Shown here one piece after another: positions 1-64,000 of a stretch of DNA of 64,000 bases (positions within the stretch are counted from its first letter, which is position 1; every line of letters starts with the position of its first letter). The translations under genes were made by a program, and so were the position numbers. Source of the DNA: Gemmatimonadota bacterium. GTDB lineage: Bacteria; Gemmatimonadota; Gemmatimonadetes; Palauibacterales; KS3-K002. Under the pieces are notes generated by a model that did no database searches, was not told the DNA's origin, and saw only the letters and a list, made by a program, of their open reading frames with translations. The stretch is from positions 9,408-73,407 of the forward strand of contig JBDHJS010000006.1 in NCBI GenBank assembly GCA_039586795.1, given 5' to 3'.

Positions 1-740
1 ATAGCCGCGGGCCGAGCCAACATCTGATGCTCCGCCTTCCATACTTCTCCCATACCGCCTTCGCCCAGCCGCTCCACGAGACGGTAGCTGCCCATGCGGC
101 GGGCCTCAGCGATGTCCGATCCGTAGCTCCAAACGATTCGTGCCCCGACGATCGCTATGGCGGCGCACACGTAGTTCGGCAGCACGAGATCGAGGAGCAC
201 TCCCGCGTCGACACCCGCCGCGGCGAACGGGACACCCTGAAGGGCGAGCACGACAAGCACCAGCGGGCGTACGGAAGCAGAGACCAGCGCCGCGACGGTC
301 GCTCGGGCCGGAGTGGCCGGCACGATGAGAGGGAAGGCGATGATCCACGGGCACGTCCACGAAATACCGTTGATGGCGAACGAGCCGTCCTCCGGCCAAA
401 GGCCGAAGGTCGGCCACCAGAGCAAGTCGATCTCGATCCCGATGGCGCCGACGACCTGGTAGATCAACCCGATTTCAAGCAGTCGATACGGATTCACTCG
501 GCCGCTCACGGCCAGTACGGCCAGTGCGAACACCAGCAGCGATATCCCGATGACTAGCGCGGCGACGACGTCGGGATTCAGCACCGCGCCTTCCCAGTCC
601 CGAGGAAGGTCCTCCAGCACCCGCGAAGAGATGTAAAGAAGGGTGTAAGCGGCGGCGTAGGCGAAGGACATGATCGCGAGCCGCTTGCCGGCTTTTGCCG
701 CGAGGTCGGCCAGCAGACCCGCGTCGCCTGTCGTGGTCAT
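1..740 (-). CDS. Ser/Thr protein kinase, N-terminal part: a polytopic membrane region followed by the start of the kinase domain. The 3' end lies beyond the window start
   Basis: The minus-strand frame is open from the ATG at 738-740 to the window edge; it is absent from the ORF track because it is edge-truncated. My translation is [10 protein letters not shown]..., about 210 aa of hydrophobic multi-TM sequence, then ...[30 protein letters not shown]. That is a glycine-rich GxGxxG loop plus the start of the VAIK motif. A segment at 420-480 was re-translated codon by codon and matches ([20 protein letters not shown]). The plus ORFs 27..557 and 140..328 are Arg-rich antisense artefacts. Confidence 0.6.
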   Translation of the reverse strand, partial: [246 protein letters not shown]

Positions 741-954
741 ACCGACGACAGAGGTTCCGGAATCCGGTGGGCGCTGGATCTCTCGGTTCACGTCGTACCT
801 ATTGCAGCACGAGTGTGGAATGCGTTTCGGTTGGGCGCTCGCTGCGAAGATACGATATCCAGCGGGTTACGTGAAGCCGGAGTCGCTGCTGCCGACCTCG
901 AGCGGCGGAAAGAGAAATGACAGGAACAAGGTAAGTTGTTACGTTTCAACGCAC

Positions 955-1038
955 GGAGGGCTAGACCTAATTGGCAAGGCAGCGGTCTTGAAAACCGCCG
1001 GGAGCAATCCCTTCCGGGTTCGAATCCCGGGCCCTCCG
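955..1038 (+). tRNA. tRNA-Ser (anticodon TGA), class II with long variable arm
   Basis: Acceptor stem GGAGGGC/GCCCTCC. Anticodon stem GCGGT/ACCGC with loop CTTGAAA gives anticodon TGA. Variable arm CGGGAGCAATCCC. T-arm CCGGG-TTCGAAT-CCCGG. Discriminator G; CCA is not encoded. Confidence 0.75.
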
Positions 1039-1046
1039 CTCAAAGC

Positions 1047-1128
1047 CAGCCCTCATCCTCAACACCAGGGTACTTTACCGTTGAGCGATGAGGGCTGAGT
1101 TGTTGATGAGTGTGATCGAACCTTACAC
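1047..1128. repeat. Palindromic intergenic repeat, family B copy (GATGAGGGCTGAGTTGTTGATGAGTGTGAT core)
   Basis: AGCCCTCATC at 1048-1058 and GATGAGGGCT at 1087-1096 are inverted. The 1087-1128 core is near-identical to 52773-52816 and partially to 33308-33357. It sits directly 3' of tRNA-Ser. Confidence 0.6.
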
Positions 1129-1136
1129 GTCAGTAC

Positions 1137-1415
1137 TTAGTCATTGATCAGGTCAGCCAACCCCGCCTCCAAATCCTGCATATTCTCCACTTCAGTATAA
1201 AACAGAGGCGACGCATCGATATCGTTCTCCTGATTGTGCCGCAGCACCGCGCCCGCCGCGCCGGGAGGCGAATACCCCGACGCAAAGAACGCGATGCACA
1301 GCGCCAGCGCCAGCAGCCCGACGAAGAACCGGACCCAATCCTCAAGACGATTCCTCGACACGCTATCCCACCGCGTTCGGGAACAACACCATGAACGCCA
1401 GCCACGCAACGACAA
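1137..1415 (-). CDS. Hypothetical small membrane protein (92 aa); doubtful
   Basis: ORF-track entry with one hydrophobic segment (FFVGLLALALCIAFFASGY). It overlaps the 3' end of the YeiH-like gene by about 50 nt in another frame. There is no homology I recognise. Confidence 0.2.
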   Translation of the reverse strand: MSLRGWRSWCCSRTRWDSVSRNRLEDWVRFFVGLLALALCIAFFASGYSPPGAAGAVLRHNQENDIDASPLFYTEVENMQDLEAGLADLIND

Positions 1416-2682
1416 GCGTCAGCACCAGGTTGAACGACTGCCCAACGACGTACAACACCAGCGGCTTACCCCGCTCCATATTCCCGGCCAAGTCGCGGAA
1501 GTTCGACTCCAGCCCGATCGCCACGAACGCCAAACAGAAGAACCAGCCCCGCGCCACACGCGTCACCGGGTTGATGAACGTCGACTCGACCAGCGCGAAG
1601 TCACCCTGGTTCATCGGTACAACCAGGAACGAAAACAGGATCGATGCGGCCACGAACCCGATGACGAACTTCGGGAATCGATACCAGATCTCTCGGGCGT
1701 CCGCTTTCTGACCCGGCTCCCGGTCGACCCGAGTTACCCAGTAGAGCGCGATGGCGAACGCCAGCACGCCGATCATCACGTTCTGGATCATCTTCACCAC
1801 CGCCGCTACCTGCTCGGCCACCGGCCCCAGCATCGAGCCCGCCGCCACCACCGCGCCCGTCGAGTCGATCGTGCCGCCCATCCAGGCAGCGCCCAGCACG
1901 TGGTTCATGCCGACCCAGTCGATGGCCAGCGGCATGAAGAACATCATCAGAACCGTGAAGATGAGCGTCATACCTACCGCCAGCGTCAGGTCGTCCTTCT
2001 TCGCGCGACACGCCGCGGCGGCGGCGATAGCGGCGGACACCCCGCACACGCTCGTCGCACAGGCGATGATGATCGCCAGCTTCTTGTTCACCATCTTCAG
2101 GACGCGGTTGGCGAACATGAACATGAAGATCACGACGGTCGGCGTGACGATCCACGCCACCATCAGTCCTGGCACGCCCATCGAGATGATTTTCTTGAAC
2201 AGGATCTCCGCTCCCAGCAGCACCAATCCGGTCTTGATGAACAGCTCGGTCTTCGCGCCCGCCTTCAGCCACTGCGGCGTGCCGACGGTGTTCGAGATCA
2301 GCAAGCCGACCAGCAATGCCCACAGCGCGTAGCTCAGTCCCCAGTAGCGGATGTTCGTTTGATTCGCGATCCAGTAGGAGAGACAGGCGAGGAAGAAGAC
2401 ACCGACAAACCCCAGAGCGTAGCGACCGGGCGGCTCCGACTTCATAACGGCGATGCCGACGGTCGTGAGCACGGCCAGGCCGAGCATCAGGGCCAGCAGC
2501 GCCAGAAAGATCGTTCCATCGTCCGAGCCGACACCGAAGGCCGTGAGCGGGTCGTCCGTCCATCTGCCGATCCTGGGTACTCGAATGACGAGACGAGTTA
2601 GGCTGGCGATGATCAGCAGGAACCCGAACCACACCGCCCACCAGTCTTCTTCCTTCCACAGAGCGCTGATGCCCTTGACCAT
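1363..2682 (-). CDS. YeiH/UPF0324-family putative sulfate-exporter-type integral membrane protein
   Basis: The ORF 1363..2733 is about 10-TM throughout, with an architecture and motifs typical of the YeiH family. Start chosen at the internal Met (MVKGISALWK...) where the hydrophobic core begins. Confidence 0.65.
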   Translation of the reverse strand: MVKGISALWKEEDWWAVWFGFLLIIASLTRLVIRVPRIGRWTDDPLTAFGVGSDDGTIFLALLALMLGLAVLTTVGIAVMKSEPPGRYALGFVGVFFLACLSYWIANQTNIRYWGLSYALWALLVGLLISNTVGTPQWLKAGAKTELFIKTGLVLLGAEILFKKIISMGVPGLMVAWIVTPTVVIFMFMFANRVLKMVNKKLAIIIACATSVCGVSAAIAAAAACRAKKDDLTLAVGMTLIFTVLMMFFMPLAIDWVGMNHVLGAAWMGGTIDSTGAVVAAGSMLGPVAEQVAAVVKMIQNVMIGVLAFAIALYWVTRVDREPGQKADAREIWYRFPKFVIGFVAASILFSFLVVPMNQGDFALVESTFINPVTRVARGWFFCLAFVAIGLESNFRDLAGNMERGKPLVLYVVGQSFNLVLTLVVAWLAFMVLFPNAVG

Positions 2683-2895
2683 GAGAAAACCCCCGCACGG
2701 AGATAGGAGCTGCAGACGCCAGTTCCGACGCACGTCGCGCCGACCGTCCAGGCAACAGATCCAACCGCACGAGGGTCAGGTCTTCCAGCAGAGACTTATC
2801 AATTCTCGTACCACCCGTAAAGTAGTCACTGGTGGTTGATGTCGACTCGCCCTTTCGCTATCTCGGGACATATTGATACACTCTGGTCAACGATC

Positions 2896-3309
2896 ATGAG
2901 CACATTTGCTGGAGTCCCGGTCGACGAGATCGAGTTCCGCGCCTCACGGGCCAGCGGTCCCGGGGGCCAGAACATCAACAAGCGATCGACGCGGGTCGAG
3001 GCGCGCTGGAATGTACTGGAGAGCGCGGTTCTCACTGACACACAGCGCCAGCAGATCCTGAGGAAGCTGGCGACCCGGATCAGCGCTGAAGGAGTCATGC
3101 GGGTCGTTGCCTATCGGGAACGGACGCAGCGTCGGAACCGGGAGCTGGCCGTCGAACGCCTCCAGGAGCTGGTGAAGGAAGCACTCGTCGAGCGAAAGCC
3201 GCGCAAGAAGAAGAAACCTTCCGCGGCGTCCAAGGAAGCACGGCTGGAGAGCAAGCGACGTCGGAGCCGGAAGAAGGAATTGCGACGTCGACCTTCGGCT
3301 GAAGAGTAG
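2896..3309 (+). CDS. arfB: Peptidyl-tRNA hydrolase ArfB (alternative ribosome-rescue factor B, GGQ class)
   Basis: SGPGGQNINKRSTRVE carries the GGQ motif of the RF-like domain, followed by a basic Lys/Arg-rich C-terminal tail. At about 137 aa from the internal Met at 2896 it matches ArfB length. The ORF-track start at 2836 is probably too early. Confidence 0.8.
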   Translation: MSTFAGVPVDEIEFRASRASGPGGQNINKRSTRVEARWNVLESAVLTDTQRQQILRKLATRISAEGVMRVVAYRERTQRRNRELAVERLQELVKEALVERKPRKKKKPSAASKEARLESKRRRSRKKELRRRPSAEE

Positions 3310-3342
3310 CTCGTAACGTTCTGTACTTAGCGAATCGATACC

Positions 3343-4155
3343 ATGACAACTTTCTGGGACAGGAACGTGCTGATCACCGGCGCCGCCAGCGGCATCGGTC
3401 GCCTGCTGGCTTGGAAGATCGCCGGCCGCGGTGCCCGCGTAATCCTCTGGGACATCGATGAAGACGGTCTCCAGGAAACGACGGCAGGGCTCAAGGAGCT
3501 GGATCATCCCGCGACCGTGCAGCGGGTCGATCTCTCCGACCGTGCCGCCATCGGTGACGCGGCGGAGCGCGTCCTGGCCGACCACGGACACGTCGACGTC
3601 CTGATCAACAATGCGGGTATCGTCACCGGCAAGCCGCTGCTCGACATCTCCGACGAGGAGATCGAGCGCACTTTCGACGTGAACACGCTGGCCCACTTCT
3701 GGACCGTCCGCGCCTTTCTGCCCTCGATGATCGAGAAGGGCAGCGGCCATATCGTGACGATCGCTTCCGCCGGCGGCCTGGTCGCCGCCCCCAGGCTGGC
3801 CGATTACAGCGCCAGCAAGTTCGCCGCCGTCGGTTTCGATGAAGCGCTGCGCCTGGAGCTGGCGCAACAGAAAGCCGACATCAAGACAACCCTGGTCTGC
3901 CCCTACTACTCCAGCACCGGCATGTTCGACGGCGTGCAGACCCGTTTCCCGTGGCTGCTGCCGATACTCGACCCCGAGTACGTTGCCAACCGAACGGTGA
4001 AAGCCATCGAGAAGAACCGCCGTCGCCTCATCATGCCGCGCTTCACCTACACATCGTTCCCGCTCCGCATCCTACCTGTCGCCTGGTTCGATGCCCTGAT
4101 CGGCTTCTTCGGCGTCAGCCACAGCATGGACGATTTCACCGGCCGCAACGAATAA
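3343..4155 (+). CDS. SDR-family short-chain dehydrogenase/reductase
   Basis: N-terminal VLITGAASGIGRLLA (TGxxxGxG cofactor motif), NNAG, and the catalytic YSASK (YxxxK). Confidence 0.8.
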   Translation: MTTFWDRNVLITGAASGIGRLLAWKIAGRGARVILWDIDEDGLQETTAGLKELDHPATVQRVDLSDRAAIGDAAERVLADHGHVDVLINNAGIVTGKPLLDISDEEIERTFDVNTLAHFWTVRAFLPSMIEKGSGHIVTIASAGGLVAAPRLADYSASKFAAVGFDEALRLELAQQKADIKTTLVCPYYSSTGMFDGVQTRFPWLLPILDPEYVANRTVKAIEKNRRRLIMPRFTYTSFPLRILPVAWFDALIGFFGVSHSMDDFTGRNE

Positions 4156-4213
4156 GGCTTGGGGAAGAGTGAGCGGCGATCTGAGCTGGTCCATAGTCGA
4201 TAGGGAGGGATCG

Positions 4214-4236
4214 GGGGACCGACGAGCGGTCCCCCG
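4214..4236 (+). terminator. GC hairpin (GGGGGACCG-ACGAG-CGGTCCCCC) downstream of the SDR gene
   Basis: Perfect 9-bp stem visible in the sequence. There is no following T-run, so its terminator function is uncertain. Confidence 0.3.
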
Positions 4237-4385
4237 AGCCCGACCAACGCCGGAGCGAGCGGTCCCCCGTCGCCGCACCCCACCGCGCACCGCGAAACCC
4301 TCCAGCCAGTCAAATCGTAGGGTATCCCATCGTGCGATTGGGCCCAGCTAGGCCCCAAAACCCAACTACCAGCAGGGCAGGTCTC

Positions 4386-6806
4386 ATGGGATCCCTTCTA
4401 AAGGATATCCGCTACGGCGCCCGTATGATCCTCAAGAACCCCGGGCTCGCCGCTATCGCAGTCATAGCTCTCACCCTCGGCATCGGCCTCACAACGACGA
4501 TGTTCAGCATCGTCTACGGCGCCCTCTATCGGGGTCTCCCGTTCGAGGAGCCGCACCGGCTGATGCACATCGAGCGCAACAACCTGGCCGAAGACATCGA
4601 GAGCATGGAAGTCACGATCCACGATTTCGTGGACTGGCGTGAGCAACAGACCACGTTCCAGGGGATCGCCGGCTTCTATCAGGGGACGGTGAACGTCGCG
4701 GGCAACGAGGGGCGACCGGACCGCTACGACGGCGCCTTCATCAGCGCCAACGCCTTCCAGATGATCGGCGTGCAGCCGGTCATCGGGCGCACCTTCCGGG
4801 AGGGGGAGGACAGTCCTGACGCCGAACCCGTTATCATGCTCGGCTACAACGCGTGGCGCGATCGCTACGCCCTCGATCCCGATGTCGTCGGTCGGGTCAT
4901 CCGCGTGAATGGCGAGCAATCGACCATCGTTGGCGTCATGCCGGAGGGCTTCGCGTTCCCCATCGCCGAAGAGGTCTGGGTGCCATTGAGGATGGACCCG
5001 CTGGAGTTGGAGCGCGGGGAAGGGCTCACGCTGGAGGTGTTCGGCCGTCTCAAGGACGGCCTGAACGTCGATCAGGCCAACGCCGAATACGCGGCCATCG
5101 CCAACCGGCTCGCGCTGGAGTACCCGGAGACCAACGAGGGTGTTGGCGTCATCATCAAGCCGTACACCGAGGAGTACATCGGCGAGGAGCCGGCGCGACT
5201 GCTGTGGGTGATGCTTGGCGCCGTGTTCGGCGTGCTGCTCATCGCCTGCTTCAACGTCGCCAACCTGCTGTTGGCGCGGGCAACGCTGCGTAGCAAAGAG
5301 GTTGCCGTTCGCACCGCGTTGGGCGCCAGCCGCTGGAAGGTGATGTCGCAGCTGCTCACCGAGACCATCGTCCTCGCGTCCATCGGCGGATTGTTCGGTC
5401 TTGGCGTCGGTTGGATCGGCGTCACCTTATTCAATCGCGCTATCGTCGATACCGATCCGCCCTTCTGGATTGATATCCGCATCGACCCCGTCGCTGTCGT
5501 GTTCGTCATCGGGCTGGTGCTGGTCTCCGCGATCATCGCCGGAATCTTCCCGTCGTTCCAGGCCTCCGGTACCAACGTGAACGAGATCCTCAAGGACGAA
5601 AGCCGAGGCTCGTCCAGCTTGCGGATCGGCAAGTTCTCAAAGGGGCTGGTCGTGATGGAGGTCGCGCTGTCGTTCGGTCTGCTGGTGGCGGCGGGCCTGA
5701 TGATCCGGAGTGTGACGAAGCTCCGCAGCATCGACTATGGGTTCCCGACCGAGCACGTCTTCACGGCGCGTGTCGGTCTGTTCGAGGGCGATTACCCGGA
5801 CGACCCGAGCCGCGTGCGCTTCTTCGAGGAAGTCCAGGAACGCTTGGGCGGCATGCCCGGCGTCCGCGTCTCCGCGATCTCCACCAACCTCCCGGGTTTG
5901 GGGAGCGGTCGCTGGCGGATCGGCATCGAAGGGGAGACCTACGATCGAGATCAGGACTACCCGCTCGCCCGCAGCAACACGGTGTCGCCGGGCTACTTCG
6001 CTGCGTTCGACGCGACCATCCTGCAGGGACGCGATTTCACCGTGCAGGACCAGGAGGAAGCGCTGCCGGTCACCATCGTCAACCAGAGCTTCGTCGACAA
6101 GTTCTTCCCCGGCGAGAGCCCGCTCGGCAGGCGGTTCCGGGTCGGCGCCTCCGAATCCGAAGAGCCTTGGTTGATGGTCGTCGGCGTCGTGCCTGACATG
6201 TACATGGGCGGTCCTGACAACGAATTCCCGGAAGGCTTCTACCTGCCGATGCAGCAGAACGTGGCCCGCTTCATGTTCATGATCGCCCGAACCGACGGAA
6301 ACGCCATGTCGCTGGCGCCCACCGTCCGGGACGAGATCGTCGCCATCGACGAGAACCTGCCGATCTACTGGGTCCGCACGCTGGCGGGAGCCATCGCCGA
6401 GAGCACCTGGTTCTACACTGTGTTCGGAACCCTATTCGTGGTGTTCGGGGCGGTCGCCCTCTTCCTGGCGGCGATCGGGCTTTATGGCGTCATTTCGTTC
6501 GCGGTCAGCCAGCGCACCAAGGAAGTGGGTGTCCGCATGGCGCTCGGCGCCGAGCGAGGTGATGTGATGCGGCTGGTGCTCAAGCAGGGCCTGTGGCAAC
6601 TCACCATCGGCATAGTCCTCGGTCTGGGCCTCGGTTGGCTACTCTCCCGCGGCCTCCAGGACATCCTCTTCGAAGTCGAGGCGATGGATCCCATGACGTT
6701 CGTCTCCATCGCCATAGTGTTGATGGCGACCGGACTGCTGGCGTCGGCGGTACCTGCGCGAAGGGCGACGCGGGTGGATCCGATGGTGGCGCTGAGGTAC
6801 GAGTAG
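4386..6806 (+). CDS. FtsX/MacB-type ABC transporter permease with duplicated periplasmic-core plus FtsX modules (ADOP-like)
   Basis: The N-terminus MGSLLKDIRYGARMILKNPGLAAIAVIALTLGIG is a hallmark of this family. Two FtsX 4-TM blocks are separated by large periplasmic domains. The protein is about 800 aa. Confidence 0.8.
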   Translation: MGSLLKDIRYGARMILKNPGLAAIAVIALTLGIGLTTTMFSIVYGALYRGLPFEEPHRLMHIERNNLAEDIESMEVTIHDFVDWREQQTTFQGIAGFYQGTVNVAGNEGRPDRYDGAFISANAFQMIGVQPVIGRTFREGEDSPDAEPVIMLGYNAWRDRYALDPDVVGRVIRVNGEQSTIVGVMPEGFAFPIAEEVWVPLRMDPLELERGEGLTLEVFGRLKDGLNVDQANAEYAAIANRLALEYPETNEGVGVIIKPYTEEYIGEEPARLLWVMLGAVFGVLLIACFNVANLLLARATLRSKEVAVRTALGASRWKVMSQLLTETIVLASIGGLFGLGVGWIGVTLFNRAIVDTDPPFWIDIRIDPVAVVFVIGLVLVSAIIAGIFPSFQASGTNVNEILKDESRGSSSLRIGKFSKGLVVMEVALSFGLLVAAGLMIRSVTKLRSIDYGFPTEHVFTARVGLFEGDYPDDPSRVRFFEEVQERLGGMPGVRVSAISTNLPGLGSGRWRIGIEGETYDRDQDYPLARSNTVSPGYFAAFDATILQGRDFTVQDQEEALPVTIVNQSFVDKFFPGESPLGRRFRVGASESEEPWLMVVGVVPDMYMGGPDNEFPEGFYLPMQQNVARFMFMIARTDGNAMSLAPTVRDEIVAIDENLPIYWVRTLAGAIAESTWFYTVFGTLFVVFGAVALFLAAIGLYGVISFAVSQRTKEVGVRMALGAERGDVMRLVLKQGLWQLTIGIVLGLGLGWLLSRGLQDILFEVEAMDPMTFVSIAIVLMATGLLASAVPARRATRVDPMVALRYE

Positions 6807-6875
6807 ACAGTAGACGGTAGACGGTAGACGGTACGCCGAACAGCCACCGTCTACCGTCTACCGTCCACTGTCTAC
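6803..6875 (+). terminator. Long near-perfect hairpin built from tandem GTAGACG heptads, overlapping the permease stop codon
   Basis: Arm 1 at 6803-6832 is GTAGACAGTAGACGGTAGACGGTAGACGGT. Arm 2 at 6846-6875 is its reverse complement. The loop is 13 nt. The structure is about 30 bp. Confidence 0.5.
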
Positions 6876-6966
6876 CACCTACCACCCACCCGTGACAATC
6901 CCGCGCGGCCGACTATCTTATCCCATCACCAACACCAACCGGCGCACAATGAGCCGGCAACCACGG

Positions 6967-7056
6967 GGAGAGGTGGCCGAGCGGCTTAAGGCGGCACCCT
7001 GCTAAGGTGTTGGGGGCGTAAGCCCCTCGTGGGTTCGAATCCCACCCTCTCCGCCA
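6967..7056 (+). tRNA. tRNA-Ser (anticodon GCT), class II, CCA encoded
   Basis: Acceptor GGAGAGG/CCTCTCC. Anticodon loop CTGCTAA gives GCT. Long variable arm GGGGGCGTAAGCCCC. T-loop TTCGAAT. Ends GCCA. Confidence 0.8.
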
Positions 7057-7133
7057 TATGTGATTTCGTTCGACGGGCTGCGTCTCCAGCGAGGCACAGC
7101 CCGTCCCTGCGTACAGCCTGACTGGACGGTCCG

Positions 7134-8576
7134 ATGGCAGATTCGCCACGCGTTCGATTCGCGCCCAGCCCCACCGGCTTTCTCCATGTGGGTGGAGCGC
7201 GTACCGCGCTCTTCAATTGGCTCTTCGCACGTCACGAGGGCGGTATCTTGGTTCTTCGCATCGAGGACACGGATCGCGAACGGAGTCAGTCGGAATTGAC
7301 TCGGGCGATCCTCGATGGGCTGAGCTGGTTGGGTATCACGTGGGACGAAGGACCTTATCACCAGGCCGACGGCATCGAGCGTCACCGCGCCGACGTTCGG
7401 CGTCTCCTCGATTCCGGCGCCGCCTACCGATGCTTTTGCACGCCTGAACAGCTGGAAGAGATGCGCGACGTGGCCCGTGAGAAGGGCAGGGCCGCCGCCT
7501 ACGACGGGCGCTGTAGAGACATTCCTTCGGATGAGGCGGAGCGACGCGCCGGCACCGAACCCTTCACGGTCCGCTTCCGGATGCCGGGCGGTGATACCGT
7601 CTGGGAAGACATCGTCGGCGGCACCGTGCGGTTCAAGAACTCGGATATCGAGGACTTCATCATCCTGAGAACCGACGGCACTCCGACGTACAATCTCGCC
7701 GTCGTGTCGGACGATCTGGAGATGCGGATCAGCCATGTCGTACGTGGGGCAGATCACGTTTCTAATACCCCTAAGCAGATCCAGATCTACCGAGCGTTGG
7801 GCTTAGAACCGCCTATCTTCTGCCATGTGCCGTTGATCATGGGTCCGGACGGCAAGCGACTGTCAAAACGGCACGGCGCTACCGCCGTGGGTGAGTATCG
7901 GACGTCCGGTTTTCTATCGAGTGGGATGAACAACTTCCTCGCGCTGCTCGGATGGTCGCCGAAAGATGACACCGAAGTGATGGAAGTCGATGAGTTGATC
8001 GCGCGCTTTTCACTCGATCGCATCAACGTGAAACCAGCCGTCTTCGATCATGAAAAGCTCGAGTGGCTGAACGGTCAGCACATCGCGAACACATCGAGTC
8101 GACGACTGGCGGAATTGGTGGGATCGACTCTAATAAAGACAGGTGTGACCACCGAAGAAGAACTGAAGACGCGGAGCGAATGGTTTGACAGCGTACTTGA
8201 TCTCGTCAAAACTCGCGCGCGAACTTTGAACGAATTGTGCGAACGCGTGCGACCGTTCTTTTCCATCGATGTGGAGTTCGATCCCGCCGCGGTGAAGAAA
8301 CATTGGAAGCATCCAGAAGAAGTCATCGATCGACTTTCAAAACTTCGTTCCGAACTATCGAAAGAAGATGAATGGAACGAGGAAGAGCTGGAGTCGCAAC
8401 TCCGTGTCCTGGCTGAACTTATGGGCGTGGGTGCCGGCAAGCTCATCCACCCGCTGCGTGTTGCGATCACCGGCTCGGCGGTGAGTCCTGGCATCTTTGA
8501 AGTGATGATCGTCATGGGTCGCGAGCTCGTTTTGTCACGAATCGACTCCGCGATTCGTCATCTTGAGGGTGCTTGA
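7134..8576 (+). CDS. gltX: Glutamate--tRNA ligase
   Basis: RFAPSPTGFLHVGGARTALFNWLFAR (HIGH-type class I signature region). The KLSKR motif is present. Length 480 aa. Confidence 0.9.
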   Translation: MADSPRVRFAPSPTGFLHVGGARTALFNWLFARHEGGILVLRIEDTDRERSQSELTRAILDGLSWLGITWDEGPYHQADGIERHRADVRRLLDSGAAYRCFCTPEQLEEMRDVAREKGRAAAYDGRCRDIPSDEAERRAGTEPFTVRFRMPGGDTVWEDIVGGTVRFKNSDIEDFIILRTDGTPTYNLAVVSDDLEMRISHVVRGADHVSNTPKQIQIYRALGLEPPIFCHVPLIMGPDGKRLSKRHGATAVGEYRTSGFLSSGMNNFLALLGWSPKDDTEVMEVDELIARFSLDRINVKPAVFDHEKLEWLNGQHIANTSSRRLAELVGSTLIKTGVTTEEELKTRSEWFDSVLDLVKTRARTLNELCERVRPFFSIDVEFDPAAVKKHWKHPEEVIDRLSKLRSELSKEDEWNEEELESQLRVLAELMGVGAGKLIHPLRVAITGSAVSPGIFEVMIVMGRELVLSRIDSAIRHLEGA

Positions 8577-8810
8577 CGGAAAAGCGGATACATCCTAAAC
8601 TGCATCTCGCGCACGTACTAATAAAAAATCCGGGAGAAGGTCGGCGAGTTACTCGCCTATTGTCATAGACAGTATCTCTCCCCCCTTTGAGAGAGACTCG
8701 CCCATAACGGAGCGGTCCCCTGTGGTCGTTCCGATATCCGCAGCTTCCTGGTTCTCGGCCAGGTGGCATGGGTAGGAGTCGCTCTCGCGGGTTTTTCAGG
8801 AGGTATTCAG

Positions 8811-9371
8811 ATGTCTGAGGTGCTCACGACGATCGAACGTCGCATCTACAACTACCTCGTCGACTACTTGAAGCGCGAGACCTACCAGCCGAGCATTCGG
8901 GAGATCGGCTCACGCTTCGGGATCAGGTCCACGAAGACCGTTACAGAGCACCTCCAGTCGCTACAGCGCAAAGGCTACCTGGACCGAACCGCTTCCCGTT
9001 CTCGGGCCCTGAGGATTTTGGGCCTCGATCTTTCGCCAGATACCGTAACGATCCCGCTTTACGGTAATGGAGTTCACGAATCCGTCGACGACATCGAGGC
9101 TCGGTTCGATCTCGATCGGTCTCTGGCCGGCTCCGCCGATTGCTTCATGGTTCGTGCGTTGGGTGCTGGTCTCCTGGAGCACGGCATCCTGGAAGGCGAT
9201 ATGCTGGTCGTCGAGCCGTGCGAGACGGTGGAAGAGGGAGAGCTAGCGGCGTACGAGAAGGGTAGTGAAGTGGAGTTGGTCGTCGCCCCGCAGGAGGGCT
9301 TGAACGGGACACCGACGCCACGCTTCCTGGGTGTGGTACGCGCGGTGTTGCGCACCTTACCGAGAGACTAG
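8811..9371 (+). CDS. LexA-family repressor-like protein: winged-helix N-terminal domain plus a degenerate S24-like C-terminal domain
   Basis: The N-terminus SIREIGSRFGIRSTKTVTEHLQSLQRKGYL resembles the LexA DNA-binding domain. The C-terminal region aligns by eye to the S24 domain, but GDSM-like catalytic Ser positions look replaced (RALGAGL). Start taken at the ATG at 8811 with AGGAGG 8 nt upstream. The ORF-track start at 8763 is less likely. Confidence 0.5.
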   Translation: MSEVLTTIERRIYNYLVDYLKRETYQPSIREIGSRFGIRSTKTVTEHLQSLQRKGYLDRTASRSRALRILGLDLSPDTVTIPLYGNGVHESVDDIEARFDLDRSLAGSADCFMVRALGAGLLEHGILEGDMLVVEPCETVEEGELAAYEKGSEVELVVAPQEGLNGTPTPRFLGVVRAVLRTLPRD

Positions 9372-9416
9372 GTCACACGCACATAGAAGTCGGTTCACGA
9401 CGGGCGATGAGGCGCA

Positions 9417-9869
9417 ATGACTGCGGATGACGCTCGCTGGATGAGTATAGCCGTCGAGGAAGCTCGCGCGGCTGCGAGCAACGATGAGGTCCCAGTGGGC
9501 GCGGTCGTGATCTGCGACGATCAGCTGCTGGCTCGTGAGCATAACCGAACCCGGGAGCTCGGCGATCCGACGGCGCACGCCGAACTGCTGGCGCTGAGGA
9601 AAGCCGCCGCGGAGATCGGCGACTGGCGGCTGACCGATTGCACGCTTTACGTGACGTTGGAGCCGTGCGCGATGTGCGCCGGCGCCATCGTGCTATCGCG
9701 AATCCAGCGGCTGGTTTACGCCACTCCCGACCCCAAGGCCGGGATGTGCGGCAGTCTGGGCAATCTCGTTCAGGACGAGCGGCTCAACCACCGCGTACCG
9801 ATAGAGAGCGGACCGCTGGCGGACGAAGCGGCGGGGCTGCTTCGCGACTTCTTCCGGGAACGGCGCTGA
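9417..9869 (+). CDS. tadA: tRNA-specific adenosine deaminase
   Basis: HAELLALR ... LEPCAMCAGAI zinc-binding CDA motifs. Length 150 aa. Confidence 0.85.
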   Translation: MTADDARWMSIAVEEARAAASNDEVPVGAVVICDDQLLAREHNRTRELGDPTAHAELLALRKAAAEIGDWRLTDCTLYVTLEPCAMCAGAIVLSRIQRLVYATPDPKAGMCGSLGNLVQDERLNHRVPIESGPLADEAAGLLRDFFRERR

Positions 9870-9871
9870 CG

Positions 9872-10819
9872 ATGGCGGCTTCGAAGCACCGGGTCCTGGT
9901 CGCCGAGGAAGTGCGGGCGTTCGTCGATTCCGTAGAGGTGCCATCCGATGTGGAGATCGAGTGGGTCGCTGTGATCGATCCGCTGCCGGATGGCGACTAT
10001 GTCGGGCTCCTACCTCTGCTATCGCGCAAGATCGATGCGTCGGTCCTTGATGGACTCCCTGATCTGAAGGTCGTCGCCAACTATGCCGTCGGCTACGACA
10101 ACATCGACGTGCCGTCGTTGCGCGCTCGAGGAGTAGAGGTCTCCAACACTCCCGATGTGCTGACCGAGGCCACGGCGGATCTCACCTGGGCGCTCATCCT
10201 GGCCGCGAGTCGCCGGCTGATCGAAGCGGAGGCCGTCGCGCGCCACGGCGGGTGGGAATGGGGGCCGACGCTTCTGCTCGGCATGCAGCTGACCGGGAAG
10301 ACGCTTGGCCTTCTCGGCGCGGGTCGCATCGGTCAGGCGGTCGGTCGACGCGCCGTGCCGTTCGGGATGCAGGTGGTCTACTGGGACATGCGGGCGCGAT
10401 CGGAGTTCGAAGCCGAAACCGGGGCACAGCGGATCTCATCGCTGGACCAACTGCTCGGAGCCGCGGACATCGTATCGGTTCACGTGAAGCTCAGCGAAGA
10501 GACGGCGGGGCTGCTCAACAGCGAGCGGATCGCGCGGATGAAGCGGGGCGCGATTCTCATCAATACGGCTCGGGGCGGTATCGTCGACGAGGACGCGCTG
10601 TGCAAGGCGCTGGAGACGCGGGCGCTGCGGGGAGCCGGGCTCGATGTTTACGAGTGGGAGCCGGAGATCCGGGAGTGTTTGAAGCGGCTGCCGAACGTTG
10701 TTCTCTTGCCGCATATCGGAAGTGCCACGGAGGAAACGCGGACCCGGATGTTCCAGCTTGCCTGGAAGAATCTCATGTTTGGGATTCGGGGGGAGCCGCT
10801 GGTCACGCCTGTGGGTTAG
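9872..10819 (+). CDS. D-isomer-specific 2-hydroxyacid dehydrogenase (glyoxylate/hydroxypyruvate reductase-like)
   Basis: NAD-binding GKTLGLLGAGRIGQAV. The RGGIVDEDAL and HIGSAT catalytic regions are present. Start set at the ATG at 9872, 2 nt after the tadA stop. The ORF-track start at 9638 overlaps tadA in another frame. Confidence 0.8.
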   Translation: MAASKHRVLVAEEVRAFVDSVEVPSDVEIEWVAVIDPLPDGDYVGLLPLLSRKIDASVLDGLPDLKVVANYAVGYDNIDVPSLRARGVEVSNTPDVLTEATADLTWALILAASRRLIEAEAVARHGGWEWGPTLLLGMQLTGKTLGLLGAGRIGQAVGRRAVPFGMQVVYWDMRARSEFEAETGAQRISSLDQLLGAADIVSVHVKLSEETAGLLNSERIARMKRGAILINTARGGIVDEDALCKALETRALRGAGLDVYEWEPEIRECLKRLPNVVLLPHIGSATEETRTRMFQLAWKNLMFGIRGEPLVTPVG

Positions 10820-11106
10820 TTCGGCGGTCGACGTTCATCGTTCGACGGAACGCCGGGCTGCGGCCGGACTATTTCAACAGCGGACAGCCGACAGCCGGCG
10901 CTCGACGGCCGAGTCCTGTTGGGCGATCGACGCCCGACGTCCGATGTCCGATGTTCGTCGTCCGACTCGCCGAATGATCTGAGTCGGGATTCCCTCATGC
11001 ATCCATTCTAGCGCTCCTTCCGTCTAAGAAACGAAACCCAAGTGCCCTGACCGGCCGTACTGATTCCTGAGCAGGGGGATCTCTGAAAGGCTATGGAGGA
11101 TCTTAT

Positions 11107-12936
11107 ATGACGACGCAACGTATGCGTTCGACGTGGATCGTTGCGGGCCTATTCTGTTTGCTGCCGATGGCTGCACAGGCACAGACGGGATTACGCTCCG
11201 CGCCCATCACTGACGTGCAGTACGACGTGACCTATAACGAGAGCACAGCGGCTTTCAGGGTGATTGCCGTCGAGATGTCGTTCCGGACGTCCGGGTCCAG
11301 TCCGGTGATCCTGTCGCTGCCGGCGTGGACGCCGGGCTCGTACGAGCTGGATAACTATGCCCGAAACGTGCGGAACTTTTCGGCCAGCGCTGCCGACGAC
11401 GAGCTGCGCTGGGAGAAAGTCGACTACGATACCTGGCGCATCTATCCCGCCGGTCAGCGCCAGCTGACGCTCAACTTCGATTATCGGGCGGACAACCTCG
11501 ATACCGGGAATTCGTGGTCGACGCCGGACTTCACGTTCTTCAACGGGACCAACCTGTTCCTCTACCCGGAAGGGCAGAGTCTCGGGTTCGAGAGTCAGGT
11601 TCGCATCCACACGGAACCCGACTGGCTGATCGCCACCGGCCTGACCCCGGGCGGCGAGCCGGGGCAGTACGTGGCGGCGGACTTCCACGAGCTGGTGGAC
11701 ATGCCGACCTTCGTCGGTCGCTTCGATATCGACAGCATGGTGGTCGATGGCGTCCTGCACCGACTGGCCACGTATCCCGAGGGTCTGATCGCCGGCGAGA
11801 CGCGTGAGGAGATCTGGGGCCAGATTCAGGGGATGATGCCGCCGATGGCCGCCATGTTCGGTGAGTACCCGTTCGAGACCTACACGACACTCATGACGTT
11901 CCCCGACGATTTCGGCGGCGCGTCGGCACTCGAGCACCGCAACTCGCACCTTGGCATCTACATGGCCGCCGGTCTTGGCCAGCCCTTCATGATGCCAATG
12001 CTCGGATCTGTGACATCGCACGAGATCTTTCACGCCTGGAACGTGAAGCGGCTTCGCCCGATTGAGATCACCCCGTACGACTACGGCCGTACCCAGCCGA
12101 CCACTCTGCTTTGGGTCTCGGAAGGGATCACCAGCTACTACGACGACCTGCTGCTCGTGCGCGGCGGCGTCATCGACCGGGAGGCCTTCTACAACGGCAC
12201 CGTGGGGCAGATCAACACGGTGAGGAACGTCCCGGCAGTTGCCTTGGAAGATGCATCGCTGAGCACGTGGATCGGGCCGACCGATGGGACGAGCGGCATC
12301 TACTACCCGAAAGGCGCGCTGGCCGGCTTCATGCTGGACATCCTGATCCGTGACGCGACGGACAACCAGTCGTCGCTGGACGATGTGATGCGCGGGCTCT
12401 ACTGGACGACCTACAAAGAGAATTTCACCGGCTTCTCCGAGGAGGCCTGGTGGAGCGCCGTCAGCCGGGCGGCGGAAGGGAAGTCGTTCGACGACTTCTG
12501 GGCCCGTTACGTCGACGGCCGTGAGCTCTATCCGTGGGAGGAAGTGCTGCCATTGGCGGGTCTCATCTTCACCGAGGACACGACGCGGCGTCCGCTCATC
12601 GGCATCTTCCCGGCCCCCGACAGTACGGGCGTGCGGATCGCCGGCCTCTCCGACGGCGGGGCCGCCGCCGAGGCTGGGGTGCGGGAAGGCGATTACCTGC
12701 TCCGGGTCGGTCCCGTCGAGATCACCGACAACGACAGCTTCGACGCGTTCCGTGAGCACTTCTCACAGTTGCCCGTCGGAACGATGTACGACGTCGTGGT
12801 GCGGCGCGGCGATCAAACGCTGACGCTGCAAACGGAGTTGCGATTGGCGGAAGAGGTGGAGCGCCGGATAAGCGAAGACCCGAACGCCGGGCCGAAGGCG
12901 CTGCGGATTAGGGAGAGCCTGTTGACGGGTAAATGA
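11107..12936 (+). CDS. Secreted M61-family glycyl aminopeptidase-like metallopeptidase with a C-terminal PDZ domain
   Basis: Signal peptide MTTQRMRSTWIVAGLFCLLPMAAQAQ. HEIFHAWNVKRLRP matches the M61 HExxH-plus-WNVKR signature. The C-terminal region is PDZ-like. Confidence 0.75.
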   Translation: MTTQRMRSTWIVAGLFCLLPMAAQAQTGLRSAPITDVQYDVTYNESTAAFRVIAVEMSFRTSGSSPVILSLPAWTPGSYELDNYARNVRNFSASAADDELRWEKVDYDTWRIYPAGQRQLTLNFDYRADNLDTGNSWSTPDFTFFNGTNLFLYPEGQSLGFESQVRIHTEPDWLIATGLTPGGEPGQYVAADFHELVDMPTFVGRFDIDSMVVDGVLHRLATYPEGLIAGETREEIWGQIQGMMPPMAAMFGEYPFETYTTLMTFPDDFGGASALEHRNSHLGIYMAAGLGQPFMMPMLGSVTSHEIFHAWNVKRLRPIEITPYDYGRTQPTTLLWVSEGITSYYDDLLLVRGGVIDREAFYNGTVGQINTVRNVPAVALEDASLSTWIGPTDGTSGIYYPKGALAGFMLDILIRDATDNQSSLDDVMRGLYWTTYKENFTGFSEEAWWSAVSRAAEGKSFDDFWARYVDGRELYPWEEVLPLAGLIFTEDTTRRPLIGIFPAPDSTGVRIAGLSDGGAAAEAGVREGDYLLRVGPVEITDNDSFDAFREHFSQLPVGTMYDVVVRRGDQTLTLQTELRLAEEVERRISEDPNAGPKALRIRESLLTGK

Positions 12937-12967
12937 TTCGAAGATCCAACACGAACTTCCCCGATGC

Positions 12968-13001
12968 AAAACGCCCCTGGAACCGGGTCCCAGGGGCGTT
13001 T
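12968..13001. terminator. Bidirectional hairpin terminator between convergent genes
   Basis: AAACGCCCCTGG-AACCGGGTC-CCAGGGGCGTTT has a 12-bp stem, flanked by A/T on both sides. Confidence 0.6.
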
Positions 13002-13014
13002 CAGCTACTGCTGT

Positions 13015-14208
13015 CTAGCACTTGTTGACATTGCAGCCATGTGGCTGATCGTAGTGGAACTGCAGGTTGCCGTGGTCCAGCACGTCGAGCGGCACGATCA
13101 GGATCGGATCATCGGTGCTCGGGTCGGCCCCGACATCCCAAATCACGATGCCGCCCATGTCATTCTTGCCGCCGGGCTCGCCCGCGTCCTTCAAGATGAA
13201 GATGATCGGTGCGCCGTCGACGCCGTTGAGCTTACCGACGGTTCTGCCCTCGAACGTGTCGAACGGGGCCGGCGGTGGCTCGGGATTGATGTTCGGATCG
13301 TCCGTGCAAATTGGGTAGCCGGCCTCGAAGAACTCCTTCTCGATATGCCACTTATTGCCCGGCCAGTTGATCTCCAGGTTGTTGGAGAGCTCGATGTCGC
13401 AGTGGAGCGTGAAGCCGTGCGTGACCCGCACGTCGTCACCGTTGTCAGCGGTCATTCCGATCCAACCACCGCCGCCAGTGATACGGCCGAGGCCGGGCTC
13501 ATCAGCCTCGCGGCAGATCTCTATGTTATCGATGCCGCCGGATCCTTTCAGCAAGAACGTGGCATCAAGCGTGATGGGTTGCAGACGGGTCTGCACGATC
13601 TCCACGGAGCCGTTGCCCTGACCTGACGAGGCCCCGACCTGCGAGCCGTCGATCTCCAGGCTGATCGTCTGGTCGCCGTCATCGTCCGCCGCCACATAGC
13701 TGGGGATCGTCCACGTGTAGTCGCTGCCGAACCCGGTCAGCGTGATGCTGCCGCCGCTCGTGTTGTCGCCACCCGTGCAGAAGTTGCCGCTCGGGACGTT
13801 GAGGAGGATGCCATCACAATCGGCGCAAAAGCCCGTTAGTCCGGCCTGAAGACCCGTCGACGCGGGTATCTGGGTGTCTTCATGCTCGTCGTCCAGCGCG
13901 TTCCCGCACCCGCCCGCACCGACGCTGTAATCCGTGTCGTAGGCTTTTGCGGCGACGTCCACGCCGCTGTTGTATTCCGCGGTCACGTTCAGCGTCACCG
14001 GCGTGCTGGTGCTGCCGAATAGTTCCAGGCTGGTCACGTCGTCGTTGTGTGTGAAATCGTTCAGGTCGACGATGTCACATTGCTGGATCGTGGTGTTTTG
14101 CTGGATGTTGAAGCCCTTTGGCCCCACCATCCGCTCTTCACCCGAGCAGCTCATGAATGCTCCGATGCCCAGGGCTAACCCAAGACACATCAACAGTCTG
14201 CTGCGCAT
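13015..14208 (-). CDS. Secreted (possibly lipo-)protein of unknown function, Gly/Asp/Thr-rich
   Basis: Start at the internal Met (MRSRLLMCLGLALGIGAFMSCSG), which gives a signal peptide. There is no recognisable catalytic motif. It has many Cys and GGG/DDD tracts. Confidence 0.55.
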   Translation of the reverse strand: MRSRLLMCLGLALGIGAFMSCSGEERMVGPKGFNIQQNTTIQQCDIVDLNDFTHNDDVTSLELFGSTSTPVTLNVTAEYNSGVDVAAKAYDTDYSVGAGGCGNALDDEHEDTQIPASTGLQAGLTGFCADCDGILLNVPSGNFCTGGDNTSGGSITLTGFGSDYTWTIPSYVAADDDGDQTISLEIDGSQVGASSGQGNGSVEIVQTRLQPITLDATFLLKGSGGIDNIEICREADEPGLGRITGGGGWIGMTADNGDDVRVTHGFTLHCDIELSNNLEINWPGNKWHIEKEFFEAGYPICTDDPNINPEPPPAPFDTFEGRTVGKLNGVDGAPIIFILKDAGEPGGKNDMGGIVIWDVGADPSTDDPILIVPLDVLDHGNLQFHYDQPHGCNVNKC

Positions 14209-14484
14209 GGCTGCACCTCCTTGCCGTTGAAAGGTGTCCTGCATTGCGCGCTTGACCGCAGCGCTCGCTGAGTGATGCTAGCGATAGGTTATTCTGGTTA
14301 GAGATGAAATCGGTCCGCCGTTATGGAAGGGCAAAAGGCGTTCCAGCCGCGGGCTCACCTTGCGATGCTGTAAGTCGAAAAAGCGGAAGACCGTCGCCGA
14401 TCAGTATGATCGATGTTACTGCGGCACTCGTTCAACGTCTGTTGCAGCGGCACGACCTGTACGCAAATCAGACAGTCGTGATTA

Positions 14485-16431
14485 TTACGTCAACGCTACG
14501 TCGCGCGCGCCGAAGAAGTGCAGGAAAGCAAACAAGATCCCAATCCCCAGTACATACGAGAGGAACCACGGCATGCCATACGCCGTGGCGATGTCGCCGA
14601 TTAGCATTCCGACGACTGCCACGACGAGTGCGTACGGCAGCTGTGTGCGAACGTGATCTACGTGATCGGATGCCGATGCCATCGAGCTCAACACAGTGGT
14701 ATCCGAGATCGGCGAGCAGTGATCGCCGAAGATTGCGCCGGCCAGCACCGAGCTGATCGTTCCCAGCATCAGAGGCTGAAACGCGCCTACCGCCATCCCT
14801 TCGCTCGCCCCCAGCGTCGCCGCCAGCGGGATGACCAGAGGGATCAAGATCGCCATCGTCGCCCACGACGTGCCCGTTGCGAACGCGATGGCGGCGGCCG
14901 CCGCGAACACCGAGACCGGGAGCATGCGGAGCGGGAAGCCGGCCGTTTCCAGTATGTGGCTTACGTACTGGGCGGTCCCCACCGCCTCCGTCGCCGCGCC
15001 CAACGACCAGGCCAACACCAGGATGACGACGGCGAGCATCATCGCACGCATGCCGCCGGCCCATGCTTCCGTCGCTTCCTGTAGCTTCAGGATGCGCTGG
15101 CTGGTCGCCAACACGAAGGCGACCAGCACGCCGCAAAGAGAACCCCAAAGCAGCGCGTTAAACGAGTTGGCTTCGCCGAGGATCTCGGTCAGGCTTCCCG
15201 GGCGACCCAGCGCCGAGCGCCCATCGATGTAGAGACCGAGTAGCACGACGATGACGACGGTGGCGACGGGGATCGCCGCGTTGAACCACTTCCGCGGCTT
15301 GCCCTCCTTGGGCGCCATCAATTCGGCGCTTGTGTCCACCATCAACATGGCGCCATCCCGGTACAGCCCATCGCCACGCGACGCCCGCTGCTCGGCTTTC
15401 AGCATCGGACCGAAATCGCGTCCGGTCCACGCCACCAGGAAGACCATGCAAAGCGCCAGGATGGGGTAGAACAAATACGGAATGCTGCCGATGAACGTGG
15501 CGAAGGGACTGGCCGAGCCGAGCGTCGTACCCAACGCGGTGCCCGCTCCCACCTGTTCGGCGGCCGCACCCAGCCCATCTCCAATCAACGAGATCTGATA
15601 GCCTGCCCACGTCGAGACAAAGACGATCGCCGCAACCGGCGCTGCCGTCGAGTCGACCAGATAGGAGAGCTTCTCCCGGGAGATGTTCAACCGGTCGGTG
15701 ATCGGGCGCAGCGTGTTGCCGACGATCAGGGTGTTCGCGTAGTCGTCGAAAAAGATGAGCAGGCCGGCCAGGAAGGTGGAGAGCTGGCCCCGTCTACGGT
15801 TGGTGGCCAGCGGCGCGACCGCTTCCACTATGCCGTGCGTCCCGCCGCTTCGGCCCATCAGACCGACCATGCCGCCCAGCAGAAGACTGAAGATGACGAT
15901 CGACGCATGGTCGCCGTCGGCCAGCGACGGCATGATGAACGTGTCGATGGTGCGGAACAGCGCGGCGAACGGATTGAGGCCGGCGACGAAGAACGCGCCC
16001 AGCCAGACACCAGCGAACAGCGATACGACGACTTCTTTGAAGATGAGCGCCAGGGCGATCGCGACGAGGGGTGGCAGGATGCTGAACCAGCCGGGCAACG
16101 TGATGACAGAGAAGTGGCCGGCCCGGCCCGCTACCTCCAGGCGGAGCGGCAGGTCGGAGCCGCGGTCGATCCTGATCCCTTCGATCTCGACTTCGATGCC
16201 GGGCTCGACCATCCCGCTGCCCACCAGCTCGCCGTCCCGTACACGCACCAGCCGCCATTCGACCAGGTCAAACGCGCTTTCGGGAGCGGTGAACCCGAGG
16301 GTGAACGGGACCCTGGTGAGCACAGCCTTGGGTCCGTGCAATTCGAGGGTCACTTCATCCTGGGCCAGCGCCCACGTCGGGGCGGCCAGCACGGACATGG
16401 TGAACAGCGAGATCAGGATAGTCTTTCGCAT
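14485..16431 (-). CDS. NhaC-family Na+/H+ antiporter-like transporter with an N-terminal extracytoplasmic domain
   Basis: Signal peptide and about 100 aa of soluble sequence, then about 12 TM segments with NhaC-family character (FFDDYANTLIVGNTLRPITDRL). Confidence 0.65.
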   Translation of the reverse strand: MRKTILISLFTMSVLAAPTWALAQDEVTLELHGPKAVLTRVPFTLGFTAPESAFDLVEWRLVRVRDGELVGSGMVEPGIEVEIEGIRIDRGSDLPLRLEVAGRAGHFSVITLPGWFSILPPLVAIALALIFKEVVVSLFAGVWLGAFFVAGLNPFAALFRTIDTFIMPSLADGDHASIVIFSLLLGGMVGLMGRSGGTHGIVEAVAPLATNRRRGQLSTFLAGLLIFFDDYANTLIVGNTLRPITDRLNISREKLSYLVDSTAAPVAAIVFVSTWAGYQISLIGDGLGAAAEQVGAGTALGTTLGSASPFATFIGSIPYLFYPILALCMVFLVAWTGRDFGPMLKAEQRASRGDGLYRDGAMLMVDTSAELMAPKEGKPRKWFNAAIPVATVVIVVLLGLYIDGRSALGRPGSLTEILGEANSFNALLWGSLCGVLVAFVLATSQRILKLQEATEAWAGGMRAMMLAVVILVLAWSLGAATEAVGTAQYVSHILETAGFPLRMLPVSVFAAAAAIAFATGTSWATMAILIPLVIPLAATLGASEGMAVGAFQPLMLGTISSVLAGAIFGDHCSPISDTTVLSSMASASDHVDHVRTQLPYALVVAVVGMLIGDIATAYGMPWFLSYVLGIGILFAFLHFFGARDVALT

Positions 16432-16530
16432 ATGATGGGTTCCGGTCTGAAGGGCCGGTGGATCATAGGGAAGGGCGCTACGACTGTCAAAGACGGGTCG
16501 CTTCCGAGGGGGGCGGCGGCCTCTAACACG

Positions 16531-16559
16531 TTGACACTAAAGCGCGTTAACTCTATACT
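16531..16559 (+). promoter_or_regulatory. Candidate sigma70-type promoter for the pyrR operon
   Basis: TTGACA at 16531-16536, a 17-nt spacer, then TATACT at 16554-16559, about 40 nt upstream of pyrR. Confidence 0.35.
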
Positions 16560-16598
16560 CGCGTCAGCCCTCCCCGGTGTGGGGCGGTAGGGGGAAAA

Positions 16599-17147
16599 TT
16601 GCATACGGAACACGATTCGGTCGTCATGGATGAGCGAGCGGTGCGGCGCGCCCTGGCCCGTATGGCTCGCGAGATCGTAGAGCGCAACGACGGTACGGAA
16701 GGCCTCGTACTCGTCGGTATTCATCGACGTGGCGTCGACCTCGCCGAGTTGCTGCGCGAGGAGATCGAGAAGACAGAGGGAGGACCCGTTCCCAGCGGCT
16801 CCCTCGACATCACGTTGTACCGCGATGATCTAAGCGTCATCGGCCCACGGCCCGTCATTGGCTCCAGCGACATACCCGACATAGATGAGCGCGCTGTCGT
16901 CATAGTAGATGACGTCTGCTACACGGGACGCACGGCACGCGCTGCGATGGATCACCTGGCCGACTACGGACGCCCGGCGCGGATCTACCTCTGCTGCCTG
17001 GTCGACCGCGGCGGCCGTGAGCTGCCCATACAACCGGATTTCGTCGGTCGCCATTTCGACGTCACACCGGCCGAAGACGTCGCCGTGCACGTACCGGAGG
17101 AAGACGGGCGACTTGAAGTCGAGCTACGCAGGACGGATCAGGAGTGA
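16599..17147 (+). CDS. pyrR: Bifunctional pyrimidine operon regulator / uracil phosphoribosyltransferase
   Basis: [13 protein letters not shown] ... [17 protein letters not shown] is a PRTase-type motif. Length 182 aa. The true start may be the internal Met at 16626. Confidence 0.85.
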
Positions 17148-18109
17148 GCACTACGATATCATTCGGCAAAGATCTCACAGGGCTCGAGCACCTGAGTGCC
17201 GAACAGATCAAGACCTTCCTCGATACGGCAGAGCCCTTCAAAGAGATCAGCGAGCGGCCCATCAAGAAAGTCCCCGTGCTTCGCGGGAAAACCATCGTCA
17301 ACCTGTTCTACGAGCCGTCCACCCGAACCAGAGTGTCGTTCGAGTTCGCCGAAAAGCGGCTGTCGGCGGATACGGTGAATATTTCGGCCTCCGGGTCGTC
17401 GGTGGTAAAGGGCGAGAACCTGGTCGACACGGCGCGTAATCTCGAGGCGATGCGGATCGACATGGTCGTCATGCGTCACCGCTCCTCAGGCGCCGCCCAG
17501 TTCCTTGCCGACCGCATCCCTTCCAACGTGATCAACGGCGGTGACGGTCAGCACGAGCACCCGACGCAGGCGTTGCTCGATATGCTGACCATCCGCGACC
17601 ACAAGGGTCAAATAGAAGGGCTGAAGGTCTGCATCGTCGGCGACATCGTGCACTCGCGCGTCGCGCGTTCGAACATTTACGGTCTGACCAAGCTGGGCGC
17701 CGAGGTGGCCGTGTGCGGGCCGCCGACCCTCGTCCCGAAGGGGATCGAAGAGCTTGGCGTTCAGGTCTTCAAGCGGGTGGAAGAGGCCATCGAGTGGGCG
17801 GATGTCCTTAACGTGCTGCGTCTGCAGCTCGAGCGCATGAAGGCCGGCTACATTCCGTCGCTCCGCGAGTACAACCGCTTCTTCGGCATCTCCGCTGCGC
17901 GGCTCGAAAAGGCCCCGCGCGATATCCTCGTCCTCCACCCCGGCCCGATGAACCGGGGCGTCGAGATCGACTCGCACGTCGCCGACGGACCCCACTCGGT
18001 AATCCTCCAGCAGGTGACCAACGGCGTCGCGGTACGCATGGCGGTGCTCTACCTGCTGGCCGGCGGTCAACCGGAGCGCGCCGAGGCGGCGAAGGGAGGG
18101 CGATCATGA
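17144..18109 (+). CDS. pyrB: Aspartate carbamoyltransferase catalytic subunit
   Basis: [13 protein letters not shown] (STRTR carbamoyl-phosphate motif) and HPGP. It overlaps the pyrR stop by 4 nt. Confidence 0.9.
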
Positions 18110-19431
18110 GCCGGCCGATCCTGCTGAAGGGCGGTCGTGTCATCGACCCGTCCCAAAACCTGGACGACACGCTCGATCTGCTGGTTGCCGAGGGGCACAT
18201 CTCCGGCCCCTGGCGCGGGCTCGAGGTGCCGGATAGCGCCGCGGTGATCGATTGCTCCGGTCTGGTGGTGGCACCGGGGCTGGTCGACCTGCACGTGCAC
18301 CTGCGCGAGCCGGGCGACGAGCACAAGGAGACGATTGCATCGGGCGCTCGGGCGGCTACGGCGGGCGGCTTCACCTCGATCTGCGCCATGCCGAACACGC
18401 GTCCGCCGATCGATGACCCGGCCGCGGTCGGATTCGTGCGGGCGGAGGGCGAGCGCGCCGGCTATGCGCACGTCTACCCGGTGGGCGCGGTGTCCGTCGG
18501 ACTCAAGGGCGAAGAGATGACCGAGATCGGTGAGTTGGTGTCCACCGGTGCGGTGGCTGTGACCGACGACGGCCGACCGGTCTACGACACCGGTCTCCTG
18601 CGCCGGACGATGGAGTACATCCAGTCCTTCGACATTCCCTACTTCTCACACTCCGAGGAGCTGGGACTCAGCGGCAACGGCGTGATGAACGAAGGATCGG
18701 TGTCCACATCGCTCGGACTCCGCGGCATCCCCAACGCCGCCGAAGACGTCGCCGTCGCCCGAGATTGCATCACGGCGGAACTAACGGGTGGGCAACTGCA
18801 TATCTTACATGTCTCGACCCGCGGGTCCGTCGAGATCATCCGGGCCGCAAAGGCTCGGGGCGTGCGAGTGACCGCCGAGGTCACCCCGCACCACCTGACT
18901 TTGACGGACGAGGCCGTTCGTGGGTACCGTACTGAGGCCAAGATGAACCCGCCCCTCAGGTCGGCTGCCGACGTGCAGGCGGTGCGCGATGCGCTCGTGG
19001 AAGGCGTGATAGATTGCATTGCGACAGACCACGCGCCCCACCACTATGAGGATAAGGAGTGCGAATTCGATGACGCTCCGTTCGGCATCGTTGGCCTCGA
19101 GACGGCACTGGGTATTTGTATTCGAGAACTCGTCGCGTCCGGGCGTATGGGGCTGCCGGATTTGATCGACCGCATGTCCTGTGTACCGGCCAAGATCGCT
19201 AGACTGCCCGCCGGGACGCTGGCCGAAGGATCGCCCGCCGATATCGTGGTGTTCGACCCCGAAGTAAGATGGACTTGCGAACCGGAGAAGTTCTTCAGCC
19301 TGAGCAGAAACACACCGTTCGCCGGGCAGGAGCTTGTTGGAAGAGTTGCGATGACACTGGTCGGCGGCCGACTCGTCTACGACCCGGATGAGCGGCTGCC
19401 AAGGGGTGGCAAGGAAAGCGAAGATGTCTGA
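18106..19431 (+). CDS. pyrC: Dihydroorotase (amidohydrolase superfamily)
   Basis: [10 protein letters not shown] metal-binding HxH; the ATDHAPH motif is also present. It overlaps the pyrB stop by 4 nt. Confidence 0.85.
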
Positions 19432-20377
19432 CGAAGTCCAGAAAGAGATCGACCAGCTCCTGGAAGATCGGGAGAAGTATGTCGCTTGGCTCAGACGCCT
19501 CGACACGGAAAAAGCGACGACAACCGAGCGAGCCTTCGAACGGGTGTACGCGGACTACCAGAAGCGTCTGGATGAGGTCACGCAAGAGCTGAGCAAGCAC
19601 TCGGCCGCGGTTCAGGGCCAGCTCGGCGAGCTCGAATCGAGCGTCGCCGAGCTGGAGGGCAAACGAGCCGCCTGGGCCGAAGAGTTGGACGAGGCGCAGC
19701 TACGACGCAGCGTCGGCGAGTTCGGCGACGACAAGGAATGGGCGGAGCTGGAGAGCCGCCTGCTGGGGTCGATGCGCGAGGTCGAGCGGCAGCTCGACAG
19801 TACCCGTTCGGAGATCGAGCGGCTGAAGGAGATCGCGACATTGGCTCAGGGGGAAGAGCCTCAACCGGCCATCGCGGAGCCGACGCCGCCGCCACCGCCG
19901 CCACCACCGCCGCAGCCTGAACCGGAGCCCGTCCTGACCGAGCCCGAGGCGCCCGTGGAGATGGAGCTTGCGGCCCCGGAGCCCGCCGTGCTGGAGCCGG
20001 AGCCAGTTGCCGAAGGTTTCGATCTCTCGAATGACGGAGAGGGGTTCGTCTCCCTCGAAGCGCTGGTGCTCGAAGACAAAGACACCGGTGACGCGCTGGT
20101 GAGCGAGCCGCCGGCGGAACCCGCTGCGGAAGAACCGCCGGCCGCCGAATCCGAGGCGGGCGGTGGAGGCGTCACCGACGAGCTGGCGTTTCTGGAGTCC
20201 CTATCGCTGGGCGGCGGCGCCGCCGAGGCACCCAAGGGCGACCCGGAGTCCTTCTCATTCCTCGAGCAGCACGGCAGTGGCACGCCGCAGACGATCATCT
20301 GCCCGCACTGCTCCGCGGCCAACGACCCGGCCGAGTGGTATTGCACCGAATGCGGGGAAGAGCTGCCCGCCGAATGA
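19424..20377 (+). CDS. Hypothetical protein with an N-terminal coiled coil, a Pro/Glu-rich acidic linker and a C-terminal CxxC-x15-CxxC zinc ribbon
   Basis: ATG at 19424 overlaps the pyrC stop (ATGTCTGA). It carries a PPPPPPPPPQPEPEP tract and ends ICPHCSAANDPAEWYCTECGEELPAE. Confidence 0.5.
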   Translation: MSDEVQKEIDQLLEDREKYVAWLRRLDTEKATTTERAFERVYADYQKRLDEVTQELSKHSAAVQGQLGELESSVAELEGKRAAWAEELDEAQLRRSVGEFGDDKEWAELESRLLGSMREVERQLDSTRSEIERLKEIATLAQGEEPQPAIAEPTPPPPPPPPPQPEPEPVLTEPEAPVEMELAAPEPAVLEPEPVAEGFDLSNDGEGFVSLEALVLEDKDTGDALVSEPPAEPAAEEPPAAESEAGGGGVTDELAFLESLSLGGGAAEAPKGDPESFSFLEQHGSGTPQTIICPHCSAANDPAEWYCTECGEELPAE

Positions 20378-20425
20378 TGGGGGGAATCGGGAGTCGGAGT
20401 TCTGATTCCCCAGAATATCGAACGC

Positions 20426-20476
20426 AATTGTCGAAGCTGATTCGACGATTCCCTCATTGCGGATTCCACGAACCGG
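20426..20476 (-). repeat. Family A dispersed repeat, reverse-orientation copy (left half of a head-to-head pair)
   Basis: The reverse complement reads GGTTCGTGGAATCCGCAATGAGGGAATCGTCGAATCAGCTTCGACAATTG. This matches the family consensus TTCCGCGAmTCCAGAATGAGGGAyTCGTTGAATCmrCTTCGAyAATT. Confidence 0.6.
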
Positions 20477-20499
20477 AACATTAGCCGCCGTCCCTTCAG

Positions 20500-20548
20500 C
20501 TTCCGCGACTCCAGAATGAGGGATTCGTTGAATCCGCTTCGATGATTC
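20500..20548 (+). repeat. Family A dispersed repeat, forward copy (right half of a head-to-head pair)
   Basis: CTTCCGCGACTCCAGAATGAGGGATTCGTTGAATCCGCTTCGATGATT. It lies 23 nt from the reverse copy. Confidence 0.6.
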
Positions 20549-20552
20549 CCAC

Positions 20553-20596
20553 CAAAAAAAACCCGAGGCGAGCAGAAACCCTCCACTCGCCTCGGG
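20553..20596 (-). terminator. Rho-independent terminator of rpsT
   Basis: On the minus strand: CCCGAGGCGAG-TGGAGGGTTTCTG-CTCGCCTCGGG followed by TTTTTTTT (plus 20553-20560), 24 nt after the rpsT stop. Confidence 0.7.
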
Positions 20597-20619
20597 CTTT
20601 GATCTATTGAGGAGCTGTT

Positions 20620-20883
20620 TTACGCGGTGCCGCCCAGCTTCTGAACGTGTACCGCCAGCCGCCCCTTCGACCGGTTCGCCACGTTCTTGTGGATCAGGCC
20701 GCGGGCCGCCGCCCGATCCAGCAGGCGGGCCGCTTCCTTATAAGCATCGGCCGCCGCACCGGGCTCCGACGCATCCCGTACTTTCTTCAGGGCGGTGCGC
20801 AGTCGGCTGCGGGCCGCCTTGTTATGCTCGCGGCGCCGTTCATTCTGGCGCAGGCGCTTGATTGCGGACTTCGTGTTCGGCAC
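20620..20883 (-). CDS. rpsT: 30S ribosomal protein S20
   Basis: MPNTKSAIKRLRQNERRREHNKAARSRLRTALKK is a canonical S20 N-terminus. Length 87 aa. Confidence 0.9.
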   Translation of the reverse strand: MPNTKSAIKRLRQNERRREHNKAARSRLRTALKKVRDASEPGAAADAYKEAARLLDRAAARGLIHKNVANRSKGRLAVHVQKLGGTA

Positions 20884-21160
20884 GTGTTCTCCAGTGTTTC
20901 TCTTATTCTGCTAAACCGGAAAGACTGCGCTTCTGCGGCCACGGGGACCGCGCTGGCGCACCTCTCTTCGGTTGGAAAGCCGCGTAAGGATATTCCGGCG
21001 CTCGCAGGGTGTCAACCCGCGAAAGTCTAGCTTTGACACGGCATTTGGCGTCCTATAACTTCTAGCCATAGTGATCCGGAACAATCGAAGGCTACTGCTG
21101 GACAGGGGCTCACCTGTGGGGACGGTGCACCGCTCGGTGCAACGAGGGGACGGGTAGCTG

Positions 21161-21946
21161 GTGGAAGTGATTGGCAAGAAGGTGCGGCTGCCGTCGCCGG
21201 CGGCGTCGCGCATCGTCGAGGCGGACGACCGGTTCGTCGTGGAGCTCGAGCGCTTCCAGGGGCCTCTCGACCTTCTGCTGCACCTGATTCGCTCCCAGGA
21301 TATCGACATCTTCGATATCCCGATCGGCGACATCACCGAGCAGTTCATCAAGGCGATAGAAGGCGTCGAAGACAGCGTCTCGCTCGAGCGAGCTGGTGAG
21401 TTCCTCGAGATGGCGGCGACGCTGGTTCGCATCAAAGCCCAGATGCTGCTGCCCCGGCGCGACGACCTGCTCGAAGACCAGGACCCGCGCTCCGAGTTGG
21501 TGCGGCGTCTGCTCGAGTACGAGTTCTTCCGCGAGATGGCGCATGCGCTGTCCGCCGCCGAGGCGGAGCGAGCGCTGCATCGCCCGAAGGGTTACGTCGA
21601 GCCACGGCCATCTCCAGATATGGGTGAGCTCCCGCTCCAGCTTTCGCTGGAAGAATTCGTCGCGGCCGCCATCTCGCTGCCAGCGCCACCCGAGCGCAAA
21701 CCGCACCGGGCGCCGGTACGGCCGGTCACGGTGGACGAGAAGATCGATTTGTGGTTCAGGGTGCTCAAGGAAAAGACGCGCGTACCGTTCGAGTGGTTCA
21801 TGCGGCGTTGGAAGACCCGGATCCACGCTGTCATGTCGTTCCTCGCCGCGCTCGAGCTAGCGAAGCGAGGAAAGGTCCGTCTGAACCAGGAACGTCACTT
21901 CGGAACTCTATGGGTCAATCGCGGTGAATCCGACGAGGATAGTTGA
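21161..21946 (+). CDS. scpA: Segregation and condensation protein A
   Basis: FQGPLDLLLHLIRSQDIDIFDIPIGDITEQF is the ScpA signature. GTG start at 21161. Confidence 0.8.
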   Translation: MEVIGKKVRLPSPAASRIVEADDRFVVELERFQGPLDLLLHLIRSQDIDIFDIPIGDITEQFIKAIEGVEDSVSLERAGEFLEMAATLVRIKAQMLLPRRDDLLEDQDPRSELVRRLLEYEFFREMAHALSAAEAERALHRPKGYVEPRPSPDMGELPLQLSLEEFVAAAISLPAPPERKPHRAPVRPVTVDEKIDLWFRVLKEKTRVPFEWFMRRWKTRIHAVMSFLAALELAKRGKVRLNQERHFGTLWVNRGESDEDS

Positions 21947-22454
21947 AGCCATACTGCTAGCCAGCGAGACGCCGTTGGCTCCTAAAGAGATCGCTCGCGC
22001 CAGCACCGACCTCTCCACCAAAGACGTCGAGGACGCGATCTCCGAGCTTGCTCGCGAGTACGAGGCGGACGACCGCGCGTTCCAGATCTATCCGCTGGGC
22101 GACGGCTACCAAATCCTGACAAGGCCCGAGTACGCACCCTACCTCGAGCGCTTTGACTCGATCACCCGTACCAACAAGTTGTCGCGAGCGGCACTCGAAA
22201 CGCTGGCGATCATCGCCTACCGCCAACCCGTCGGCCGGCTCCAGATCGAGGAGCTCCGCGGCGTCAGCGCGGCCGGCGTGCTTCGCAACCTGCAGGAACG
22301 TGGCCTGATCGACATCGTGGGCCGTGCCGAGGGCCTGGGTCGGCCGCTGCTCTACGGGACCAACGAGAAATTCCTGGACCACTTTGGGTTGCGGTCCCTG
22401 GAAGACCTGCCCCAGCCGCAAGAGCTTCAGATCGCGCTGCGGGCAGAGGAATGA
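21924..22454 (+). CDS. scpB: Segregation and condensation protein B
   Basis: IVEAILLASETPLAPKEIA ... LETLAIIAYRQPV are tandem winged-helix ScpB motifs. GTG start. It overlaps scpA by 23 nt. Confidence 0.8.
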   Translation: MNPTRIVEAILLASETPLAPKEIARASTDLSTKDVEDAISELAREYEADDRAFQIYPLGDGYQILTRPEYAPYLERFDSITRTNKLSRAALETLAIIAYRQPVGRLQIEELRGVSAAGVLRNLQERGLIDIVGRAEGLGRPLLYGTNEKFLDHFGLRSLEDLPQPQELQIALRAEE

Positions 22455-23227
22455 CCGTGGACGCGCCTCGAGCTGAAGAGGCGGTTCGCTTACAGAAGTA
22501 TCTGTCGCGTGCGGGGGTCGCCTCCCGTCGCGAAGCGGAGAAGCTGATCACCAGCGGCCGCGTCAGCATCGACGGCACCGTGGTGACAGAGCTCGGCACC
22601 CGAGTTGTGCCTGGCGTTCAGGTCGTGCATGTCGACGGCGTGCGGGTCGAAGTCGGTCGGCTCCGCTGGATCGCCGTCTGCAAGCCTCCAGGATACCTGA
22701 CGACCCGCAAGGACGATCGCGGTCGCCCGACGGTATACGACCTGTTGCCGGCCGGCAGTAACGACCTGTTTCACGTTGGTCGACTGGATCGTTTGACCGA
22801 GGGCCTGCTAATCTTCACGAACGAGGGAGAGGCGGCCCATCGGTTGTTGCATCCGAGGTACGAGATCCCAAGACGCTATCGCGTTGAGGTGGACGGCGTC
22901 GCCGGCGGCGCGGAAGCGCGCCGACTCGAGCGCGGCGTCGCACTCGATGACGGAGTCGCGACCGCCGAGGACGTGACGGTCAAGTCGCGCAAACGCGGCG
23001 CGAAATCGACGGCCGAGTTCCACCTCACGTTGCGCGAAGGACGGAAACGAGAAGTCCGCCGTATGATGGAAGCTCTCGACCTTCCGGTCAGGCGGCTCGT
23101 TCGCGTCTCGTTCGGCCCCATCGAGCTGGGCGAGCTGAGGCCGGGTTCGTGGAGAGAGTTGAGCGCTGAAGAGATCCGTGCGCTCCGTGCGGCGGTCGGG
23201 ATGGGGGAATCCGATGGAGATTCGTAA
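22451..23227 (+). CDS. rluB: RluB/RsuA-family rRNA pseudouridine synthase
   Basis: The S4 domain (LQKYLSRAGVASRREAEKLI) and the catalytic HVGRLDRLTEGLLIFTNEG motif. Confidence 0.8.
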   Translation: MTVDAPRAEEAVRLQKYLSRAGVASRREAEKLITSGRVSIDGTVVTELGTRVVPGVQVVHVDGVRVEVGRLRWIAVCKPPGYLTTRKDDRGRPTVYDLLPAGSNDLFHVGRLDRLTEGLLIFTNEGEAAHRLLHPRYEIPRRYRVEVDGVAGGAEARRLERGVALDDGVATAEDVTVKSRKRGAKSTAEFHLTLREGRKREVRRMMEALDLPVRRLVRVSFGPIELGELRPGSWRELSAEEIRALRAAVGMGESDGDS

Positions 23228-24863
23228 CACTAGAGTCCTGTTACTTGGCGGCTCCGGGCTGGTCGGCATGGCGATCGCCCGGGAGATGCTGCCCTACGAG
23301 CCGGCGCGCCTGACGATCACCGCGCTCAGCGAAGTGGAGACCGCTGGGCCGTTCGCCGCATTGCAACAGCTCGCCGGTCCCAAGACCGAGGTCGCCCGCG
23401 CTTGGGGCGATCTGTTCGTTGCTGCGGAATTCAAGGACACGCCCCGACGTGAGCTCGTCGAATCGCACGAGATGCGTCAGCGCCTGCTCGACGACATCTA
23501 CGGTCCCCTCGATCGAGAGCGGTTGGAGCGCTCGTTCTTTCACCAGCTGCTGCTCAGCGAGAAGCCCGACATCATCATCGACTGCGTGAACACGGCTACG
23601 GCGATCGCCTATCAAGACGTGTTCAGCAGCGTCAAGGAAGTTCGGTCCGCCCTGGATGCGGACGGTGATGCCGCCGACATCGTCGAGCGTCATCTGACCG
23701 TGCTCTACATGCCCCAGCTGATCCGCCACGTGCGGATCCTGTTGGAGGCGCTGCGCGAGGCGGGGGTCGAGTTCTATCTGAAAGTCGGCACATCCGGTAC
23801 CGGCGGCATGGGGCTCAACGTGCCGTTCACCCACTCGGAGACCCGGCCATCCAACATGTTGCTGGCCAAGTCGAGCGTGGCGGGCGCGCATTCGCTGCTT
23901 CTCTTCCTTACGGCGCGCACGCCCGGCGCGCCCGCGGTCAAGGAGATCAAGCCGACCGCCGCCATCGCCTGGAAGGGGATCGGGTCCGGCCCGCTCAAGT
24001 GGCGGGGCAAAGAGGTCAAGCGCTTCGACTCGGCGAAGCCGGTCCCCTTGGAGGGGGCGCTCGATGCCGATGCCGACGCCTGGACAGATCTCGGTGATGA
24101 CCTGGAAGCCGTCTATATCGATATGGGCGAGAACGGTCTGTTCAGCCGTGACGAGTTCGAGGCGATCTCGGCGCTGGGCCTGATGGAGCTGGTGACGACA
24201 GAAGAGATCGCCACCGTCGTGTTGCGTGAGATCCGCGGACAGCCCACCGGCCTCGATGTGGTCTCGGCGATCGACGGCGCCGCCATGGGTCCGACGTACC
24301 GTGGTGGCGTGTTGCGCGAGCTGGCGCTCCGACGGCTGGAGGAGCTGGAGGAGGAAACCGGTTCCCGCAGTGTCGCGTTCGAGATGCTCGGACCGCCGCG
24401 CCTCAGCAAGCTGCTGTTCGAAGCGCATATTCTGGAGACGATCTTCGGAACGCTCGACGCGGCGGCGGAGCTCGACCCGGACCAAACGGCTTGCGCTGCC
24501 GAATCTCTGTTGCGCGAAGACGATAAGACGCGGATCAACATCCTGTCGATCGGTCTGCCGATACTCAGCGCCGACGGCAAAACCGTGATGCGCGGACCCG
24601 AGGTCAAGTCGCGACCCGAACCCGGCGCATCCGTCGACGATCGAATCATCTCACGCGGCTGGGTCGATCTCAGGCCATCGAATTGGGCGATGTGGCAGGA
24701 CCGGATCAGCCGCTACCTGAACGAATTGAAGTCGCAGCCGGGCCCGGACGAGGGCTCCATCGCCGACGCGGATCTGGCCAGCCGTTCGGGCCGAATCCGC
24801 CCTGGCGCCGCCGCGGCCTGGATATTCAAGTTCGAGGACGGTGGCATTCGCGTGAAGCGTTGA
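23214..24863 (+). CDS. Hypothetical 549 aa protein with an N-terminal Rossmann-type dinucleotide-binding motif; function unknown
   Basis: MEIRNTRVLLLGGSGLVGMAIA (GxGxxG). The remaining roughly 450 aa have no motif I recognise. The start overlaps the rluB 3' end. Confidence 0.45.
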   Translation: MEIRNTRVLLLGGSGLVGMAIAREMLPYEPARLTITALSEVETAGPFAALQQLAGPKTEVARAWGDLFVAAEFKDTPRRELVESHEMRQRLLDDIYGPLDRERLERSFFHQLLLSEKPDIIIDCVNTATAIAYQDVFSSVKEVRSALDADGDAADIVERHLTVLYMPQLIRHVRILLEALREAGVEFYLKVGTSGTGGMGLNVPFTHSETRPSNMLLAKSSVAGAHSLLLFLTARTPGAPAVKEIKPTAAIAWKGIGSGPLKWRGKEVKRFDSAKPVPLEGALDADADAWTDLGDDLEAVYIDMGENGLFSRDEFEAISALGLMELVTTEEIATVVLREIRGQPTGLDVVSAIDGAAMGPTYRGGVLRELALRRLEELEEETGSRSVAFEMLGPPRLSKLLFEAHILETIFGTLDAAAELDPDQTACAAESLLREDDKTRINILSIGLPILSADGKTVMRGPEVKSRPEPGASVDDRIISRGWVDLRPSNWAMWQDRISRYLNELKSQPGPDEGSIADADLASRSGRIRPGAAAAWIFKFEDGGIRVKR

Positions 24864-24925
24864 TCGCCGCGCCAACGTAGTATTCAACGTCAGAACGATC
24901 GACCAAACCGAGGACGCGACCCCGG

Positions 24926-26017
24926 ATGGCAGACGACGTCAAGCTGGAAGAGCAGGAAGAGCGGCCGGACGATCAGGAACAGCCGGTCGAAGGCGAGTTG
25001 GCCGACGAAGGCGAGCTCGCGGAGGACGGCACGGAGCAGCCTGGCCTCGAGCCCGTGGTCAGCACGGCCGGCCTCGAGCTCGCCGAGGCGATCATGGGTC
25101 AGGTGCGCAAACGCATCGTCGGCCAGGAGTACATGGTCGAGCGCATCCTGATCGGCCTGCTGACCGGCGGCCACGTGCTCCTCGAGGGAGTGCCCGGCCT
25201 TGCCAAGACGCTGACCATTAAGACGATCGCCGAGACGATCGACACGAGCTTCCAGCGTATCCAGTTCACGCCGGATCTGCTTCCCGCCGACCTGATCGGC
25301 ACGATGATCTACAACCAGAAGACGGGTGACTTCGAGCCGCGTCATGGTCCAATATTCGCCAACATACTCTTGGCCGACGAGGTGAACCGCGCGCCGGCGA
25401 AAGTGCAGTCGGCGATGCTCGAGGCGATGCAGGAACACCAGGTCACGTTCGGCGGCCAATCGTTCGCCCTCGATGAGCCGTTCCTCGTCCTCGCGACGCA
25501 GAACCCGATCGAGCAAGAGGGCACCTATCCGTTGCCCGAGGCGCAGGTCGACCGTTTCATGCTCAAGATCAAGATCAGCTACCCGTCGCGTGACGAAGAG
25601 AAGCAGATCATGCTACGCATGTCGTCGGGTGATCCGATTCCCGTTGGCTCCGTGACGGACCCCGAAGCGATCGAGCAGGCCCGCAGCGATATCGCTCGCC
25701 TTTACATGGACGACAAGATCGCCGACTACATCGTTGATCTCGTTCACGCCAGTCGCGAACCGGCCGAGTATGGCGTACCCGAGCTCGTGCCGCTCATCGA
25801 GTATGGCGCATCGCCCCGCGCCACCATCTACCTGGCCCAAACGAGTCGCGCACACGCCTACCTGCACGGCCGGGGCTACGTGATCCCCGATGATGTAAAG
25901 GCCGTCGCTTCGGATGTACTCCGTCACCGGATCATCACCACCTATGAAGCGGAAGCCGAAGAAGTAACCTCCGACGAGATCGTAAGGAGAGTGCTAGAAG
26001 CGGTTGATGTCCCCTAG
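24926..26017 (+). CDS. MoxR-family AAA+ ATPase
   Basis: LLEGVPGLAKT is the Walker A motif, LLADEVNRAPAKVQSAMLEAMQE the Walker B/sensor region. The acidic N-terminal extension is unusual. Confidence 0.85.
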   Translation: MADDVKLEEQEERPDDQEQPVEGELADEGELAEDGTEQPGLEPVVSTAGLELAEAIMGQVRKRIVGQEYMVERILIGLLTGGHVLLEGVPGLAKTLTIKTIAETIDTSFQRIQFTPDLLPADLIGTMIYNQKTGDFEPRHGPIFANILLADEVNRAPAKVQSAMLEAMQEHQVTFGGQSFALDEPFLVLATQNPIEQEGTYPLPEAQVDRFMLKIKISYPSRDEEKQIMLRMSSGDPIPVGSVTDPEAIEQARSDIARLYMDDKIADYIVDLVHASREPAEYGVPELVPLIEYGASPRATIYLAQTSRAHAYLHGRGYVIPDDVKAVASDVLRHRIITTYEAEAEEVTSDEIVRRVLEAVDVP

Positions 26018-26158
26018 AGCGCTACCGACAATCGTCGTTCGACGCCCGGCGAACGACGCAACGAACGTCGACCCCGAACCTCGTGCGTCGAACGTCGATC
26101 GCCGAATTGTCCTCGACCGCCGAGCGACCGCTGTCGGCTGTCGAAATAGTCCAATCCG

Positions 26159-27058
26159 ATGACTCAGACAACCCAATCCGTCCCAAGGGAAGTGCTGCGG
26201 CAAGTCAAGCTGATCGAGCTACGCACCCGCGGATTGGTCAACACTCTATTCAGCGGAGAGTACCAGGCGGTCTTCAAAGGCCAGGGGATGGAGTTCGCCG
26301 AGGTCCGCGAGTACGCGCCAGGCGACGAGTACCGGACGATCGACTGGAACGTCTCCGCCCGCATGGGTCATCCCTACGTCAAGAAGTACACCGAGGAGCG
26401 CGAGCTCACCGTGATGTTCGCCGTCGACCTGTCGGGCTCCGAGCAGTTCGGGACCCGCGGTCGCTTCAAGGCGGAACTGGCGGCGGAGGTCGCCGCTGTC
26501 CTGGCCATGGCGGCGATCAAGAACAACGATCGTGTCGGCCTCCTATCGTTCACGGACCGCATCGAGGAGTTCGTACCGCCAAAGAAGGGGCGTCGCCACG
26601 CGCTGCGTCTCATCCGAGATCTGCTGGCGTTCAAGCCGTCCGGCGTCGGTACCGATCTGTCCGTAGCTCTCGACTATCTCGGTCGCATACTCCGCCACCG
26701 CGCCATTGTCTTTCTGATCTCCGATTTCATCGATGATGACTTCGAGAAATCGTTGAAAGTCATCAGTCGCCGCCACGACATCGTTGCGGTCACCGTATCG
26801 GATCCCAGCGAACTGGCCATACCGGACGTCGGCTATCTCGAGCTCATCGATGCAGAAACCGACAACCGGGTCGTCCTCGACTCGGGTAACCGCTTCGTTC
26901 GCGAGCAGTTCGAGTCGATGGCGAATGAGGAAGAGGTCCGACTTCGCCGACTCTTCAGGCGTCTATCGATCGATAGAATCGAAATCCAAACGGATCGCTC
27001 CTACGTGAAGCCGCTGATCGAGTTCTTCAGGGCTAGGGAGCGAAAGCGCGTCCGATGA
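26159..27058 (+). CDS. DUF58-domain protein (MoxR partner, vWA-like)
   Basis: GEYQAVFKGQGMEFAEVREYAPGDEYRTIDWNVSAR is the DUF58 signature. Confidence 0.8.
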   Translation: MTQTTQSVPREVLRQVKLIELRTRGLVNTLFSGEYQAVFKGQGMEFAEVREYAPGDEYRTIDWNVSARMGHPYVKKYTEERELTVMFAVDLSGSEQFGTRGRFKAELAAEVAAVLAMAAIKNNDRVGLLSFTDRIEEFVPPKKGRRHALRLIRDLLAFKPSGVGTDLSVALDYLGRILRHRAIVFLISDFIDDDFEKSLKVISRRHDIVAVTVSDPSELAIPDVGYLELIDAETDNRVVLDSGNRFVREQFESMANEEEVRLRRLFRRLSIDRIEIQTDRSYVKPLIEFFRARERKRVR

Positions 27059-28170
27059 TCGCGACGCTCACCGCTCTCGCCCTGCTGCTTCAGATGGCCG
27101 CTCCCCAGGCCGAGGTTGAAGTGCGGGCCGTGGCCGTCCCCGACAGCGTGAAGATCGGTGAAGAGTTCACGCTCAGCGTCTACGTCAGCGGTTTCGCCGA
27201 AGGGTCCGAAGTTGTCTTCCCGGAGCTTCCCGACACCGGGTCGGTGACCGCTCTCGGGCCGCCGCTGGTCGGGGGCGATCAGCCCACCGATACGCTGTTG
27301 GCGCTCTACGAGCTCGCCGCCTGGAAAGCCGGCGACCTTCAGGTCCCGGAGGCGGAGCTCGTCATCATCCGTGACGGAGCTGAGCTGACGATCCCGCTTC
27401 CCGAGGTGACCGTCCGTGTCGTGTCTGTTCTGCCGCTGGACGCCGACCCCGACACGTTGGCGTGGGAGCCGCCGGCCGATGTGGTGGGTGCCAACTGGAG
27501 CCTGCGCGACAAACTGATTGGTGCCGGGCTGGCACTCGCGGCATTGCTCATCGGCTTCGTCTATCTCCGGCGTCGGGTCGCCGCGTACCCCGTGACACTG
27601 CCTCCCGCCAAAACGCCAAGCGAACGCGCGCTGGATGCGCTGGAGCTCATCGCGCAGAGCGGGTTGATCGAGGCCGGCGAGTTGAAGGGTTTCTATTCGG
27701 CGCTGTCTTTCGTGCTCCGGCAGTTCCTCGCCGACACCGAGTACGAGTGGGGGCTCGACCTCACCACCAGCGAGGTGGTGAACGCGGTGGCCAGCGACGG
27801 TGTGACCGATCAGGCCGTTGCGTTGCTCGGCGTGCTCCTCATCGAGGCCGACACCGTGAAGTTTGCCCGCCGCCGACCGTCGCGGGGCAGAGCCGGCTGG
27901 GCGCTCGACGCGGCCCACGGTTGGGTGGCCGACTTCGAACGCGTGGACCGGTTGCCCGATTTCGTGCTCGAGCCCGACGCGGAGCTCGAAGAAGCGCTGA
28001 CGGTCAAGCGAGAGGCCGGCCTCAGCATCGACGATAGCGAAGCGCAGCTCGAGGAGATCGACGACATCTTCGCGGATGATGCGGTGGTCGAGGGCGAGGC
28101 CTCTGAGACGGCCAGCCATGCCGAGGATACGTTTGAGGATGACGAGCAAGGGAAGGGGGACGCGACATGA
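27055..28170 (+). CDS. Hypothetical membrane-anchored protein of the Bat-type operon
   Basis: Signal/anchor at the N-terminus, one mid TM segment, and an acidic C-terminus. Its position between DUF58 and BatA matches the conserved operon slot. Confidence 0.45.
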   Translation: MIATLTALALLLQMAAPQAEVEVRAVAVPDSVKIGEEFTLSVYVSGFAEGSEVVFPELPDTGSVTALGPPLVGGDQPTDTLLALYELAAWKAGDLQVPEAELVIIRDGAELTIPLPEVTVRVVSVLPLDADPDTLAWEPPADVVGANWSLRDKLIGAGLALAALLIGFVYLRRRVAAYPVTLPPAKTPSERALDALELIAQSGLIEAGELKGFYSALSFVLRQFLADTEYEWGLDLTTSEVVNAVASDGVTDQAVALLGVLLIEADTVKFARRRPSRGRAGWALDAAHGWVADFERVDRLPDFVLEPDAELEEALTVKREAGLSIDDSEAQLEEIDDIFADDAVVEGEASETASHAEDTFEDDEQGKGDAT

Positions 28171-29141
28171 TCTTCGAGTCGCCCTGGGCGTTCTCCCTGC
28201 TGGGCATCTTCCCCCTCTGGTGGCTTTGGCGCAAAGAACTCGGCGGTTTCCGCTACTCCCGCGGCGACGTCGCGGCACGTTCCGGTCGGCGGGTGAACCG
28301 CTGGATCGGCTCGTTGCCCGCCGTTCTGCGCGGACTTGCCGTGCTGACTCTCATCGTGGCGCTCGCTCGCCCGCAGACGGGTGTCGCCACGGAAGAGGTG
28401 GAAGCGGAGGGGATCGCTATCGCGCTGGTGGTCGACATATCGAGCTCGATGCTTGCCCTCGATATGCAGCCACTCGACCGACTCGAGGTCGCGAAGCGTA
28501 CGGTGCTCGAGTTCGTGATGAACCGGGAGTACGATCGAATCGCGCTCGTCGCGTTCGCCGGCGAGGCGATGACCCAGGTGCCGTTGACCATTGACTATCA
28601 GGTACTCGAGGAATCGATCAACAACCTCCAGGTCGATTTGCTGGAGGACGGTACCGCCATCGGTACCGCGTTGGCCACGGCGACGAATCGGCTACGTAGA
28701 TCGCCGGGCGCTTCCAAGGTCGTCATCCTGTTGACCGACGGTGAGAACAATCAGGGTGAGGTCGACCCGGTCACCGCGGCCCGCGCCGCGGCTGCCTATG
28801 ACATACGGACCTATACTGTGGGCGTCGGCAGCGAGGGCGTCGCGCCCGTACCGATCGGCCGCGGACCGTTGGGCACCGAGTACGCGAACATGCGCGTCCG
28901 ACTCGATGAAGATCTGCTGCGTCGCATCGCATCGATCACCGGCGCGCAGTACTTCCGCGCAACGAACGCAACGGCTCTCGAAGAGATCTATCGGCAGATC
29001 GACGAACTCGAGAAGACGCCCGTGAATGTCCGCCGCTATATCGAGTTCAGCGAGCATTTCCGACCGTTTGTCTTGCTCGCCTGCCTGTTCATCCTGGCGG
29101 AGTGGATGCTGCGCGTCCGCCGTTACCCGTTGTATGCGTGA
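28167..29141 (+). CDS. batA: vWA-domain protein BatA-like
   Basis: N-terminal TMs, then the vWA MIDAS region VVDISSSM ... LLTDGENN. Confidence 0.8.
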   Translation: MIFESPWAFSLLGIFPLWWLWRKELGGFRYSRGDVAARSGRRVNRWIGSLPAVLRGLAVLTLIVALARPQTGVATEEVEAEGIAIALVVDISSSMLALDMQPLDRLEVAKRTVLEFVMNREYDRIALVAFAGEAMTQVPLTIDYQVLEESINNLQVDLLEDGTAIGTALATATNRLRRSPGASKVVILLTDGENNQGEVDPVTAARAAAAYDIRTYTVGVGSEGVAPVPIGRGPLGTEYANMRVRLDEDLLRRIASITGAQYFRATNATALEEIYRQIDELEKTPVNVRRYIEFSEHFRPFVLLACLFILAEWMLRVRRYPLYA

Positions 29142-29172
29142 TGGTGCGATTGTCGTGTAATGGAGGTAGAGC

Positions 29173-30186
29173 GTGAGGATCGAATATCCGGTTTGGATCT
29201 GGCTGGGAATCCTGGCCGCTCTGGCGGGTATCGCCCTCGTCTACCTCTGGTACAAGCGACGACGCGCCGCACTCGATGCCCTGGGCAGTTCGGGAATGCT
29301 CGAACGCCTGACCCGCATCGATCTCTCGGGCACCCCATATCGGCGTGGCGCGCTGGTCGCCGCCGCCCTCGGTCTCATGGGCTTCTCCCTCGCCGGCCCG
29401 CAGTGGGGAGCGCAGGAGGTGGAGGAGCAGGCTCGCGCACTGAGCGTCGTCCTCGTGCTCGATATCTCCGAGTCGATGTGGGCGGAGGATGTAGCGCCGA
29501 ACCGCTTCGAACGAGAACGATTGCAGGGTCGCCGGCTCGTGACGGAGTTGGCCGGCCACCGGGTCGGCCTGGTAGCATTCGCCGGCTCCGCCTATCGCCT
29601 CTCACCACTGACCAGCGATCACGGGGCGCTGCAGCTCTATCTGGATGCCCTCGATCCATCGATGGCGGGCACGCCCGGCTCTTCGCTGGCGGCGGCAATT
29701 CGCCAGGCGGCTACCCTGCTGCGCGACGATACCGCCGAGGGGGGTGACCGGGCCATCGTGATTCTCAGTGACGGAGAATCGCATGACGAAGAGCGAGATG
29801 TTATCGATGCGGCTCGCGAAGCGGCGTCCGCGAACATCCGCGTCTACGCCATCGGCATCGGGAGCGATCGCGGCGAGCCGATCCCACGATACGATCGGGT
29901 CGGCGAGCGAATCGGCGGGTACAAGCGCGACGAGAACGGTGAAGTCGTGTTGACGCGCATGTCGTCCGAACCGCTGTCCGCGGCGACGCGGCGCGCTGGC
30001 GGATTCTGGGCTCGCTCCGATGAAGGTGGCGTGACCCGCGTGCTCGCCGCGCTGTCCGAGCTCGAGACGGGTCGGAGCGAAGTGACCCGCGGAGTGCGTT
30101 GGACGCCGCGCTTCCAGTGGTTCGTCGCCGGCGCGCTGCTCCTGCTGATCGCCGACTGGGGTTGGGCTTGGAGGCGCCAGCGATGA
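29173..30186 (+). CDS. batB: vWA-domain protein BatB-like
   Basis: VLDISESMWAED ... VILSDGESH is the vWA MIDAS region. C-terminal TM. Confidence 0.8.
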   Translation: MRIEYPVWIWLGILAALAGIALVYLWYKRRRAALDALGSSGMLERLTRIDLSGTPYRRGALVAAALGLMGFSLAGPQWGAQEVEEQARALSVVLVLDISESMWAEDVAPNRFERERLQGRRLVTELAGHRVGLVAFAGSAYRLSPLTSDHGALQLYLDALDPSMAGTPGSSLAAAIRQAATLLRDDTAEGGDRAIVILSDGESHDEERDVIDAAREAASANIRVYAIGIGSDRGEPIPRYDRVGERIGGYKRDENGEVVLTRMSSEPLSAATRRAGGFWARSDEGGVTRVLAALSELETGRSEVTRGVRWTPRFQWFVAGALLLLIADWGWAWRRQR

Positions 30187-30899
30187 GGACGATCGGGCTG
30201 GTCCTGCTGATGGGCGTCGCGCTGCTCGGTTTCCGACTCGCTACACAGGAAGAGTCGGGCAACCGGGCCTACCGCAACAGAAACTACCCGGGTGCGGTCG
30301 AGCGCTATCGCGAGGCTGTCGCTCGTGGCGGAGGCTCCGCACGGCTGCAGTACAACCTGGGGACGGCATTGCTGCAGATGTCCGAGCCGGAGGCGCGTGA
30401 GCGCTTGATGGAAGCATTGGAGGCGCAATCGCCTGAACTCCGCGCTCGCGCCTTCTATAACCTCGGCAATGCCCTCGCCCTCGGGTCGGGAGGAGCGCCC
30501 CCCAACGAAGGTGAGTTGCGTGCCGCCATCGATGCGTACCGCAGGTCGTTGCTGCTCGACCCGACTGGCGACAACGTGAGATGGAACCTCGAGCTGGCCA
30601 TGCGCCGCTTGGAGGATCGGCAGGGGAGCCCGCAGCAAGAAGGGCCGCCTCAGCAGTCTCCCAACGTACCTCCCCAGGGCCAGGGTGAAGGGCCGGAGCA
30701 ACCCAGGGGAGAAGGCCAGACCGCGCCTCAGCCGGGAGAGATGCAGCGACCTCGAGGGCAGCAGCTCGATTCTTCGGACGAGCCGTTCCCCCAGGAGCTT
30801 GCCGAGCAGATCTTGAGAGCGGTGGAAGAGCGTGAGCGGGCGCTGCAACGCGAGAAGCTGCGTCGTCAGCGCAGACGGACCAGGGGGCCCGACTGGTGA
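30183..30899 (+). CDS. batC: TPR-repeat protein BatC-like with a Gln/Pro/Gly-rich C-terminus
   Basis: The ATG at 30183 overlaps the batB stop. TPR-like YNLGTALL/FYNLGNAL repeats. The ORF-track start at 30099 lies in the batB overlap. Confidence 0.6.
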   Translation: MRTIGLVLLMGVALLGFRLATQEESGNRAYRNRNYPGAVERYREAVARGGGSARLQYNLGTALLQMSEPEARERLMEALEAQSPELRARAFYNLGNALALGSGGAPPNEGELRAAIDAYRRSLLLDPTGDNVRWNLELAMRRLEDRQGSPQQEGPPQQSPNVPPQGQGEGPEQPRGEGQTAPQPGEMQRPRGQQLDSSDEPFPQELAEQILRAVEERERALQREKLRRQRRRTRGPDW

Positions 30900-33325
30900 T
30901 CAAGAACCTCCTTCTGGTGCTTCTAGTGCCGACCCTGGGGCAGCAGGGCGAGGTGGAGGTGAGCGCCAGCCTCAACCGGCCCACAGCCAGCGTCGGCGAG
31001 ACCGTAGCGATGACCGTCACGCTGCGGGCGCCCGGTCTGCGCAGTTGGGAGATCGAGGATCCGACGTTCGAGTCACTGGAGCTGGTCTCATCGAACGACC
31101 GCAACACGTTCCGCTTCTCCGCCTCGCTGGGCGCGGTTCGCGAGTTGTCTCGCGAGTACACGCTCCGCGTTCTGCAGCCGGGTGAGATCACGATCCCGCC
31201 GGTACGCATCACCGTCGAAGGCGTGATCTACGAGACCGAGGCCTTGAGGCTGACGGCCGAGGCAGCCGGCACTTCGGCGGCGATCCCTAGGGGTGTTCGC
31301 CCGCGACCGGAAGAAGAGGTGGCGGTCCGGCTGTGGGCCGAGCCGGACACCGCCTTCGTTGGCCAGCAGGTCACCCTCACCGTGGGTGCGTTCTTCGATC
31401 CTCTGGTACGTAGTCGCTTGCAGCGTCAGCCCGAGTACCGGCCGCCGGACGTGCAGGGATTCTGGACGGCTGATTTGCCGGGCACTCCCCGGCCTGAACG
31501 GCGGGTGGTGAGTGGACGCGAGTACTTCATCCAGATCTACAGACGTGCGCTGTTTGCCCTCAGCCCGGGAACGATACGGATCCCGCCGGCCGCCGTGATC
31601 TACGAAGTGCGCCGCGGACTGATCTACGCGCCCGAGACGTTCCAGGTCGAGAGCGCCCCGGCATCGGTGGTCGTGTTGCCGCTTCCCGCGGAAGGTGCGC
31701 CCCCTGAATTCGCCGGCGCCGTCGGCCGCTACGAGACGGAGATCTGGTTCGACCGATCCGACCTGCGGGCCGGTGAAGCGGTGCACCTGTGGCTCGATGT
31801 TCAGGGCTCCGGCAACCTCAGCTCCCTCGCCCGGCCGACGATGCCCGAGGTGCCCGGGATGCGCGTTTACGACGGCGGTGAGGAAGCCGAGGTCCAGCTG
31901 CGGGGAACCGAGTTTGCTGGGCACAAGCGCTTCTCCTGGGTGCTGGTTCCCGAGCGACCCGGTCAATTCGTGCTGCCTGAATTGCGCTTGCCCTACTTCG
32001 ATCCCTGGGAGAGAAACTACGTTGTCGCCAGCACGGAGCCCGTGACGCTGAACGTCGAGCCGGCGCTCTCCGCCGGCGTCGCGCCGGCCACCGGAGGAAC
32101 CGCGGTTCGCTTCGTGAGGGCGGAGCCGGGAAGGCAGCCCGCCAACCTGCCGGACCGGCGTGGCTTCTGGATCGTCCAGATCGTTCCGCTCGCGATCCTC
32201 CTCGGTTCGCTGGCGTTCGGCCGCTACCGTGGCCGGATTCCGGCAGCGCGGCGCTCCCGGCCCCAGCGTCGTCAGCACGTGCTCCGCGAGCTGCGTCCGA
32301 TAGCCGAATCGGGCGACGCCGCCTTCTTCGGACAGCTGCGTGTGTCGATACTCGAGTGGTTGGCCACGCGGCTCCATCACCCTGGTTTGACCACGCAGGG
32401 GGCGGTGCAGGTTCAGCACGCGCTGGAGGACGCCGGCGTACCCACCGCACTGGCGCTCCAGGTCAATGACCTGCTCGAACGATGCGGCCGCCTGCGCTAC
32501 GCTCCGGATCCGCCCGGCGCCGAAATCGCTCTATCGACGCTGGCCGAGGCGGACAAGCTGATGTCGGCCATCGACCGCGAAGCGGTCTCGGAAAGACGTT
32601 TGCGAACGGCGCGTCCCGGAGGCTCGTCGGCGGCCGTAGGTCTGGCTCTGTTGTTGCTGCTGCCAGCACAATCGGCGGGGCAGAGATCGGACGAGCGACT
32701 GTTCCGCGATGGGGTGAGCGCCTATTCCCGGGCGTCGTACAGAGAGGCGGCGGAACTCTTCGAGCTCTACCTGGCTCGCCATCCTCAGGACCCGAACGCC
32801 CTCTTCAATTTGGGCGACGCCTACTACGAGTTGGGCGAGCGCGGTAAAGCGGTGGCCTATTGGGTGCGAACGCTACGCTTGCGTCCGCGCGACGAAGACG
32901 CTCGCTACAACCTCCGGATGATCGTCGGCGAAGACCCGGTCGTCGGAAGCACGCTCAACCCGTTGCCGCTGTCGCGCGACGAGATGGCGCTGCTCTTCTC
33001 GCTGTTCTGGATTGGCGGCTGCGTCGCGTTCATCCTCCGACGGCGCCGCCGAAAGGGGTTTCTCGCCTTCGCCGGCGGCACATCGATGCTGATCGCATTG
33101 CTCTGCGCCGCACTACTCTTCTATCCGCGCTCCGACTACGCGATCATCGCCAGCCACGAAGCCGTGCTGCGCGCCGGCCCCGTCCGCCAGAGCGAGATCC
33201 TCGGCTCGCCCACCCAGGGCACCGCCTATCGCGTGACCGAGCGCCGGGAGGAATGGCTGCGGGTTTCGAGGGGAGGGGACAGTGAGGGGTGGATTGAGGA
33301 GGGGCAGATTGAGTTGATTGACTAG
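30896..33325 (+). CDS. batD: BatD-like protein fused to a BatE-like TPR region, a TM segment and a C-terminal SH3b-like domain
   Basis: The N-terminal 560 aa are BatD-like. Then come TPR repeats (LFNLGDAYYELGERGKAVAYW), a TM segment (LFWIGGCVAFIL), and finally TQGTAYRVTERREEWLRVS...GWIEEGQIELID, which is SH3b-like. Confidence 0.65.
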   Translation: MIKNLLLVLLVPTLGQQGEVEVSASLNRPTASVGETVAMTVTLRAPGLRSWEIEDPTFESLELVSSNDRNTFRFSASLGAVRELSREYTLRVLQPGEITIPPVRITVEGVIYETEALRLTAEAAGTSAAIPRGVRPRPEEEVAVRLWAEPDTAFVGQQVTLTVGAFFDPLVRSRLQRQPEYRPPDVQGFWTADLPGTPRPERRVVSGREYFIQIYRRALFALSPGTIRIPPAAVIYEVRRGLIYAPETFQVESAPASVVVLPLPAEGAPPEFAGAVGRYETEIWFDRSDLRAGEAVHLWLDVQGSGNLSSLARPTMPEVPGMRVYDGGEEAEVQLRGTEFAGHKRFSWVLVPERPGQFVLPELRLPYFDPWERNYVVASTEPVTLNVEPALSAGVAPATGGTAVRFVRAEPGRQPANLPDRRGFWIVQIVPLAILLGSLAFGRYRGRIPAARRSRPQRRQHVLRELRPIAESGDAAFFGQLRVSILEWLATRLHHPGLTTQGAVQVQHALEDAGVPTALALQVNDLLERCGRLRYAPDPPGAEIALSTLAEADKLMSAIDREAVSERRLRTARPGGSSAAVGLALLLLLPAQSAGQRSDERLFRDGVSAYSRASYREAAELFELYLARHPQDPNALFNLGDAYYELGERGKAVAYWVRTLRLRPRDEDARYNLRMIVGEDPVVGSTLNPLPLSRDEMALLFSLFWIGGCVAFILRRRRRKGFLAFAGGTSMLIALLCAALLFYPRSDYAIIASHEAVLRAGPVRQSEILGSPTQGTAYRVTERREEWLRVSRGGDSEGWIEEGQIELID

Positions 33326-33357
33326 CTGTTGATGAGTGTGATTATGCCTTGGACATC
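33308..33357. repeat. Partial copy of family B repeat
   Basis: GATTGAGTTGATTGACTAGCTGTTGATGAGTGTGATTATGCCTTGGACATC aligns to the 52776-52816 core. Confidence 0.45.
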
Positions 33358-33385
33358 AAAAGTCAGGGATTAGAAGTCACTACCC

Positions 33386-33985
33386 TCACTCCTCGACCAG
33401 AGGCACAAACCGACACCGCGTAATAAACCGCTCCCGAAACGCGCCCCCCTCCCGCCGAATCTCATAAAGATCCTGATCCACCCTCCCACCCACCGGAATC
33501 ACAAGCGATGCCCCATCCGCCAATTGCTCCAACAACGGCTCCGGCACATTCGTCGCGCCTGCCGTCACCAGAATCCCGTCAAACGGCGCCTCCTCCGGCC
33601 AGCCTTTCGATCCATCCCCAACTCTAAACTCGATATTCGTGTATTCGAGCTCCCCTAGGACCCGACGAGCCTCGACCGCCAGCTCATCGAGCCTTTCAAT
33701 CGTGTAGACGCGCTCCACGATCTCGGCCAGGATAGCTGTCTGGTAGCCGCTACCGGTTCCGACCTCCAGGATCCGGCAGTCCGGCGTCAGCCGCAGCGCT
33801 TCCGTCATCGCCGCAACCATATAAGGCTGTGATATCGACTGGCTCGACCCGATGGGCAGTGCGGAGTCTTCGTAGGCAAAGTTGTAATGGGTGCCGGGAA
33901 CGAAGCGGTGGCGCTCGACGCGTTCCATGGCTGAGAGGACCCGGAGATCGGCGACACCACGGCGCCGGATCTGCTTCTCGACCAT
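33386..33985 (-). CDS. pcm: Protein-L-isoaspartate O-methyltransferase
   Basis: ISQPYMVAAMTEAL ... ILEVGTGSGYQTAILAE (SAM motif I) ... DGILVTAGA. Start at the internal Met (MVEKQIRRRGV). Confidence 0.8.
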   Translation of the reverse strand: MVEKQIRRRGVADLRVLSAMERVERHRFVPGTHYNFAYEDSALPIGSSQSISQPYMVAAMTEALRLTPDCRILEVGTGSGYQTAILAEIVERVYTIERLDELAVEARRVLGELEYTNIEFRVGDGSKGWPEEAPFDGILVTAGATNVPEPLLEQLADGASLVIPVGGRVDQDLYEIRREGGAFRERFITRCRFVPLVEE

Positions 33986-34128
33986 CTCCTGACGCGCTGC
34001 AGCGTGATCGTATTCGCTCAAGTTCTTGTTGCTCCGCTGGTCTGGCGGGCCTGCGTCATACTGAGAGGCTAGCTGTAGTTCCGCAAGCGCTTGACCCGGG
34101 ATCGGATCCGCCGATAGGTTCGACCGAA

Positions 34129-35184
34129 ATGAACACACCGAGCTCGAAACGAGTACGCCTCACTCAGTACAGTCACGGCGCCGGTTGAGCTTGTAAGCTA
34201 GGTCCGGCGGACCTGGCCAAAGCGCTCGAAGCTCTCGGTGGCACCAGCCCGACTTCAGAGGTGCTGATCGGCCTCGATGCCCCCGACGACGCCGCCGTAT
34301 ATGCTTGGGACGATGAGCGGGCGATCGTTTCGACCGTCGATTTCTTCACGCCGATCGTCGACGACCCGTACACTTTCGGGGCGATCACCGCCGCCAACGC
34401 GATGAGCGACATCTACGCCATGGGCGGCGTTCCCCTCTTCGCCCTCAACATCGTCGCCTTCCCCAGCGGCGAGCTCGATTCGGGTATCCTGACCGAGATC
34501 CTGCGGGGCGGCCGCGACAAGGCGGCGGAAGCGGGCGTCGCGATCATCGGCGGTCACTCCATCGACGACAAGGAGCCGAAGTACGGTCTGGCCGTCGTCG
34601 GCTCAGCGCCACCCGGCTCTCTGCTCCTTAAGAGCGACGGCCGGCCCGGCGACCGTCTCGTGCTGAGCAAGGCCATCGGGATCGGTATCATCGCCACGGC
34701 CATCAAAAGCGAAGCGGCGCCCAAGGAAACCGAGGATGCGGCCGTCGCGTCGATGCTCAAGCTGAACGATCGCGCCCTCGCGGCGGCGCGCCGTTACGAC
34801 GTCGGCGCCGTCACCGATGTGACCGGGTTCGGACTGCTCGGCCACCTCCACGAGCTGGCGCGTATGAGCGGGCTCGCCGCCCGTGTCGAGTCGAGTGCCG
34901 TCCCCGTTCTCCCCGGCGCCCGCGATCTCCTCGCCGCCGGCCACGTTCCGGGCGGCACGCGCCGCAACCTCGAGTTCGTGAATGGGCTGACTGACTGGGG
35001 GACCGATCTCGACGAGAGCGAGCGCACGCTGCTCTGCGATGCCCAGACCTCGGGCGGCCTGCTCATATCCGTATCCGCGTCGGACGCGCCGGCGCTCGTT
35101 CAGGCGCTGGTCGACGAGGGACACGCCGCCGCCGAGATCGGCGAGCTGTTCGACGGCGACGTCGGATCGATCGAAGTGCGATGA
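34129..35184 (+). CDS. selD: Selenide, water dikinase (selenophosphate synthetase) containing selenocysteine, encoded by an in-frame TGA at 34186-34188
   Basis: ATG at 34129 gives MNTPSSKRVRLTQYSHGAG-[TGA]-ACKLGPADLAKALEAL..., co-linear with the E. coli SelD N-terminus RLTQYSHGAGCGCKISP. The TGA is at the Cys17 position. The ORF track splits this gene into 33829..34188 plus 34261..35184. Confidence 0.8.
34197..34217 (+). promoter_or_regulatory. SECIS-like hairpin 8 nt downstream of the selD UGA
   Basis: GCTAGGTCC-GGC-GGACCTGGC has a 9-bp stem with one G-U pair. Confidence 0.4.
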
Positions 35185-35843
35185 ACGGGCCGCTCAGCAT
35201 CCGGGAGATTGCACGTCGAACCGGGGTGCCCGAATCAACGCTTCGTTATTATCGCAGCATCTTCGCCGAGCACATCCCCACCGACGGTGCCGGACGTAGT
35301 CGCCGACACCCGGACGATGCCGTCCAGGTCTTCAAGCTCATCTCCAGCATGTTCGCCAGGGGCGCCTCCCGGGCATCCGTTCGCGACGAGCTCGAGAGCC
35401 TCCGCCTCAACGGCGAGCCGCTGGTAACCCGCGGATCACCCGACGCGAACCCCCACGATGAGACCGCAACGCGCTACGAGATCACGCGGGCGGAAACCCA
35501 GCTGCCGAGACAGGATCTGGAAAGCCTCATCACCGCCATGCTGATTCGTGATCGCGAGCTCGTCACCATGCACCGCGAGCTCCTCGAGATGGCCGGCCAA
35601 CTGCTCCACGCCGTCGGCCGCCTCGCCGGCGCGCGCCCCGCCGCCCCGTTCGCCCCCGAAGCCGCCATCCCGCCACCACGAGAGGAAGAAACCGCCGCCT
35701 CACCCGACGACGACCCCCTCGAGCTAGAGAAACTCCGCCAAAGCCTGGCTAAAGAAAGGGATATGGTCGAGCGCCTACGACACGCCCGCCTGGAACTAGA
35801 ACAAAGACTGGCAAAACTGGAGAGAGAAAAACGAAAAGGCTAG
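35181..35843 (+). CDS. MerR-family HTH transcriptional regulator with a coiled-coil C-terminus
   Basis: LSIREIARRTGVPESTLRYYRSIF is a MerR-type HTH. It overlaps the selD stop by 4 nt. Confidence 0.6.
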   Translation: MNGPLSIREIARRTGVPESTLRYYRSIFAEHIPTDGAGRSRRHPDDAVQVFKLISSMFARGASRASVRDELESLRLNGEPLVTRGSPDANPHDETATRYEITRAETQLPRQDLESLITAMLIRDRELVTMHRELLEMAGQLLHAVGRLAGARPAAPFAPEAAIPPPREEETAASPDDDPLELEKLRQSLAKERDMVERLRHARLELEQRLAKLEREKRKG

Positions 35844-35844
35844 T

Positions 35845-35897
35845 TCCGGTTCCGCGAATCCAGAATGAGGGATTCGTTGAATCCACTTCGACAATTC
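35845..35897 (+). repeat. Family A dispersed repeat, solo forward copy
   Basis: TTCCGGTTCCGCGAATCCAGAATGAGGGATTCGTTGAATCCACTTCGACAATTC. It sits between the convergent MerR-like gene and trkH. Confidence 0.6.
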
Positions 35898-35906
35898 AAG
35901 AGCAAA

Positions 35907-37349
35907 TCACCGCCGCCAAAACTCCGGATGAAACAACACCAACACCGTATATATCTCCAACCGCCCCATAACCATCAACACACTCAACACAACCTTCCCC
36001 ATCCCCGGCATCCAAGCATAGTTCCCCGTCGGCCCCACCTCCCCTAATCCCGGCCCGATATTCCCAATCGCCGCCGCCGCCGCTCCCGCCGCCGTCACAA
36101 TGTCGACTCCCAGCACCGTCAACAGCATCGCTCCCACTATGAACGACGCCACGAACAGCAGCATGAACGCCAGGATGTTCAGGATCACGCCTTCCGGCAC
36201 CACATGTCCGCCTACCCGCGTCACCATCACCGCCCGCGGGTGCAGGTGCTTGCGCAGCTCCACCACGCCCTGCTTGAGCGCCGCCCAGAGTCGCAGCGTC
36301 TTCATGCCGCCGCCCGTCGAGCCCGCCATGCCGCCCACGAACATCAAGAAGAACAGCACGACCTGCGTGATGCCCGGCCAGATGACGTAGTCGGCGGTCG
36401 CGTAGCCCGTCGTCGTCCCGATGGAAACGACCTGGAAGGCGGACGCTCGGAAGATCTCCTCTACCGAGTCGTAGGCGCCGCTCACCAGGTGGGCTGTGAG
36501 CAACACGACGATACCCGCGGCGAGGATTAGCGAAAAGAAACGCCACTCCTCGTCGCCCAACATCGCCTTCAGGCTCCGGTTCTTGTAGGTCCGAAAATGA
36601 AGTGAGAAGTTGACGCCGGCCAGATACATGAAGACGATCGTCACGTACTGGTGATAGGCCGAGTAGTAGCCGATCGACTCCGTGCGCGGTGAGAAGCCGC
36701 CCGTTGGCATCGTGCCGAACGCGTGGCACAGCGCGTCGAACAGGCTCATGCCGCCGGCAAGGTACAGGACGGCCTGCGCCGCGGTCAGCGCCACATAGAC
36801 CCGCCAGAGGATCGACGCCGTCTGCCGGATCCGCGGCTGCAATCGCTCCGGCGTCGGCCCCGGCACCTCGGCGCGGAACAGCTGCATGCCGCCCACGCCC
36901 AGGTAGGGAAGCACCGCGACCACCAGCACGATGATCCCCATCCCGCCCAACCACTGGCTCAGGTCGCGCCAGAACAACAGGCCTTTGGAAAGGGAGCCGG
37001 GGTCGGGGAAGATCGATGCGCCGGTTGTCGTGAAGCCCGAGATCGATTCGAAGAACGCGTCCAGCGGTCCCGCCGCTCCGGCGATCCAGTAGGGAAGCGC
37101 CCCGAAGGCGGCGGCGCCGAGCCAGGCGAGGGTAACGATCAGGTAGCTCTCGCGGATCGTCAGGTCTTTGGGTCGCGGCGTCAATCGGTCGGCCGCCGTT
37201 CCCAGCACGATCGAGATCGCGCCGGCCTCCGCCAGCGCCAGCCAGTCCGAGCTTCCGTACAGCGCGGCCACGCCGGCGCAGGCCAGCATCGCCGCGCCGA
37301 CCGCGGCGACGATCAGGCCGACGATGTGGACGACCTTTAGCGCGCTCAC
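35907..37349 (-). CDS. trkH: TrkH/KtrB-family potassium uptake permease
   Basis: ESISGFTTTGASIF ... GTMPTGGFSP are selectivity-filter-like P-loops. Length 480 aa, polytopic. Confidence 0.85.
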   Translation of the reverse strand: MSALKVVHIVGLIVAAVGAAMLACAGVAALYGSSDWLALAEAGAISIVLGTAADRLTPRPKDLTIRESYLIVTLAWLGAAAFGALPYWIAGAAGPLDAFFESISGFTTTGASIFPDPGSLSKGLLFWRDLSQWLGGMGIIVLVVAVLPYLGVGGMQLFRAEVPGPTPERLQPRIRQTASILWRVYVALTAAQAVLYLAGGMSLFDALCHAFGTMPTGGFSPRTESIGYYSAYHQYVTIVFMYLAGVNFSLHFRTYKNRSLKAMLGDEEWRFFSLILAAGIVVLLTAHLVSGAYDSVEEIFRASAFQVVSIGTTTGYATADYVIWPGITQVVLFFLMFVGGMAGSTGGGMKTLRLWAALKQGVVELRKHLHPRAVMVTRVGGHVVPEGVILNILAFMLLFVASFIVGAMLLTVLGVDIVTAAGAAAAAIGNIGPGLGEVGPTGNYAWMPGMGKVVLSVLMVMGRLEIYTVLVLFHPEFWRR

Positions 37350-37359
37350 GAAGCTTCGC

Positions 37360-38706
37360 TCACTCGAACAGCTTCTCGACGGCCTCCACGGCGTCCGGTC
37401 GGGCCAGCACAGTCACCCGGTCGCCGCTCCACAGCGTCGCCTCGCCCAGCGGCACGAACACCTCTTCGCCCCGCGTGATCGAGCCGACCAGGCTGTCGTC
37501 CGGGAAGTCGATGTCTTCCAACGTTTTGCCGGCCACCCGGGAGCCGGCCTCGACCTCGAACTCGATCACCTCAGCGTCCACGCCGCGCAACGCCGCTACG
37601 CCCGTCACACTGCCGCGCCGCACATACCGCAATATCGTGTTCACCGCCGAGAGCCGCGGCGAGACGGCCGCATCAATGCCGACTTTGCCAACCAGCGGGA
37701 TGTACTCGATCTTGTTGATCAGCGACACGACCTTCCGCACCCCTTTATCCTTCGCCAGCAAGCTGGACAGCATGTTCGTGTCGTCGTTGCCCGTCAGCAC
37801 CACGAAACCGTCCAGGCCGCCGACACCCTCCATCTCCAGCAGCTCCATATCCGTGGCGTTCCCATGCAGAATCAGTGTGCGCTTCAGCTTCTCGGCCAGC
37901 TTCGCCGCCTTCGCCTTGTCCGCTTCGATGATCGTCACCTCGACGCCCTGCTCCTCGAGCATCTGCGCCAGGAAGACCGCCGTGCGGCTGCCGCCCGCGA
38001 TCATCACCCGTTCCAGCCGGAACTCCTGGTAGCCCGCCAGCTCCAGCACCGTCGACATCTGCTGTGGGTCGCCGATGATGTAGGCCTTGTCGCCTTCCTC
38101 GAAGTGGTTGTCCCCCCGGGGCACGATCGTCTCTTCGCCGCGCTGGATCGCCGCCGTCAGAAAGCGGCGGTCGTGGATCCCCGAAGCCACATCGGCCAGC
38201 GTCTTGCCAACGATCGGCGCGTCCGGCTGCACCCGCAGCCCCATCATCTGCACCCGCCCGCTGGCGAAGAAGGCGATCTCCATCGCCGCCTCCGACTGCA
38301 GCAGCTGGAACGTCTCCCGGGCGCACTCCAGTTCCGGGTTGATCATCACGTCCACACCCTGCTGCGCGCTCCGCAGGCGGCTCACGTCCAGGAAGTAGTC
38401 GGGGTTAGAGACCCGGGCGACCTTCACCTTGAGATCGTACGGCGCCGCCGACATACAGGCGACCAGGTTGACCTCGTCCGCATTGGTCACCGCCGCCATC
38501 AGATCGGCCTTCGCGATCCCCGCTTCGTCCAGCACCGCCAGGCTCGCGCCGTTCCCGACCACCGTCATGATGTCCAACTGCTCCTGCGCGTTTTGAGCCC
38601 GCGCCGGATCCTCGTCCACCAGCACGATGTCGTGTCGACCCTCTTCCGATAGATGCTCGGCAAGGTGAAAACCGACCGCACCCGCGCCGACGATCAGTAT
38701 TCGCAT
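37360..38706 (-). CDS. trkA: Trk system NAD-binding component TrkA (tandem RCK domains)
   Basis: MRILIVGAGAVGFHLA and a second Rossmann motif MIAGGSRTAVFLA. TrkA_C domains are present. Confidence 0.85.
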   Translation of the reverse strand: MRILIVGAGAVGFHLAEHLSEEGRHDIVLVDEDPARAQNAQEQLDIMTVVGNGASLAVLDEAGIAKADLMAAVTNADEVNLVACMSAAPYDLKVKVARVSNPDYFLDVSRLRSAQQGVDVMINPELECARETFQLLQSEAAMEIAFFASGRVQMMGLRVQPDAPIVGKTLADVASGIHDRRFLTAAIQRGEETIVPRGDNHFEEGDKAYIIGDPQQMSTVLELAGYQEFRLERVMIAGGSRTAVFLAQMLEEQGVEVTIIEADKAKAAKLAEKLKRTLILHGNATDMELLEMEGVGGLDGFVVLTGNDDTNMLSSLLAKDKGVRKVVSLINKIEYIPLVGKVGIDAAVSPRLSAVNTILRYVRRGSVTGVAALRGVDAEVIEFEVEAGSRVAGKTLEDIDFPDDSLVGSITRGEEVFVPLGEATLWSGDRVTVLARPDAVEAVEKLFE

Positions 38707-39157
38707 GGATTGGGCGTCCTCTGCAGACTGTTGGCCGGGCGATCTATCTCATCGCCCATCACACCTACGACCGTTCAATTTGTACTTCGACTTTCCTTCC
38801 CGCCACCGGCTCTCCGGCTCAGGCGGAACGGTGGCGGAAGCGAACGGGTGAGAACCGGCAAGCTTTTCGGAAACATCAGTCGTCTTTGGCGGAATACTGT
38901 CCAATTCGCCGATCCCCTAAGCCCTTAGGAAACATGCGTTTAGGCTGGGCCGCCGTCTAATGCCCGCTACTCCAGTCACAATGACCGAATAATCATTACT
39001 CATTTTGGCTACAATTTGCAGTGCTCTATCCGCTAATTCCTTAAAAAATAACAGCTTACGCGACATGTCCGATATCGGTATGGATACTGCTAAGGATATA
39101 GGGCGCGAGAAAGCCATCATCGCCTCTCGTACAGAACAAACCAAGAGATAATCGCTT

Positions 39158-39769
39158 ATGTACCGGAGAACACAAAACAGCAAGGGCTTCACCCTGATCG
39201 AAATGGTCATTGTGGTAATGATTTTCGGTCTCATGGCGGCGATCACGATTCCGCGTGCCATGCGTGTCAGCCCCCGGCAGCAGGTCCATGCGGCGGCCCG
39301 CCAGGTGATGCGTGACCTGGAAGCTGCTCGGATGAGGGCCATCTCCGCGAAGCGCGTGGTCCGCATGAGCTTCTACCAGACGAAGGACTTCTACGCGGCG
39401 TACATGGATGTGTCCAAAGCTCGTAAGGGCAACATCGAGGAAACGGAAGAAGAGGCGCGTGCCTCGAGGTTCCTCGTCCGGGCGTCTGAGAGCGGAATCC
39501 CGGGCGCGGATCTTCCCAACGGCGTCGTTTTCGGGGGCGGCAATGCAACGGCGGGTCCGCTGGGCGAAGTGGTCAGCGACCCGATCCTATTCGACAGCGA
39601 TCTGGTGGAGTTTGACGCACGCGGCATGGTTCGGCCGATCAACGGAGTGCGGTCCGGCGGCGTGATAGTGCTGGTACACAAAGATGATCCCGAGATCGTC
39701 GCCGCAGTGACGGTGACCGGGTCGGGAGCGTTTCGTTCGTGGAACTGGCAGGACGGCAAGTGGAGGTAA
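39158..39769 (+). CDS. Type IV pilus / T2SS minor pseudopilin (GspH/FimT-like)
   Basis: Class III leader MYRRTQNSKG|FTLIEMVIVVMIFGLMAA, with a prepilin peptidase site and Glu+5. Confidence 0.7.
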   Translation: MYRRTQNSKGFTLIEMVIVVMIFGLMAAITIPRAMRVSPRQQVHAAARQVMRDLEAARMRAISAKRVVRMSFYQTKDFYAAYMDVSKARKGNIEETEEEARASRFLVRASESGIPGADLPNGVVFGGGNATAGPLGEVVSDPILFDSDLVEFDARGMVRPINGVRSGGVIVLVHKDDPEIVAAVTVTGSGAFRSWNWQDGKWR

Positions 39770-40182
39770 TGAAAGTGTTCCGGAAGATGAAATCGGAGGC
39801 CGGTATCGGCCTGATGAGCACGATGGTCGCGATGGTCCTTTTGGGGCTGGCGGTCACGGCGCTTTCCAGCTCCGGCATGATGGTCCTGGCGGTTCACACC
39901 GACTCTGCGGTACGCGCGACGGCGACGGCGTTGGCCGCGTCCTATCTCGAGGAGGTCAAGGCCCGTGATCCTCAGACCCTCGCCTCGGAGTCGGCGGCCA
40001 AGATCAACGAGGCCGGCATCGATGAGTCGACGGGCCCTTACATCAGGTCCCTCGAAGTAGCCGACGAGGACGGGCTCGCCTACACGAAGCGAGTCACCGT
40101 ACTGGTTCAGTATCCCCGCGGCAAAGGCCGCATGGGTCGAGTGGAGCTGGTCACGGTGATCTACGTGGGAGAAGAGCGATGA
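39769..40182 (+). CDS. PilV-like minor pilin
   Basis: MKVFRKMKSEAG|IGLMSTMVAMVLLGLAVTAL is a prepilin-like hydrophobic N-terminus, atypical in lacking Glu+5. Start at the internal Met at 39769. Confidence 0.5.
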   Translation: MKVFRKMKSEAGIGLMSTMVAMVLLGLAVTALSSSGMMVLAVHTDSAVRATATALAASYLEEVKARDPQTLASESAAKINEAGIDESTGPYIRSLEVADEDGLAYTKRVTVLVQYPRGKGRMGRVELVTVIYVGEER

Positions 40183-41159
40183 ACTCGCAGCGCTTGCTTC
40201 GCCTGGCGCTCCCCCGCGACAACAGGCTGTCCTCTGAAGGCTTCACCCTGGTCGAGGCGCTCATCGGCATGATGGTAGGCATCTTAGTCCTCGGCGCCAC
40301 CGTCGGGTTCTTGCTGACCCAGATGCGGACCCTCGGCGCTGGCGACGTGCGTGAGGACCTACACCGCAACGCGCGGTATATTGGCGTCTCGCTGCGCCAC
40401 GATGTGCAGGCTGCGGGCATCGAAATGAAGACGACCCACGACTTCGGGACGATGGCGGCGTACCCCGGCACCTACGGAGACACGCTGATCGTTCTTCACG
40501 TGCCCTACGTTCCCTCACCGGCGCCGCCCCACGACATCGATCCGCCGGCCGGGACCGACAATCCGCTCCCTGCGGGCGGTACCTGCGGCACGAACTGCAT
40601 CGACGTCACGAAAGAGTCGGGTGTGCAGCTCGAGCTGGTCCAGGGTGACCTTGCTCGCATGCAGATCGGTAGTACGCGACGGTTCATTCTGATTGAAAAG
40701 ATCGTCGCGACCAACGATACGTCGGTTGCCCTCACCTTCACGGCGCACGATACGATCCTCCGCAAGCCCGCCGGTCTCACCGGCGGCCTGCGACTCGACC
40801 GCTTCAGCACTTTTGTTCAGAAGGTCCAGCCGACCATCTACTGGGTGGACGACCAGAAGCGCCTCTGGCGCGCCGTGCGCCTCAACTCCAGCAGCAAGCC
40901 GGTGGGCCACATCCTGGCCTGGGGCGTCGAGTCTTTCGAGATCCGCCTGATCTTCGAGGACGGCGACGAGCTGGAGCAAGCCAACCCGTTCGATAGCGAC
41001 AACTCGAACGACTATGACGACGTCGTCGCCGTTCGGATCACGGCCACGCTGGCCGCCGACCGCACGGACCAGCGGGTGAACGGAGGGCAGCTGCTCAAGA
41101 AGTCGTACGAATGGGTAATCTCGCCCCGAAACCTGCGGTATGAGAGAAACAGGTTCTAA
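40179..41159 (+). CDS. PilW-like minor pilin
   Basis: ...LSSEG|FTLVEALIGMMVGILVLGA is a class III prepilin N-terminus. Length 326 aa. Confidence 0.65.
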   Translation: MNSQRLLRLALPRDNRLSSEGFTLVEALIGMMVGILVLGATVGFLLTQMRTLGAGDVREDLHRNARYIGVSLRHDVQAAGIEMKTTHDFGTMAAYPGTYGDTLIVLHVPYVPSPAPPHDIDPPAGTDNPLPAGGTCGTNCIDVTKESGVQLELVQGDLARMQIGSTRRFILIEKIVATNDTSVALTFTAHDTILRKPAGLTGGLRLDRFSTFVQKVQPTIYWVDDQKRLWRAVRLNSSSKPVGHILAWGVESFEIRLIFEDGDELEQANPFDSDNSNDYDDVVAVRITATLAADRTDQRVNGGQLLKKSYEWVISPRNLRYERNRF

Positions 41160-41195
41160 CGAACGAACTCGGCCCCAACCGAACTGGATTGAGAT

Positions 41196-43391
41196 ATGCG
41201 CATCAAGAGCTTCACAGACGAACGCGGCCTGGCGCTGATCGCCACGTTGCTGCTTCTGGCCCTGGTCGCCGTGCTGACGACGACGGCGCTCACCGGCGCC
41301 ATGAACGCGCTCCGTACGTCGGGCAGCGACTACCAGGACACGCGGGTCTTCTACGCCGCGGAAGCGGGCGCCGAGGCCACACTGGCCCAGCTGAAGGTCG
41401 CGCTGCTCGATGGGTACCTGTCGCCCGACGAGCTGACGAACATGAAGCCGCCAGATCTGAACGCCGTCGACTTCGACAGCTTCGCGGTGAACAAGGTTGG
41501 CGATGAGATCGTCGAGACGATCACCGACGGACCGTTCGCCGGGCTCTACGCGCTGACGCAGAACGTCGACATCTATTCCCGGGCCGCGAACGCGGCGGGC
41601 GATGTCTCAGCGGTCATTCTGCGCGCCAAGGCGCAGGCGATCCCCATCTTCCAGTTCGGCGTCTTCTTCGAGCAGGACCTCGAGGCTACCAACGGGCCGC
41701 CCATGGAGTTCGTGGGGCGCGTCCATTCGAACGGCAACATCTACCTGAGCTCGGACAACGCCTGGTACCGCGACCTGGTCACCACGCCCAACAAGATCAT
41801 CCACGACCGCAAGGACTTCCACAGCGTGAAGAACGGGGTGTACGTTAACGACTCCGGCGGCACCGAGGTCCCGTTGGACTTTGACAGCCGGACGCACGCG
41901 GACCCCGAAGCGTTCAAGGCGAAGAGCTGCGACAGGTTCGACTGCCGGGTGCAGACCGACGCCTTCGGGGTCGACTCGCTCTCTCTGCCGCTGCCCGATG
42001 GCGTGCCGCCCTACGAGTTGCTCATGCCACGCGAGAACAGCGATGTGGACGCGGAGCGCCAGGTGAAGTTCGCCTGGAACGCCGACATGTACATCGAGGT
42101 CGACCTGGGCAACATCAGCACCAAGGAGGACGTTTGCATGGGTGGCGGCCCCAAAAAGGACCCGGACGAGGTCGGCGGCGACCTGCAGGTCACCGCTCTG
42201 CAGAAGGTGGAACCGGGGGCGACCGTCCAGTTCAAGATCCTCAACGTGCCCTGCGGGGAGATCGATGACGTCGATGTCCAAATTACGGCCGACGGCGTCA
42301 CATTCTTTTCGGTCATTGACCTTCAGAACTGTATCTTCCAGGCCACCATCCCCATCGACGCCAACGACGTCGTCTTGACCGCCATTGGCGACGATGACGG
42401 TATCGGGACGGTGATGAACGGGAGCGCCTTCTGGTACGGGCTTCAGTACGTCAACGATCTCGCGCCCTGGCCGGCGACGACGATCACCCGCAGTTCGGGT
42501 GGTGACGTTCCGGCTGCTAAAGACATGTGCAACATGTTCTGGTGGGATTGGGCGAGCTTCTACGACGGGCGCGAAAAGGAGCTCAAAGATGTGCTCAACA
42601 TCGACATCGCCCAGATAGTCGCCTGGGCCGGCGGCTCGTCCTCCCGGAGCAGTGAGGTCATTTACGTCGAGATCAAGGTTCCCAATACGATCAATGGGTA
42701 CTCGCAAGAGACGCTGGACCTGATATTGGACGGGACACTCGATCCGGCGGTGCGCGTGCTCAACGGCCAGACGCTGCCGAATCCGATGTCGCTGGCCAGC
42801 GAATGGCCGCTCTACGTGAAGGGCGACTATAACCGCTTCGCGAAGAAGCCCGCCGCCCTGGCCGGCGACGGCATCACTATCCTGTCTAATGCTTGGGACG
42901 ATGCGAACAACAAGCCGCCCGGCGGTACCTACACCTCCTGTACGAACCAGACCGCTCCAAACTCTCCGTGTGCACACTACTTGACCTGGCAAGCCACCTG
43001 GACGAAGGGGCCGAGCCTCGAGACCTGGGTCAACGCGGCGATCCTCGCCGGGCACACGGCGACGCCGTGTGACCATGAAGATTCTTCCTGCATCGCCGAC
43101 GGCTCGAGCGCCTACTATACGGACTGGTACGGCGGCGGACTGGAGAACTTCCCACGCTTCCTCGAGCGCTGGTACAACACTAGCGGAGTTCGCCAGACGC
43201 TCCATTTCGTGGGCGCTCTGATCAGCCCGTTCACCAGCCAGAAGACGACCGGCACTTGGAACGGCAGCTACTACTCGCCGCCCCAGCGTGACTGGCAATT
43301 CGATACAGATTTCCAAGACCCGAGGCTCTTGCCGCCGGGCACGCCCAACGTGGGGTACGTCCTGCGAACCGCCATGAGAGAGGCATACTGA
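41196..43391 (+). CDS. Large PilX-N-terminal-domain protein (731 aa), candidate pilus tip/adhesin component
   Basis: RGLALIATLLLLALVAVLTTTALTGAMNALRTSGSDYQDTRVFYAAEAGAE is a PilX_N-type N-terminus. The N-terminal 300 aa and C-terminal 60 aa are near-identical to the downstream paralog. Confidence 0.6.
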   Translation: MRIKSFTDERGLALIATLLLLALVAVLTTTALTGAMNALRTSGSDYQDTRVFYAAEAGAEATLAQLKVALLDGYLSPDELTNMKPPDLNAVDFDSFAVNKVGDEIVETITDGPFAGLYALTQNVDIYSRAANAAGDVSAVILRAKAQAIPIFQFGVFFEQDLEATNGPPMEFVGRVHSNGNIYLSSDNAWYRDLVTTPNKIIHDRKDFHSVKNGVYVNDSGGTEVPLDFDSRTHADPEAFKAKSCDRFDCRVQTDAFGVDSLSLPLPDGVPPYELLMPRENSDVDAERQVKFAWNADMYIEVDLGNISTKEDVCMGGGPKKDPDEVGGDLQVTALQKVEPGATVQFKILNVPCGEIDDVDVQITADGVTFFSVIDLQNCIFQATIPIDANDVVLTAIGDDDGIGTVMNGSAFWYGLQYVNDLAPWPATTITRSSGGDVPAAKDMCNMFWWDWASFYDGREKELKDVLNIDIAQIVAWAGGSSSRSSEVIYVEIKVPNTINGYSQETLDLILDGTLDPAVRVLNGQTLPNPMSLASEWPLYVKGDYNRFAKKPAALAGDGITILSNAWDDANNKPPGGTYTSCTNQTAPNSPCAHYLTWQATWTKGPSLETWVNAAILAGHTATPCDHEDSSCIADGSSAYYTDWYGGGLENFPRFLERWYNTSGVRQTLHFVGALISPFTSQKTTGTWNGSYYSPPQRDWQFDTDFQDPRLLPPGTPNVGYVLRTAMREAY

Positions 43392-43424
43392 GCTCGTCAT
43401 AGACCTTAGAACGACATTCAACCC

Positions 43425-43465
43425 GCCCTTGGATCGCCAACCCGGCGATCCAAGGGCCTTTTTTT
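43425..43465 (+). terminator. Rho-independent terminator between the two large pilin-like paralogs
   Basis: GCCCTTGGATCGCC-AACCCG-GCGATCCAAGGGC followed by TTTTTTT. Confidence 0.7.
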
Positions 43466-43526
43466 CGGGGGCATCCAGGCTTCCCAGGGACCAGCAACAG
43501 TCCCGTCCGACAACCCGGAGATTTGT

Positions 43527-45782
43527 GTGATGGATTTATTGCCCAGTGTCACAGGGCTAAGGCTTTCGGCCAGGAAGCTCTGCCAGCGAACGGACGATCG
43601 CAGCGGACTGGCCCTTATTGCCACTTTGCTGCTGCTTGCGATGGTCGCAGTGCTCACGACCACGGCGCTCACCGGCGCGATGAACGCGCTGCGCACGGCC
43701 GGCAGCGACTATCAGGACACTCGGATCTTCTACGCGGCGGAAGCCGGCGCCGAGGGTACCTTGGCCCAGCTGAAGATCGCACTCGCCGACGGCTACCTGT
43801 CGCCCGACGAGCTGACGAACATGAAGCCGCCTCAATTCGACGGCATTGACTTCGACAGCTTTACGGTGAACAAGATCGGCGATGAGACGGTAGAGACGAT
43901 CACCGACGGTCCCTACGCGGGGCTGTTCGCCCTCACGCAGAACGTCGACATCTACTCTCATGCGTCAAACGCCGCCGGCGATATCTCGGCGGTCATCCTG
44001 CGGGCCAAGGCGCAGGCGATCCCGATCTTTCAGTTCGGCGTCTTCTTCGAGGGCGATTTGGAAGGCACGAACGGCCCACCGCTCCATATGGCGGGCCGTG
44101 TCCATTCGAATGGCAACATCTATCTCAGCTCCAGCAACGCGTGGTACCACGAGATGGTCACCACCCCCAACAAGGTGTTTCACGACCGAAAGGACCAGCA
44201 CTACGTGCGCAACGGCGTCTACATCGACGACTCCGGCGGCAACGCGGTACGACTCAACTTCGACAGCCGTTCGCATCCCGATCCCGAGGCCTTCAAGTCG
44301 GAAAGCTGTTCGAGATTCGACTGTCGCCTGCAAACCGATGCGTTCGACGTCGATTCTCTGAGCTTGCCCCTGCCGGACGGCGTCTTGCCCTACGAGCTGG
44401 TGCGGCCGCGTGAGGATAGTGACACCGACGCGGAACGCAACGTGAAGTTCGCCTGGAACGCCGACTTCTACCTCACCATAGACCTGGTGAACCTATCGAC
44501 GGAGGACGTCGAGTGTGGCAACGTGTCAGTGGTGCCGGATCCGGATGTCATCAACTCGGGCAACATAACGCTGACCGGCTCCGGGGCGCTTTGCCCGGGC
44601 GAACTCGTCACGTTCGTGGCCAGCCATCCCGACCTCGTCTGCGCGGATTTCGACTTTCGGGCGCTGCGCACTGTCGAGGCCGGCGGGAAGATAAATTCCG
44701 AGCCCATGGACGGCTGTCAATTCAAAGTGAATCTTCCGGACGGGGCGCCGACAGACATCAGGATCACGATCGAACTCAAGATGGCTGATTATCCGCAACT
44801 GAGTCAGGACGAACTGGCCGATGTCTTGTGGTTGCAGGACACGATCGACGCCAACTGCACGGGTGGCGCCACCCTGAGCAACGACCCGTGGCCGAACATG
44901 GTCGTTACGCGGGCGGGCGGGGAGTCGCCCGACAAGGCTGATCTGTGCTCGATCTTCCAGTGGGAGTGGTCGGACTTTTTCGATGGCCGCGAGAACGAGC
45001 TAAAGGACGTCCTGAACGTCGATCTCGCCGCGCTGAACGCATGGGTCACTGGCAACGCGCAACGTACGATCGAGATCCTCTACGTCGATTTCGTCGTGCC
45101 CGGCGATATCAAAAACTACAAACCGCTGACCAAGGACCTGTTGCCGGACGCGACGGTCGATCCGGCGCTGCGGCTCATCAACGGAAGCTCGCTCCCGAAC
45201 CGCATGACGATCGCCAACGAATGGCCGCTCTACATCCGGGGCAACCTGAACAGCGTCAACAAACAGCCGGCGGCCGTAACGGGGGATGGCATCACGATCC
45301 AGTCGAATGCTTGGCTAGATGCGAATAACCGTCCGCCCGAAAGCGTATTCACCGCCTGTAAAGGCATCGTTAGCGCCGGCAACGCTTGCCCCAAATACAC
45401 GGATTGGATGCCAACCTGGGCCATGCGAACCGCTTCGGAGACGACTGTGAACGCGGCCTTCCTCGGCGGTCACTGGGCGACGCCATGCGATCACGAGGAC
45501 GCGGGATGCGGCGGCGGCTACTACGACTTCTACGGCGGCGGCTTTCACAACTTCCCGCGCTTTGTCGAAGACTGGCTGCGTACAGTCAAGTTCCACTACA
45601 CAGGCGCCTTGATCAGTCCGTTCACTAGTCAGAAGACGACGGGCACCTGGAACCTGACCTACTACGAGCCGCCGGATCGCAACTGGGCGTTCGATACCGA
45701 CTTCCGCGACCCGAGGCTCCTGCCGCCCGGTACACCGAACGTCGGTTACGTGCTCCGTACCGCAATGCGCGAGGCCTATTAG
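43527..45782 (+). CDS. Large PilX-N-terminal-domain protein, tandem paralog (751 aa; start uncertain)
   Basis: SGLALIATLLLLAMVAVLTTTALTGAMNALRTAGSDYQD... and the identical C-terminal ...GTPNVGYVLRTAMREAY. The central region (about residues 320-520) is diverged from the upstream paralog. Confidence 0.6.
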   Translation: MMDLLPSVTGLRLSARKLCQRTDDRSGLALIATLLLLAMVAVLTTTALTGAMNALRTAGSDYQDTRIFYAAEAGAEGTLAQLKIALADGYLSPDELTNMKPPQFDGIDFDSFTVNKIGDETVETITDGPYAGLFALTQNVDIYSHASNAAGDISAVILRAKAQAIPIFQFGVFFEGDLEGTNGPPLHMAGRVHSNGNIYLSSSNAWYHEMVTTPNKVFHDRKDQHYVRNGVYIDDSGGNAVRLNFDSRSHPDPEAFKSESCSRFDCRLQTDAFDVDSLSLPLPDGVLPYELVRPREDSDTDAERNVKFAWNADFYLTIDLVNLSTEDVECGNVSVVPDPDVINSGNITLTGSGALCPGELVTFVASHPDLVCADFDFRALRTVEAGGKINSEPMDGCQFKVNLPDGAPTDIRITIELKMADYPQLSQDELADVLWLQDTIDANCTGGATLSNDPWPNMVVTRAGGESPDKADLCSIFQWEWSDFFDGRENELKDVLNVDLAALNAWVTGNAQRTIEILYVDFVVPGDIKNYKPLTKDLLPDATVDPALRLINGSSLPNRMTIANEWPLYIRGNLNSVNKQPAAVTGDGITIQSNAWLDANNRPPESVFTACKGIVSAGNACPKYTDWMPTWAMRTASETTVNAAFLGGHWATPCDHEDAGCGGGYYDFYGGGFHNFPRFVEDWLRTVKFHYTGALISPFTSQKTTGTWNLTYYEPPDRNWAFDTDFRDPRLLPPGTPNVGYVLRTAMREAY

Positions 45783-45944
45783 TCCGTTTTCCCGAAGTAT
45801 CGGCTGGACGCACGGGGCCGTCGCAAGACGGCCCCATTTGCATCTGGCTTGCTGACCCGTCGTCGACCGAACGGACACTTCCCTGGAGAGAGCGCCGTGC
45901 CTATTCTTGGGTCGAACACTGTCCGGACGGCCTGCCGTCCGCCG

Positions 45945-46018
45945 GGGCCCGTAGCTCAGTTGGTCAGAGCAGCCGACTCATAATCGGTAGGTCGCAGGTT
46001 CGAGTCCTGCCGGGCCCA
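45945..46018 (+). tRNA. tRNA with CAT anticodon, most similar to tRNA-Ile2 (lysidine) / elongator Met
   Basis: GGGCCCG acceptor and anticodon loop CTCATAA. The body resembles E. coli tRNA-Ile2 (…GGCGACTCATAATCGC…GGTCGCTGGTTCAAGTCC…). Confidence 0.7.
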
Positions 46019-46040
46019 CTCGCCTTCACCGGAGCGCTCG

Positions 46041-46400
46041 ATGCCCGTCAACGTTCGCCGCTTCCTCTACAGCATGCTCGCCACGCTCGGCGTCATCATG
46101 ATGGTGCCCCTCACCATCAACGTGGCCCGCTTACAATCGGCGCTCGAGCAGTTCGACCCGCTGGCAACGGACGGGCTGGGGCTCGATCCCGAGGTCTCCG
46201 CCTGGCTCGGTGGTCTCTGGCTGCTCTTCCTGGCCGGCACTTGTGTCTCCGTCGGGTTCCTCTACCTGGCCCTCTCAACCGGCCATCTCAAGGGCTGGCG
46301 CCCCGTCGGGAACGGGGAACCCCGCTGCGCGCGCTGCGGCAGCCCGTTGGCCATGGGGCTCGAGCGCTGCGGCACCTGCGACCAGCGGCTGTCCTGGTGA
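46041..46400 (+). CDS. Hypothetical small membrane protein with a C-terminal CxxC-x9-CxxC zinc ribbon
   Basis: Two TM segments, then RCARCGSPLAMGLERCGTCDQRLSW. Confidence 0.4.
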   Translation: MPVNVRRFLYSMLATLGVIMMVPLTINVARLQSALEQFDPLATDGLGLDPEVSAWLGGLWLLFLAGTCVSVGFLYLALSTGHLKGWRPVGNGEPRCARCGSPLAMGLERCGTCDQRLSW

Positions 46401-46513
46401 CCGCCAGGCCCGACAGCCTACGCCGCTCAGCGGTCCCAGCATTGACAATAGCCCCCACCCCGTCCACGTTTCGGCGTTTCGAATCAGCCATACGATAGAA
46501 AGACAGGAGCAGG

Positions 46514-48133
46514 ATGTTTTCTGGAATACGTGGTCGTTTGCTAGTCATCTTCGGCGTGATGGCGATTTGCGGGTGGGCGCTGGGCGGGCCTGCCATCCAG
46601 GGCAAGGATGATCCGCCACTCAAGCTGGGCCTCGATCTGCAGGGCGGCACCCATCTCGTGCTTCAGGTCGCCGACCCGGATGAAGCCATGTCGGCCGAAG
46701 CGCGTGCCGATGCCGCCGACCGGGCCCGCGAGATCATCACAAACCGTATCGACCAGTTCGGCGTCCGCGAGCCTACCGTGCAGCGCATCGGCGCCGACCG
46801 CCTCATCGTCGAGCTGGCGGGTATTCAGGACGTCGATCGCGCCAAGTCGATCATCGAACAGACGGCGTTCCTCGAGTTCAAGATCCTGACCGACGGGATG
46901 GATCTGGTTCAGCTCCTGCCCGTCATCGATAGCCTGGTCGTCAGGGCGGTGGGTGAAGAGGCGATCCCCGAGGAAGCCCGGGTGGAAGCCGGCCCGACGA
47001 TCGAGCAGCTGTTCCAGCAACAGGATTCAGGTCAGGCGGAGACCGAAGCTCAGGCCGAGCCGGAGCAGGAGCTTCGCCCGCTCACCACGCTGCTCCTCGA
47101 CTCCGGCGAGCCCGGAATCTTCCTGGTCGAAGAACCGCAGGTCGAGACCGTTCAGACCTACCTGGCGGTGCCGGAGGTTGCGGCTCGTATTCCCGAGTCG
47201 ATCGACGTCGTCTGGGGTGCCGACTCGGACACCCGGGCCGTCGCTGGCAAAGTCTATCGCCCCCTGTACGTCGTCGAGATGCGGCCGCTGATCACGGGCG
47301 AATACCTGACTAACGCTCAGGCGATCCGCGATCCGCAGACAAACCAGCCGATCGTCCCGTTCGAGCTCACACGGCAGGGCGGCCGCATCTTCGAGCGCGG
47401 TACCGCCCAGCACGTCGGCGATCGCATGGCGATCATCCTCGACGCCAAGGTCCAGGGTAGCCCGCCGGTCATTCGCGACGTACTGCGCGACCGGGCCCAG
47501 ATCGAGCTCGGCTCCGGCGCGACACTCGATCAGGCGGCGGACCTGGCGCTGGTGCTGCGCGCCGGCGCCCTGCCGGCTCCCATGGAGATCATCGAGGAGC
47601 GCACCGTCGGGCCGTCACTGGGTCAGGACTCCATCGACCAGGGCAAGGTTGCCGGGATCGTCGGCCTCATCCTCGTCGTTGTGGTGATGATCGCCTACTA
47701 CCGGTTTGCCGGCTTGTTGGCGGTCCTCGGCCTGCTGATCTACGTACTCGTCGTTCTCGGCTGCCTGGCCGGTATACAAGCCACGCTCACCGTCCCGGGC
47801 ATCGCCGGCCTCATCCTGTCGGTCGGGATGGCCGTGGACGCCAACGTGCTAATCTTCGAGCGAGTACGAGAAGAACTGGAAGGCGGCAAGACGCCGCGCA
47901 CCGCGGTCGACTCAGGCTTTCAGAACGCGCTTTCCGCCATCATCGACTCGAACCTGACGACGCTGATCACCGCGACCATCCTGTACCAGTTCGGGACCCA
48001 AACGGTCAAAGGATTCGCGGTCACTCTCTTCATTGGTATCCTGGCGTCATTCTTCACCGCCGTCTTCGTGGTCAGGACTTTCATGATCATCTGGTTGGAA
48101 CGCCGCTCGCCCACTGCCGAGCTGCGCATATAG
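46514..48133 (+). CDS. secD: Protein translocase subunit SecD
   Basis: LGLDLQGGTHLVLQV is the SecD N-terminal motif. The C-terminal 6-TM region is present. Confidence 0.9.
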   Translation: MFSGIRGRLLVIFGVMAICGWALGGPAIQGKDDPPLKLGLDLQGGTHLVLQVADPDEAMSAEARADAADRAREIITNRIDQFGVREPTVQRIGADRLIVELAGIQDVDRAKSIIEQTAFLEFKILTDGMDLVQLLPVIDSLVVRAVGEEAIPEEARVEAGPTIEQLFQQQDSGQAETEAQAEPEQELRPLTTLLLDSGEPGIFLVEEPQVETVQTYLAVPEVAARIPESIDVVWGADSDTRAVAGKVYRPLYVVEMRPLITGEYLTNAQAIRDPQTNQPIVPFELTRQGGRIFERGTAQHVGDRMAIILDAKVQGSPPVIRDVLRDRAQIELGSGATLDQAADLALVLRAGALPAPMEIIEERTVGPSLGQDSIDQGKVAGIVGLILVVVVMIAYYRFAGLLAVLGLLIYVLVVLGCLAGIQATLTVPGIAGLILSVGMAVDANVLIFERVREELEGGKTPRTAVDSGFQNALSAIIDSNLTTLITATILYQFGTQTVKGFAVTLFIGILASFFTAVFVVRTFMIIWLERRSPTAELRI

Positions 48134-48148
48134 ACGAGGAAGTCAACG

Positions 48149-49093
48149 ATGCGGGTATTCGCAACAGCGGACTACAAGTTCTTAGAGGTACGCAGGAAGG
48201 CGTACGTCGTCTCAGCGGTGTTCATCGTGATCGGGGTGCTTTCGATCTTCGCACGCGGTGGCCTCAACTACGGCGTCGATTTCACAGGCGGCACCCTGTT
48301 CCAGGTTCGCTTCGACCATAGCGTGGAGGCGGCCGACATCCGCAGCGCCCTGGGCGAAGCCGGCGTCGCTAACCTTCAGGTTCAGGATTTCGGCGGCCCC
48401 GACGAGTTCCTCATCCGCACCGCCGTCTTCCTCGAGGGCGACCGCGAGCTGGCCGACGTCGTCAGCCAGACCATGTCTGAAGAGTTCGGCGCCGACTCGT
48501 ACCAGATCGTCAGGGTCGAGGCCGTCGGCCCGAAAGTGGGCGGCGAACTGCGTCAGCGGGCTATAACAGCGGTGTTGATCTCGTTCTTGCTGACTTTACT
48601 CTATCTCGGCTTCCGCTTCGAGTGGCGGTTCGGTCTGGCGGCTATCATCGCCACCGTGCACGACGTGCTCATCACGTTTGGGTTGATATCGATGCTCAAC
48701 ATCGAGATCTCTCTGCCCACCGTCGCCGCGTTGCTCACGATCATCGGTTACTCGCTCAACGACACGATCGTCATCTTCGATCGCATCCGTGAGAACCTCA
48801 AGAAGCATCGCCGCTTGAAGTACATCGAGATTCTCGATCGCTCGATCAACGAGACGCTGCCCCGTACCGTGATGACCAGTGGTACCACGCTGGCGGTGCT
48901 TCTGGCGCTCGCCGTGCTTGGCGGCGCGGTCCTCCGCGAGTTCATCGTCGTGCTGATCATCGGTGTGCTCATCGGAACGTACTCGTCGATCTTCGTCGCC
49001 TCCCCGGCGCTCCTCGAGGTCGAGCAGCGGTCCGGCGGCGTGCGCAGCAAGACCGACCGGCGGAAGGTGGCGGCAGCCCGCGCCGATGTTTGA
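48149..49093 (+). CDS. secF: Protein translocase subunit SecF
   Basis: GVDFTGGTLFQVRF is the SecF motif. The C-terminal TM bundle is present. Confidence 0.9.
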   Translation: MRVFATADYKFLEVRRKAYVVSAVFIVIGVLSIFARGGLNYGVDFTGGTLFQVRFDHSVEAADIRSALGEAGVANLQVQDFGGPDEFLIRTAVFLEGDRELADVVSQTMSEEFGADSYQIVRVEAVGPKVGGELRQRAITAVLISFLLTLLYLGFRFEWRFGLAAIIATVHDVLITFGLISMLNIEISLPTVAALLTIIGYSLNDTIVIFDRIRENLKKHRRLKYIEILDRSINETLPRTVMTSGTTLAVLLALAVLGGAVLREFIVVLIIGVLIGTYSSIFVASPALLEVEQRSGGVRSKTDRRKVAAARADV

Positions 49094-49860
49094 AGCTCTT
49101 TGATTCGCACGCCCATCTGACCGACGAGAGCCTCTCGTCAGAGCTCGACGCTGTCCTGGCCCGAGCGGCCGACGCCGGCGTCGAGCTCGTCGTTTCCATC
49201 GCCAGTGACCTCCGCGATGCCGAAGCGGCGATCGGAATCGCCGATCGCTCTTCCAGGCCGCGCGTCTTTGCCACCGCGGGGATCCATCCACACGCGGCGG
49301 AGCAATTCAGCGACTCGTCCATCGCCGAGCTCGAGCGGCTCCTCGAACCCGACTCGGTCGTCGCCGTCGGCGAGACCGGCCTCGACTTCTACTACGACAA
49401 CGCGCCCCGGGAGACGCAGATCGCCGCCTTCCGCGCGCAGGTCCAGCTCGCCGAGCGCCGCGGGCTACCCGTCGTCGTTCACGCCAGGGAAGCCGACGCC
49501 CAGGTCGCCGAGATCGTTAGCGAGCACGCCGGCCGCGTCACCGGCGTCTTGCACTGCTTCAGCAGCGGGCCGGACCTGCTGGAGACGGGACTCGATTGCG
49601 ATTGGTACGTGTCCTTCTCGGGTCTGATCACCTTCAAGAAGTACGATGGCCATGACCTCGTGCGCCGTGTCCCGGACGACCGGTTGCTGGTAGAAACGGA
49701 CAGCCCCTACCTGGCTCCCGTGCCGCGACGCGGGCGGCGGAACGAACCGGCGTTGGTCGAGCACACCGTCGCCAAGCTCGCCGAGATCAGGTCCCAGCCG
49801 CTGGAGCGGGTGGCGGAGCTGACGTACGAGAATGCGTGTCGGTTCTATGCGCTCGCCTAG
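49090..49860 (+). CDS. tatD: TatD-family metal-dependent hydrolase
   Basis: DSHAHL ... GETGLDFYY ... VVHAREA ... ETDSPYL are the TatD motifs. Confidence 0.85.
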   Translation: MKLFDSHAHLTDESLSSELDAVLARAADAGVELVVSIASDLRDAEAAIGIADRSSRPRVFATAGIHPHAAEQFSDSSIAELERLLEPDSVVAVGETGLDFYYDNAPRETQIAAFRAQVQLAERRGLPVVVHAREADAQVAEIVSEHAGRVTGVLHCFSSGPDLLETGLDCDWYVSFSGLITFKKYDGHDLVRRVPDDRLLVETDSPYLAPVPRRGRRNEPALVEHTVAKLAEIRSQPLERVAELTYENACRFYALA

Positions 49861-49863
49861 CGG

Positions 49864-49939
49864 CAATCATCAATCCTCAACACCTAATCCTCAATCATCC
49901 ACAAATCTGGGAATTGAGGACTAGGTGTTAATGATTGAG
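49864..49939. repeat. Inverted-repeat hairpin element between tatD and mutL (family C, related to family B by ATCCTCAACACC)
   Basis: Left arm CCTCAACACCTAATCCTCAAT. Right arm ATTGAGGACTAGGTGTTAATGATTGAG. The loop is about 14 nt. Confidence 0.55.
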
Positions 49940-49991
49940 CATTGCGAAGCATCCGCTTGATGAGCCCGCGCCCTTCAAATAGCTTCGCTCC

Positions 49992-51740
49992 ATGCAAAGA
50001 CGTGTAAGAATCCTCCCCGACCACATCGCCAATCAGATTGCGGCCGGCGAGGTAGTCGAGCGGCCAGCGTCCGCAGTGAAGGAGCTGATCGAAAACGCAC
50101 TCGACGCTCGGGCCAACCGCGTGGAGATCGAGGTGCGGAACGGCGGCAAGACGGAAATTCGCGTCGCCGACGACGGCCACGGCATGGCTCGCGACGATGC
50201 GCTGCTCGCCATCGATCGACACGCAACATCCAAGGTCCAGGACGAGAGCGATCTTCGAGCGATTCAGACCCTAGGGTTTCGCGGCGAAGCGCTGCCCTCC
50301 ATCGCCGCGGTCTCCAGGTTCGAGCTCGATACCGCCCAGGCCCAAGGGGAAGGGACGCGCATCAAGATCGACGGTGGCCGCGTCGTCGCCGTTGATGAGA
50401 TCTCGCGCCGAGCCGGCACCACCGTCAGCGTCCGCTCCCTCTTCTTCAACGTGCCGGCGCGCGCCAAGTTCTTACGTTCGGCGGCGGCCGAGACCCGGGC
50501 CATCTCCGAAACGGCGATCGCGCTCTCGCTTGCTAATTTAAGTACTGGCATACACTTACGGTCCAACGACCGCGAACTGCTCGACCTCCCGCGCACCACC
50601 GATCTGGCCGCCCGCATCGCGGCGATCTGGGGTGACGAGCTCGCCTCGACCCTCCTACCCATCGATCACGCGTCCGGCGACATCCGTGTCGCGGGTCTCA
50701 TCCAGCGGCCCGCCGATACGCGGCCGGGCTCGCGGCGCGTCTATCTGTTCGTGAACGGCCGGCCGTTTGTCGATCGCTTCATCGTTCGCGCGGCGGAGGA
50801 AGGCTACAGGACGACGGTGCCGCACGGCTATCGGCCGGCTCTGTTCCTCTATCTCGAGCTGCCGCCCGACGAAGTGGATGTGAACGTCCACCCGACGAAA
50901 GCCGAAGTTCGCTTCCGCAACAAGATCAAGATGGAGGCGACGGTTACCGAGGCGGTTCGCGCGGGGCTGGAAGGCCTGGAGAGCGCGCCGGGCGTCGAAC
51001 GCTTTCCCGGGAGCATGTCTCAGCTTGTTGCGCCCGGCGCCTCTTTCCCGGTACCACCGCCGAGCTCGCCCGGCAAAGAGGAAGGGCAGATGGCGTTCTT
51101 CGTGCCCAGCGAGGCGCCCGCTGAGGATGAAGAGTCAGAAGCGCCGAGCGAGGCTGCGGCTTCTCGCTACGGCGCGATGTGGCAATTGCATAATGCGTAT
51201 ATACTCGCCGAGACTCGCAGCGGCTTGATCATCGTCGATCAACACTCCGCTCACGAGCGAGTGCTATTCGAGCAGATCATGCGCGACTACGACCAGGAGA
51301 GCGCCGTATCGCAAAGGCTTCTCTTTCCGATCACCATCCGCCTGTCGCCGACCGAGATGCAGGCGACGGAAGAGATCAAAGGGATCCTGCACCAGGTCGG
51401 CTTCGAGATCGAAGGGTTCGGCGACAACACGGTGATCATCAACTCCGTTCCCAACCCGCATCCCCGCTTCGATGGCGAACGCTGCTTTCGAGAGATGGTG
51501 GCGGAGCTGGCGCACGGCTCGCCCCTCGTCGACTCGGCTCGCAACCAGCACGAGCGCGTCGCCAAGTCGTTCGCCTGCAAGGCGGCGATCAAGGCCGGGC
51601 AGCCGCTCTCTGACGATGAGATGGAAGAGTTGTTTGACCGTCTCTTCGCGTCGGAACTTCCCAGCCACGATGTGCACGGCCGGCCCACCATCCTGCGTCT
51701 CTCGCTGGATGAGCTATCACGGCGCTTCGGTCGAAGCTGA
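49992..51740 (+). CDS. mutL: DNA mismatch repair protein MutL
   Basis: ILPDHIANQIAAGEVVERPASAVKELIENALDA is the GHKL ATPase N-terminus. Confidence 0.9.
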   Translation: MQRRVRILPDHIANQIAAGEVVERPASAVKELIENALDARANRVEIEVRNGGKTEIRVADDGHGMARDDALLAIDRHATSKVQDESDLRAIQTLGFRGEALPSIAAVSRFELDTAQAQGEGTRIKIDGGRVVAVDEISRRAGTTVSVRSLFFNVPARAKFLRSAAAETRAISETAIALSLANLSTGIHLRSNDRELLDLPRTTDLAARIAAIWGDELASTLLPIDHASGDIRVAGLIQRPADTRPGSRRVYLFVNGRPFVDRFIVRAAEEGYRTTVPHGYRPALFLYLELPPDEVDVNVHPTKAEVRFRNKIKMEATVTEAVRAGLEGLESAPGVERFPGSMSQLVAPGASFPVPPPSSPGKEEGQMAFFVPSEAPAEDEESEAPSEAAASRYGAMWQLHNAYILAETRSGLIIVDQHSAHERVLFEQIMRDYDQESAVSQRLLFPITIRLSPTEMQATEEIKGILHQVGFEIEGFGDNTVIINSVPNPHPRFDGERCFREMVAELAHGSPLVDSARNQHERVAKSFACKAAIKAGQPLSDDEMEELFDRLFASELPSHDVHGRPTILRLSLDELSRRFGRS

Positions 51741-51755
51741 GACCCGCCACACACG

Positions 51756-52709
51756 ATGAACTCTCGTCCGGCCACCGAAGCGATCGTCATCACCGGACCG
51801 ACCGGGGCGGGGAAGACGACGCTCGCCGTCGAAGTGGCGGAGCAGGTTGGTGGTTCAATCATCTCCGCCGACTCCAGACAGGTGTACCGGGGGATGGATA
51901 TCGGCACCGCGAAGCCCGGGCCCGAACTCCGTAAGCGTTTGCCACATAATGGGTTAGATCTCGTCGATCCCGACGAGGGCTACAGCGCCGGGCGCTTCGC
52001 TCGAGATGCTTGGGTGTGGATCGACCAGATCACCGCGGACGGCCGTGTGCCCGTCATCGCCGGCGGCACCGGCTTCTTCATTCGATCGCTACTCGAGCCG
52101 CTGGGCCCGGAACCCGACCTCGAGCCGGAACGCCGGGACGATCTCCGCCGTTACCTATCGGGACTGGCGCCTGACGAGCTGAAGCGGTGGTTGCGGCGAT
52201 TGGATCCGCTGCGGGCGTCGCGCTTCGAGAACGAAGGCGGTGGCCAGCGCCTGTCGCGCTCGCTGGAGGTGGCGCTGCTGTCCGGGCAACCACACACACG
52301 GTGGCTGGAGCGCCCGCCTGAGACCCGAGCGTTGTCCGCCCTCGTCTTTTGCCTGGAGCTGCCGCGCGAGGTGCTGTACGAGCGGATCAACGCCCGCTTC
52401 GATCGGATGATGGAGCAGGGGCTGCTGGATGAAGTGCGCGGCCTGCTCGAGCGCCATTCGACGGACGCACCGGGGCTCGATTCGCTAGGCTATGCCGAGC
52501 TCGCACGCCACGTGCACGGCGAGCTGTCGCTGGAGGAAGCGGTCGAAGAAGCGAAGCGCAACACGCGGCGGTTTGCCAAGCGGCAGATGACGTGGTTTCG
52601 GCATCAGTTGCCGGAAGGTGCCGTTTGGCTTGATGGCCGCCAGTCGATAGGACAGCTAGTGGCGTCGGTCTTGTCGAACTGGCAAGACCCAACTTTGGAG
52701 ACGCGATGA
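51756..52709 (+). CDS. miaA: tRNA dimethylallyltransferase
   Basis: ITGPTGAGKT P-loop and SADSRQVYRGMDIGTAKP. Confidence 0.9.
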   Translation: MNSRPATEAIVITGPTGAGKTTLAVEVAEQVGGSIISADSRQVYRGMDIGTAKPGPELRKRLPHNGLDLVDPDEGYSAGRFARDAWVWIDQITADGRVPVIAGGTGFFIRSLLEPLGPEPDLEPERRDDLRRYLSGLAPDELKRWLRRLDPLRASRFENEGGGQRLSRSLEVALLSGQPHTRWLERPPETRALSALVFCLELPREVLYERINARFDRMMEQGLLDEVRGLLERHSTDAPGLDSLGYAELARHVHGELSLEEAVEEAKRNTRRFAKRQMTWFRHQLPEGAVWLDGRQSIGQLVASVLSNWQDPTLETR

Positions 52710-52711
52710 CA

Positions 52712-52816
52712 AATCACACTCATCAATCGCTCAATCGATCAGCTCTCAATCATAGACCGTTTTCCCCTGATAAATGAGGGCTGAGTTGTTGATGAGTGTG
52801 ATTGAACCTTGGACAC
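52712..52816. repeat. Palindromic intergenic repeat, family B, full copy
   Basis: AATCACACTCATCAA (52712-52726) and TTGATGAGTGTGATT (52787-52801) are inverted. The 52773-52816 core equals 1087-1128 apart from 3 mismatches. Confidence 0.6.
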
Positions 52817-52895
52817 TAGATCTTAGACGTCGACAGCCCGTTGACAGTAAGGCGGACCTAGCAAACCAACCCAACCCCAGCTAGCTTCCGCGCAA

Positions 52896-54023
52896 ATGAA
52901 GATTGGCATCGCCTGTTACCCGACCTACGGCGGAAGCGGCGCCGTCGCCACCGAGCTGGGCATGCGCCTGGCCCAGCGCGGGCACGAAGTGCATTTCGTG
53001 TCCTACGCGCACCCTTTCCGCCTGCCACGCTTCCTGCGCAACACGTATTTCCACGAGATCGAGGTGTCTCGCTACCCGCTGTTCGAGTACCCGCCGTACT
53101 CGCTTGCGGCGACCGTGGCCATGCACGAGGTGGCGACCCAGCGGCACCTGGATCTCTTCCACGTGCACTATGCCGTGCCTCACGCTACGTCGGCGCTGCT
53201 CGCCAAGCAGATGCTCGAGCCGCCCGACGATCTCAAGATCGTCACGACGCTGCACGGCACCGACATCACGCTGGTCGGACAGGATCCATCGTACCGGTCG
53301 ATCGTGAGGTATTCCATCGAGGCGTCCGACGGGCTCACCGCCGTTTCCGAATTCCTGAAACGCGAGACCATCGCCGCGTTCGGTTGCTCGAGCTGCGAGG
53401 TCCGCGTGATTCCTAACTTCGTCGACACAGAGCATTTCCGACGCGATACCAACCGACGGAATCGAAACGCCCTGGCCGAGCCGGACGAGAAGATCATCAT
53501 GCACATCTCGAATTTCCGGCCGGTGAAGCGCGTTGACGATGTGGTTCGGGTCGCCGCCCGTGTGATGGAGAAGGTCCCGGCCCGGCTCATCTTGGTCGGC
53601 GATGGCCCCGATCGACACATGGCCGAAGAGCGGGCGCGCAACCTCGGTATCGGCGCCCGAGTCGTCTTCCTCGGCAAGCAGGAGCAGGTGAACGAGTTGT
53701 TGTCCTGTGCCGACCTCTTCATCCTGCCCAGCGAGTCGGAATCGTTCGGGTTGTCGGCCCTGGAAGCGATGGCCGCTGAGGTCCCCGTCGTTGGCACCCG
53801 TAACGGCGGCCTGGAAGAGGTCGTCGAGGACGGGGTCGCCGGACGTCTGTTCCCGGTGGGCGCCGTGGACGCGATGGCCGACGCCGCCACCGAGATCCTC
53901 AGCGACGACCAGCGAGGCCGCGAGATGGGGCAGGCCGGCCGCGCCCTCGCCATGGAGAAGTACTCCGTCGAGCGCATCCTCTCCATGTACGAGTCCTACT
54001 ACATCGAGACACTGAAGAAGTGA
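52896..54023 (+). CDS. bshA: GT4-family glycosyltransferase, BshA-like (N-acetyl-alpha-D-glucosaminyl L-malate synthase)
   Basis: MKIGIACYPTYGGSGAVATELGMRLAQRGHEVHFVS is characteristic of BshA. The C-terminal GT-B EX7E region is present. Confidence 0.6.
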   Translation: MKIGIACYPTYGGSGAVATELGMRLAQRGHEVHFVSYAHPFRLPRFLRNTYFHEIEVSRYPLFEYPPYSLAATVAMHEVATQRHLDLFHVHYAVPHATSALLAKQMLEPPDDLKIVTTLHGTDITLVGQDPSYRSIVRYSIEASDGLTAVSEFLKRETIAAFGCSSCEVRVIPNFVDTEHFRRDTNRRNRNALAEPDEKIIMHISNFRPVKRVDDVVRVAARVMEKVPARLILVGDGPDRHMAEERARNLGIGARVVFLGKQEQVNELLSCADLFILPSESESFGLSALEAMAAEVPVVGTRNGGLEEVVEDGVAGRLFPVGAVDAMADAATEILSDDQRGREMGQAGRALAMEKYSVERILSMYESYYIETLKK

Positions 54024-54060
54024 CCCCCCACCCCCAACCCCCAACCTCCTACGTCTTCAG

Positions 54061-54852
54061 ATGACCTTGCTCCAGGCTGTAATCCTCGGCGCCCTCCAGG
54101 GACTCACCGAGTTCTTCCCGGTCTCCAGTTCCGGACACCTGGTGCTGGCGGAGTCGCTGCTCGGGGTTAACCCGCCCGGCGTGTCGTTCGAGGTGATGGT
54201 TCACCTGGCCACCGTCTTCTCGGTCATCGTGCTCTACCGTCGACGGCTTATCGGGCTGGTGTCGGGGCTCTTCCGCCTGCAACGGGATGCCCTAACCTAC
54301 GTGGGGATGCTCCTCCTCGCCTCCGTGCCCGCCGGGCTGGTGGGTGTGACGCTGGCGGACGCGATCGGCGGCCTGTTCGATCGTCCGGCCCTTGCCGCAC
54401 TCAACCTGTTGGTCACCGGTTGCATCGTCTACGCCACGCGCTGGCTTCTCGACCGTGGCGATCGCCGCGACCCGGGGTGGGGCGGGTCGGTCATCGTCGG
54501 CATCGCGCAGGCGCTGGCCATCCTTCCCGGCATCTCGCGATCCGGCTTCACGGTGGCGGCGGCACTCTGGCGGAAGACCGGTCGCGAGGCGGCGGCGGAG
54601 TTCAGCTTCCTCCTCTCGATCCCGGCGATTGTCGGCGCCTCGATCCTCCAGCTGCCAGATATGCTGAGCGGTGCCGAAGGGCTTCATGCTTTGCCGTTGA
54701 GCGCCGCGGCTATCTCTGCCTTCCTCACCGGCGTCCTGGCCATCGTGCTCTTCGTTCGTTGGCTACGCATCGGCCAGTTCCACCGATTTGCCTACTATTG
54801 TTGGACGGTGGGCGGAGCATTTATCCTGTACTCCCTGTTCACCACGGCCTAG
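54061..54852 (+). CDS. uppP: Undecaprenyl-diphosphatase
   Basis: LQGLTEFFPVSSSGHL and PGISRSG are BacA/UppP motifs. Confidence 0.9.
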   Translation: MTLLQAVILGALQGLTEFFPVSSSGHLVLAESLLGVNPPGVSFEVMVHLATVFSVIVLYRRRLIGLVSGLFRLQRDALTYVGMLLLASVPAGLVGVTLADAIGGLFDRPALAALNLLVTGCIVYATRWLLDRGDRRDPGWGGSVIVGIAQALAILPGISRSGFTVAAALWRKTGREAAAEFSFLLSIPAIVGASILQLPDMLSGAEGLHALPLSAAAISAFLTGVLAIVLFVRWLRIGQFHRFAYYCWTVGGAFILYSLFTTA

Positions 54853-54869
54853 CTGGCCACCTTTAGCTT

Positions 54870-55712
54870 ATGAGCGCGCTCTCGGACGAAATCCGGCGCC
54901 GTATCGCCGAGGCCCTGGCCGAAGACGTCGGTCGTGGCGACCGCACCACCGAATGGTGCGTCGACGCCGACGCCTTGGGGAAGGCCGAGATCATCGCCCG
55001 CGCCCACGGAGTCATTTCCGGACAGGCGGTGGCTGCGGAAGTGTTCGATCTGGCCGGTGATGCTGAGTACGAGGCGCTGGTCGAGGACGGGGGTGCGGTG
55101 GTGCCGGAGGCTACCGTGGCTCGTGTGAGCGGGACGGCACGGGCGATCCTCACGGGTGAGCGAACGGCCCTCAACTTCCTGGGACGCCTGTCGGGCGTGG
55201 CTACGCTGACCCGTCGTTTCGTCGACCTGGTGGCGGGCACCCGAGCGCGAATCACCGACACACGAAAGACAACGCCGCTGTGGCGCGAACTGGAACGGGC
55301 GGCGACGCGAGCCGGCGGCGCCGTGAACCACCGCCGCGGGCTGGACGCCATGGTCCTGATCAAGGAGAACCACATCACGGCTGCCGGCGGCATCGTGCGG
55401 GCTGTCGAACGCACGCGAGCCGCGAACCGCGAGGGGTTGGCCGTCGAAGTCGAGACGACGAGTATCGAAGAGGTGAGGGAAGCGCTCACGGCCGACGTCG
55501 ATCGAATCATGCTCGACAACATGTCGATCGTCGAGATCGGAGAAGCCGTGGCGGAGATCGACGCGCACCCGCGCCGACCGGAGATCGAGGCTTCCGGCGG
55601 CGTCAGTCTCGAGAACGTGCGCCGGCTGGCCGGGGCGGGCGTCGACTACATTTCCGTAGGCGCTTTGACCCACTCAGCGCCGGCTCTCGACCTATCGCTG
55701 AAGATCCTCTGA
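54870..55712 (+). CDS. nadC: Nicotinate-nucleotide pyrophosphorylase (carboxylating)
   Basis: GERTALNFL ... DTRKTTP ... LDNM are QPRTase motifs. Confidence 0.9.
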   Translation: MSALSDEIRRRIAEALAEDVGRGDRTTEWCVDADALGKAEIIARAHGVISGQAVAAEVFDLAGDAEYEALVEDGGAVVPEATVARVSGTARAILTGERTALNFLGRLSGVATLTRRFVDLVAGTRARITDTRKTTPLWRELERAATRAGGAVNHRRGLDAMVLIKENHITAAGGIVRAVERTRAANREGLAVEVETTSIEEVREALTADVDRIMLDNMSIVEIGEAVAEIDAHPRRPEIEASGGVSLENVRRLAGAGVDYISVGALTHSAPALDLSLKIL

Positions 55713-55713
55713 T

Positions 55714-56520
55714 ATGAACGACCAACTGCTTGCCATCGACGTCGGTAACACCGAGACCGTGCTCGGGCTGTTTGACGGGAACGCGCTGCTCAAACACTGG
55801 CGTATCTCTACCGATATTCACCGGACGCCTGACGAGCTCGCGCATCTGCTGAGCCATCTTCTGGCCGATCACGGCATGGAAGGCCCGGTGAACGGAATCA
55901 TCGGTTCCGTTGTGCCTGCCGTCGATCCCATCCTCACCCGCGGCTTTCGCCGCGCTTTCGACCGCACGGCGCGTCTCATCGGCGACCCCAGCCAGCTCGT
56001 GGGGGACGAAGGGCCGCTCCCGATCCGGCTGGAGGTCGACGAGCCTCACACGGTCGGTGCCGACCGCATGCTCAACACGCTGGCGGCGAGCCAGGTCTAC
56101 GGCGTAGATGTCATCGCCGTCGACCTCGGCACGGCAACCACCTACGACTGCATCTCGGGTGACGGTGTCTTTCTTGGAGGTGTGATTGCGCCGGGTCCCC
56201 GTTCAGGTATCGAGGGGCTGGCCCAATCGGCCAGCAAGCTGCCCTTCATCGACCTCGTGCCGCCCGATGTCGTGATCGGGCGTCGCACGGATGTCTGCCT
56301 GCGCTCGGGGTGTTTCTACTCTATTGTGGATTCGATCGACGGAATGGTACGGAGGATCAAACTCGAGTGGTCGCGACCTGATGCTCTGGTAGTGGCTACG
56401 GGCGGGTTGGCGGCGTTAATCGCTCCCCACTGCGGGACCGTCGATGTCGTGGAGCCTTATCTCACCCTCTACGGTCTCGAGATCGCCCACCGCCTGCTCG
56501 GCGACCCCGAGAGCCCATGA
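55714..56520 (+). CDS. coaX: Type III pantothenate kinase
   Basis: LLAIDVGNT ... GADR ... DLGTATT are ASKHA-fold motifs. Confidence 0.85.
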   Translation: MNDQLLAIDVGNTETVLGLFDGNALLKHWRISTDIHRTPDELAHLLSHLLADHGMEGPVNGIIGSVVPAVDPILTRGFRRAFDRTARLIGDPSQLVGDEGPLPIRLEVDEPHTVGADRMLNTLAASQVYGVDVIAVDLGTATTYDCISGDGVFLGGVIAPGPRSGIEGLAQSASKLPFIDLVPPDVVIGRRTDVCLRSGCFYSIVDSIDGMVRRIKLEWSRPDALVVATGGLAALIAPHCGTVDVVEPYLTLYGLEIAHRLLGDPESP

Positions 56521-56532
56521 GGTCCGCCTCTA

Positions 56533-56769
56533 CTAGGCAGCCCGGCGCCTGACCTTGGAGCGTATCTTATTCAGCGCTCGATCCGCAGTCTCCGGACTGA
56601 TCAGCTTCACGATGAAGTAGACGACCGCCAGGAAAAAGGCGAGCTTGACCAGCGCGACCAGTAGCCCTGTCAGCAAGGTCAGGATAGGCACGAGCACGGC
56701 AGTGGCCACCGCCAGCGCCACGACGCCTCCAACCAGAAGCGCTCCAAGCGTGAACATCCCTCTGAGCAT
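56533..56769 (-). CDS. Hypothetical small 2-TM membrane protein (start ambiguous)
   Basis: Hydrophobic LGALLVGGVVALAVATAVLVPILTLLTGLLVALVKLAFFLAVVYFIVKL. There are several in-frame Met candidates. Confidence 0.35.
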   Translation of the reverse strand: MLRGMFTLGALLVGGVVALAVATAVLVPILTLLTGLLVALVKLAFFLAVVYFIVKLISPETADRALNKIRSKVRRRAA

Positions 56770-56962
56770 CCCGCTCCTCCTCAATTCCGATATCGGCTAG
56801 ACCCCGGTGAGCGCGCCTCTTCCCCGGGCGCACCCTCCCCGCGGCCTCTCACTTCTCTCTACGCGGGACGGCCCCTCCGGGTTTCAACCCGGCAGAATGC
56901 CGCCTCACTACCGGCCGGAAATCCAGCCACTCCTGCAGACCCAGCTATCATATCCTGCCAGG

Positions 56963-57006
56963 TTGACAGGCGCCACCCCTGTTTACATATGGCACACTTC
57001 GTGCCA
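56963..57006 (+). promoter_or_regulatory. Candidate promoter/operator upstream of groES: TTGACA...TACATA followed by the perfect palindrome TGGCACACTTCGTGCCA
   Basis: TTGACA at 56963-56968, TACATA at 56984-56989 (15-nt spacer). The palindrome at 56990-57006 is not CIRCE. It also has GG-N10-GC spacing like a sigma54 -24/-12 element. Confidence 0.3.
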
Positions 57007-57140
57007 TCTTCACAGGCTGACTTGTAGACCATCGTTCCGGAACAGCTAACCTGGCGACACCATGCCCCGCGGGGTTGGGGTGTATCCAGGCAGCCCGGTA
57101 CTTGAACAATACTGAAGTTTGAGAAAGGAGGAAAGCGTCC

Positions 57141-57440
57141 ATGAAGTTGCAGCCACTGGCCGATCGTGTGGTCGTTAAGCCGCTGGAGGAGACGGAGCAG
57201 ATGAAGGGCGGCCTCTACATTCCGGATACGGCCAAAGAGAAGCCCCAACAGGGCGAAGTGGTTGCCGTTGGCCCCGGCCGTGTGAGTGATGAGGGCAAGC
57301 GGATCGAGTCCGAGTTGAAGGTCGGCGACCGCGTGATCTATGGGAAGTACAGCGGCACCGAGGTCTCGGTCTCTGACGAGGACTATCTGATCCTCCGCGA
57401 GGCGGACGTCTTGGCCGTCGTAGCAAACGGCAAGAAGTAG
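57141..57440 (+). CDS. groES: Co-chaperonin GroES
   Basis: [53 protein letters not shown] is 8 nt upstream. Confidence 0.9.
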
Positions 57441-57472
57441 GACGCCCGGGTCTTGGCCCGGAGATTTACTGA

Positions 57473-59185
<1,713 letters not shown>

Positions 59186-59214
59186 CCCGTTTGCTGGGTG
59201 GTTGGTGTTTTGGC

Positions 59215-59247
59215 GGGGCCCGACGAGAGTCGGGCCCCGTTGCTTTT
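59215..59247 (+). terminator. Rho-independent terminator of groEL
   Basis: GGGGCCCGAC-GAGA-GTCGGGCCCC followed by GTTGCTTTTG. Confidence 0.7.
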
Positions 59248-59304
59248 GAGGGTTGGATGATGGGAATCGACAATTTGGATGCCGGGATTTCCAGAACCGG
59301 GGAT

Positions 59305-59355
59305 CCAATTATCGAATCGGATTCAACGATTCCCTCATTCAACGATTCGCGGAAG
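59305..59355 (-). repeat. Family A repeat, reverse copy (left inverted repeat flanking the four-helix-bundle gene)
   Basis: The reverse complement reads CTTCCGCGAATCGTTGAATGAGGGAATCGTTGAATCCGATTCGATAATTGG. Confidence 0.6.
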
Positions 59356-59363
59356 TGGAGGCG

Positions 59364-59738
59364 ATGGTGGGCAAGGCGTTCGATTTGGAGGATCGGTTGG
59401 TCGCGCTGGGCACGGAGGTTTCTAGGATTGCGTTGAGGCTGCCATCTGATCGGTTGGGGAAGCACGTTTCCGACCAGCTCATCAGGTGCGGGACGGCGCC
59501 CGCCGCCAACTGCGCCGAGGCACGCTCGTGCGAGTCGCGGCGCGACTTCATCCACAAGATGAAGGTCGGCCTCAAGGAACTCAGAGAAACGTTCGTGTGG
59601 CTGAAATACCTGCGGAACCTCGGTATGGGGCCTCGCGAGTCCATTGACGAAGCTCTCGGCGAAACCGACCAACTCATCGCCATCTTCGTCGCCAGCATCG
59701 GCACCGCCCGCCGCAACTCAAAACGGAACGATACCTGA
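59364..59738 (+). CDS. Four-helix-bundle protein (23S rRNA intervening-sequence protein family)
   Basis: MVGKAFDLEDRLVALGTEVSRIALRLP ... FIHKMKVGLKELRETFVWLKYL ... IAIFVASIGTARRN matches the family signatures. Length 124 aa. GGAGG is 3 nt upstream. Confidence 0.7.
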   Translation: MVGKAFDLEDRLVALGTEVSRIALRLPSDRLGKHVSDQLIRCGTAPAANCAEARSCESRRDFIHKMKVGLKELRETFVWLKYLRNLGMGPRESIDEALGETDQLIAIFVASIGTARRNSKRNDT

Positions 59739-59750
59739 CAAGTACGTTCA

Positions 59751-59802
59751 GGTTCCGCGACTCCAGAATGAGGGACTCGTTGAATCAGCTTCGATAATTG
59801 GG
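59751..59802 (+). repeat. Family A repeat, forward copy (right inverted repeat flanking the four-helix-bundle gene)
   Basis: GTTCCGCGACTCCAGAATGAGGGACTCGTTGAATCAGCTTCGATAATTGGG. Confidence 0.6.
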
Positions 59803-59934
59803 TTCGCCAATTCGAAATTCCCGATTTCCACAATCTCGATTCCCCCCAAGATTTGCCATGCGCCCAGCTAGCTGACTACATTTGATCCCACGACCGTGCG
59901 TTTTCGCAGCCTCAGACCTCGGACTGTGGTGTAA

Positions 59935-62583
59935 ATGCCCTCGGAAACCTGTATCCACTGTTCCACCCCGCTTCCCGACGGCAGCCAGCTGTGCGCCCAG
60001 TGCGGCACGCCGGTGCCGGGCAGCAGCTACTCGGATATGCCGACCCTCACCCCGCAGGGTCGGGAGATCTTCGAGCGGCTGCAGGAGGCGACCGAGGGGA
60101 AGTACGAGATCTTCCGCGAACTGGGCCGGGGCGGCATGGCCTTCGTTTTCCTTGGCCGTCAGAAGTCTCTCGATCGTCTGGTCGCCATCAAGGTCTTGCT
60201 TCCGATGCTTGCCTACGATCCCGAGCTCGTCGAGCGCTTCATGCGGGAGGCCAAGACCCAGGGCAAGCTCGACCATCCGAACATCATCAACGTGTTCGAA
60301 GTCTATAACGAGAGCGGACTCAGTTTCTTCACCGTGCCCTTCATTCAGGGACAGAGTCTGCGGGGTTACCTGAAGGACAATCTCCAGCCGCCGATCCCCA
60401 AGATCCGACGCTACATCGCCCAGGCCGCCGATGCCCTCGCCTACGCGCACAGGCGCGGCGTGGTCCACCGGGACATCAAGCCGGACAACATGCTCATCGA
60501 CGGCGAGCGGGACCGCATCGTCATCACCGACTTCGGGATCGCCAAGGCGCTGCAGGCGGAGACGACGCTGACCACGCCGGGCGATCTGTTGGGTACGCCG
60601 CAGTACATGTCGCCGGAGCAGGGAGAGGGGCGGCAGGATCTCGATGGACGCGCCGACCAGTATTCCCTCGCCCTGATCGCGTGGGAGATGCTCGCTGGAC
60701 GACGGCCCTTCCAGGCCGACAATCTGGCCGAGCTCATGTACCTGCACCGCTTCGAGGAGCCCGACGACATCGACGAGATCCGGCCGGATGCGCCTCGCAA
60801 CATGCGAGCCGCGATCAAGCGCTCGATCTCGAAGGATCGGGAAGAGCGGTTCGCCTCGATGATCGAGTTCCAGGAGGCGTTCGAGGCGCCCGATGATGTC
60901 GTTGTCGAAGCTCCGGCGGCGAAGCAAGAGCCACCGACGGGACTGGACGAAGAGACCATCCGCATCCCCACACCCACCAGTCTGAGGGAAAAGGTCGCAC
61001 CTCCCGAGGATGCGGAGGCCACCGAGGCGTGGACGCCGTCCGATGAGAAGATGCCATGGGACCAGACGGCCACTCCGGCGACGCCGGCAGCCGCAGCGCC
61101 CGCAACGGTCGATGAGTCCGACACCGTACTCCTCCAGACGGGCGAGCCCCGCAAGAGATCGCGTATTGGACTGCTCGTCGGCGGGAGCATGGTTGTCGTC
61201 GTTGCCGCTGCCCTCGTGTTCGTCTTCGACCCGTTCCAGATCGGCCAGGAGGCGTTCCGTGGTCCCGTCACGGCGCAGCCCGGGACGGAAACGCCCCAGG
61301 GCACGCAAGACGACAGGGAAGGCGGCGCTGAGGGCGGCGGTCAGGACGATGCCGCGCTGGCCACGGTCGACCCAGCCGGCGGCGGTACGCCCGAGGGTGG
61401 CGAGACGCCGGGCGGGACCGGTGAAGGCGGCGGCGCTCAGACCGGCGGCGCCCAGGTGGGCGATACCCCGACCGACGATACCCCGGTGGATGCTGGGCAG
61501 GGCGAGGTCGAACCGCCGGACGATTCCCGGACGCAGTACGAGGCTGAGCAGGCGCGTAATGCGCGCCGTAGTGCTTCAGACTGGCGGGACGCGGCGATCA
61601 CCGCCGGCGCGGCGACGCTTCTGCAGCCGCGGCTCGATTCCCTCGATAGCGTTCTTGCGGAGGCCGATCGGCAGATCGCCGACGGCAACTACGCGGCGGC
61701 GCGCGCCAGCCTGTCCGAGCTGATCCGAGGCTACACCGCGCTAAGAAACGACGCATCCAGCGCATCGGATGCGGCGGACGCGGTGCGCACGGCCGCCACC
61801 CAGGCGCGTCGGTCGGCGCTCGCGCAGCAGTCGAACGTCGTCCAGGCCGGCGGCGAGGTGTTTCTGGCCAGCGAGCTTCAGGCGTTGAACGGTCGAATGC
61901 AGCAAGCGCAAACCGCCCTCGACGATGAGCGTTTCGAGGACGCTAGCGATATGTACACGCAGTTGGCCACCGAACTGGAGGCGCTCGCCTCTCGGGTGCT
62001 CACTGAAGGCGCGGCCTCGGCGCGAGCGGCGCAGCAGGAGATGGAAGGCCAACGCACGGCGGCGAACGACGCGGGCGCCAACGAGTATGTGCCGGAGGAC
62101 TTGGCGAACGCCGACGCGATTCGCATCAGCGCGATGACCGCGCAAGGAGAGGAGCGCTACGCCGATGCCGTCACGCTCTTCGCACAGGCGCGGGACGCCT
62201 ACACTCAGGTCGCGATCGATGCCGCTGCCGCGGTTCCGGTGCTCAGTGCGGAAGATCAGGTGTCGGCTCTGATCGAGCAGTTCCGTGTTCTGTTCGAGCA
62301 GGAAGAGATCGGTCGCATGGGGTCCGAGCTGTACGGTGGTGAGGTGCCCGAGTCGGATGCCGACCTGATGAACTACATCTTCGGCCTCGCCGAAGGCATC
62401 AGCGCGACATCGACGGTGGAAAGGCTCGAGGTCGAAGGGAACACGGCCACAGCCGATATCCGCCTCGACCTCGATTTTCGCAACCAGCGGACCGGAAGCA
62501 ACCAGGACATGGACATGAGGCTACGCCTCGACTTCCAGTCCGCTTCCGACGGTTGGCGCCTGCGAAGCCTTCGCCGGCGCTAG
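59935..62583 (+). CDS. Ser/Thr protein kinase with an N-terminal zinc ribbon, a single TM segment and a long C-terminal extracytoplasmic Ala/Gly-rich domain
   Basis: CIHCSTPLPDGSQLCAQCG is the zinc ribbon. Kinase motifs LGRGGMAFVFLG ... VAIK ... HRDIKPDNML ... DFGIAK ... GTPQYMSPE. TM at LLVGGSMVVVVAAALVFVF. Confidence 0.8.
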   Translation: MPSETCIHCSTPLPDGSQLCAQCGTPVPGSSYSDMPTLTPQGREIFERLQEATEGKYEIFRELGRGGMAFVFLGRQKSLDRLVAIKVLLPMLAYDPELVERFMREAKTQGKLDHPNIINVFEVYNESGLSFFTVPFIQGQSLRGYLKDNLQPPIPKIRRYIAQAADALAYAHRRGVVHRDIKPDNMLIDGERDRIVITDFGIAKALQAETTLTTPGDLLGTPQYMSPEQGEGRQDLDGRADQYSLALIAWEMLAGRRPFQADNLAELMYLHRFEEPDDIDEIRPDAPRNMRAAIKRSISKDREERFASMIEFQEAFEAPDDVVVEAPAAKQEPPTGLDEETIRIPTPTSLREKVAPPEDAEATEAWTPSDEKMPWDQTATPATPAAAAPATVDESDTVLLQTGEPRKRSRIGLLVGGSMVVVVAAALVFVFDPFQIGQEAFRGPVTAQPGTETPQGTQDDREGGAEGGGQDDAALATVDPAGGGTPEGGETPGGTGEGGGAQTGGAQVGDTPTDDTPVDAGQGEVEPPDDSRTQYEAEQARNARRSASDWRDAAITAGAATLLQPRLDSLDSVLAEADRQIADGNYAAARASLSELIRGYTALRNDASSASDAADAVRTAATQARRSALAQQSNVVQAGGEVFLASELQALNGRMQQAQTALDDERFEDASDMYTQLATELEALASRVLTEGAASARAAQQEMEGQRTAANDAGANEYVPEDLANADAIRISAMTAQGEERYADAVTLFAQARDAYTQVAIDAAAAVPVLSAEDQVSALIEQFRVLFEQEEIGRMGSELYGGEVPESDADLMNYIFGLAEGISATSTVERLEVEGNTATADIRLDLDFRNQRTGSNQDMDMRLRLDFQSASDGWRLRSLRRR

Positions 62584-63242
62584 GACCCGCCGAAGAAGTA
62601 TTCGATTCCTATCGTCAGCTGAATATCGTTCTGAATCCTCGCGTCGCCCACAAGGTCGTCCTCTTTGTAGGACGATATATAGTCCTTGAAGTCGCCTCTA
62701 ATGTTGAAGTGCCTGGCCACCGAGTACTTCAGACCCAGACCGATCACTCCGGCGATATCCGTCGGCTTGTCAAACGTTCCGCCGACAGACTCCAGCGCCG
62801 GTTCCATGAAGTCGTCGATCCAGGATCCGCTTCGACTGACCACGCCAACACCGCCGGACAGATACACGGCCAGCGGCTCCAACGGTGGCTTGATGAACGC
62901 CCAAACCACGTTGAGGCTCCCCATGAACAAGCTGCCGGAGAACGTCGTGTCGATGAAAGCGTTGCCCAGCTGAGCCAGTCGGATTCGCACGTCGCTGGAC
63001 ACACCGCTGGCCTCCAGCTCGATCCCGATCCGGTCCGAGGGCCACACGGCAATTCGGGCGCCCACCGTACCCCCGATCTTCTGACCGAACCGGAGGAATA
63101 CGTCGGTTTCGACCTGGTCGTACAGGTCGTTCGTCGCGTCGTACAGTCCACCGTACAGGCCGAGGGTGAACTGCTGGGCGGCGAGTGCCGACGGCAACAT
63201 GAGGAAGAGAGCCGCGAGTACTACGGCACGGAATCGAGGCAT
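62580..63242 (-). CDS. Outer-membrane beta-barrel protein (OmpW/OmpA-N-like small porin)
   Basis: Start at the internal Met MPRFRAVVLAALFLMLPSALAAQQ (signal peptide). Alternating amphipathic beta-strands. C-terminal ...IGIEYFFGGS with a terminal aromatic residue. Confidence 0.55.
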   Translation of the reverse strand: MPRFRAVVLAALFLMLPSALAAQQFTLGLYGGLYDATNDLYDQVETDVFLRFGQKIGGTVGARIAVWPSDRIGIELEASGVSSDVRIRLAQLGNAFIDTTFSGSLFMGSLNVVWAFIKPPLEPLAVYLSGGVGVVSRSGSWIDDFMEPALESVGGTFDKPTDIAGVIGLGLKYSVARHFNIRGDFKDYISSYKEDDLVGDARIQNDIQLTIGIEYFFGGS

Positions 63243-63421
63243 AGGAACCTCCGAGCTTGTGGTCAGTGGGCTTTTGGACCGGCCCAAGATAGCACCTCCG
63301 CGCAGCTACTGGAAAGTGGCAGCCCAAGTAGCTTGTCCTACCTCATTGCCCAAACTAACATTGGCTTATACAGGGGTGCTCTCCCGCGCCGCCAGGACGG
63401 TCGCGCTTCAACCGTTTGTCG

Positions 63422-64000
63422 ATGAACACATGCTCACTATGTGAGACCCAGCTGGCCGAGGACAGTCTCTTCTGTCCGCGGTGCGGCGCGCCTACCGGCG
63501 GCGAGGACGAGCTCCTCGCCTCCTCGGCATCCGACCCCACCGGCCTGCTTGACCGCGTGCGCGAAGTCACCGATGGCGAGTTCACGATCATCCGTGAACT
63601 CGGTAGGGGTGGCATGGGACGGGTGTACCTCGCGCAGGAGATCGCCCTCGAGCGACGCGTGGCGATGAAGGTTCTACCGCCCACGTTGGCCGAGCAGCGC
63701 GAAGTCGTGGAGCGATTTCAGAGAGAGGCGCGTACCGCCGGCAAGCTCGTCCACCCGAATATCGTCCACGTCTACCAGGTCGTCGAACGCGGCGGTTTCT
63801 TCTTCTTCACCATGCCCTACGTCGCAGGACCGAACCTGCGGCAAGTCCTGCGATCAACGCCTCAGCTGGAGCCGGAGATCGGTGTTCGTTACCTGCAGGA
63901 GGCTGCCGCCGGGCTCGCCTACGCTCACGCCCGCGGTGTGATTCACAGAGACATCAAACCCGAGAACATGCTGATGGAGGGCAGCCGCGACGGTCGGCTG
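63422..64000 (+). CDS. Ser/Thr protein kinase with an N-terminal zinc ribbon; a paralog of 59935..62583, running off the window end
   Basis: ATG at 63422 gives MNTCSLCETQLAEDSLFCPRCGAPTGG... then IRELGRGGMGRVYLAQE ... VAMKVL ... HRDIKPENML. The frame stays open to position 64000. The ORF track shows only fragments in other frames. Confidence 0.7.
   Translation, partial: MNTCSLCETQLAEDSLFCPRCGAPTGGEDELLASSASDPTGLLDRVREVTDGEFTIIRELGRGGMGRVYLAQEIALERRVAMKVLPPTLAEQREVVERFQREARTAGKLVHPNIVHVYQVVERGGFFFFTMPYVAGPNLRQVLRSTPQLEPEIGVRYLQEAAAGLAYAHARGVIHRDIKPENMLMEGSRDGRL

Follow-up and report, generated by a model that had tools for sequence, protein, structure and literature searches.

A selD gene with an in-frame UGA at its catalytic position and a candidate bacterial SECIS hairpin just downstream in a Gemmatimonadota genome

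Results

Organization of the selD locus

The window, by which we mean the whole 64-kb stretch of DNA that was analysed, carries a selD gene that is divergent from pcm and is followed directly by the gene of a MerR-type protein. The features of the locus are listed below.

34129..35184, + strand: selD, complete coding sequence of 351 codons including the predicted Sec codon; selenide, water dikinase (selenophosphate synthetase)
34186..34188, + strand: in-frame UGA, predicted Sec codon, in the motif HGAG-U-ACK at the position of Cys17 of E. coli SelD
34197..34217, + strand: candidate bacterial SECIS hairpin with a stem of 9 bp and the apical loop GGC (34206-34208), 17 nt from the UGA to the loop
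34189..34223, + strand: extended stem-loop, a predicted 4-bp lower stem (34189-34192 with 34220-34223) around the 9-bp hairpin
34261..35184, + strand: truncated ORF from automated gene calling, GTG start, 307 aa, without the catalytic N-terminal loop
35181..35843, + strand: gene of a MerR-type HTH and coiled-coil protein, 220 aa, overlapping the selD stop by 4 nt (ATGA)
33386..34138, - strand: pcm (protein-L-isoaspartate O-methyltransferase), longest ORF, divergent from selD
34091..34120, + strand: promoter-like element TTGACC-N18-TAGGTT, ending 8 nt before the selD ATG

The selD frame opens with the ATG at 34129 and closes with the stop codon ending at 35184, and its sole interruption is the TGA at 34186-34188. 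Translation through this triplet gives MNTPSSKRVRLTQYSHGAG*ACKLGPADLAKALE..., with one internal stop after which the product begins with ACKLGPADL. Cys was put in place of the internal stop for HMM scoring, and the read-through product then reached 381.3 bits with TIGR00476 (cutoff 125) and 371 bits with NF002098 (cutoff 299). The SelD HMM alignment spanned residues 6-347, and thus also residues N-terminal of the TGA; the AIRS (PF00586, 99.6 bits) and AIRS_C (PF02769, 71.2 bits) domains were both found in the read-through product. The alignment to E. coli SelD (3U0O) covered residues 3-337 (E = 7.5e-79), in which RLTQYSHGAG-C-GCK of the E. coli protein was paired residue by residue with the window product; HGAG-U-ACK stands opposite HGAG-C-GCK, with the TGA at Cys17 and Lys20 retained. 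In the E. coli enzyme selenide is bound by Cys17, a catalytic residue whose replacement by Ser (C17S) abolishes activity (PMC3956282). The window gene is SelD by every defining feature testable from sequence, and it likewise shows all such features of a Sec/Cys-pair selenoprotein gene and of the bSECIS model.

Mechanical ORF listing cuts selD in two, giving one ORF at 33829..34188 (119 aa) and another at 34261..35184 (307 aa, GTG start). The protein record P0001 (JGI, 'selenide,water dikinase', 307 aa) is the truncated second piece, with 100% identity over 87% of the query, and among the next ~75 homologues most were fragments of 80-91% coverage and about 282-320 aa. Since most of the homologue entries are also fragments, truncation at the UGA is systematic in public gene calls. 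For a relative, from the complete genome CP070815.1, NCBI calls a protein of 349 aa that runs across the TGA; we infer that this selD was annotated as a selenoprotein.

The in-frame UGA among related loci

A scan with one genome per species gave 80 related loci, and the homologous codon was compared in 75 of them. The closest related loci were Gemmatimonadota MAGs with 67-76% identity. The codon was TGA in 30 of the 75 loci and TGC or TGT in 45, and TGA-form selD was found in Gemmatimonadota, Marinimicrobia/Fidelibacterota, Nitrospirota, Acidimicrobiia and Chloroflexota. Judged by these codons, the split among the selD orthologues is a classical Sec/Cys pair. The TGA and the hairpin are both kept in all ten further Sec-form loci examined in the clade of the window gene, and the nearest Cys form, at locus L082 (protein P0005, 67% identical), has TGT at the Sec codon.

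In the 19 codons 5' of the TGA the amino acids are kept while the third positions vary (nine distinct clade sequences), and Thr, Pro, Arg and Val are each written with four or five codons in the clade. The selD ATG is invariant in 10/10 close relatives. The third-position variation together with the invariant ATG therefore indicates protein-coding selection in this frame 5' of the TGA. TGA also serves as an ordinary stop in the window, more often than any other codon (27 of the 54 provisional genes), and a genome-wide reassignment of UGA is thereby ruled out; GroEL, SecD, MutL and GltX are encoded by full-length intact ORFs in the window. The UGA in selD is a local recoding.

The hairpin downstream of the UGA

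The hairpin GCUAGGUCC-GGC-GGACCUGGC begins 8 nt past the UGA and consists of nine pairs, one of which is G-U. The MFE fold of 34189-34225 had an energy of -19.6 kcal/mol (z = -3.48), a stability reached by none of 200 shuffles; a larger predicted fold with the UGA inside the lower helix was also seen. The bSECIS model of PMC13188914 (Fig. 2) is defined by a loop of 3-9 nt, an upper stem of 4-16 bp, a UGA-to-loop distance of 16-37 nt, a G in the first two loop positions (G then G or U) and an energy of -7.5 kcal/mol or lower. These rules were re-implemented here for contiguous stems only, and the hairpin at 34197-34217 satisfied 4/4 of them (GGC loop, 9 bp, 17 nt, -14.4 kcal/mol). The rules are loose in this DNA of 63% GC, in which 9.7% of the 1725 window TGA triplets pass; a rule-passing hairpin at -14.4 kcal/mol or better was found at 11 of the 1725 triplets (0.64%). 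On the + strand of the window only 18 distinct hairpins match the one at 34197-34217 in quality. A rule-passing hairpin was present in 24 of the 31 UGA orthologues (30 related loci and the window gene) vs 3 of the 45 Cys orthologues (Fisher p = 1.3e-10).

The stem is also conserved at its synonymous sites. Within the clade the third positions were invariant in 5/6 stem codons, vs 2/18 other amino-acid-conserved codons (p = 0.0027), and the sole third-position change in the stem is an A to G that turns an A-U pair into G-U. The rare codons CUA (3.8% of window Leu) and GGU (17% of Gly) lie in the stem. In the Cys form at L082, Asp is replaced by His and Ala by Thr, with the top two pairs broken and a loop without the leading G. 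A 'remnant SECIS' has been described for Sec-to-Cys conversions (PMC1794560), and the degraded hairpin of L082 looks like one. An Rfam search of 34050-34350 at a permissive threshold (E = 10) gave no match.

The initial annotation had proposed that a single selD gene at 34129-35184 is split by automated ORF calling, that the SelD protein itself contains Sec, at the position of Cys17, and that a SECIS-like hairpin with a 9-bp stem (34197-34217) starts 8 nt after the UGA. All of its coordinates proved right. The JGI record is exactly the 307-aa piece, and the comparison with SelD family HMMs, which it had suggested, gave scores well over the cutoffs (381.3 and 371 bits). The placement of Sec agrees with the 3U0O alignment and with the TGA/Cys split among the 75 loci, and the hairpin was borne out by both sequence and folding. 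Its SECIS-like nature is upheld by the re-implemented bSECIS rules and by the frozen synonymous sites of the stem, and all these lines, from the HMMs to the stem, agree with SelD being a selenoprotein.

Proximal and distal hairpins in Sec-SelD genes

In most other Sec-SelD loci sampled, the rule-passing hairpin is distal, with a GUA or GUU loop at +33 nt and a stem of the form GGCCCAG/CUGGGUC. The distal helix covaries in 29 Sec-SelD sequences, for which 0 of 500 shuffles reached the observed score; columns 39/49, for example, pair as CG (10), GC (7), UA (4) and UG (3). The covariation of the proximal helix across phyla was not above chance, and the part GGUCC/GGACC of the proximal stem is dictated by a conserved Gly-Pro-x-Asp-Leu peptide. 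The window clade has no rule-passing distal hairpin, even with the energy limit relaxed to -4 kcal/mol, and its proximal stem is lengthened to 9 bp. Because this clade is without the distal hairpin and has an extended proximal stem, the proximal hairpin was taken as the SECIS, and we predict with moderate confidence that it acts as such in the window clade, on the strength of its conservation there. Most other Sec-SelD genes carry the distal hairpin, so the functional identity of the SECIS here depends on conservation within the clade.

Upstream region and pcm

The pcm product matched NF001453 with 257.5 bits from residue 48 onwards, and the relatives are called at 152-224 aa; the true pcm start is probably near 34020. 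Upstream of selD the window has the hexamers TTGACC (34091-34096) and TAGGTT (34115-34120), and 10/10 clade loci share the arrangement GCAAGC-N0-2-GCTTGACC, a variable 18-nt spacer, TA[C/G]GTTCG, 7-9 nt and the ATG. In the alignment of these ten loci both hexamers are invariant or nearly so and the spacer varies. A strict sigma-70 consensus scan called no promoter 5' of selD, and no obvious Shine-Dalgarno sequence was found before the selD ATG. The hexamers resemble a -35/-10 pair that would place the start of transcription at or just before the ATG, and the selD mRNA is possibly leaderless or near-leaderless. The apparent upstream palindrome may be two back-to-back -35 boxes, one for selD and one for pcm.

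The MerR-type gene downstream of selD

The protein encoded at 35181..35843 contains a MerR_1 HTH (Pfam, 41.3 bits, cutoff 21.6). It has 57 detectable homologues, and all of those with a source name were labelled Gemmatimonadota. The gene lies directly 3' of selD in 8/8 contexts, including those of homologues only 40-54% identical, and it overlaps selD by 4 nt in 7/8; L082, with the Cys form of selD, is among the eight. A relative without the MerR-type gene (L002) has trkH directly 3' of selD. The synteny of the clade is batD, pcm, selD, merR-like, trkH and trkA, and because the whole block is syntenic, linkage alone cannot tell function from inertia.

The MerR-type protein has three conserved blocks and no cysteine. 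Its predicted model shows a confident winged HTH at residues 1-77 (pLDDT around 90-96), past which there are two long helices with disordered linkers between. The fold matches were the HTH domains of HiNmlR, RacA, GlnR, SoxR and CarH, all of them weak (E 0.017 or higher), and a search against the PDB gave no sequence-level match. No C-terminal effector or metal-binding region (Cys/His ligands, ligand domain) was found in the predicted model. A dyad operator of the MerR type in a 19-20 bp spacer is absent upstream of selD, where the promoter-like element has an unconserved spacer of 18 nt. With no Cys and no predicted sensor domain, a role of this protein as metal or redox sensor is unsupported.

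Selenocysteine machinery and other selenoproteins

No tRNA-Sec was found in the 64-kb window by ARAGORN or Rfam, and none of 30 window ORFs matched SelA or SelB in NCBIfam or Pfam. ARAGORN likewise found no tRNA-Sec in the flanks of 39 related loci. A motif scan of all loci placed selA/selB next to selD in four only, all from other phyla: two of Bacillota, one of Pseudonocardia and one of Thermoleophilaceae. No further selenoprotein gene was seen in the window when the in-frame TGA extensions of the 54 provisional genes were followed, only selD qualified among all TGA triplets with a strong rule-passing hairpin, and the window gave no match to families linked to the use of selenium. An in-frame TGA at 51738, between mutL and miaA, arises only because these neighbouring genes lie in the same frame, and a GC3-based screen for further selenoproteins was too noisy for use. 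The locus strongly suggests that the organism decodes Sec.

On these neighbouring features the initial annotation fared unequally. It had set selA, selB and selC outside the window, in accordance with the searches above, and the coordinates, the 4-nt overlap and the MerR character of the flanking gene were all found as described. It had also offered this gene as a candidate selenium- or redox-responsive partner of selD; the pairing is indeed conserved in 8/8 contexts, but a protein with no Cys, no sensor domain and no link to selenium does not bear out the responsive role.

Discussion

Based on the family assignment, the distribution of the codon and the hairpin, selD at 34129-35184 is a real gene and in all likelihood functional, and its UGA almost certainly encodes selenocysteine, aided by the hairpin that follows. 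We consider it highly probable that the locus works as follows. The gene would be a normal selD whose catalytic residue is selenocysteine. The hairpin at 34197-34217, with its GGC loop 17 nt past the UGA, would be the element bound by SelB, and Sec would be inserted there instead of termination. SelB, SelA and tRNA-Sec would be encoded elsewhere in the genome. The product would make selenophosphate from selenide and ATP, and this selenophosphate would be needed for Sec-tRNA(Sec); as it is required for Sec-tRNA(Sec), the SelD enzyme would depend on its own product.

The strongest competitor, although an improbable one, accepts the UGA as a Sec codon and places the SECIS in another or larger structure, either the extended fold with the UGA inside it or an element located further 3', as elsewhere in the family. 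It draws on the distal helix, which covaries over the 29 Sec-SelD genes where the proximal helix does not, and on the core GGUCC/GGACC of the proximal stem, which is partly set by the Gly-Pro-x-Asp-Leu peptide. Yet a rule-passing distal hairpin is missing from the window clade down to -4 kcal/mol, and the proximal stem attains its 9 bp via rare codons at frozen synonymous sites. The proximal hairpin is moreover degraded in the nearest Cys form (L082), and its 17-nt spacing and G-G loop start fit the bSECIS consensus, all of which favours the hairpin at 34197-34217. It is very unlikely that the TGA is a genuine stop, in which case selD would be a pseudogene or its protein would start at the GTG at 34261 without the N-terminal loop. 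Automated callers including that of JGI do give exactly this 307-aa protein, and no Sec machinery is seen within the window; against this, in-frame protein conservation covers both the 19 codons that precede the TGA and the 24 that lie between it and the GTG, the ATG is kept in 10/10 relatives, and 30 other loci in several phyla have TGA exactly where others have Cys. A protein without the Cys17/Lys20 loop would also miss its catalytic residue.

That the UGA is translated as another residue, be it Cys carried by a tRNA-Sec-like tRNA, or Trp or Gly through hairpin-stimulated near-cognate read-through, seems to us just as improbable as termination. The inserted residue is predicted here from sequence, and some eukaryotic SPS genes have hairpins next to a UGA that can promote read-through without Sec (PMC4561486). 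However, TGA is the main stop in the window, the codon falls on the site where the family has its catalytic Sec or Cys, the hairpin agrees with the SelB-type consensus, and Sec-SelD is a documented state in many bacteria. Least credible is that TGC or TGT was misread or misassembled as TGA. The TGA is one base away from the Cys codons, and the close relative L082 has TGT; but the same TGA recurs in at least ten independently assembled close relatives and in no fewer than 20 distant ones, and SECIS-type hairpins accompany it. A functional selD with a selenocysteine codon thus accounts best for the locus.

SelD has been placed among the most widespread bacterial selenoproteins in several surveys (PMC1794560, PMC2398784, PMC13188914), and in its Sec form it ranks second among bacterial selenoprotein families in how widely it occurs. 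In the GOS ocean metagenomes it was the second most abundant selenoprotein family, with 357 Sec vs 558 Cys forms (PMC2398784), and Sec/Cys conversions in SelD are documented (PMC4561486, PMC1794560). A Sec-SelD with a UGA and a downstream bSECIS is already-known biology and ordinary for the family; it has been described for about two decades, and the window gene therefore brings no new principle. The practical value of the locus is one of annotation, as the JGI call and most entries of the relatives are N-terminally truncated at the UGA. These truncated entries are without the catalytic loop and can therefore lead reconstructions of metabolism astray. Through this gene the Gemmatimonadota lineage of the window can also be recognized as one that probably uses selenocysteine, and our literature search found no paper on selenoproteins of Gemmatimonadota. 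What is new is mild and limited to the host phylum, the SECIS candidate that is proximal and not distal, and the conserved MerR-type partner. Diversity of the bSECIS between genes has already been noted (PMC13188914), so the position of the SECIS is a detail and not a surprise.

A more far-reaching reading joins two of these points, and we regard it as doubtful. The clade may have undergone SECIS turnover, in which the distal hairpin at +33 was lost and the strengthened proximal one at +17 is relied upon, and the clade-specific, translationally coupled MerR-type partner may at the same time regulate selenium metabolism or the divergent pcm-selD promoter. If the SECIS turnover were true, it would imply a flexible or co-evolving geometry of SelB and SECIS inside one gene family.

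Comparison with known systems

As compared to MerR-family regulators, the protein downstream of selD has no Cys, and the selD spacer holds no operator dyad. Its N-terminal winged HTH is like those of HiNmlR (5D90), a MerR protein without sensor domain, and of the DNA-binding domain of RacA (5I41), whereas the rest of the protein is a disordered linker and two long helices and not the contiguous dimerisation helix of MerR proteins.

The SelD of E. coli (3U0O) shares the motif RLTQYSHGAG-C/U-xCK and the conserved Lys20 with the window product and is the Cys17 form; its gene has the Cys codon TGC and no SECIS, whereas the window gene has the UGA. The bSECIS of the E. coli fdhF type and the consensus derived for such elements (PMC13188914) are like the window hairpin in having a stem-loop directly 3' of the UGA, with a small loop that starts G-G. 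Both the consensus and the window hairpin have a spacing within 16-37 nt and a stable upper stem. The window candidate differs in its perfect 9-bp stem and 3-nt loop, with no evident bulged U.

The closest known systems are the Sec-containing SelD proteins of other bacteria (PMC1794560, PMC2398784), which belong to the same family and have the UGA at the same site in the Gly-rich loop HGAG-U-xCK. In these genes, as in the window gene, a bSECIS stem-loop lies in the coding sequence just after the UGA, and the known Sec-SelD and the window clade alike show Sec/Cys interchange, with a nearby Sec-to-Cys derivative that keeps a remnant of the hairpin. The window gene differs from most other Sec-SelD loci sampled in its proximal hairpin (+17), where theirs is distal (+33, GUA/GUU loop), and from the known Sec-SelD in its host phylum, the Gemmatimonadota.

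Candidate SECIS position and probable Sec-to-Cys conversion in selD

Most Sec-SelD genes outside the clade of close Gemmatimonadota relatives of the window carry a distal hairpin, with a GUA or GUU loop 33 nt past the UGA, and the covariation in this hairpin is clear. The selD genes of the window's clade lack the distal hairpin and have a strengthened proximal hairpin in its place, and both hairpins are found together in the selD of L025, a locus from Fidelibacterota.

Distal hairpins and Cys-form genes among related selD loci
About 24-52 nt after the selD UGA: distal hairpin, in L005, L008, L013, L017, L019, L023, L034, L040, L045, L047, L048, L050, L054 and others
L082, 4001-5056: Cys-form selD (protein P0005), catalytic codon TGT
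L018 (Acidimicrobiaceae), around 1162: Cys-form selD, catalytic codon TGT

Both Cys-form genes fall among Sec-form relatives. In L082, seven lower pairs of the proximal hairpin are retained, but the pairs at its top and the G of its loop are gone. L018 retains the proximal stem that is common to its UGA relatives, and its distal stem is degraded. The hairpins of both genes resemble SECIS remnants that persisted once Sec had been converted to Cys.

Among the matches listed (P0001-P0120), the roughly 75 closest SelD homologues are mostly fragments of 282-320 aa whose start lies past the UGA; shortened annotation of Sec-SelD is therefore common across the gene calls of JGI, ENA and Logan and is also seen in some of those for NCBI MAGs. 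Another in-frame TGA in the window, the stop of mutL at 51738-51740 (+), is in frame with the next gene miaA (start 51756), and the two genes form a single long ORF when it is disregarded (51738-51758, +). Neither a supporting hairpin nor supporting homology was found for this TGA, and a single recoded gene was rejected; these are merely neighbouring genes.

Promoter layout and gene neighbourhood

The region upstream of selD (window 34083-34131, +) was aligned with nine related loci (alignment A4), and the layout GCAAGC-N0-2-GCTTGACC / N18 / TA[C/G]GTTCG / N7-9 / ATG was kept in 10 of the 10 clade loci. This layout reads as a putative -35/-10 pair, positioned so that the selD mRNA would be leaderless or nearly so. 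Upstream of selD, the quasi-palindrome could be back-to-back -35 boxes, one serving selD and the other the divergent pcm.

MerR-type genes
Window, 35181-35843 (+): MerR-type HTH gene adjoining the selD 3' end
L082, 5053-5778: counterpart
L084, 4100-4792: counterpart
L085, 1824-2501: counterpart
L087, 6001-6690: counterpart
L088, 6001-6759: counterpart
L089, 6001-6729: counterpart
L090, 4885-5640: counterpart

The MerR-type gene lay directly 3' of selD in all eight contexts looked up, mostly with a 4-nt ATGA overlap, and the selD was of the Cys form in one of them; the L002 selD locus lacks the gene. The family is narrow (57 homologues, all source-named members being labelled Gemmatimonadota) and combines a MerR-type winged HTH with two long helices and no cysteine.

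Further downstream, the cluster at 39158-45782 (+) includes a protein with a prepilin-type N-terminal methylation motif, two very large PilX_N-containing proteins (731 and 751 aa) and two ORFs that matched no Pfam family. A possible role for this cluster is as the minor-pilin or tip module of a type IV pilus. The block at 24926-33325 (+) encodes an 809-aa protein, to which BatD/TPR proteins correspond in relatives, together with a MoxR AAA ATPase, a DUF58 protein and several VWA-domain proteins. This block is a Bat-like (aerotolerance-type) operon, located directly upstream of pcm and selD, and the synteny is kept in all clade relatives.

Follow-up and report, generated by a model that had tools for sequence, protein, structure and literature searches.

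Two HpsA-like PilX proteins differing mainly in an inserted Ig-like domain close a minor-pilin operon in a Gemmatimonadota bacterium

What is built from the products of a short pilin operon that ends in two large, related genes, and why should there be two of them? The operon occupies positions 39158-45782 of the window (the whole 64 kb stretch of Gemmatimonadota bacterium DNA analysed here), and consists of five co-directional ORFs, three small prepilin-type genes followed by two large paralogs, in the order GspH/FimT-like (H), PilV-like (V), PilW-like (W), X1 and X2. The claim of an earlier note on this DNA, that three such pilins precede two large paralogs of the PilX_N type, is borne out, and its view of the locus as a type IV pilus minor-pilin operon is largely right; the operon stands alone and would supply the small priming or tip subunits of a filament resembling a type IV pilus. 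On the 5' side lies an AT-rich non-coding leader (38930..39157, + strand), read directly in the sequence and presumed to be the promoter region, in which a consensus scan found no sigma-70-like site. The leader also holds TGGCTACAATTTGCA, a candidate sigma-54 -24/-12-like site with a spacer one base short. On the 3' side of X2 there is a GC-rich hairpin with a weak T tract (45814..45835, + strand), possibly the operon end, which the terminator scan did not flag; the region 45805-45850 folds at dG -26.4 kcal/mol (z = -4.5), and a tRNA-Met gene (45945-46019) lies downstream of both X2 and this hairpin.

The three small proteins were assigned with differing strength. H (39158..39769, + strand, 203 aa) is a GspH/FimT/FimU-like minor pilin with the prepilin motif KG↓FTLIEM and Glu at +5, scoring 31.3 bits for N_methyl (cut-off 21.2) and 19.3 bits for the GspH domain, slightly below the cut-off of 21; Pfam GspH is matched by 11 of 18 H orthologs (best E 1.7e-7), and the NCBIfam matches of H (GspH, ComGD, Verru_Chthon cassette D) involve only its N-terminal part. 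W (40179..41159, + strand, 326 aa), with the motif EG↓FTLVEA and Glu at +5, is probably a PilW/GspJ-like minor pilin, mainly by position and size, its own domain matches being weak (PilW PF16074, E 0.11; HpsC, E 0.0036); among its 19 orthologs N_methyl is found in 17 and PilW in two (best E 2.6e-4). H and W thus both carry a GFTL(I/V)E prepilin motif. PilV/GspI proteins are expected to have Glu5, whereas V (39769..40182, + strand) begins AG↓IGLMS, with Ser at +5. Its start is most likely the ATG at 39769, which gives 137 aa as in the orthologs, and its identification as a small PilV/GspI-like pilin, again mainly by position and size, is probable in view of the N-terminus G↓F(T/S)LISV conserved in 20 V orthologs; domain matches are weak (TIGR02523 PilV, E 0.027; N_methyl, E 0.16), and the V profile retrieved only pilin N-termini from the PDB sequences (E of at least 0.29).

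The large proteins are pilins of another kind. X1 (41196..43391, + strand, 731 aa) has the leader MRIKSFTDERG↓LALIA, with Ala at +5, and the leader of X2 (43530..45782, + strand) ends in DDRSG↓LALIA. For X2 the start is most likely the ATG at 43530 (750 aa), since GGAG stands 9 nt upstream of it, and not the GTG at 43527 (751 aa). Both proteins exceed the gathering threshold of PilX_N (PF14341, 25.5 bits), with 32.2 bits for X1 and 28.1 bits for X2, in agreement with the PilX_N-type hydrophobic N-terminus proposed for them. A Pfam search at E <= 1 detected no PilY1/PilC propeller, vWA or other domain besides PilX_N, GspK's own Pfam domains included, which upholds the view that these are not PilY1-type proteins. 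Local matches to HpsA were obtained for X1 (E 3e-10) and X2 (E 2e-8), the GspK N-terminus was matched by X1 (E 6e-5), and sequence similarity to PDB chains is limited to the pilin N-terminus. In the AF2 model of X1 (pLDDT 89.4, pTM 0.84) a long N-terminal helix (10-72) leads into three long strands (92-150); a body rich in beta-strands comes next, and another long strand (718-730) comes last. The model of X2 (pLDDT 91.2, pTM 0.86) has its secondary-structure elements in the same order, from which we read a predicted topology of a large beta-rich body (solenoid) inserted in a pilin fold. Against the PDB, Foldseek gave this body no more than weak matches (a pectate lyase with E 4.6e-5 at a TM of 0.19), with neither ComZ nor GspK among the best 50. 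X1 has ten Cys in conserved pairs, which fit an extracytoplasmic location.

The closest precedents are two tip-associated proteins with a large beta-rich domain inserted in a pilin fold, the cyanobacterial PilX/HpsA, with a tip-cap role (bioRxiv 10.64898/2026.02.12.705559), and the competence pilin ComZ of Thermus (PMC6561018). Like the X proteins, members of the PilX_EPS/HpsA subfamily (Nostoc punctiforme HpsA; NF038301) have a PilX-type N-terminus and a beta-rich domain interrupting the pilin fold, share one locus with FimT-, PilV- and PilW-like pilins, have no PilY1 partner, and occur as several paralogs or sets per genome. The relationship is one of direct local homology at two conserved segments, and a cyanobacterial member is recovered by the family profile (see below). 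However, X scores only 38 bits against an HpsA equivalog cut-off of 400, is half as long (731 aa vs ~1500 aa), has a single Ig-like domain or none as its central expansion, lacks hps glycosyltransferase genes near its operon, and belongs to Gemmatimonadota. ComZ of Thermus thermophilus has a GspK-like pilin module that a large beta-rich domain seems to interrupt ahead of the final beta-strand, and is encoded beside small minor pilins; the tip of the filament has been argued to be the only place that it can occupy (PMC6561018); X is larger, with an extra Ig-like insert, and has no detectable sequence similarity to ComZ. PilX of Pseudomonas aeruginosa and GspK of type II secretion share with X the PF14341 match, a GspK-like N-terminus without Glu5, and the last place in a GspH/I/J/K-like gene set, but they have only ~200-330 aa, and GspK carries an alpha-helical insert elsewhere in the sheet. 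The PilY1/PilC tip adhesins are also large proteins encoded at the end of minor-pilin operons, with a proposed tip site and roles in plugging and adhesion; they are not pilins, but carry a Sec signal peptide and combine a vWA-like N-domain with a beta-propeller at the C-terminus, whereas X bears its own pilin N-terminus, and X was ruled out as a PilY1 orthologue. Streptococcus sanguinis PilB/PilC and ETEC CofB likewise display an extra functional module on the filament through a pilin module, but there the modules are appended C-terminally rather than placed inside the pilin sheet, and their folds (vWA, lectin, beta-repeat) differ from, and are not homologous to, those of X.

To which machinery the complex belongs is less directly indicated. 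The search proposed earlier for pilA, pilBCMNOPQ and pilT came back empty: the 64 kb window has no gene for a major pilin, a PilB/T ATPase, PilC, PilMNOP or a secretin, nor was a PilB/T-type Walker motif found in 1.37 Mb of related loci. We consider it fairly likely that the operon encodes the core minor-pilin complex of a type IV filament, most plausibly a type IVa pilus, with X1 and X2 as alternative caps bearing different tips. An unlikely alternative is that the module serves a secretion pseudopilus (type II secretion or Hps-like polysaccharide export), H-V-W-X forming a short periplasmic piston tip in which X contacts protein or polysaccharide cargo. The GspH match of H and the GspK match of the X N-terminus would suit such a role, as would the polysaccharide-binding fold (a pectate lyase-type beta-helix) of the best, weak, Foldseek match and the fact that HpsA, the sole named relative of X, was originally reported from a locus for polysaccharide secretion that contains three pseudopilins (bioRxiv 10.64898/2026.02.12.705559). 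However, the operon has no adjoining gspC-G, L or M genes or hps glycosyltransferase cluster, the nearest glycosyltransferase (52896-54023) lying past secDF, tatD, mutL and miaA; GspK's own domains were not detected in X; at 730-750 aa, and with its Ig-like domain exposed, X is big for the tip of a periplasmic piston; and HpsA-type sets have been recast as complexes that prime genuine motility pili (bioRxiv 10.64898/2026.02.12.705559).

The reading of X1 and X2 as alternative caps turns on where they differ. Overall they are 58% identical over 721 aa (BLASTP, E = 0). Their N-terminal 300 aa share 80-81% of residues and 78% of nucleotides (dS about 0.9), short of the near-identity first ascribed to them. 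Near-identity had also been claimed for the C-terminal ~60 aa, and it holds for the final GTPNVGYVLRTAMREAY, which is the same in both, the last ~41 aa being about 85% identical (35/41). The centre is the most variable part, as proposed, but the strongly diverged stretch has about 125-140 aa rather than ~200 (X1 aa ~301-430, 20-24% identity to X2), and X1 aa 430-690 are moderately diverged (~55%). Structure prediction places an inserted Ig-like beta-sandwich in this stretch of both proteins. In X1 this hypervariable core (aa ~312-432; 42129..42491, + strand) is all-beta in the AF2 model (strands 325-431), and Foldseek matched it to FN3, ML-domain and DUF3244 Ig-like folds over 90-120 columns (probability up to 1.0, target TM up to 0.59); in X2 (aa ~328-462 in the 751-aa numbering; 44508..44912, + strand) the matches are FN3/PKD (e.g. 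7y8i, probability 0.98; 1b4r, TM 0.66). Good alignment of the two centres had been named as a sign that there is no real variable region; profile-profile alignment of the X2 insert with the X1-type profile does identify the same domain, with a conserved Cys (hhalign probability 99.2%, E 2.5e-19), yet at 24% identity. The two cores are therefore one homologous Ig-like beta-sandwich domain, much diverged, and the nearest relatives of the X2 insert come from other genomes (P0006, 52%; P0084, 43%).

The same architecture extends well beyond this genome. Of 600 stretches in a module survey, at least 470 were confirmed as matches, and in the about 80 Gemmatimonadota loci that were fetched an H-V-W-X or X-H-V-W module is conserved. 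Counting paralogs across the at least 470 loci, as had been suggested, gave one, two or six large genes per module, and tandem copies with one set of small pilins are found in L085 (H-V-W-X-X), L082 (X-X-H-V-W) and L029 (six X, then H-V). The family profile search collected 4220 protein clusters, cyanobacterial and acidobacterial proteins among them (an Acaryochloris protein at E 3.5e-64), and all ten distant relatives compared with HpsA match it in two places, positions ~285-325 and ~1280-1400 of HpsA, with E-values from 1e-10 to 1e-22. The columns of the Ig-like insert are gapped in ~60% of the family members, and the central domain is an optional insertion. The conserved frame and variable core, which had been taken as a mark of this pair, thus mirror the conservation profile of the family and are not peculiar to X1 and X2.

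Between the paralogs stands a canonical intrinsic terminator (43425..43465, + strand), as the earlier note reported, with a 14-bp stem containing 10 GC pairs and a 5-nt loop (hairpin 43425-43457), followed by CTTTTTTT with its T7 tract; it folds strongly (dG -32.6 kcal/mol, z = -5.4), and has no counterpart in the 52-nt X-X spacer of L085. The terminator implies that X2 would be produced in smaller amounts or under regulation of its own. It is also compatible with X2 being a redundant duplicate, or one drifting to loss, that contributes nothing distinct, its core having diverged by relaxed constraint only; nothing resembling a promoter was picked up in the spacer by a consensus scan, the nearest relatives at other loci mostly have a single X (L083, L084, L027), and of all regions compared the insert has the highest dN/dS (0.56, against 0.14 in the N-terminal part, 0.31 in the C half and 0.07 at the C end). 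We regard this as improbable. X2 is an intact 750-aa ORF with a good GGAG ribosome-binding site, it keeps all family-invariant residues and Cys pairs, and its AF2 confidence equals that of X1; X2-type inserts have relatives in other genomes (P0006, P0007, P0084), and L085 and L082 are independent instances of a tandem X pair. X1 and X2 differ greatly at synonymous sites along their whole length (in windows of 40 codons dS runs from roughly 0.5 to more than 2, with saturation in places), so the duplication is old, and a dN/dS of 0.27 overall and 0.07-0.14 in the frame despite near-saturated dS therefore indicates long-lasting purifying selection on X2.

Least probable of all is a reading of X as an enzyme shown at the tip (a glycan lyase or hydrolase) and not as a passive adhesin or plug, in which the family-invariant polar and charged body residues (E163, H177, N179, D230, D283, K291, D297, R459, N546, D558, C625, D626, R654, E657, R698) would make up the active site. 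In its favour are a weak 3Di similarity to pectate lyase and GH66 endodextranase and the link of HpsA to polysaccharide (bioRxiv 10.64898/2026.02.12.705559). Against it, the TM-scores to these enzymes reach just 0.1-0.2, a catalytic Pfam or NCBIfam domain was not detected in X, and the most conserved segments are HpsA-shared and beside the pilin module, where folding or docking constraints explain them as easily.

For the preferred reading, a priming complex with alternative caps, we propose an assembly by analogy with the GspH-I-J-K/FimU-PilV-PilW-PilX model. W and V would pair first, and X would cap them at the distal end; X has no Glu5, so no further subunit could follow it. H would then join the V/W/X complex to the major-pilin fibre, with X1 and X2 as two alternative HpsA-like caps. 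Each X is predicted to comprise a class III leader with its hydrophobic helix, the pilin beta-sheet, and a large beta-rich body before the last, highly conserved strand, with the optional Ig-like beta-sandwich grafted into that body. The frame, made of the conserved N-terminal 300 aa and the C-terminal ~45 aa, would fold the pilin module and dock onto the common V/W partners, leaving the Ig-like insert and the loops of the C-terminal half exposed. These exposed parts have diverged between X1 and X2, so the tip on display, and with it the adhesive or ligand specificity, would depend on which of the two had primed the filament; with no PilY1 present, sealing the tip would also fall to X. An adhesin or receptor-binding role is possible, and the filament is probably a type IV pilus rather than another kind of type IV filament.

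Proteins of this size with a PilX_N start had been called poorly characterised, which is true of the lineage but not of the protein kind, with its precedents in Thermus ComZ and cyanobacterial PilX/HpsA. The locus is in this respect less unusual than first proposed, and represents an uncharacterised lineage of a kind of protein already described in Thermus and cyanobacteria.

Five co-directional open reading frames with a third-position GC content of 0.76–0.86 occupy positions 39158–45782 of the forward strand. The first three code for prepilin-like proteins, which we call H (GspH/FimT-like; 39158–39769, 203 aa, N-terminus MYRRTQNSKG/FTLIEM, the slash marking the end of the leader), V (PilV-like; 39769–40182, 137 aa, ...SEAG/IGLMS) and W (PilW-like; 40179–41159, 326 aa, ...SSEG/FTLVEA). 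They are followed by two tandem paralogs, X1 and X2, of a large PilX/HpsA-like gene, X. The four pilin-like genes of the H-V-W-X row are contiguous and co-directional, with short or overlapping spacers. X1 lies at 41196–43391 (731 aa, MRIKSFTDERG/LALIATLLL), and X2 (...DDRSG/LALIATLLL), on the same strand, begins at GTG 43527 (751 aa) or ATG 43530 (750 aa). Judging from the sequence, the ATG is the more likely start of X2; it has a GGAG 9 nt upstream and gives the 750-aa protein of a database entry, P0024, which is ~100% identical to X2. V most likely starts at ATG 39769, overlapping the stop codon of H, because the resulting length is that of the V orthologs.

The family matches of the three smaller proteins are uneven. 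H carries the N_methyl domain above threshold and falls just under the GspH cut-off (19.3 bits vs 21); the GspH domain is recognised at E ≤ 0.01 in 11 of 18 orthologs (best 1.7e-7). For V, only a weak PilV match was obtained (E 0.027), and its profile found nothing specific among PDB sequences. The matches of W are also weak (PilW, E 0.11), PilW being found in 2 of 19 orthologs at ≤ 2.6e-4 and N_methyl in 17 of the 19. H also matches Verru_Chthon cassette protein D (E 1e-10), through the generic N-terminus only, and X matches cassette protein A at E 0.18, a possible link that we treat as a lead only. A scan of the window for prepilin-type motifs returned H, W and X1, with X2 escaping the loose pattern; such an N-terminal motif is present only in H, W, X1 and X2, the N-terminus of V matching neither pattern. 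Position +5 of the mature protein is Glu in H and W and Ala in X, as expected of a capping subunit. In V this position of the predicted mature protein is occupied by Ser instead (G/F-T-L-I-S), with at least 90% conservation in 20 orthologs. Glu5 is normal in PilV/GspI, and Ser5 in V would then be unusual.

The large proteins have a class III leader ending in Gly (ERG/LALIA in X1, RSG/LALIA in X2), with no Glu at +5, and conservation of Gly11, Ala13 and Leu14 (X1 numbering) among 112 homologs is 90% or more. Both exceed the Pfam threshold for PilX_N (PF14341; 32.2 bits for X1 and 28.1 for X2, cut-off 25.5), which bears out the PilX_N-type start proposed in the earlier note, and neither has a further Pfam domain at E ≤ 1. 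The same note had set this start against a PilY1-type signal peptide, and an identity as PilY1 was rejected: no Pfam or NCBIfam match to PilY1/PilC, vWA or beta-propeller (PF05567) was found at E ≤ 1, and the N-terminus is pilin-like. GspK proper was likewise rejected, since NF037980 gives 22.7 bits against a cut-off of 130, over the N-terminal 60 aa only, and there is no Pfam T2SSK domain.

The most informative match is to HpsA (NCBIfam NF038301). Residues 137–188 of X1 align with HpsA 275–326, a local match of 52 residues (E 3e-10, with two matching stretches), and X2 matches locally at E 2e-8. The pseudopilin genes adjoining X give weak NCBIfam matches to HpsC (E 0.0036) and HpsB (E 0.08). 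At 38.4 and 32.4 bits, X1 and X2 miss the equivalog cut-off of 400 bits, and by sequence they are not HpsA equivalogs. All ten distant members of the X family that we compared with HpsA match it at ~285–325 and/or ~1280–1400 (E 1e-10 to 1e-22), so HpsA can be described as the X-family frame with a much larger centre. Searching 1.84 billion representative sequences with the family profile gave 4220 clusters (50% identity) at E ≤ 1e-3, of which 1113 reach E ≤ 1e-30. They come from three phyla or more and are annotated almost entirely as hypothetical; the members with names include a cyanobacterial protein from Acaryochloris, a protein of Acidobacteriota and one entered as "Tfp pilus assembly protein PilX". 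Those close homologs that bear a taxon name are Gemmatimonadota or Gemmatimonadales, nearly all labelled "hypothetical protein". The likeness of X to the Thermus tip pilin ComZ would be one of architecture only: no sequence similarity to ComZ was found, phmmer and family-profile searches of all PDB chains matching pilin N-termini only (E ≥ 0.13). In the same PDB chains, homology of the operon proteins to solved structures was rejected beyond the pilin N-terminus.

X1 and X2 are paralogs, with 58% identity over 721 aa, and their divergence is strongly uneven. Residues 10–300 of X1 are 80–81% identical to X2 in protein and 78% in nucleotide sequence (dN/dS 0.14), with high synonymous divergence, a similarity well short of the near-identical N-terminus described in the earlier note. 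Between residue 301 and ~430 protein identity falls to 20–24% (nucleotide 44% over 301–425, dN/dS 0.56), recovers to ~55% between ~430 and 690 (62% over 426–690, dN/dS 0.31), and reaches ~85% in the last ~41 residues, 691–731, of which the final 18 are identical (76%, dN/dS 0.07). The strongly diverged stretch measures ~125–140 aa, not ~200. It can be aligned: in an hhalign comparison, the profile of the X1-type cores matches that of the X2-type cores from end to end (probability 99.2%, E 2.5e-19, 24% identity), and cysteines are conserved. The locus as first described is real, with several of its figures in need of correction.

Synonymous divergence is ~0.5–0.85 over codons 1–160 and exceeds 1.2 in the rest; being large everywhere, it indicates an old duplication. 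A recent duplication or ongoing gene conversion was rejected, since nucleotide identity is ≤ 85% in any window and dS ranges from 0.5 to over 2; DNA repeats reach at most 300 nt, at 84%. An invertible or cassette switch was rejected as well: 38700–46100 has no inverted repeats, and the window encodes neither a recombinase nor a reverse transcriptase.

Conservation across the family follows the same plan, being high at residues 141–200, 641–660 and 681–731 and variable at 301–440, and ~60% of members, 565–650 aa in length, have gaps at columns 321–420. The conserved frame and variable core are therefore a property of the family, not of the X1/X2 pair alone, the core being a domain whose insertion is optional. 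X1 has ten cysteines, arranged in conserved pairs as would suit an extracytoplasmic protein. Around window positions 43000–43100 (X1 residues ~619–632), and in the equivalent region of X2, there is a conserved motif G-H-x-x-T-P-C-D-H-E-x(3-5)-C, in which G619, T623, C625 and D626 are invariant in the 112 homologs and H620, P624 and C632 at least 90% conserved. Downstream of it lies ENFPRFLE-x-W, with N651, R654, E657 and W659 invariant. These two motifs may belong to a site that binds a metal, a ligand or a partner.

AlphaFold2 models, built with the 112-sequence alignment, are confident for X1 (pLDDT 89.4, pTM 0.84) and X2 (pLDDT 91.2, pTM 0.86), and agree in the succession of their elements. 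In both, an N-terminal helix of 60 residues is followed by three long strands (X1 92–150), a long series of short strands with a few helices, an all-beta module (X1 325–431), more short strands and a long last strand (X1 718–730). In Foldseek searches against the PDB, the central module gave good local matches to FN3, PKD, ML and other Ig-like sandwiches, and neither ComZ nor GspK was among the top 50.

In order to follow the module in other genomes, a pattern scan with one genome per species was performed, with at least 470 of the 600 stretches listed confirmed as matches. The best 80 loci kept are nearly all labelled Gemmatimonadota, three of them (L021, L048 and L073) carrying other or no phylum labels. 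Local tblastn showed the module to be conserved in ~80 loci in two circular permutations, H-V-W-X in the clade of the window and X-H-V-W in most Gemmatimonadales. The number of X genes differs between loci: most have one, and two tandem X genes with one H-V-W set are found in the window, in L085 (H-V-W-X-X) and in L082 (X-X-H-V-W). At one syntenic locus (proline racemase ... MFS transporter), related genomes differ: L083 has one X with an X1-type core, L084 one with an X2-like core, and L085 two X genes. The most extreme copy number among the loci examined is that of an uncultured Gemmatimonadaceae (L029:1664–13747), with six tandem X genes (575–613 aa, N-domains 51–76% identical) followed by a single H-V set. 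Two complete H-V-W-X modules stand in tandem in L016:3706–11887, and likewise in L017, L019 and L020; here each X is closer to orthologs elsewhere than to its neighbour, and these are thus old module duplications. Two extra small prepilin genes (GFTLxE motif, 122–183 aa) lie beside the module in L023:13900–14830 and L078:5669–6620, and are possible candidates for major or accessory pilins.

Around the operon, the remainder of the 64 kb is housekeeping. Upstream, in order, are gltX, lexA-like, tadA, pyrB/pyrC-like and scpAB genes and a MoxR-DUF58-vWA-BatD aerotolerance-type operon, then an AIR-synthase-family gene, merR, and trkH and trkA on the opposite strand. The Bat-type row (24926–33325: MoxR AAA+, DUF58, unknown, vWA, vWA, TPR, BatD-TPR-SH3, on the strand of the operon) appears unrelated to the pilin genes. 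Downstream are secD, secF, tatD, mutL, miaA, a GT4 glycosyltransferase gene, uppP, nadC, coaX, groES/EL and Ser/Thr kinase genes. Between tRNA-Met and secD, a 119-aa ORF (46041–46400) has two predicted membrane helices, a C-terminal CxxC...CxxC zinc-ribbon-like part and no Pfam match. The window contains no gene for a major pilin, PilB/T ATPase, platform, alignment complex, secretin or PilD, and no PilB/T-type Walker motif was found in 1.37 Mb of related loci (the flanks of 85), so the module is generally unlinked to its machinery. A literature search on type IV pili in Gemmatimonadetes returned nothing usable.

The terminator proposed between X1 and X2 is a canonical intrinsic one (43425–43465, forward strand), with a 14-bp stem containing 10 GC pairs and a 5-nt loop, followed by CTTTTTTT (dG -32.6 kcal/mol, z = -5.4 vs shuffles). 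It is specific to the genome of the window and absent from L085. Its position suggests that expression of the paralogs may be unequal or separately controlled; a consensus scan found no sigma-70 promoter for X2, although such a scan is weak evidence in Gemmatimonadota. Upstream of the operon, in a genome of 61–66% GC, lies a 230-nt AT-rich leader (38930–39157), in which the same kind of scan found no sigma-70-like site. This leader holds TGGCTACAATTTGCA, which resembles a sigma-54 -24/-12 element with the spacer one base short. After X2 come a GC-rich hairpin (about 45814–45835, forward strand), whose T tract is poor, and, 160 nt downstream of X2, tRNA-Met(CAT) (45945–46019). Rfam matches are three tRNAs only, with no structured RNA in leader or spacer. 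GC content is 0.61 in the operon region (38–46 kb) vs 0.64–0.66 in the flanks; with no integrase genes and no direct repeats, nothing suggests a mobile island.

By analogy with known systems, the best-supported reading is that the operon encodes the core minor-pilin (priming/tip) set of a type IV filament, in which X would be an HpsA-like cap without Glu5. The proposed order of assembly, the place at the tip, adhesion and regulation are inferred from the GspHIJK/FimU-PilVWX model and from ComZ. X probably also fills the "plug" role of PilY1, as is proposed for cyanobacteria in a recent preprint (bioRxiv 10.64898/2026.02.12.705559). A secretion-type pseudopilus (T2SS or Hps-like) is less likely; no hps glycosyltransferase genes stand beside the operon, the GT4 gene lying 7 kb away in a different gene group. 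It is also less likely that X is a tip-displayed enzyme: Foldseek gave the body of X only weak matches, to pectate lyase Pel3 (E 4.6e-5 but TM 0.19) and GH66 endodextranase. That X2 is a redundant or decaying copy is less likely too, and is at odds with its intact frame and with purifying selection over a long time. Within a minor-pilin set, X1 and X2 would be alternative caps with a common docking frame, differing in the exposed Ig-like insert and the loops of the C-terminal half.

A more doubtful extension, which we offer tentatively, is that tandem X genes sharing a single H-V-W set (two in the window, L085 and L082, six in L029) may supply a set of pilus tips that can be exchanged for one another. 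Co-evolution, or old 5' gene conversion, would keep the docking frame matched to the shared V and W, the Ig-like insert and surface loops could freely diversify or swap between lineages, and terminator read-through or separate promoters would set which tip is mounted. The N-domain of X2 is closest to that of X1 (80–81% vs ≤ 75% to any other genome), whereas its insert and C-terminal half are nearer to proteins of other genomes (P0006, P0007). L085 is similar but weaker, its within-pair N-domain identity of 0.87 being barely above the best outside match (0.85–0.86). Where the whole module is duplicated, so that every X comes with an H-V-W set of its own, the paired N-domains resemble each other less than they do their orthologs elsewhere. 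This pattern would fit co-evolution with shared partners or, since dS is lower in the first 160 codons, an old 5' gene conversion. L082 shows the opposite, its N-domain being the more diverged part, and since the sample is also tiny, the pattern of N-domain similarity is a lead only.

The operon does not reveal a new kind of system. Its architecture has precedents in ComZ, described in 2019 (PMC6561018), and in the cyanobacterial PilX/HpsA sets of 2026 (bioRxiv 10.64898/2026.02.12.705559), among which tandem or multiple PilX paralogs are known as well. What is new, modestly, is the Gemmatimonadota lineage and its place in a very large, mostly unannotated HpsA-like family, the optional Ig-like insert and the copy-number series.

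Gemmatimonadota are abundant in soils and sediments, and their cell surface is almost unstudied. A compact four-gene minor-pilin module is carried nearly universally across this phylum, and its cap subunit shares one HpsA-like family with the cyanobacterial PilX proteins of the PilX_EPS/HpsA subfamily. These findings lend support to a view now taking shape, that a bulky PilX assumes the role of PilY1 at the pilus tip in bacteria other than Proteobacteria. Proteins with and without the Ig-like insert, and loci with one, two or six copies of X, are natural variants on which the coding of tip specificity could be examined.

Follow-up and report, generated by a model that had tools for sequence, protein, structure and literature searches.

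Why would a member of a protein family named after the intervening sequences (IVSs) of 23S rRNA lie outside rRNA, between groEL and a downstream Ser/Thr kinase gene, enclosed by a pair of inverted repeats? This question is raised by a block at ~59262-59844 of the 64,000-nt stretch of Gemmatimonadota DNA that we analyzed (hereafter, the window). We propose that the block, which consists of a PF05635 ORF enclosed by two inverted arms of ~93 nt each, is probably a selfish cassette of the IVS type residing outside rRNA, with arms that form a stem in the transcript. The initial annotation had described a 124-aa gene between inverted repeats, and this description is borne out by profile matches, by a repeat search, and by a flank-to-flank inverted-repeat score of 37 (control maximum, 12). 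The features that we discuss are collected in Table 1.

The product of the ORF matches the PF05635 profile, the Pfam "23S rRNA-intervening sequence protein" (S23p), with an E-value of 2.2e-11 (44.3 bits; cutoff, 33.8), and the TIGR02436 profile, the NCBIfam "four helix bundle protein", with an E-value of 1.3e-17 (63.9 bits; cutoff, 24). Because the GGAGG motif lies only 2 nt before the ATG at 59364 and 5 nt before the GTG at 59367, the latter may be the true start of the ORF. The predicted fold is an up-down four-helix bundle that can be superposed on XCC0516 (2gsc) and BT_0352 (2rld). The closest structures to it are uncharacterized proteins and Avd, and structure comparison found no recognized catalytic fold in the window protein. 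A homopentameric toroid would be expected of a PF05635 protein; our model of the window protein is a monomer. At the conserved motif of the family, GxxRxxxSxxxNxxE (Zhang et al. 2013; Lin et al. 2006), the window protein reads ...QLIRCGTAPAANCAEA, with R, N, and E present and A in place of S, and the consensus of a 20-sequence family alignment, in which many charged residues are invariant, retains RCGTSPAPNYAE. The accessible literature terms the family uncharacterized, and searches of PADLOC and PHROGs with the window protein returned zero matches. Its nearest homologues are encoded by Gemmatimonadota MAGs, and the exact protein is present on JGI metagenome contigs 3300041075 and 3300041087, where the DNA corresponding to 59100-60000 is identical. 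The ORF is under purifying selection in the Gemmatimonadota lineage, with dN/dS values of 0.12, 0.28, and 0.06 against syntenic orthologues (GroEL, 0.10-0.13).

The arms were detected by a repeat search at 59262-59340 and 59766-59844 (79 nt, 76%), and a gapped alignment extends them to ~93 nt, with GGGAATC at the left end and GATTCCC at the right. The ~50-bp repeat originally described is thus right as an inverted pair and too short in length, its left copy (59305-59355) being the inner portion of the left arm. TRF reports a weak period-8 repeat in the arms, at 59320-59348. Besides the arms, 59200-59900 contains as direct repeats only two pairs of 14-nt copies, a short kind that often arises by chance. 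The inverted-repeat score of the window flanks compares with a mean of 8.3 (sd, 1.2) among 112 control genes. A proposed check on the folding of the transcript had a positive outcome, since in the predicted minimum-free-energy RNA fold of 59250-59856 (-278.9 kcal/mol; z = -8.1) the outer arms pair in a long stem. Mismatches between the arms are G:U in 32 cases and A:C in 21, a distribution compatible with either an RNA-level stem or a DNA-level inverted repeat.

Table 1. Positions in the window of the cassette, its immediate context, and related elements
Feature	Position	Strand	Basis
ORF-less hairpin: left arm 20382-20485, loop of a few nt, right arm 20490-20550	20382..20550	.	repeat alignment
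Solo arm unit in right-arm orientation, directly 3' of the stop codon of ORF 35181-35843	35839..35896	+	core match
groEL intrinsic-terminator-like hairpin, GGGGCCCGAC-GAGA-GTCGGGCCCC with T-rich tail	59215..59248	+	read from sequence
Left cassette arm, begins GGGAATC	59262..59354	+	repeat search and gapped alignment
GGAGG Shine-Dalgarno-like motif between left arm and start codon	59357..59361	+	read from sequence
Four-helix-bundle protein gene, PF05635 / TIGR02436 family, 124 aa	59364..59738	+	profile matches
Right cassette arm, reverse complement of left, ends GATTCCC	59753..59844	-	alignment

The surroundings of the cassette are protein-coding. Its neighbors are groEL upstream and the Ser/Thr kinase gene downstream, and the gene table of a sister contig (L008) lists groES, groEL, kinases, and OMP genes around it. 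Rfam reports three tRNAs over the 64-kb window, with no rRNA anywhere in it and no known RNA family at either the cassette or the ORF-less hairpin. A promoter scan found no sigma-70-like promoter within or upstream of the cassette, the sole promoter-like site being the one that follows it at 59853-59882. No transposase is listed in the L008 gene table (which covers ~10 kb on the upstream side of the gene and 6 kb on the downstream side), and the table of neighboring genes shows neither a reverse transcriptase nor a template/variable repeat pair adjoining the gene. The terminator-like hairpin of groEL, which lies upstream of the cassette and is retained in three related loci (L031, L034, and L066), is context outside the inserted block.

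An inverted-repeat frame of this kind recurs with the gene family. The frame score is a local alignment of the 200 nt upstream of a gene with the reverse complement of the 200 nt downstream, and the controls are 112 other genes on the same contigs as the scored loci. Our total family sample comprises 16 loci, with phyla assigned by record names. In all eight independent chromosomal or metagenomic loci, which span four phyla and consist of the window, five Gemmatimonadota-type contigs, one Desulfobacterales genome, and one Planctomycetes contig, the score was 20.5-80, against a control maximum of 12. The initial annotation had named two outcomes that would speak against it, a lack of co-occurrence of inverted repeats with four-helix-bundle genes in other genomes and a generic REP-like repeat lying next to unrelated genes with no preferential pairing, and we observed neither. 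The arms begin within ~40 nt of the ORF ends in most of these eight loci. Their sequence is locus-specific and consists mostly of tandem 7-8-nt units (GATTCGGG, GGAATTCGGGA, GAACATT, and GAATATCGA), and no arms were found repeated elsewhere in the 20-kb loci of seven other genomes. In the Desulfobacterales and Planctomycetes cassettes, the arms are 92% identical and the ORFs ~65-70%; since the arms are closer than the ORFs, they travel with the gene.

The remaining eight loci are more distant members of the family (30-43% identical), seven of them on plasmids of Nostoc, Planktothrix, Gloeocapsa, Pseudanabaena, and Candidatus Chlorohelix and one viral. In scanning this set, a 30-nt overlap of the arms with the ORF ends was permitted, and the control maximum of 12 is therefore no more than an approximate yardstick for its scores, which were 29-33.5 at four loci (L046, L047, L050, and L051) and 14.5-18.5 at the other four (L045, L049, L044, and L048). 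At six of the eight (scores 17.5-33.5), inverted tandem-heptamer arrays begin no more than ~15 nt from the ORF, at least on one of its sides. On plasmid pNPUN02 of N. punctiforme, (CAATTCG)x5 flanks the ORF on both sides; the corresponding unit in N. flagelliforme is (AATTCAA)x4, and the left array of its locus L051 sits 68 nt upstream of the ORF. The Pseudanabaena plasmid locus has a weak frame (14.5). The viral locus, the only one that a search of viral contigs with the family alignment gave, scores 18.5 and carries a heptamer-like pair at a distance of 33-123 nt from the tblastn match. Several plasmid cassettes lie inside operons, in the orders drmD-4HB-pglX, helicase-4HB-methylase, csx2-4HB-cas1, and DUF1156-4HB-HEPN (4HB being the four-helix-bundle gene), and according to the gene tables the upstream gene is co-directional at nearly all loci examined. 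Taken together, the inverted-repeat frame is specific to the PF05635 gene family and recurs across phyla.

Comparison of the groEL-kinase site among relatives shows how the window block behaves. The gene order groES-groEL-4HB-kinase is common to the window, L031 (CP070812.1), and L034, and among these three the outer arm motif AATTnTCGAAT..GATTC can be aligned, the inner arm being different. A relative whose GroEL is closer, L066 (GCA_011774305.1; 92% identity to the window, as compared with 88% for L031 and L034), has neither the ORF nor the arms, and only ~110 nt separate its groEL terminator from the kinase gene; homology between it and the window resumes at 59852, eight bases past the end of the right arm. 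Gene and arms are therefore gained or lost together as one indel. We infer that the cassette reached the groEL-kinase site in an ancestor of these Gemmatimonadota and was then inherited vertically and lost in at least one relative. The L034 stem, with a score of 22.5, is partly decayed, yet the ORF remains under selection; a stem is thus no strict requirement for the gene. The search for a target-site duplication at the outer ends, another suggestion of the initial annotation, was negative in the window, where no flanking direct repeat exceeds 5 nt, a length expected by chance. The idea of a mobile or excisable unit is supported by the absence of the block from L066 and by the Nostoc insertion described below, with its 11-nt duplication, but it does not extend to recent movement of the window copy, which from its sequence looks old and vertically inherited.

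The Nostoc plasmids provide the one clean insertion junction in the whole sample. Three strains (L052-L054) have an intact 399-nt gene at the site, and in N. flagelliforme L051 a ~524-nt block lies inside that same gene. The first 14 nt of the block are followed by (AATTCAA)x4, a leader, and the ORF, after which come (TTTTGAA)x4 and a final 7 nt. TGGAGTTGGGT flanks it on both sides and is single in the empty alleles; this 11-nt duplication exceeds those of 200/200 shuffles. N. flagelliforme has four copies of the cassette at the same site of paralogous plasmid regions, with 0 variable columns in the cassette versus 2-16 per 50 nt in the nearer flanks. Such identical cassettes in diverged flanks indicate that a discrete, arm-carrying element has spread recently between paralogous sites, presumably by homing or gene conversion. 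Further comparisons of loaded and empty alleles for N. punctiforme L047 and L050 gave diverged or replaced junctions with no clean target duplication, and the scan for target duplications was negative at 13 of the 14 other loci tested, L051 being the sole clear case.

The arm family is represented at other places in the window. A 21-nt core, GATTCAACGAnTCCCTCATTC, occurs five times at three or fewer mismatches (0 expected): once in each cassette arm, once in each arm of the 20426-20548 hairpin, and once alone at 35863-35883, a solo copy missing from the initial annotation. The window copies of the arm are 83-95% identical to one another, and the solo arm has 83% identity to 20490-20547. The same core gave seven single matches listed in GTDB representative genomes, from unrelated taxa and chance-like, and 20 single matches listed in JGI metagenome contigs, all chance-like. 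The inner repeat pair of the hairpin (20426-20478 / 20495-20547, 16 nt between) is embedded in longer arms whose units almost abut, with a predicted RNA fold of -79.5 kcal/mol (z = -6.3). This hairpin and the cassette match over ~100 nt of the left arm and in the inner right unit, and both have GGGAATC...GATTCCC termini (59262/59844 in the cassette, 20382/20550 in the hairpin). The pair had been taken for the empty form of the cassette; it exists as described, but it is not an unoccupied target, because the true empty sites in L066 and Nostoc carry zero arms, and by its termini it is better described as an ORF-less element of the same arm family. Three relatives have shorter, different GGGAAT/ATTCCC inverted repeats at the orthologous site, which lies between rpsT and a gene for a Zn-ribbon protein; the site has long been occupied by a hairpin of changing sequence. 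The origin of the 20382-20550 hairpin from a loaded copy is consequently plausible but unproven, as relatives hold other GGGAAT-type hairpins at the same position, and conversion of a resident hairpin to its present sequence is the alternative. The window also contains short-tandem-repeat hairpins built of unrelated units.

ORF-bearing IVSs of 23S rRNA (Ralph and McClelland 1993) are the setting from which the family is otherwise known. Such IVSs are known from Leptospira, Coxiella burnetii, Xanthomonas, and Brucella (Warrier et al. 2016, PMC4990558); they are considered selfish and are sporadic in distribution, and the function of the S23p protein is uncharacterized (PMC4990558). The Coxiella IVS has a stem excised by RNase III, an S23p ORF, and three tandem GACAGAT units just upstream of the start codon (PMC4990558). 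The analogy with rRNA IVSs that had been drawn for the window gene holds: the cassette has a PF05635 ORF of ~120 aa within inverted repeats that are predicted to form a long stem. Tandem heptamers lie near the ORF in relatives; the window arms have weak period-8 repetition only. There are also differences. The window cassette lies between groEL and a kinase gene and its relatives lie inside operons or a protein-coding gene; its ORF is under purifying selection, whereas that of Coxiella is decaying and probably untranslated; and the Nostoc case is a DNA-level insertion with target duplication, for which the accessible literature offers nothing comparable in any IVS.

Three further systems bear comparison with the cassette. 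Inverted pairs of heptamer arrays have been described for GGGAATC in Xanthomonas and GGGGA(T/C)T in Nostoc (Rehm et al. 2015, PMC4692102), the Xanthomonas genome having 186 GGGAATC arrays, 70 of them as inverted pairs (supplementary table of the same study). Like these arrays and the STRR heptamers of cyanobacteria, cassettes of the family have 7-nt tandem units in convergent pairs that could form hairpins, and GGGAATC is the terminal motif of both window elements. One GGGAATC array in that table overlaps the start codon of XCC0516, the Xanthomonas four-helix-bundle gene and a structural homologue of the window protein; the authors did not draw a link to PF05635 (PMC4692102). They described the heptamers as G-quadruplex-forming simple repeats without gene cargo, and in this the cassette differs from them, as it does in the weak periodicity of the window arms. 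The initial description of the cassette as MITE-like is apt for its small size, for terminal inverted repeats that are common to an ORF-less copy, and for the target duplication in Nostoc, but it fails on the conserved and selected ORF, on the missing target duplication in the window, and on the cognate transposase, of which there is none in the L008 gene table. Moreover, the sequence of the arms is not conserved across the family, and therefore the cassette is no classical MITE with a transposase-specific terminal repeat. Finally, the window protein is structurally homologous to Avd, which serves diversity-generating retroelements as an accessory protein that binds nucleic acid and reverse transcriptase. 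The sequence of the window protein is nearer to the group of BT_0352 and XCC0516, and its setting differs in having no adjacent reverse transcriptase.

Could the four-helix-bundle protein be a trans-acting factor of a repeat family that spreads or maintains ORF-less hairpins, much as in REPtrons, where a RAYT gene lies between inverted REPs? This reading, which overlaps with the IVS-type cassette that we favor and adds a function for the protein, strikes us as unlikely. The resemblance lies in a single small gene between inverted repeats that also occur gene-free elsewhere, and a single arm family is present in the window as loaded cassette, as ORF-less hairpin, and as solo arm, the first two with common termini. 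In addition, the GGGAAT-type hairpins at the rpsT-proximal site of relatives resemble the cassette arms of related genomes, the Xanthomonas arrays and inverted pairs include the one over the XCC0516 start codon, and the protein has many invariant charged residues and is under purifying selection. On the other side, it is a four-helix bundle rather than an HUH/Y1 transposase and lacks a recognized catalytic fold, its nearest structures being uncharacterized proteins and Avd; there are two ORF-less copies in 64 kb; the arms were unrepeated in the loci of seven other genomes; and the window has hairpins of unrelated tandem units as well.

The locus-specific sequence of the arms might alternatively mean that they belong to the target, the gene inserting into the loops of pre-existing REP-like hairpins just as IVSs occur at rRNA helix tips. 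The cargo between the window repeat units is almost a bare ORF, which would fit such an origin, as would the ORF-less hairpin with the same arms in the window and the hairpin-bearing site of the relatives. We nevertheless regard this as very improbable: the empty Nostoc alleles have no hairpin and the arrays arrive with the ORF, L066 lacks the arms together with the ORF, and the Desulfobacterales and Planctomycetes arms have diverged less than their ORFs. Hairpin-loop targeting is rejected on this basis, both sites with empty alleles being hairpin-free. Still less credence, bordering on none, can be given to a resident gene for a small housekeeping protein whose arms form a conserved regulatory or stabilizing mRNA stem that acts in processing, stability, or translation control, with no mobility and with the other copies being generic intergenic repeats. 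Its syntenic position in three lineages, the purifying selection, the strong predicted stem, the complementarity maintained despite sequence change, and the missing target duplication would all agree with it, but the block is present or absent among relatives at the same site, family members occur in unrelated contexts (defense and cas operons, a disrupted gene), identical cassettes lie in diverged paralogous flanks, and the L034 ORF persists with a decayed stem. Both the presence/absence pattern and the Nostoc data contradict the idea that the stem of a resident gene is purely regulatory.

For the IVS-type cassette, our observations suggest that gene and repeats form one insertable unit that occurs in several phyla, and a course of events can be envisaged by analogy with rRNA. 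The cassette would be transcribed with or through the upstream gene, and its co-directional upstream neighbor and operon positions fit transcription with a host unit. Within the transcript the arms would pair into a long stem, which RNase III could cut as it does in the Coxiella IVS; cleavage would free the cassette RNA, and the host rRNA or operon mRNA would tolerate the insertion. The hairpin at 20382-20550 and the solo arm at 35839-35896 would be derivatives or relatives of the cassette arm family.

It is tempting to go further and to regard PF05635 proteins as the signature of an unrecognized, cross-phylum class of very small mobile elements (~0.4-0.6 kb) with copying in trans and seeding of hairpins, a generalization that we hold to be doubtful. 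Each element of this class would be one ORF between inverted short-tandem-repeat arrays, and rRNA IVSs would be its first-noticed members; the odds of this, too, are low. It is similarly conjectural, and we do not expect it, that the protein copies the cassette in trans, possibly with a host reverse transcriptase in the manner of Avd, or by acting on hairpin DNA or RNA. Rather improbable in our judgment is also the last part of this reading, according to which the protein seeds the ORF-less inverted heptamer hairpins of Xanthomonas (GGGAATC pairs), Nostoc (STRR-type), and these Gemmatimonadota.

The literature so far consists of three separate strands, dealing with the ORFs of rRNA IVSs, with heptamer pairs as simple repeats, and with PF05635 genes as neighbors of cas genes and diversity-generating retroelements. 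In the searchable literature we found no statement that family members outside rRNA are framed by inverted short-tandem-repeat arrays, which our comparisons suggest to be general, and no statement that non-rRNA PF05635 members insert as a unit. Zhang et al. note 18 PF05635 genes in cas loci (PMC3936711); as the operon positions of the plasmid cassettes suggest, these may not be Cas components but insertions.

The origin and mobility of IVSs have been open questions since about 1990, and PF05635 is still listed as uncharacterized. Our findings suggest that in several phyla the architecture of IVSs, with a four-helix-bundle ORF inside a long stem built of short tandem units, is what family members outside rRNA normally have, and an insertable unit of gene and repeats may help explain how rRNA intervening sequences move; in this respect, the N. 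flagelliforme plasmid copies are concrete, recently active elements. Our findings also point to a candidate origin of the inverted heptamer repeats that abound in Xanthomonas and cyanobacteria. For genome annotation, a cassette of this kind marks an insertion within an operon and not a functional partner of its neighbors, and the family genes associated with cas loci and defense operons are possibly selfish insertions.

Short-unit inverted arms like those that frame four-helix-bundle (4HB) genes also occur in the window as hairpins between genes (Table). Situated about 90 nt upstream of tRNA-Ser(GCT) at 6967, the near-perfect hairpin at 6803-6876 is built like the 4HB-flanking arms of other genomes and has no ORF. 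Other repeats in the window include a separate dispersed family, whose first copy directly follows tRNA-Ser(TGA) at 955-1039, and an inverted pair that contains tandem CGACGTC heptamers (TRF rows 10928-10966 and 26062-26106). Since three blocks recur at a regular spacing between 41224 and 45778, this stretch suggests tandem paralogous genes.

Repeat features of the window and arm coordinates of two cassettes from other genomes
Feature	Position	Details
Near-perfect hairpin, fourfold tandem GTAGACG heptamer array with its inverse	window 6803-6876	arms 30 nt, 97% complementary, spacing 13 nt
Intergenic hairpin, heptamer-like short-unit arms AATCATC/AATCCTC...	window 49863-49945	arms 33 nt, 85% complementary
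Intergenic hairpin, heptamer-like short-unit arms AATCACACTCATCAATCGCTCA / TGAGTTGTTGATGAGTGTGATT	window 52712-52803	
Dispersed repeat family (...ATGAGGGCTGAGTTGTTGATGAGTGTGAT...), three copies	window 1074-1147, 33324-33371, 52760-52833	identity 71-77%
68-nt segment, inverted pair	window 10883-10950 and 26075-26142	15 kb apart, 78% complementary
Three repeated blocks	window 41224-45778	~2.4 kb spacing; 300 nt (84%), 227 nt (70%), 187 nt (76%)
Arms of Desulfobacterales cassette L042	9971-10000 / 10383-10412	
Arms of Planctomycetes cassette L043	9978-10000 / 10440-10462	

In other genomes, 4HB genes are found in a range of settings. Plasmids of Planktothrix, Ca. Chlorohelix, Pseudanabaena and Gloeocapsa (loci L046, L045, L048 and L049) contain co-directional 4HB genes within defence operons, in the orders drmD-4HB-pglX, helicase-4HB-N6-methylase, csx2-4HB-cas1 and DUF1156-4HB-HEPN, and in some of these the gap between the 4HB gene and its neighbour is just 11-34 nt. 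In Xanthomonas campestris, a GGGAATC heptamer array at 622956-622983 overlaps the XCC0516 start codon (-17). This 4HB protein of the PF05635 / TIGR02436 family has been crystallised; the study that lists the array passes over the overlap without comment (Rehm et al. 2015; PMC4692102, supplementary file 2, row 15).

The Desulfobacterales and Planctomycetes cassettes have the arm GAATATCGAACAnGGAATATyGA nearly in common, with 92% identity over 27 nt, despite a DNA identity of just about 65-70% between their ORFs.

When the Nostoc plasmid cassette of N. flagelliforme (L051, 1785-2325) was folded as RNA, its 14-nt left end (CAACCCCTTCGGGT) base-paired with the right copy of the target duplication, so that the predicted stem runs on into the host flanking sequence. 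A second cassette is present in two versions, one in N. punctiforme pNPUN01 (L050, 1838-1881) and one in Nostoc cf. commune pANSO36A (L065), the latter with a truncated right array and a truncated downstream xisH. The left array holds about four AGTCGGA/GGTCGGA units in the former against about nine in the latter, a difference which shows that the arrays expand and contract.
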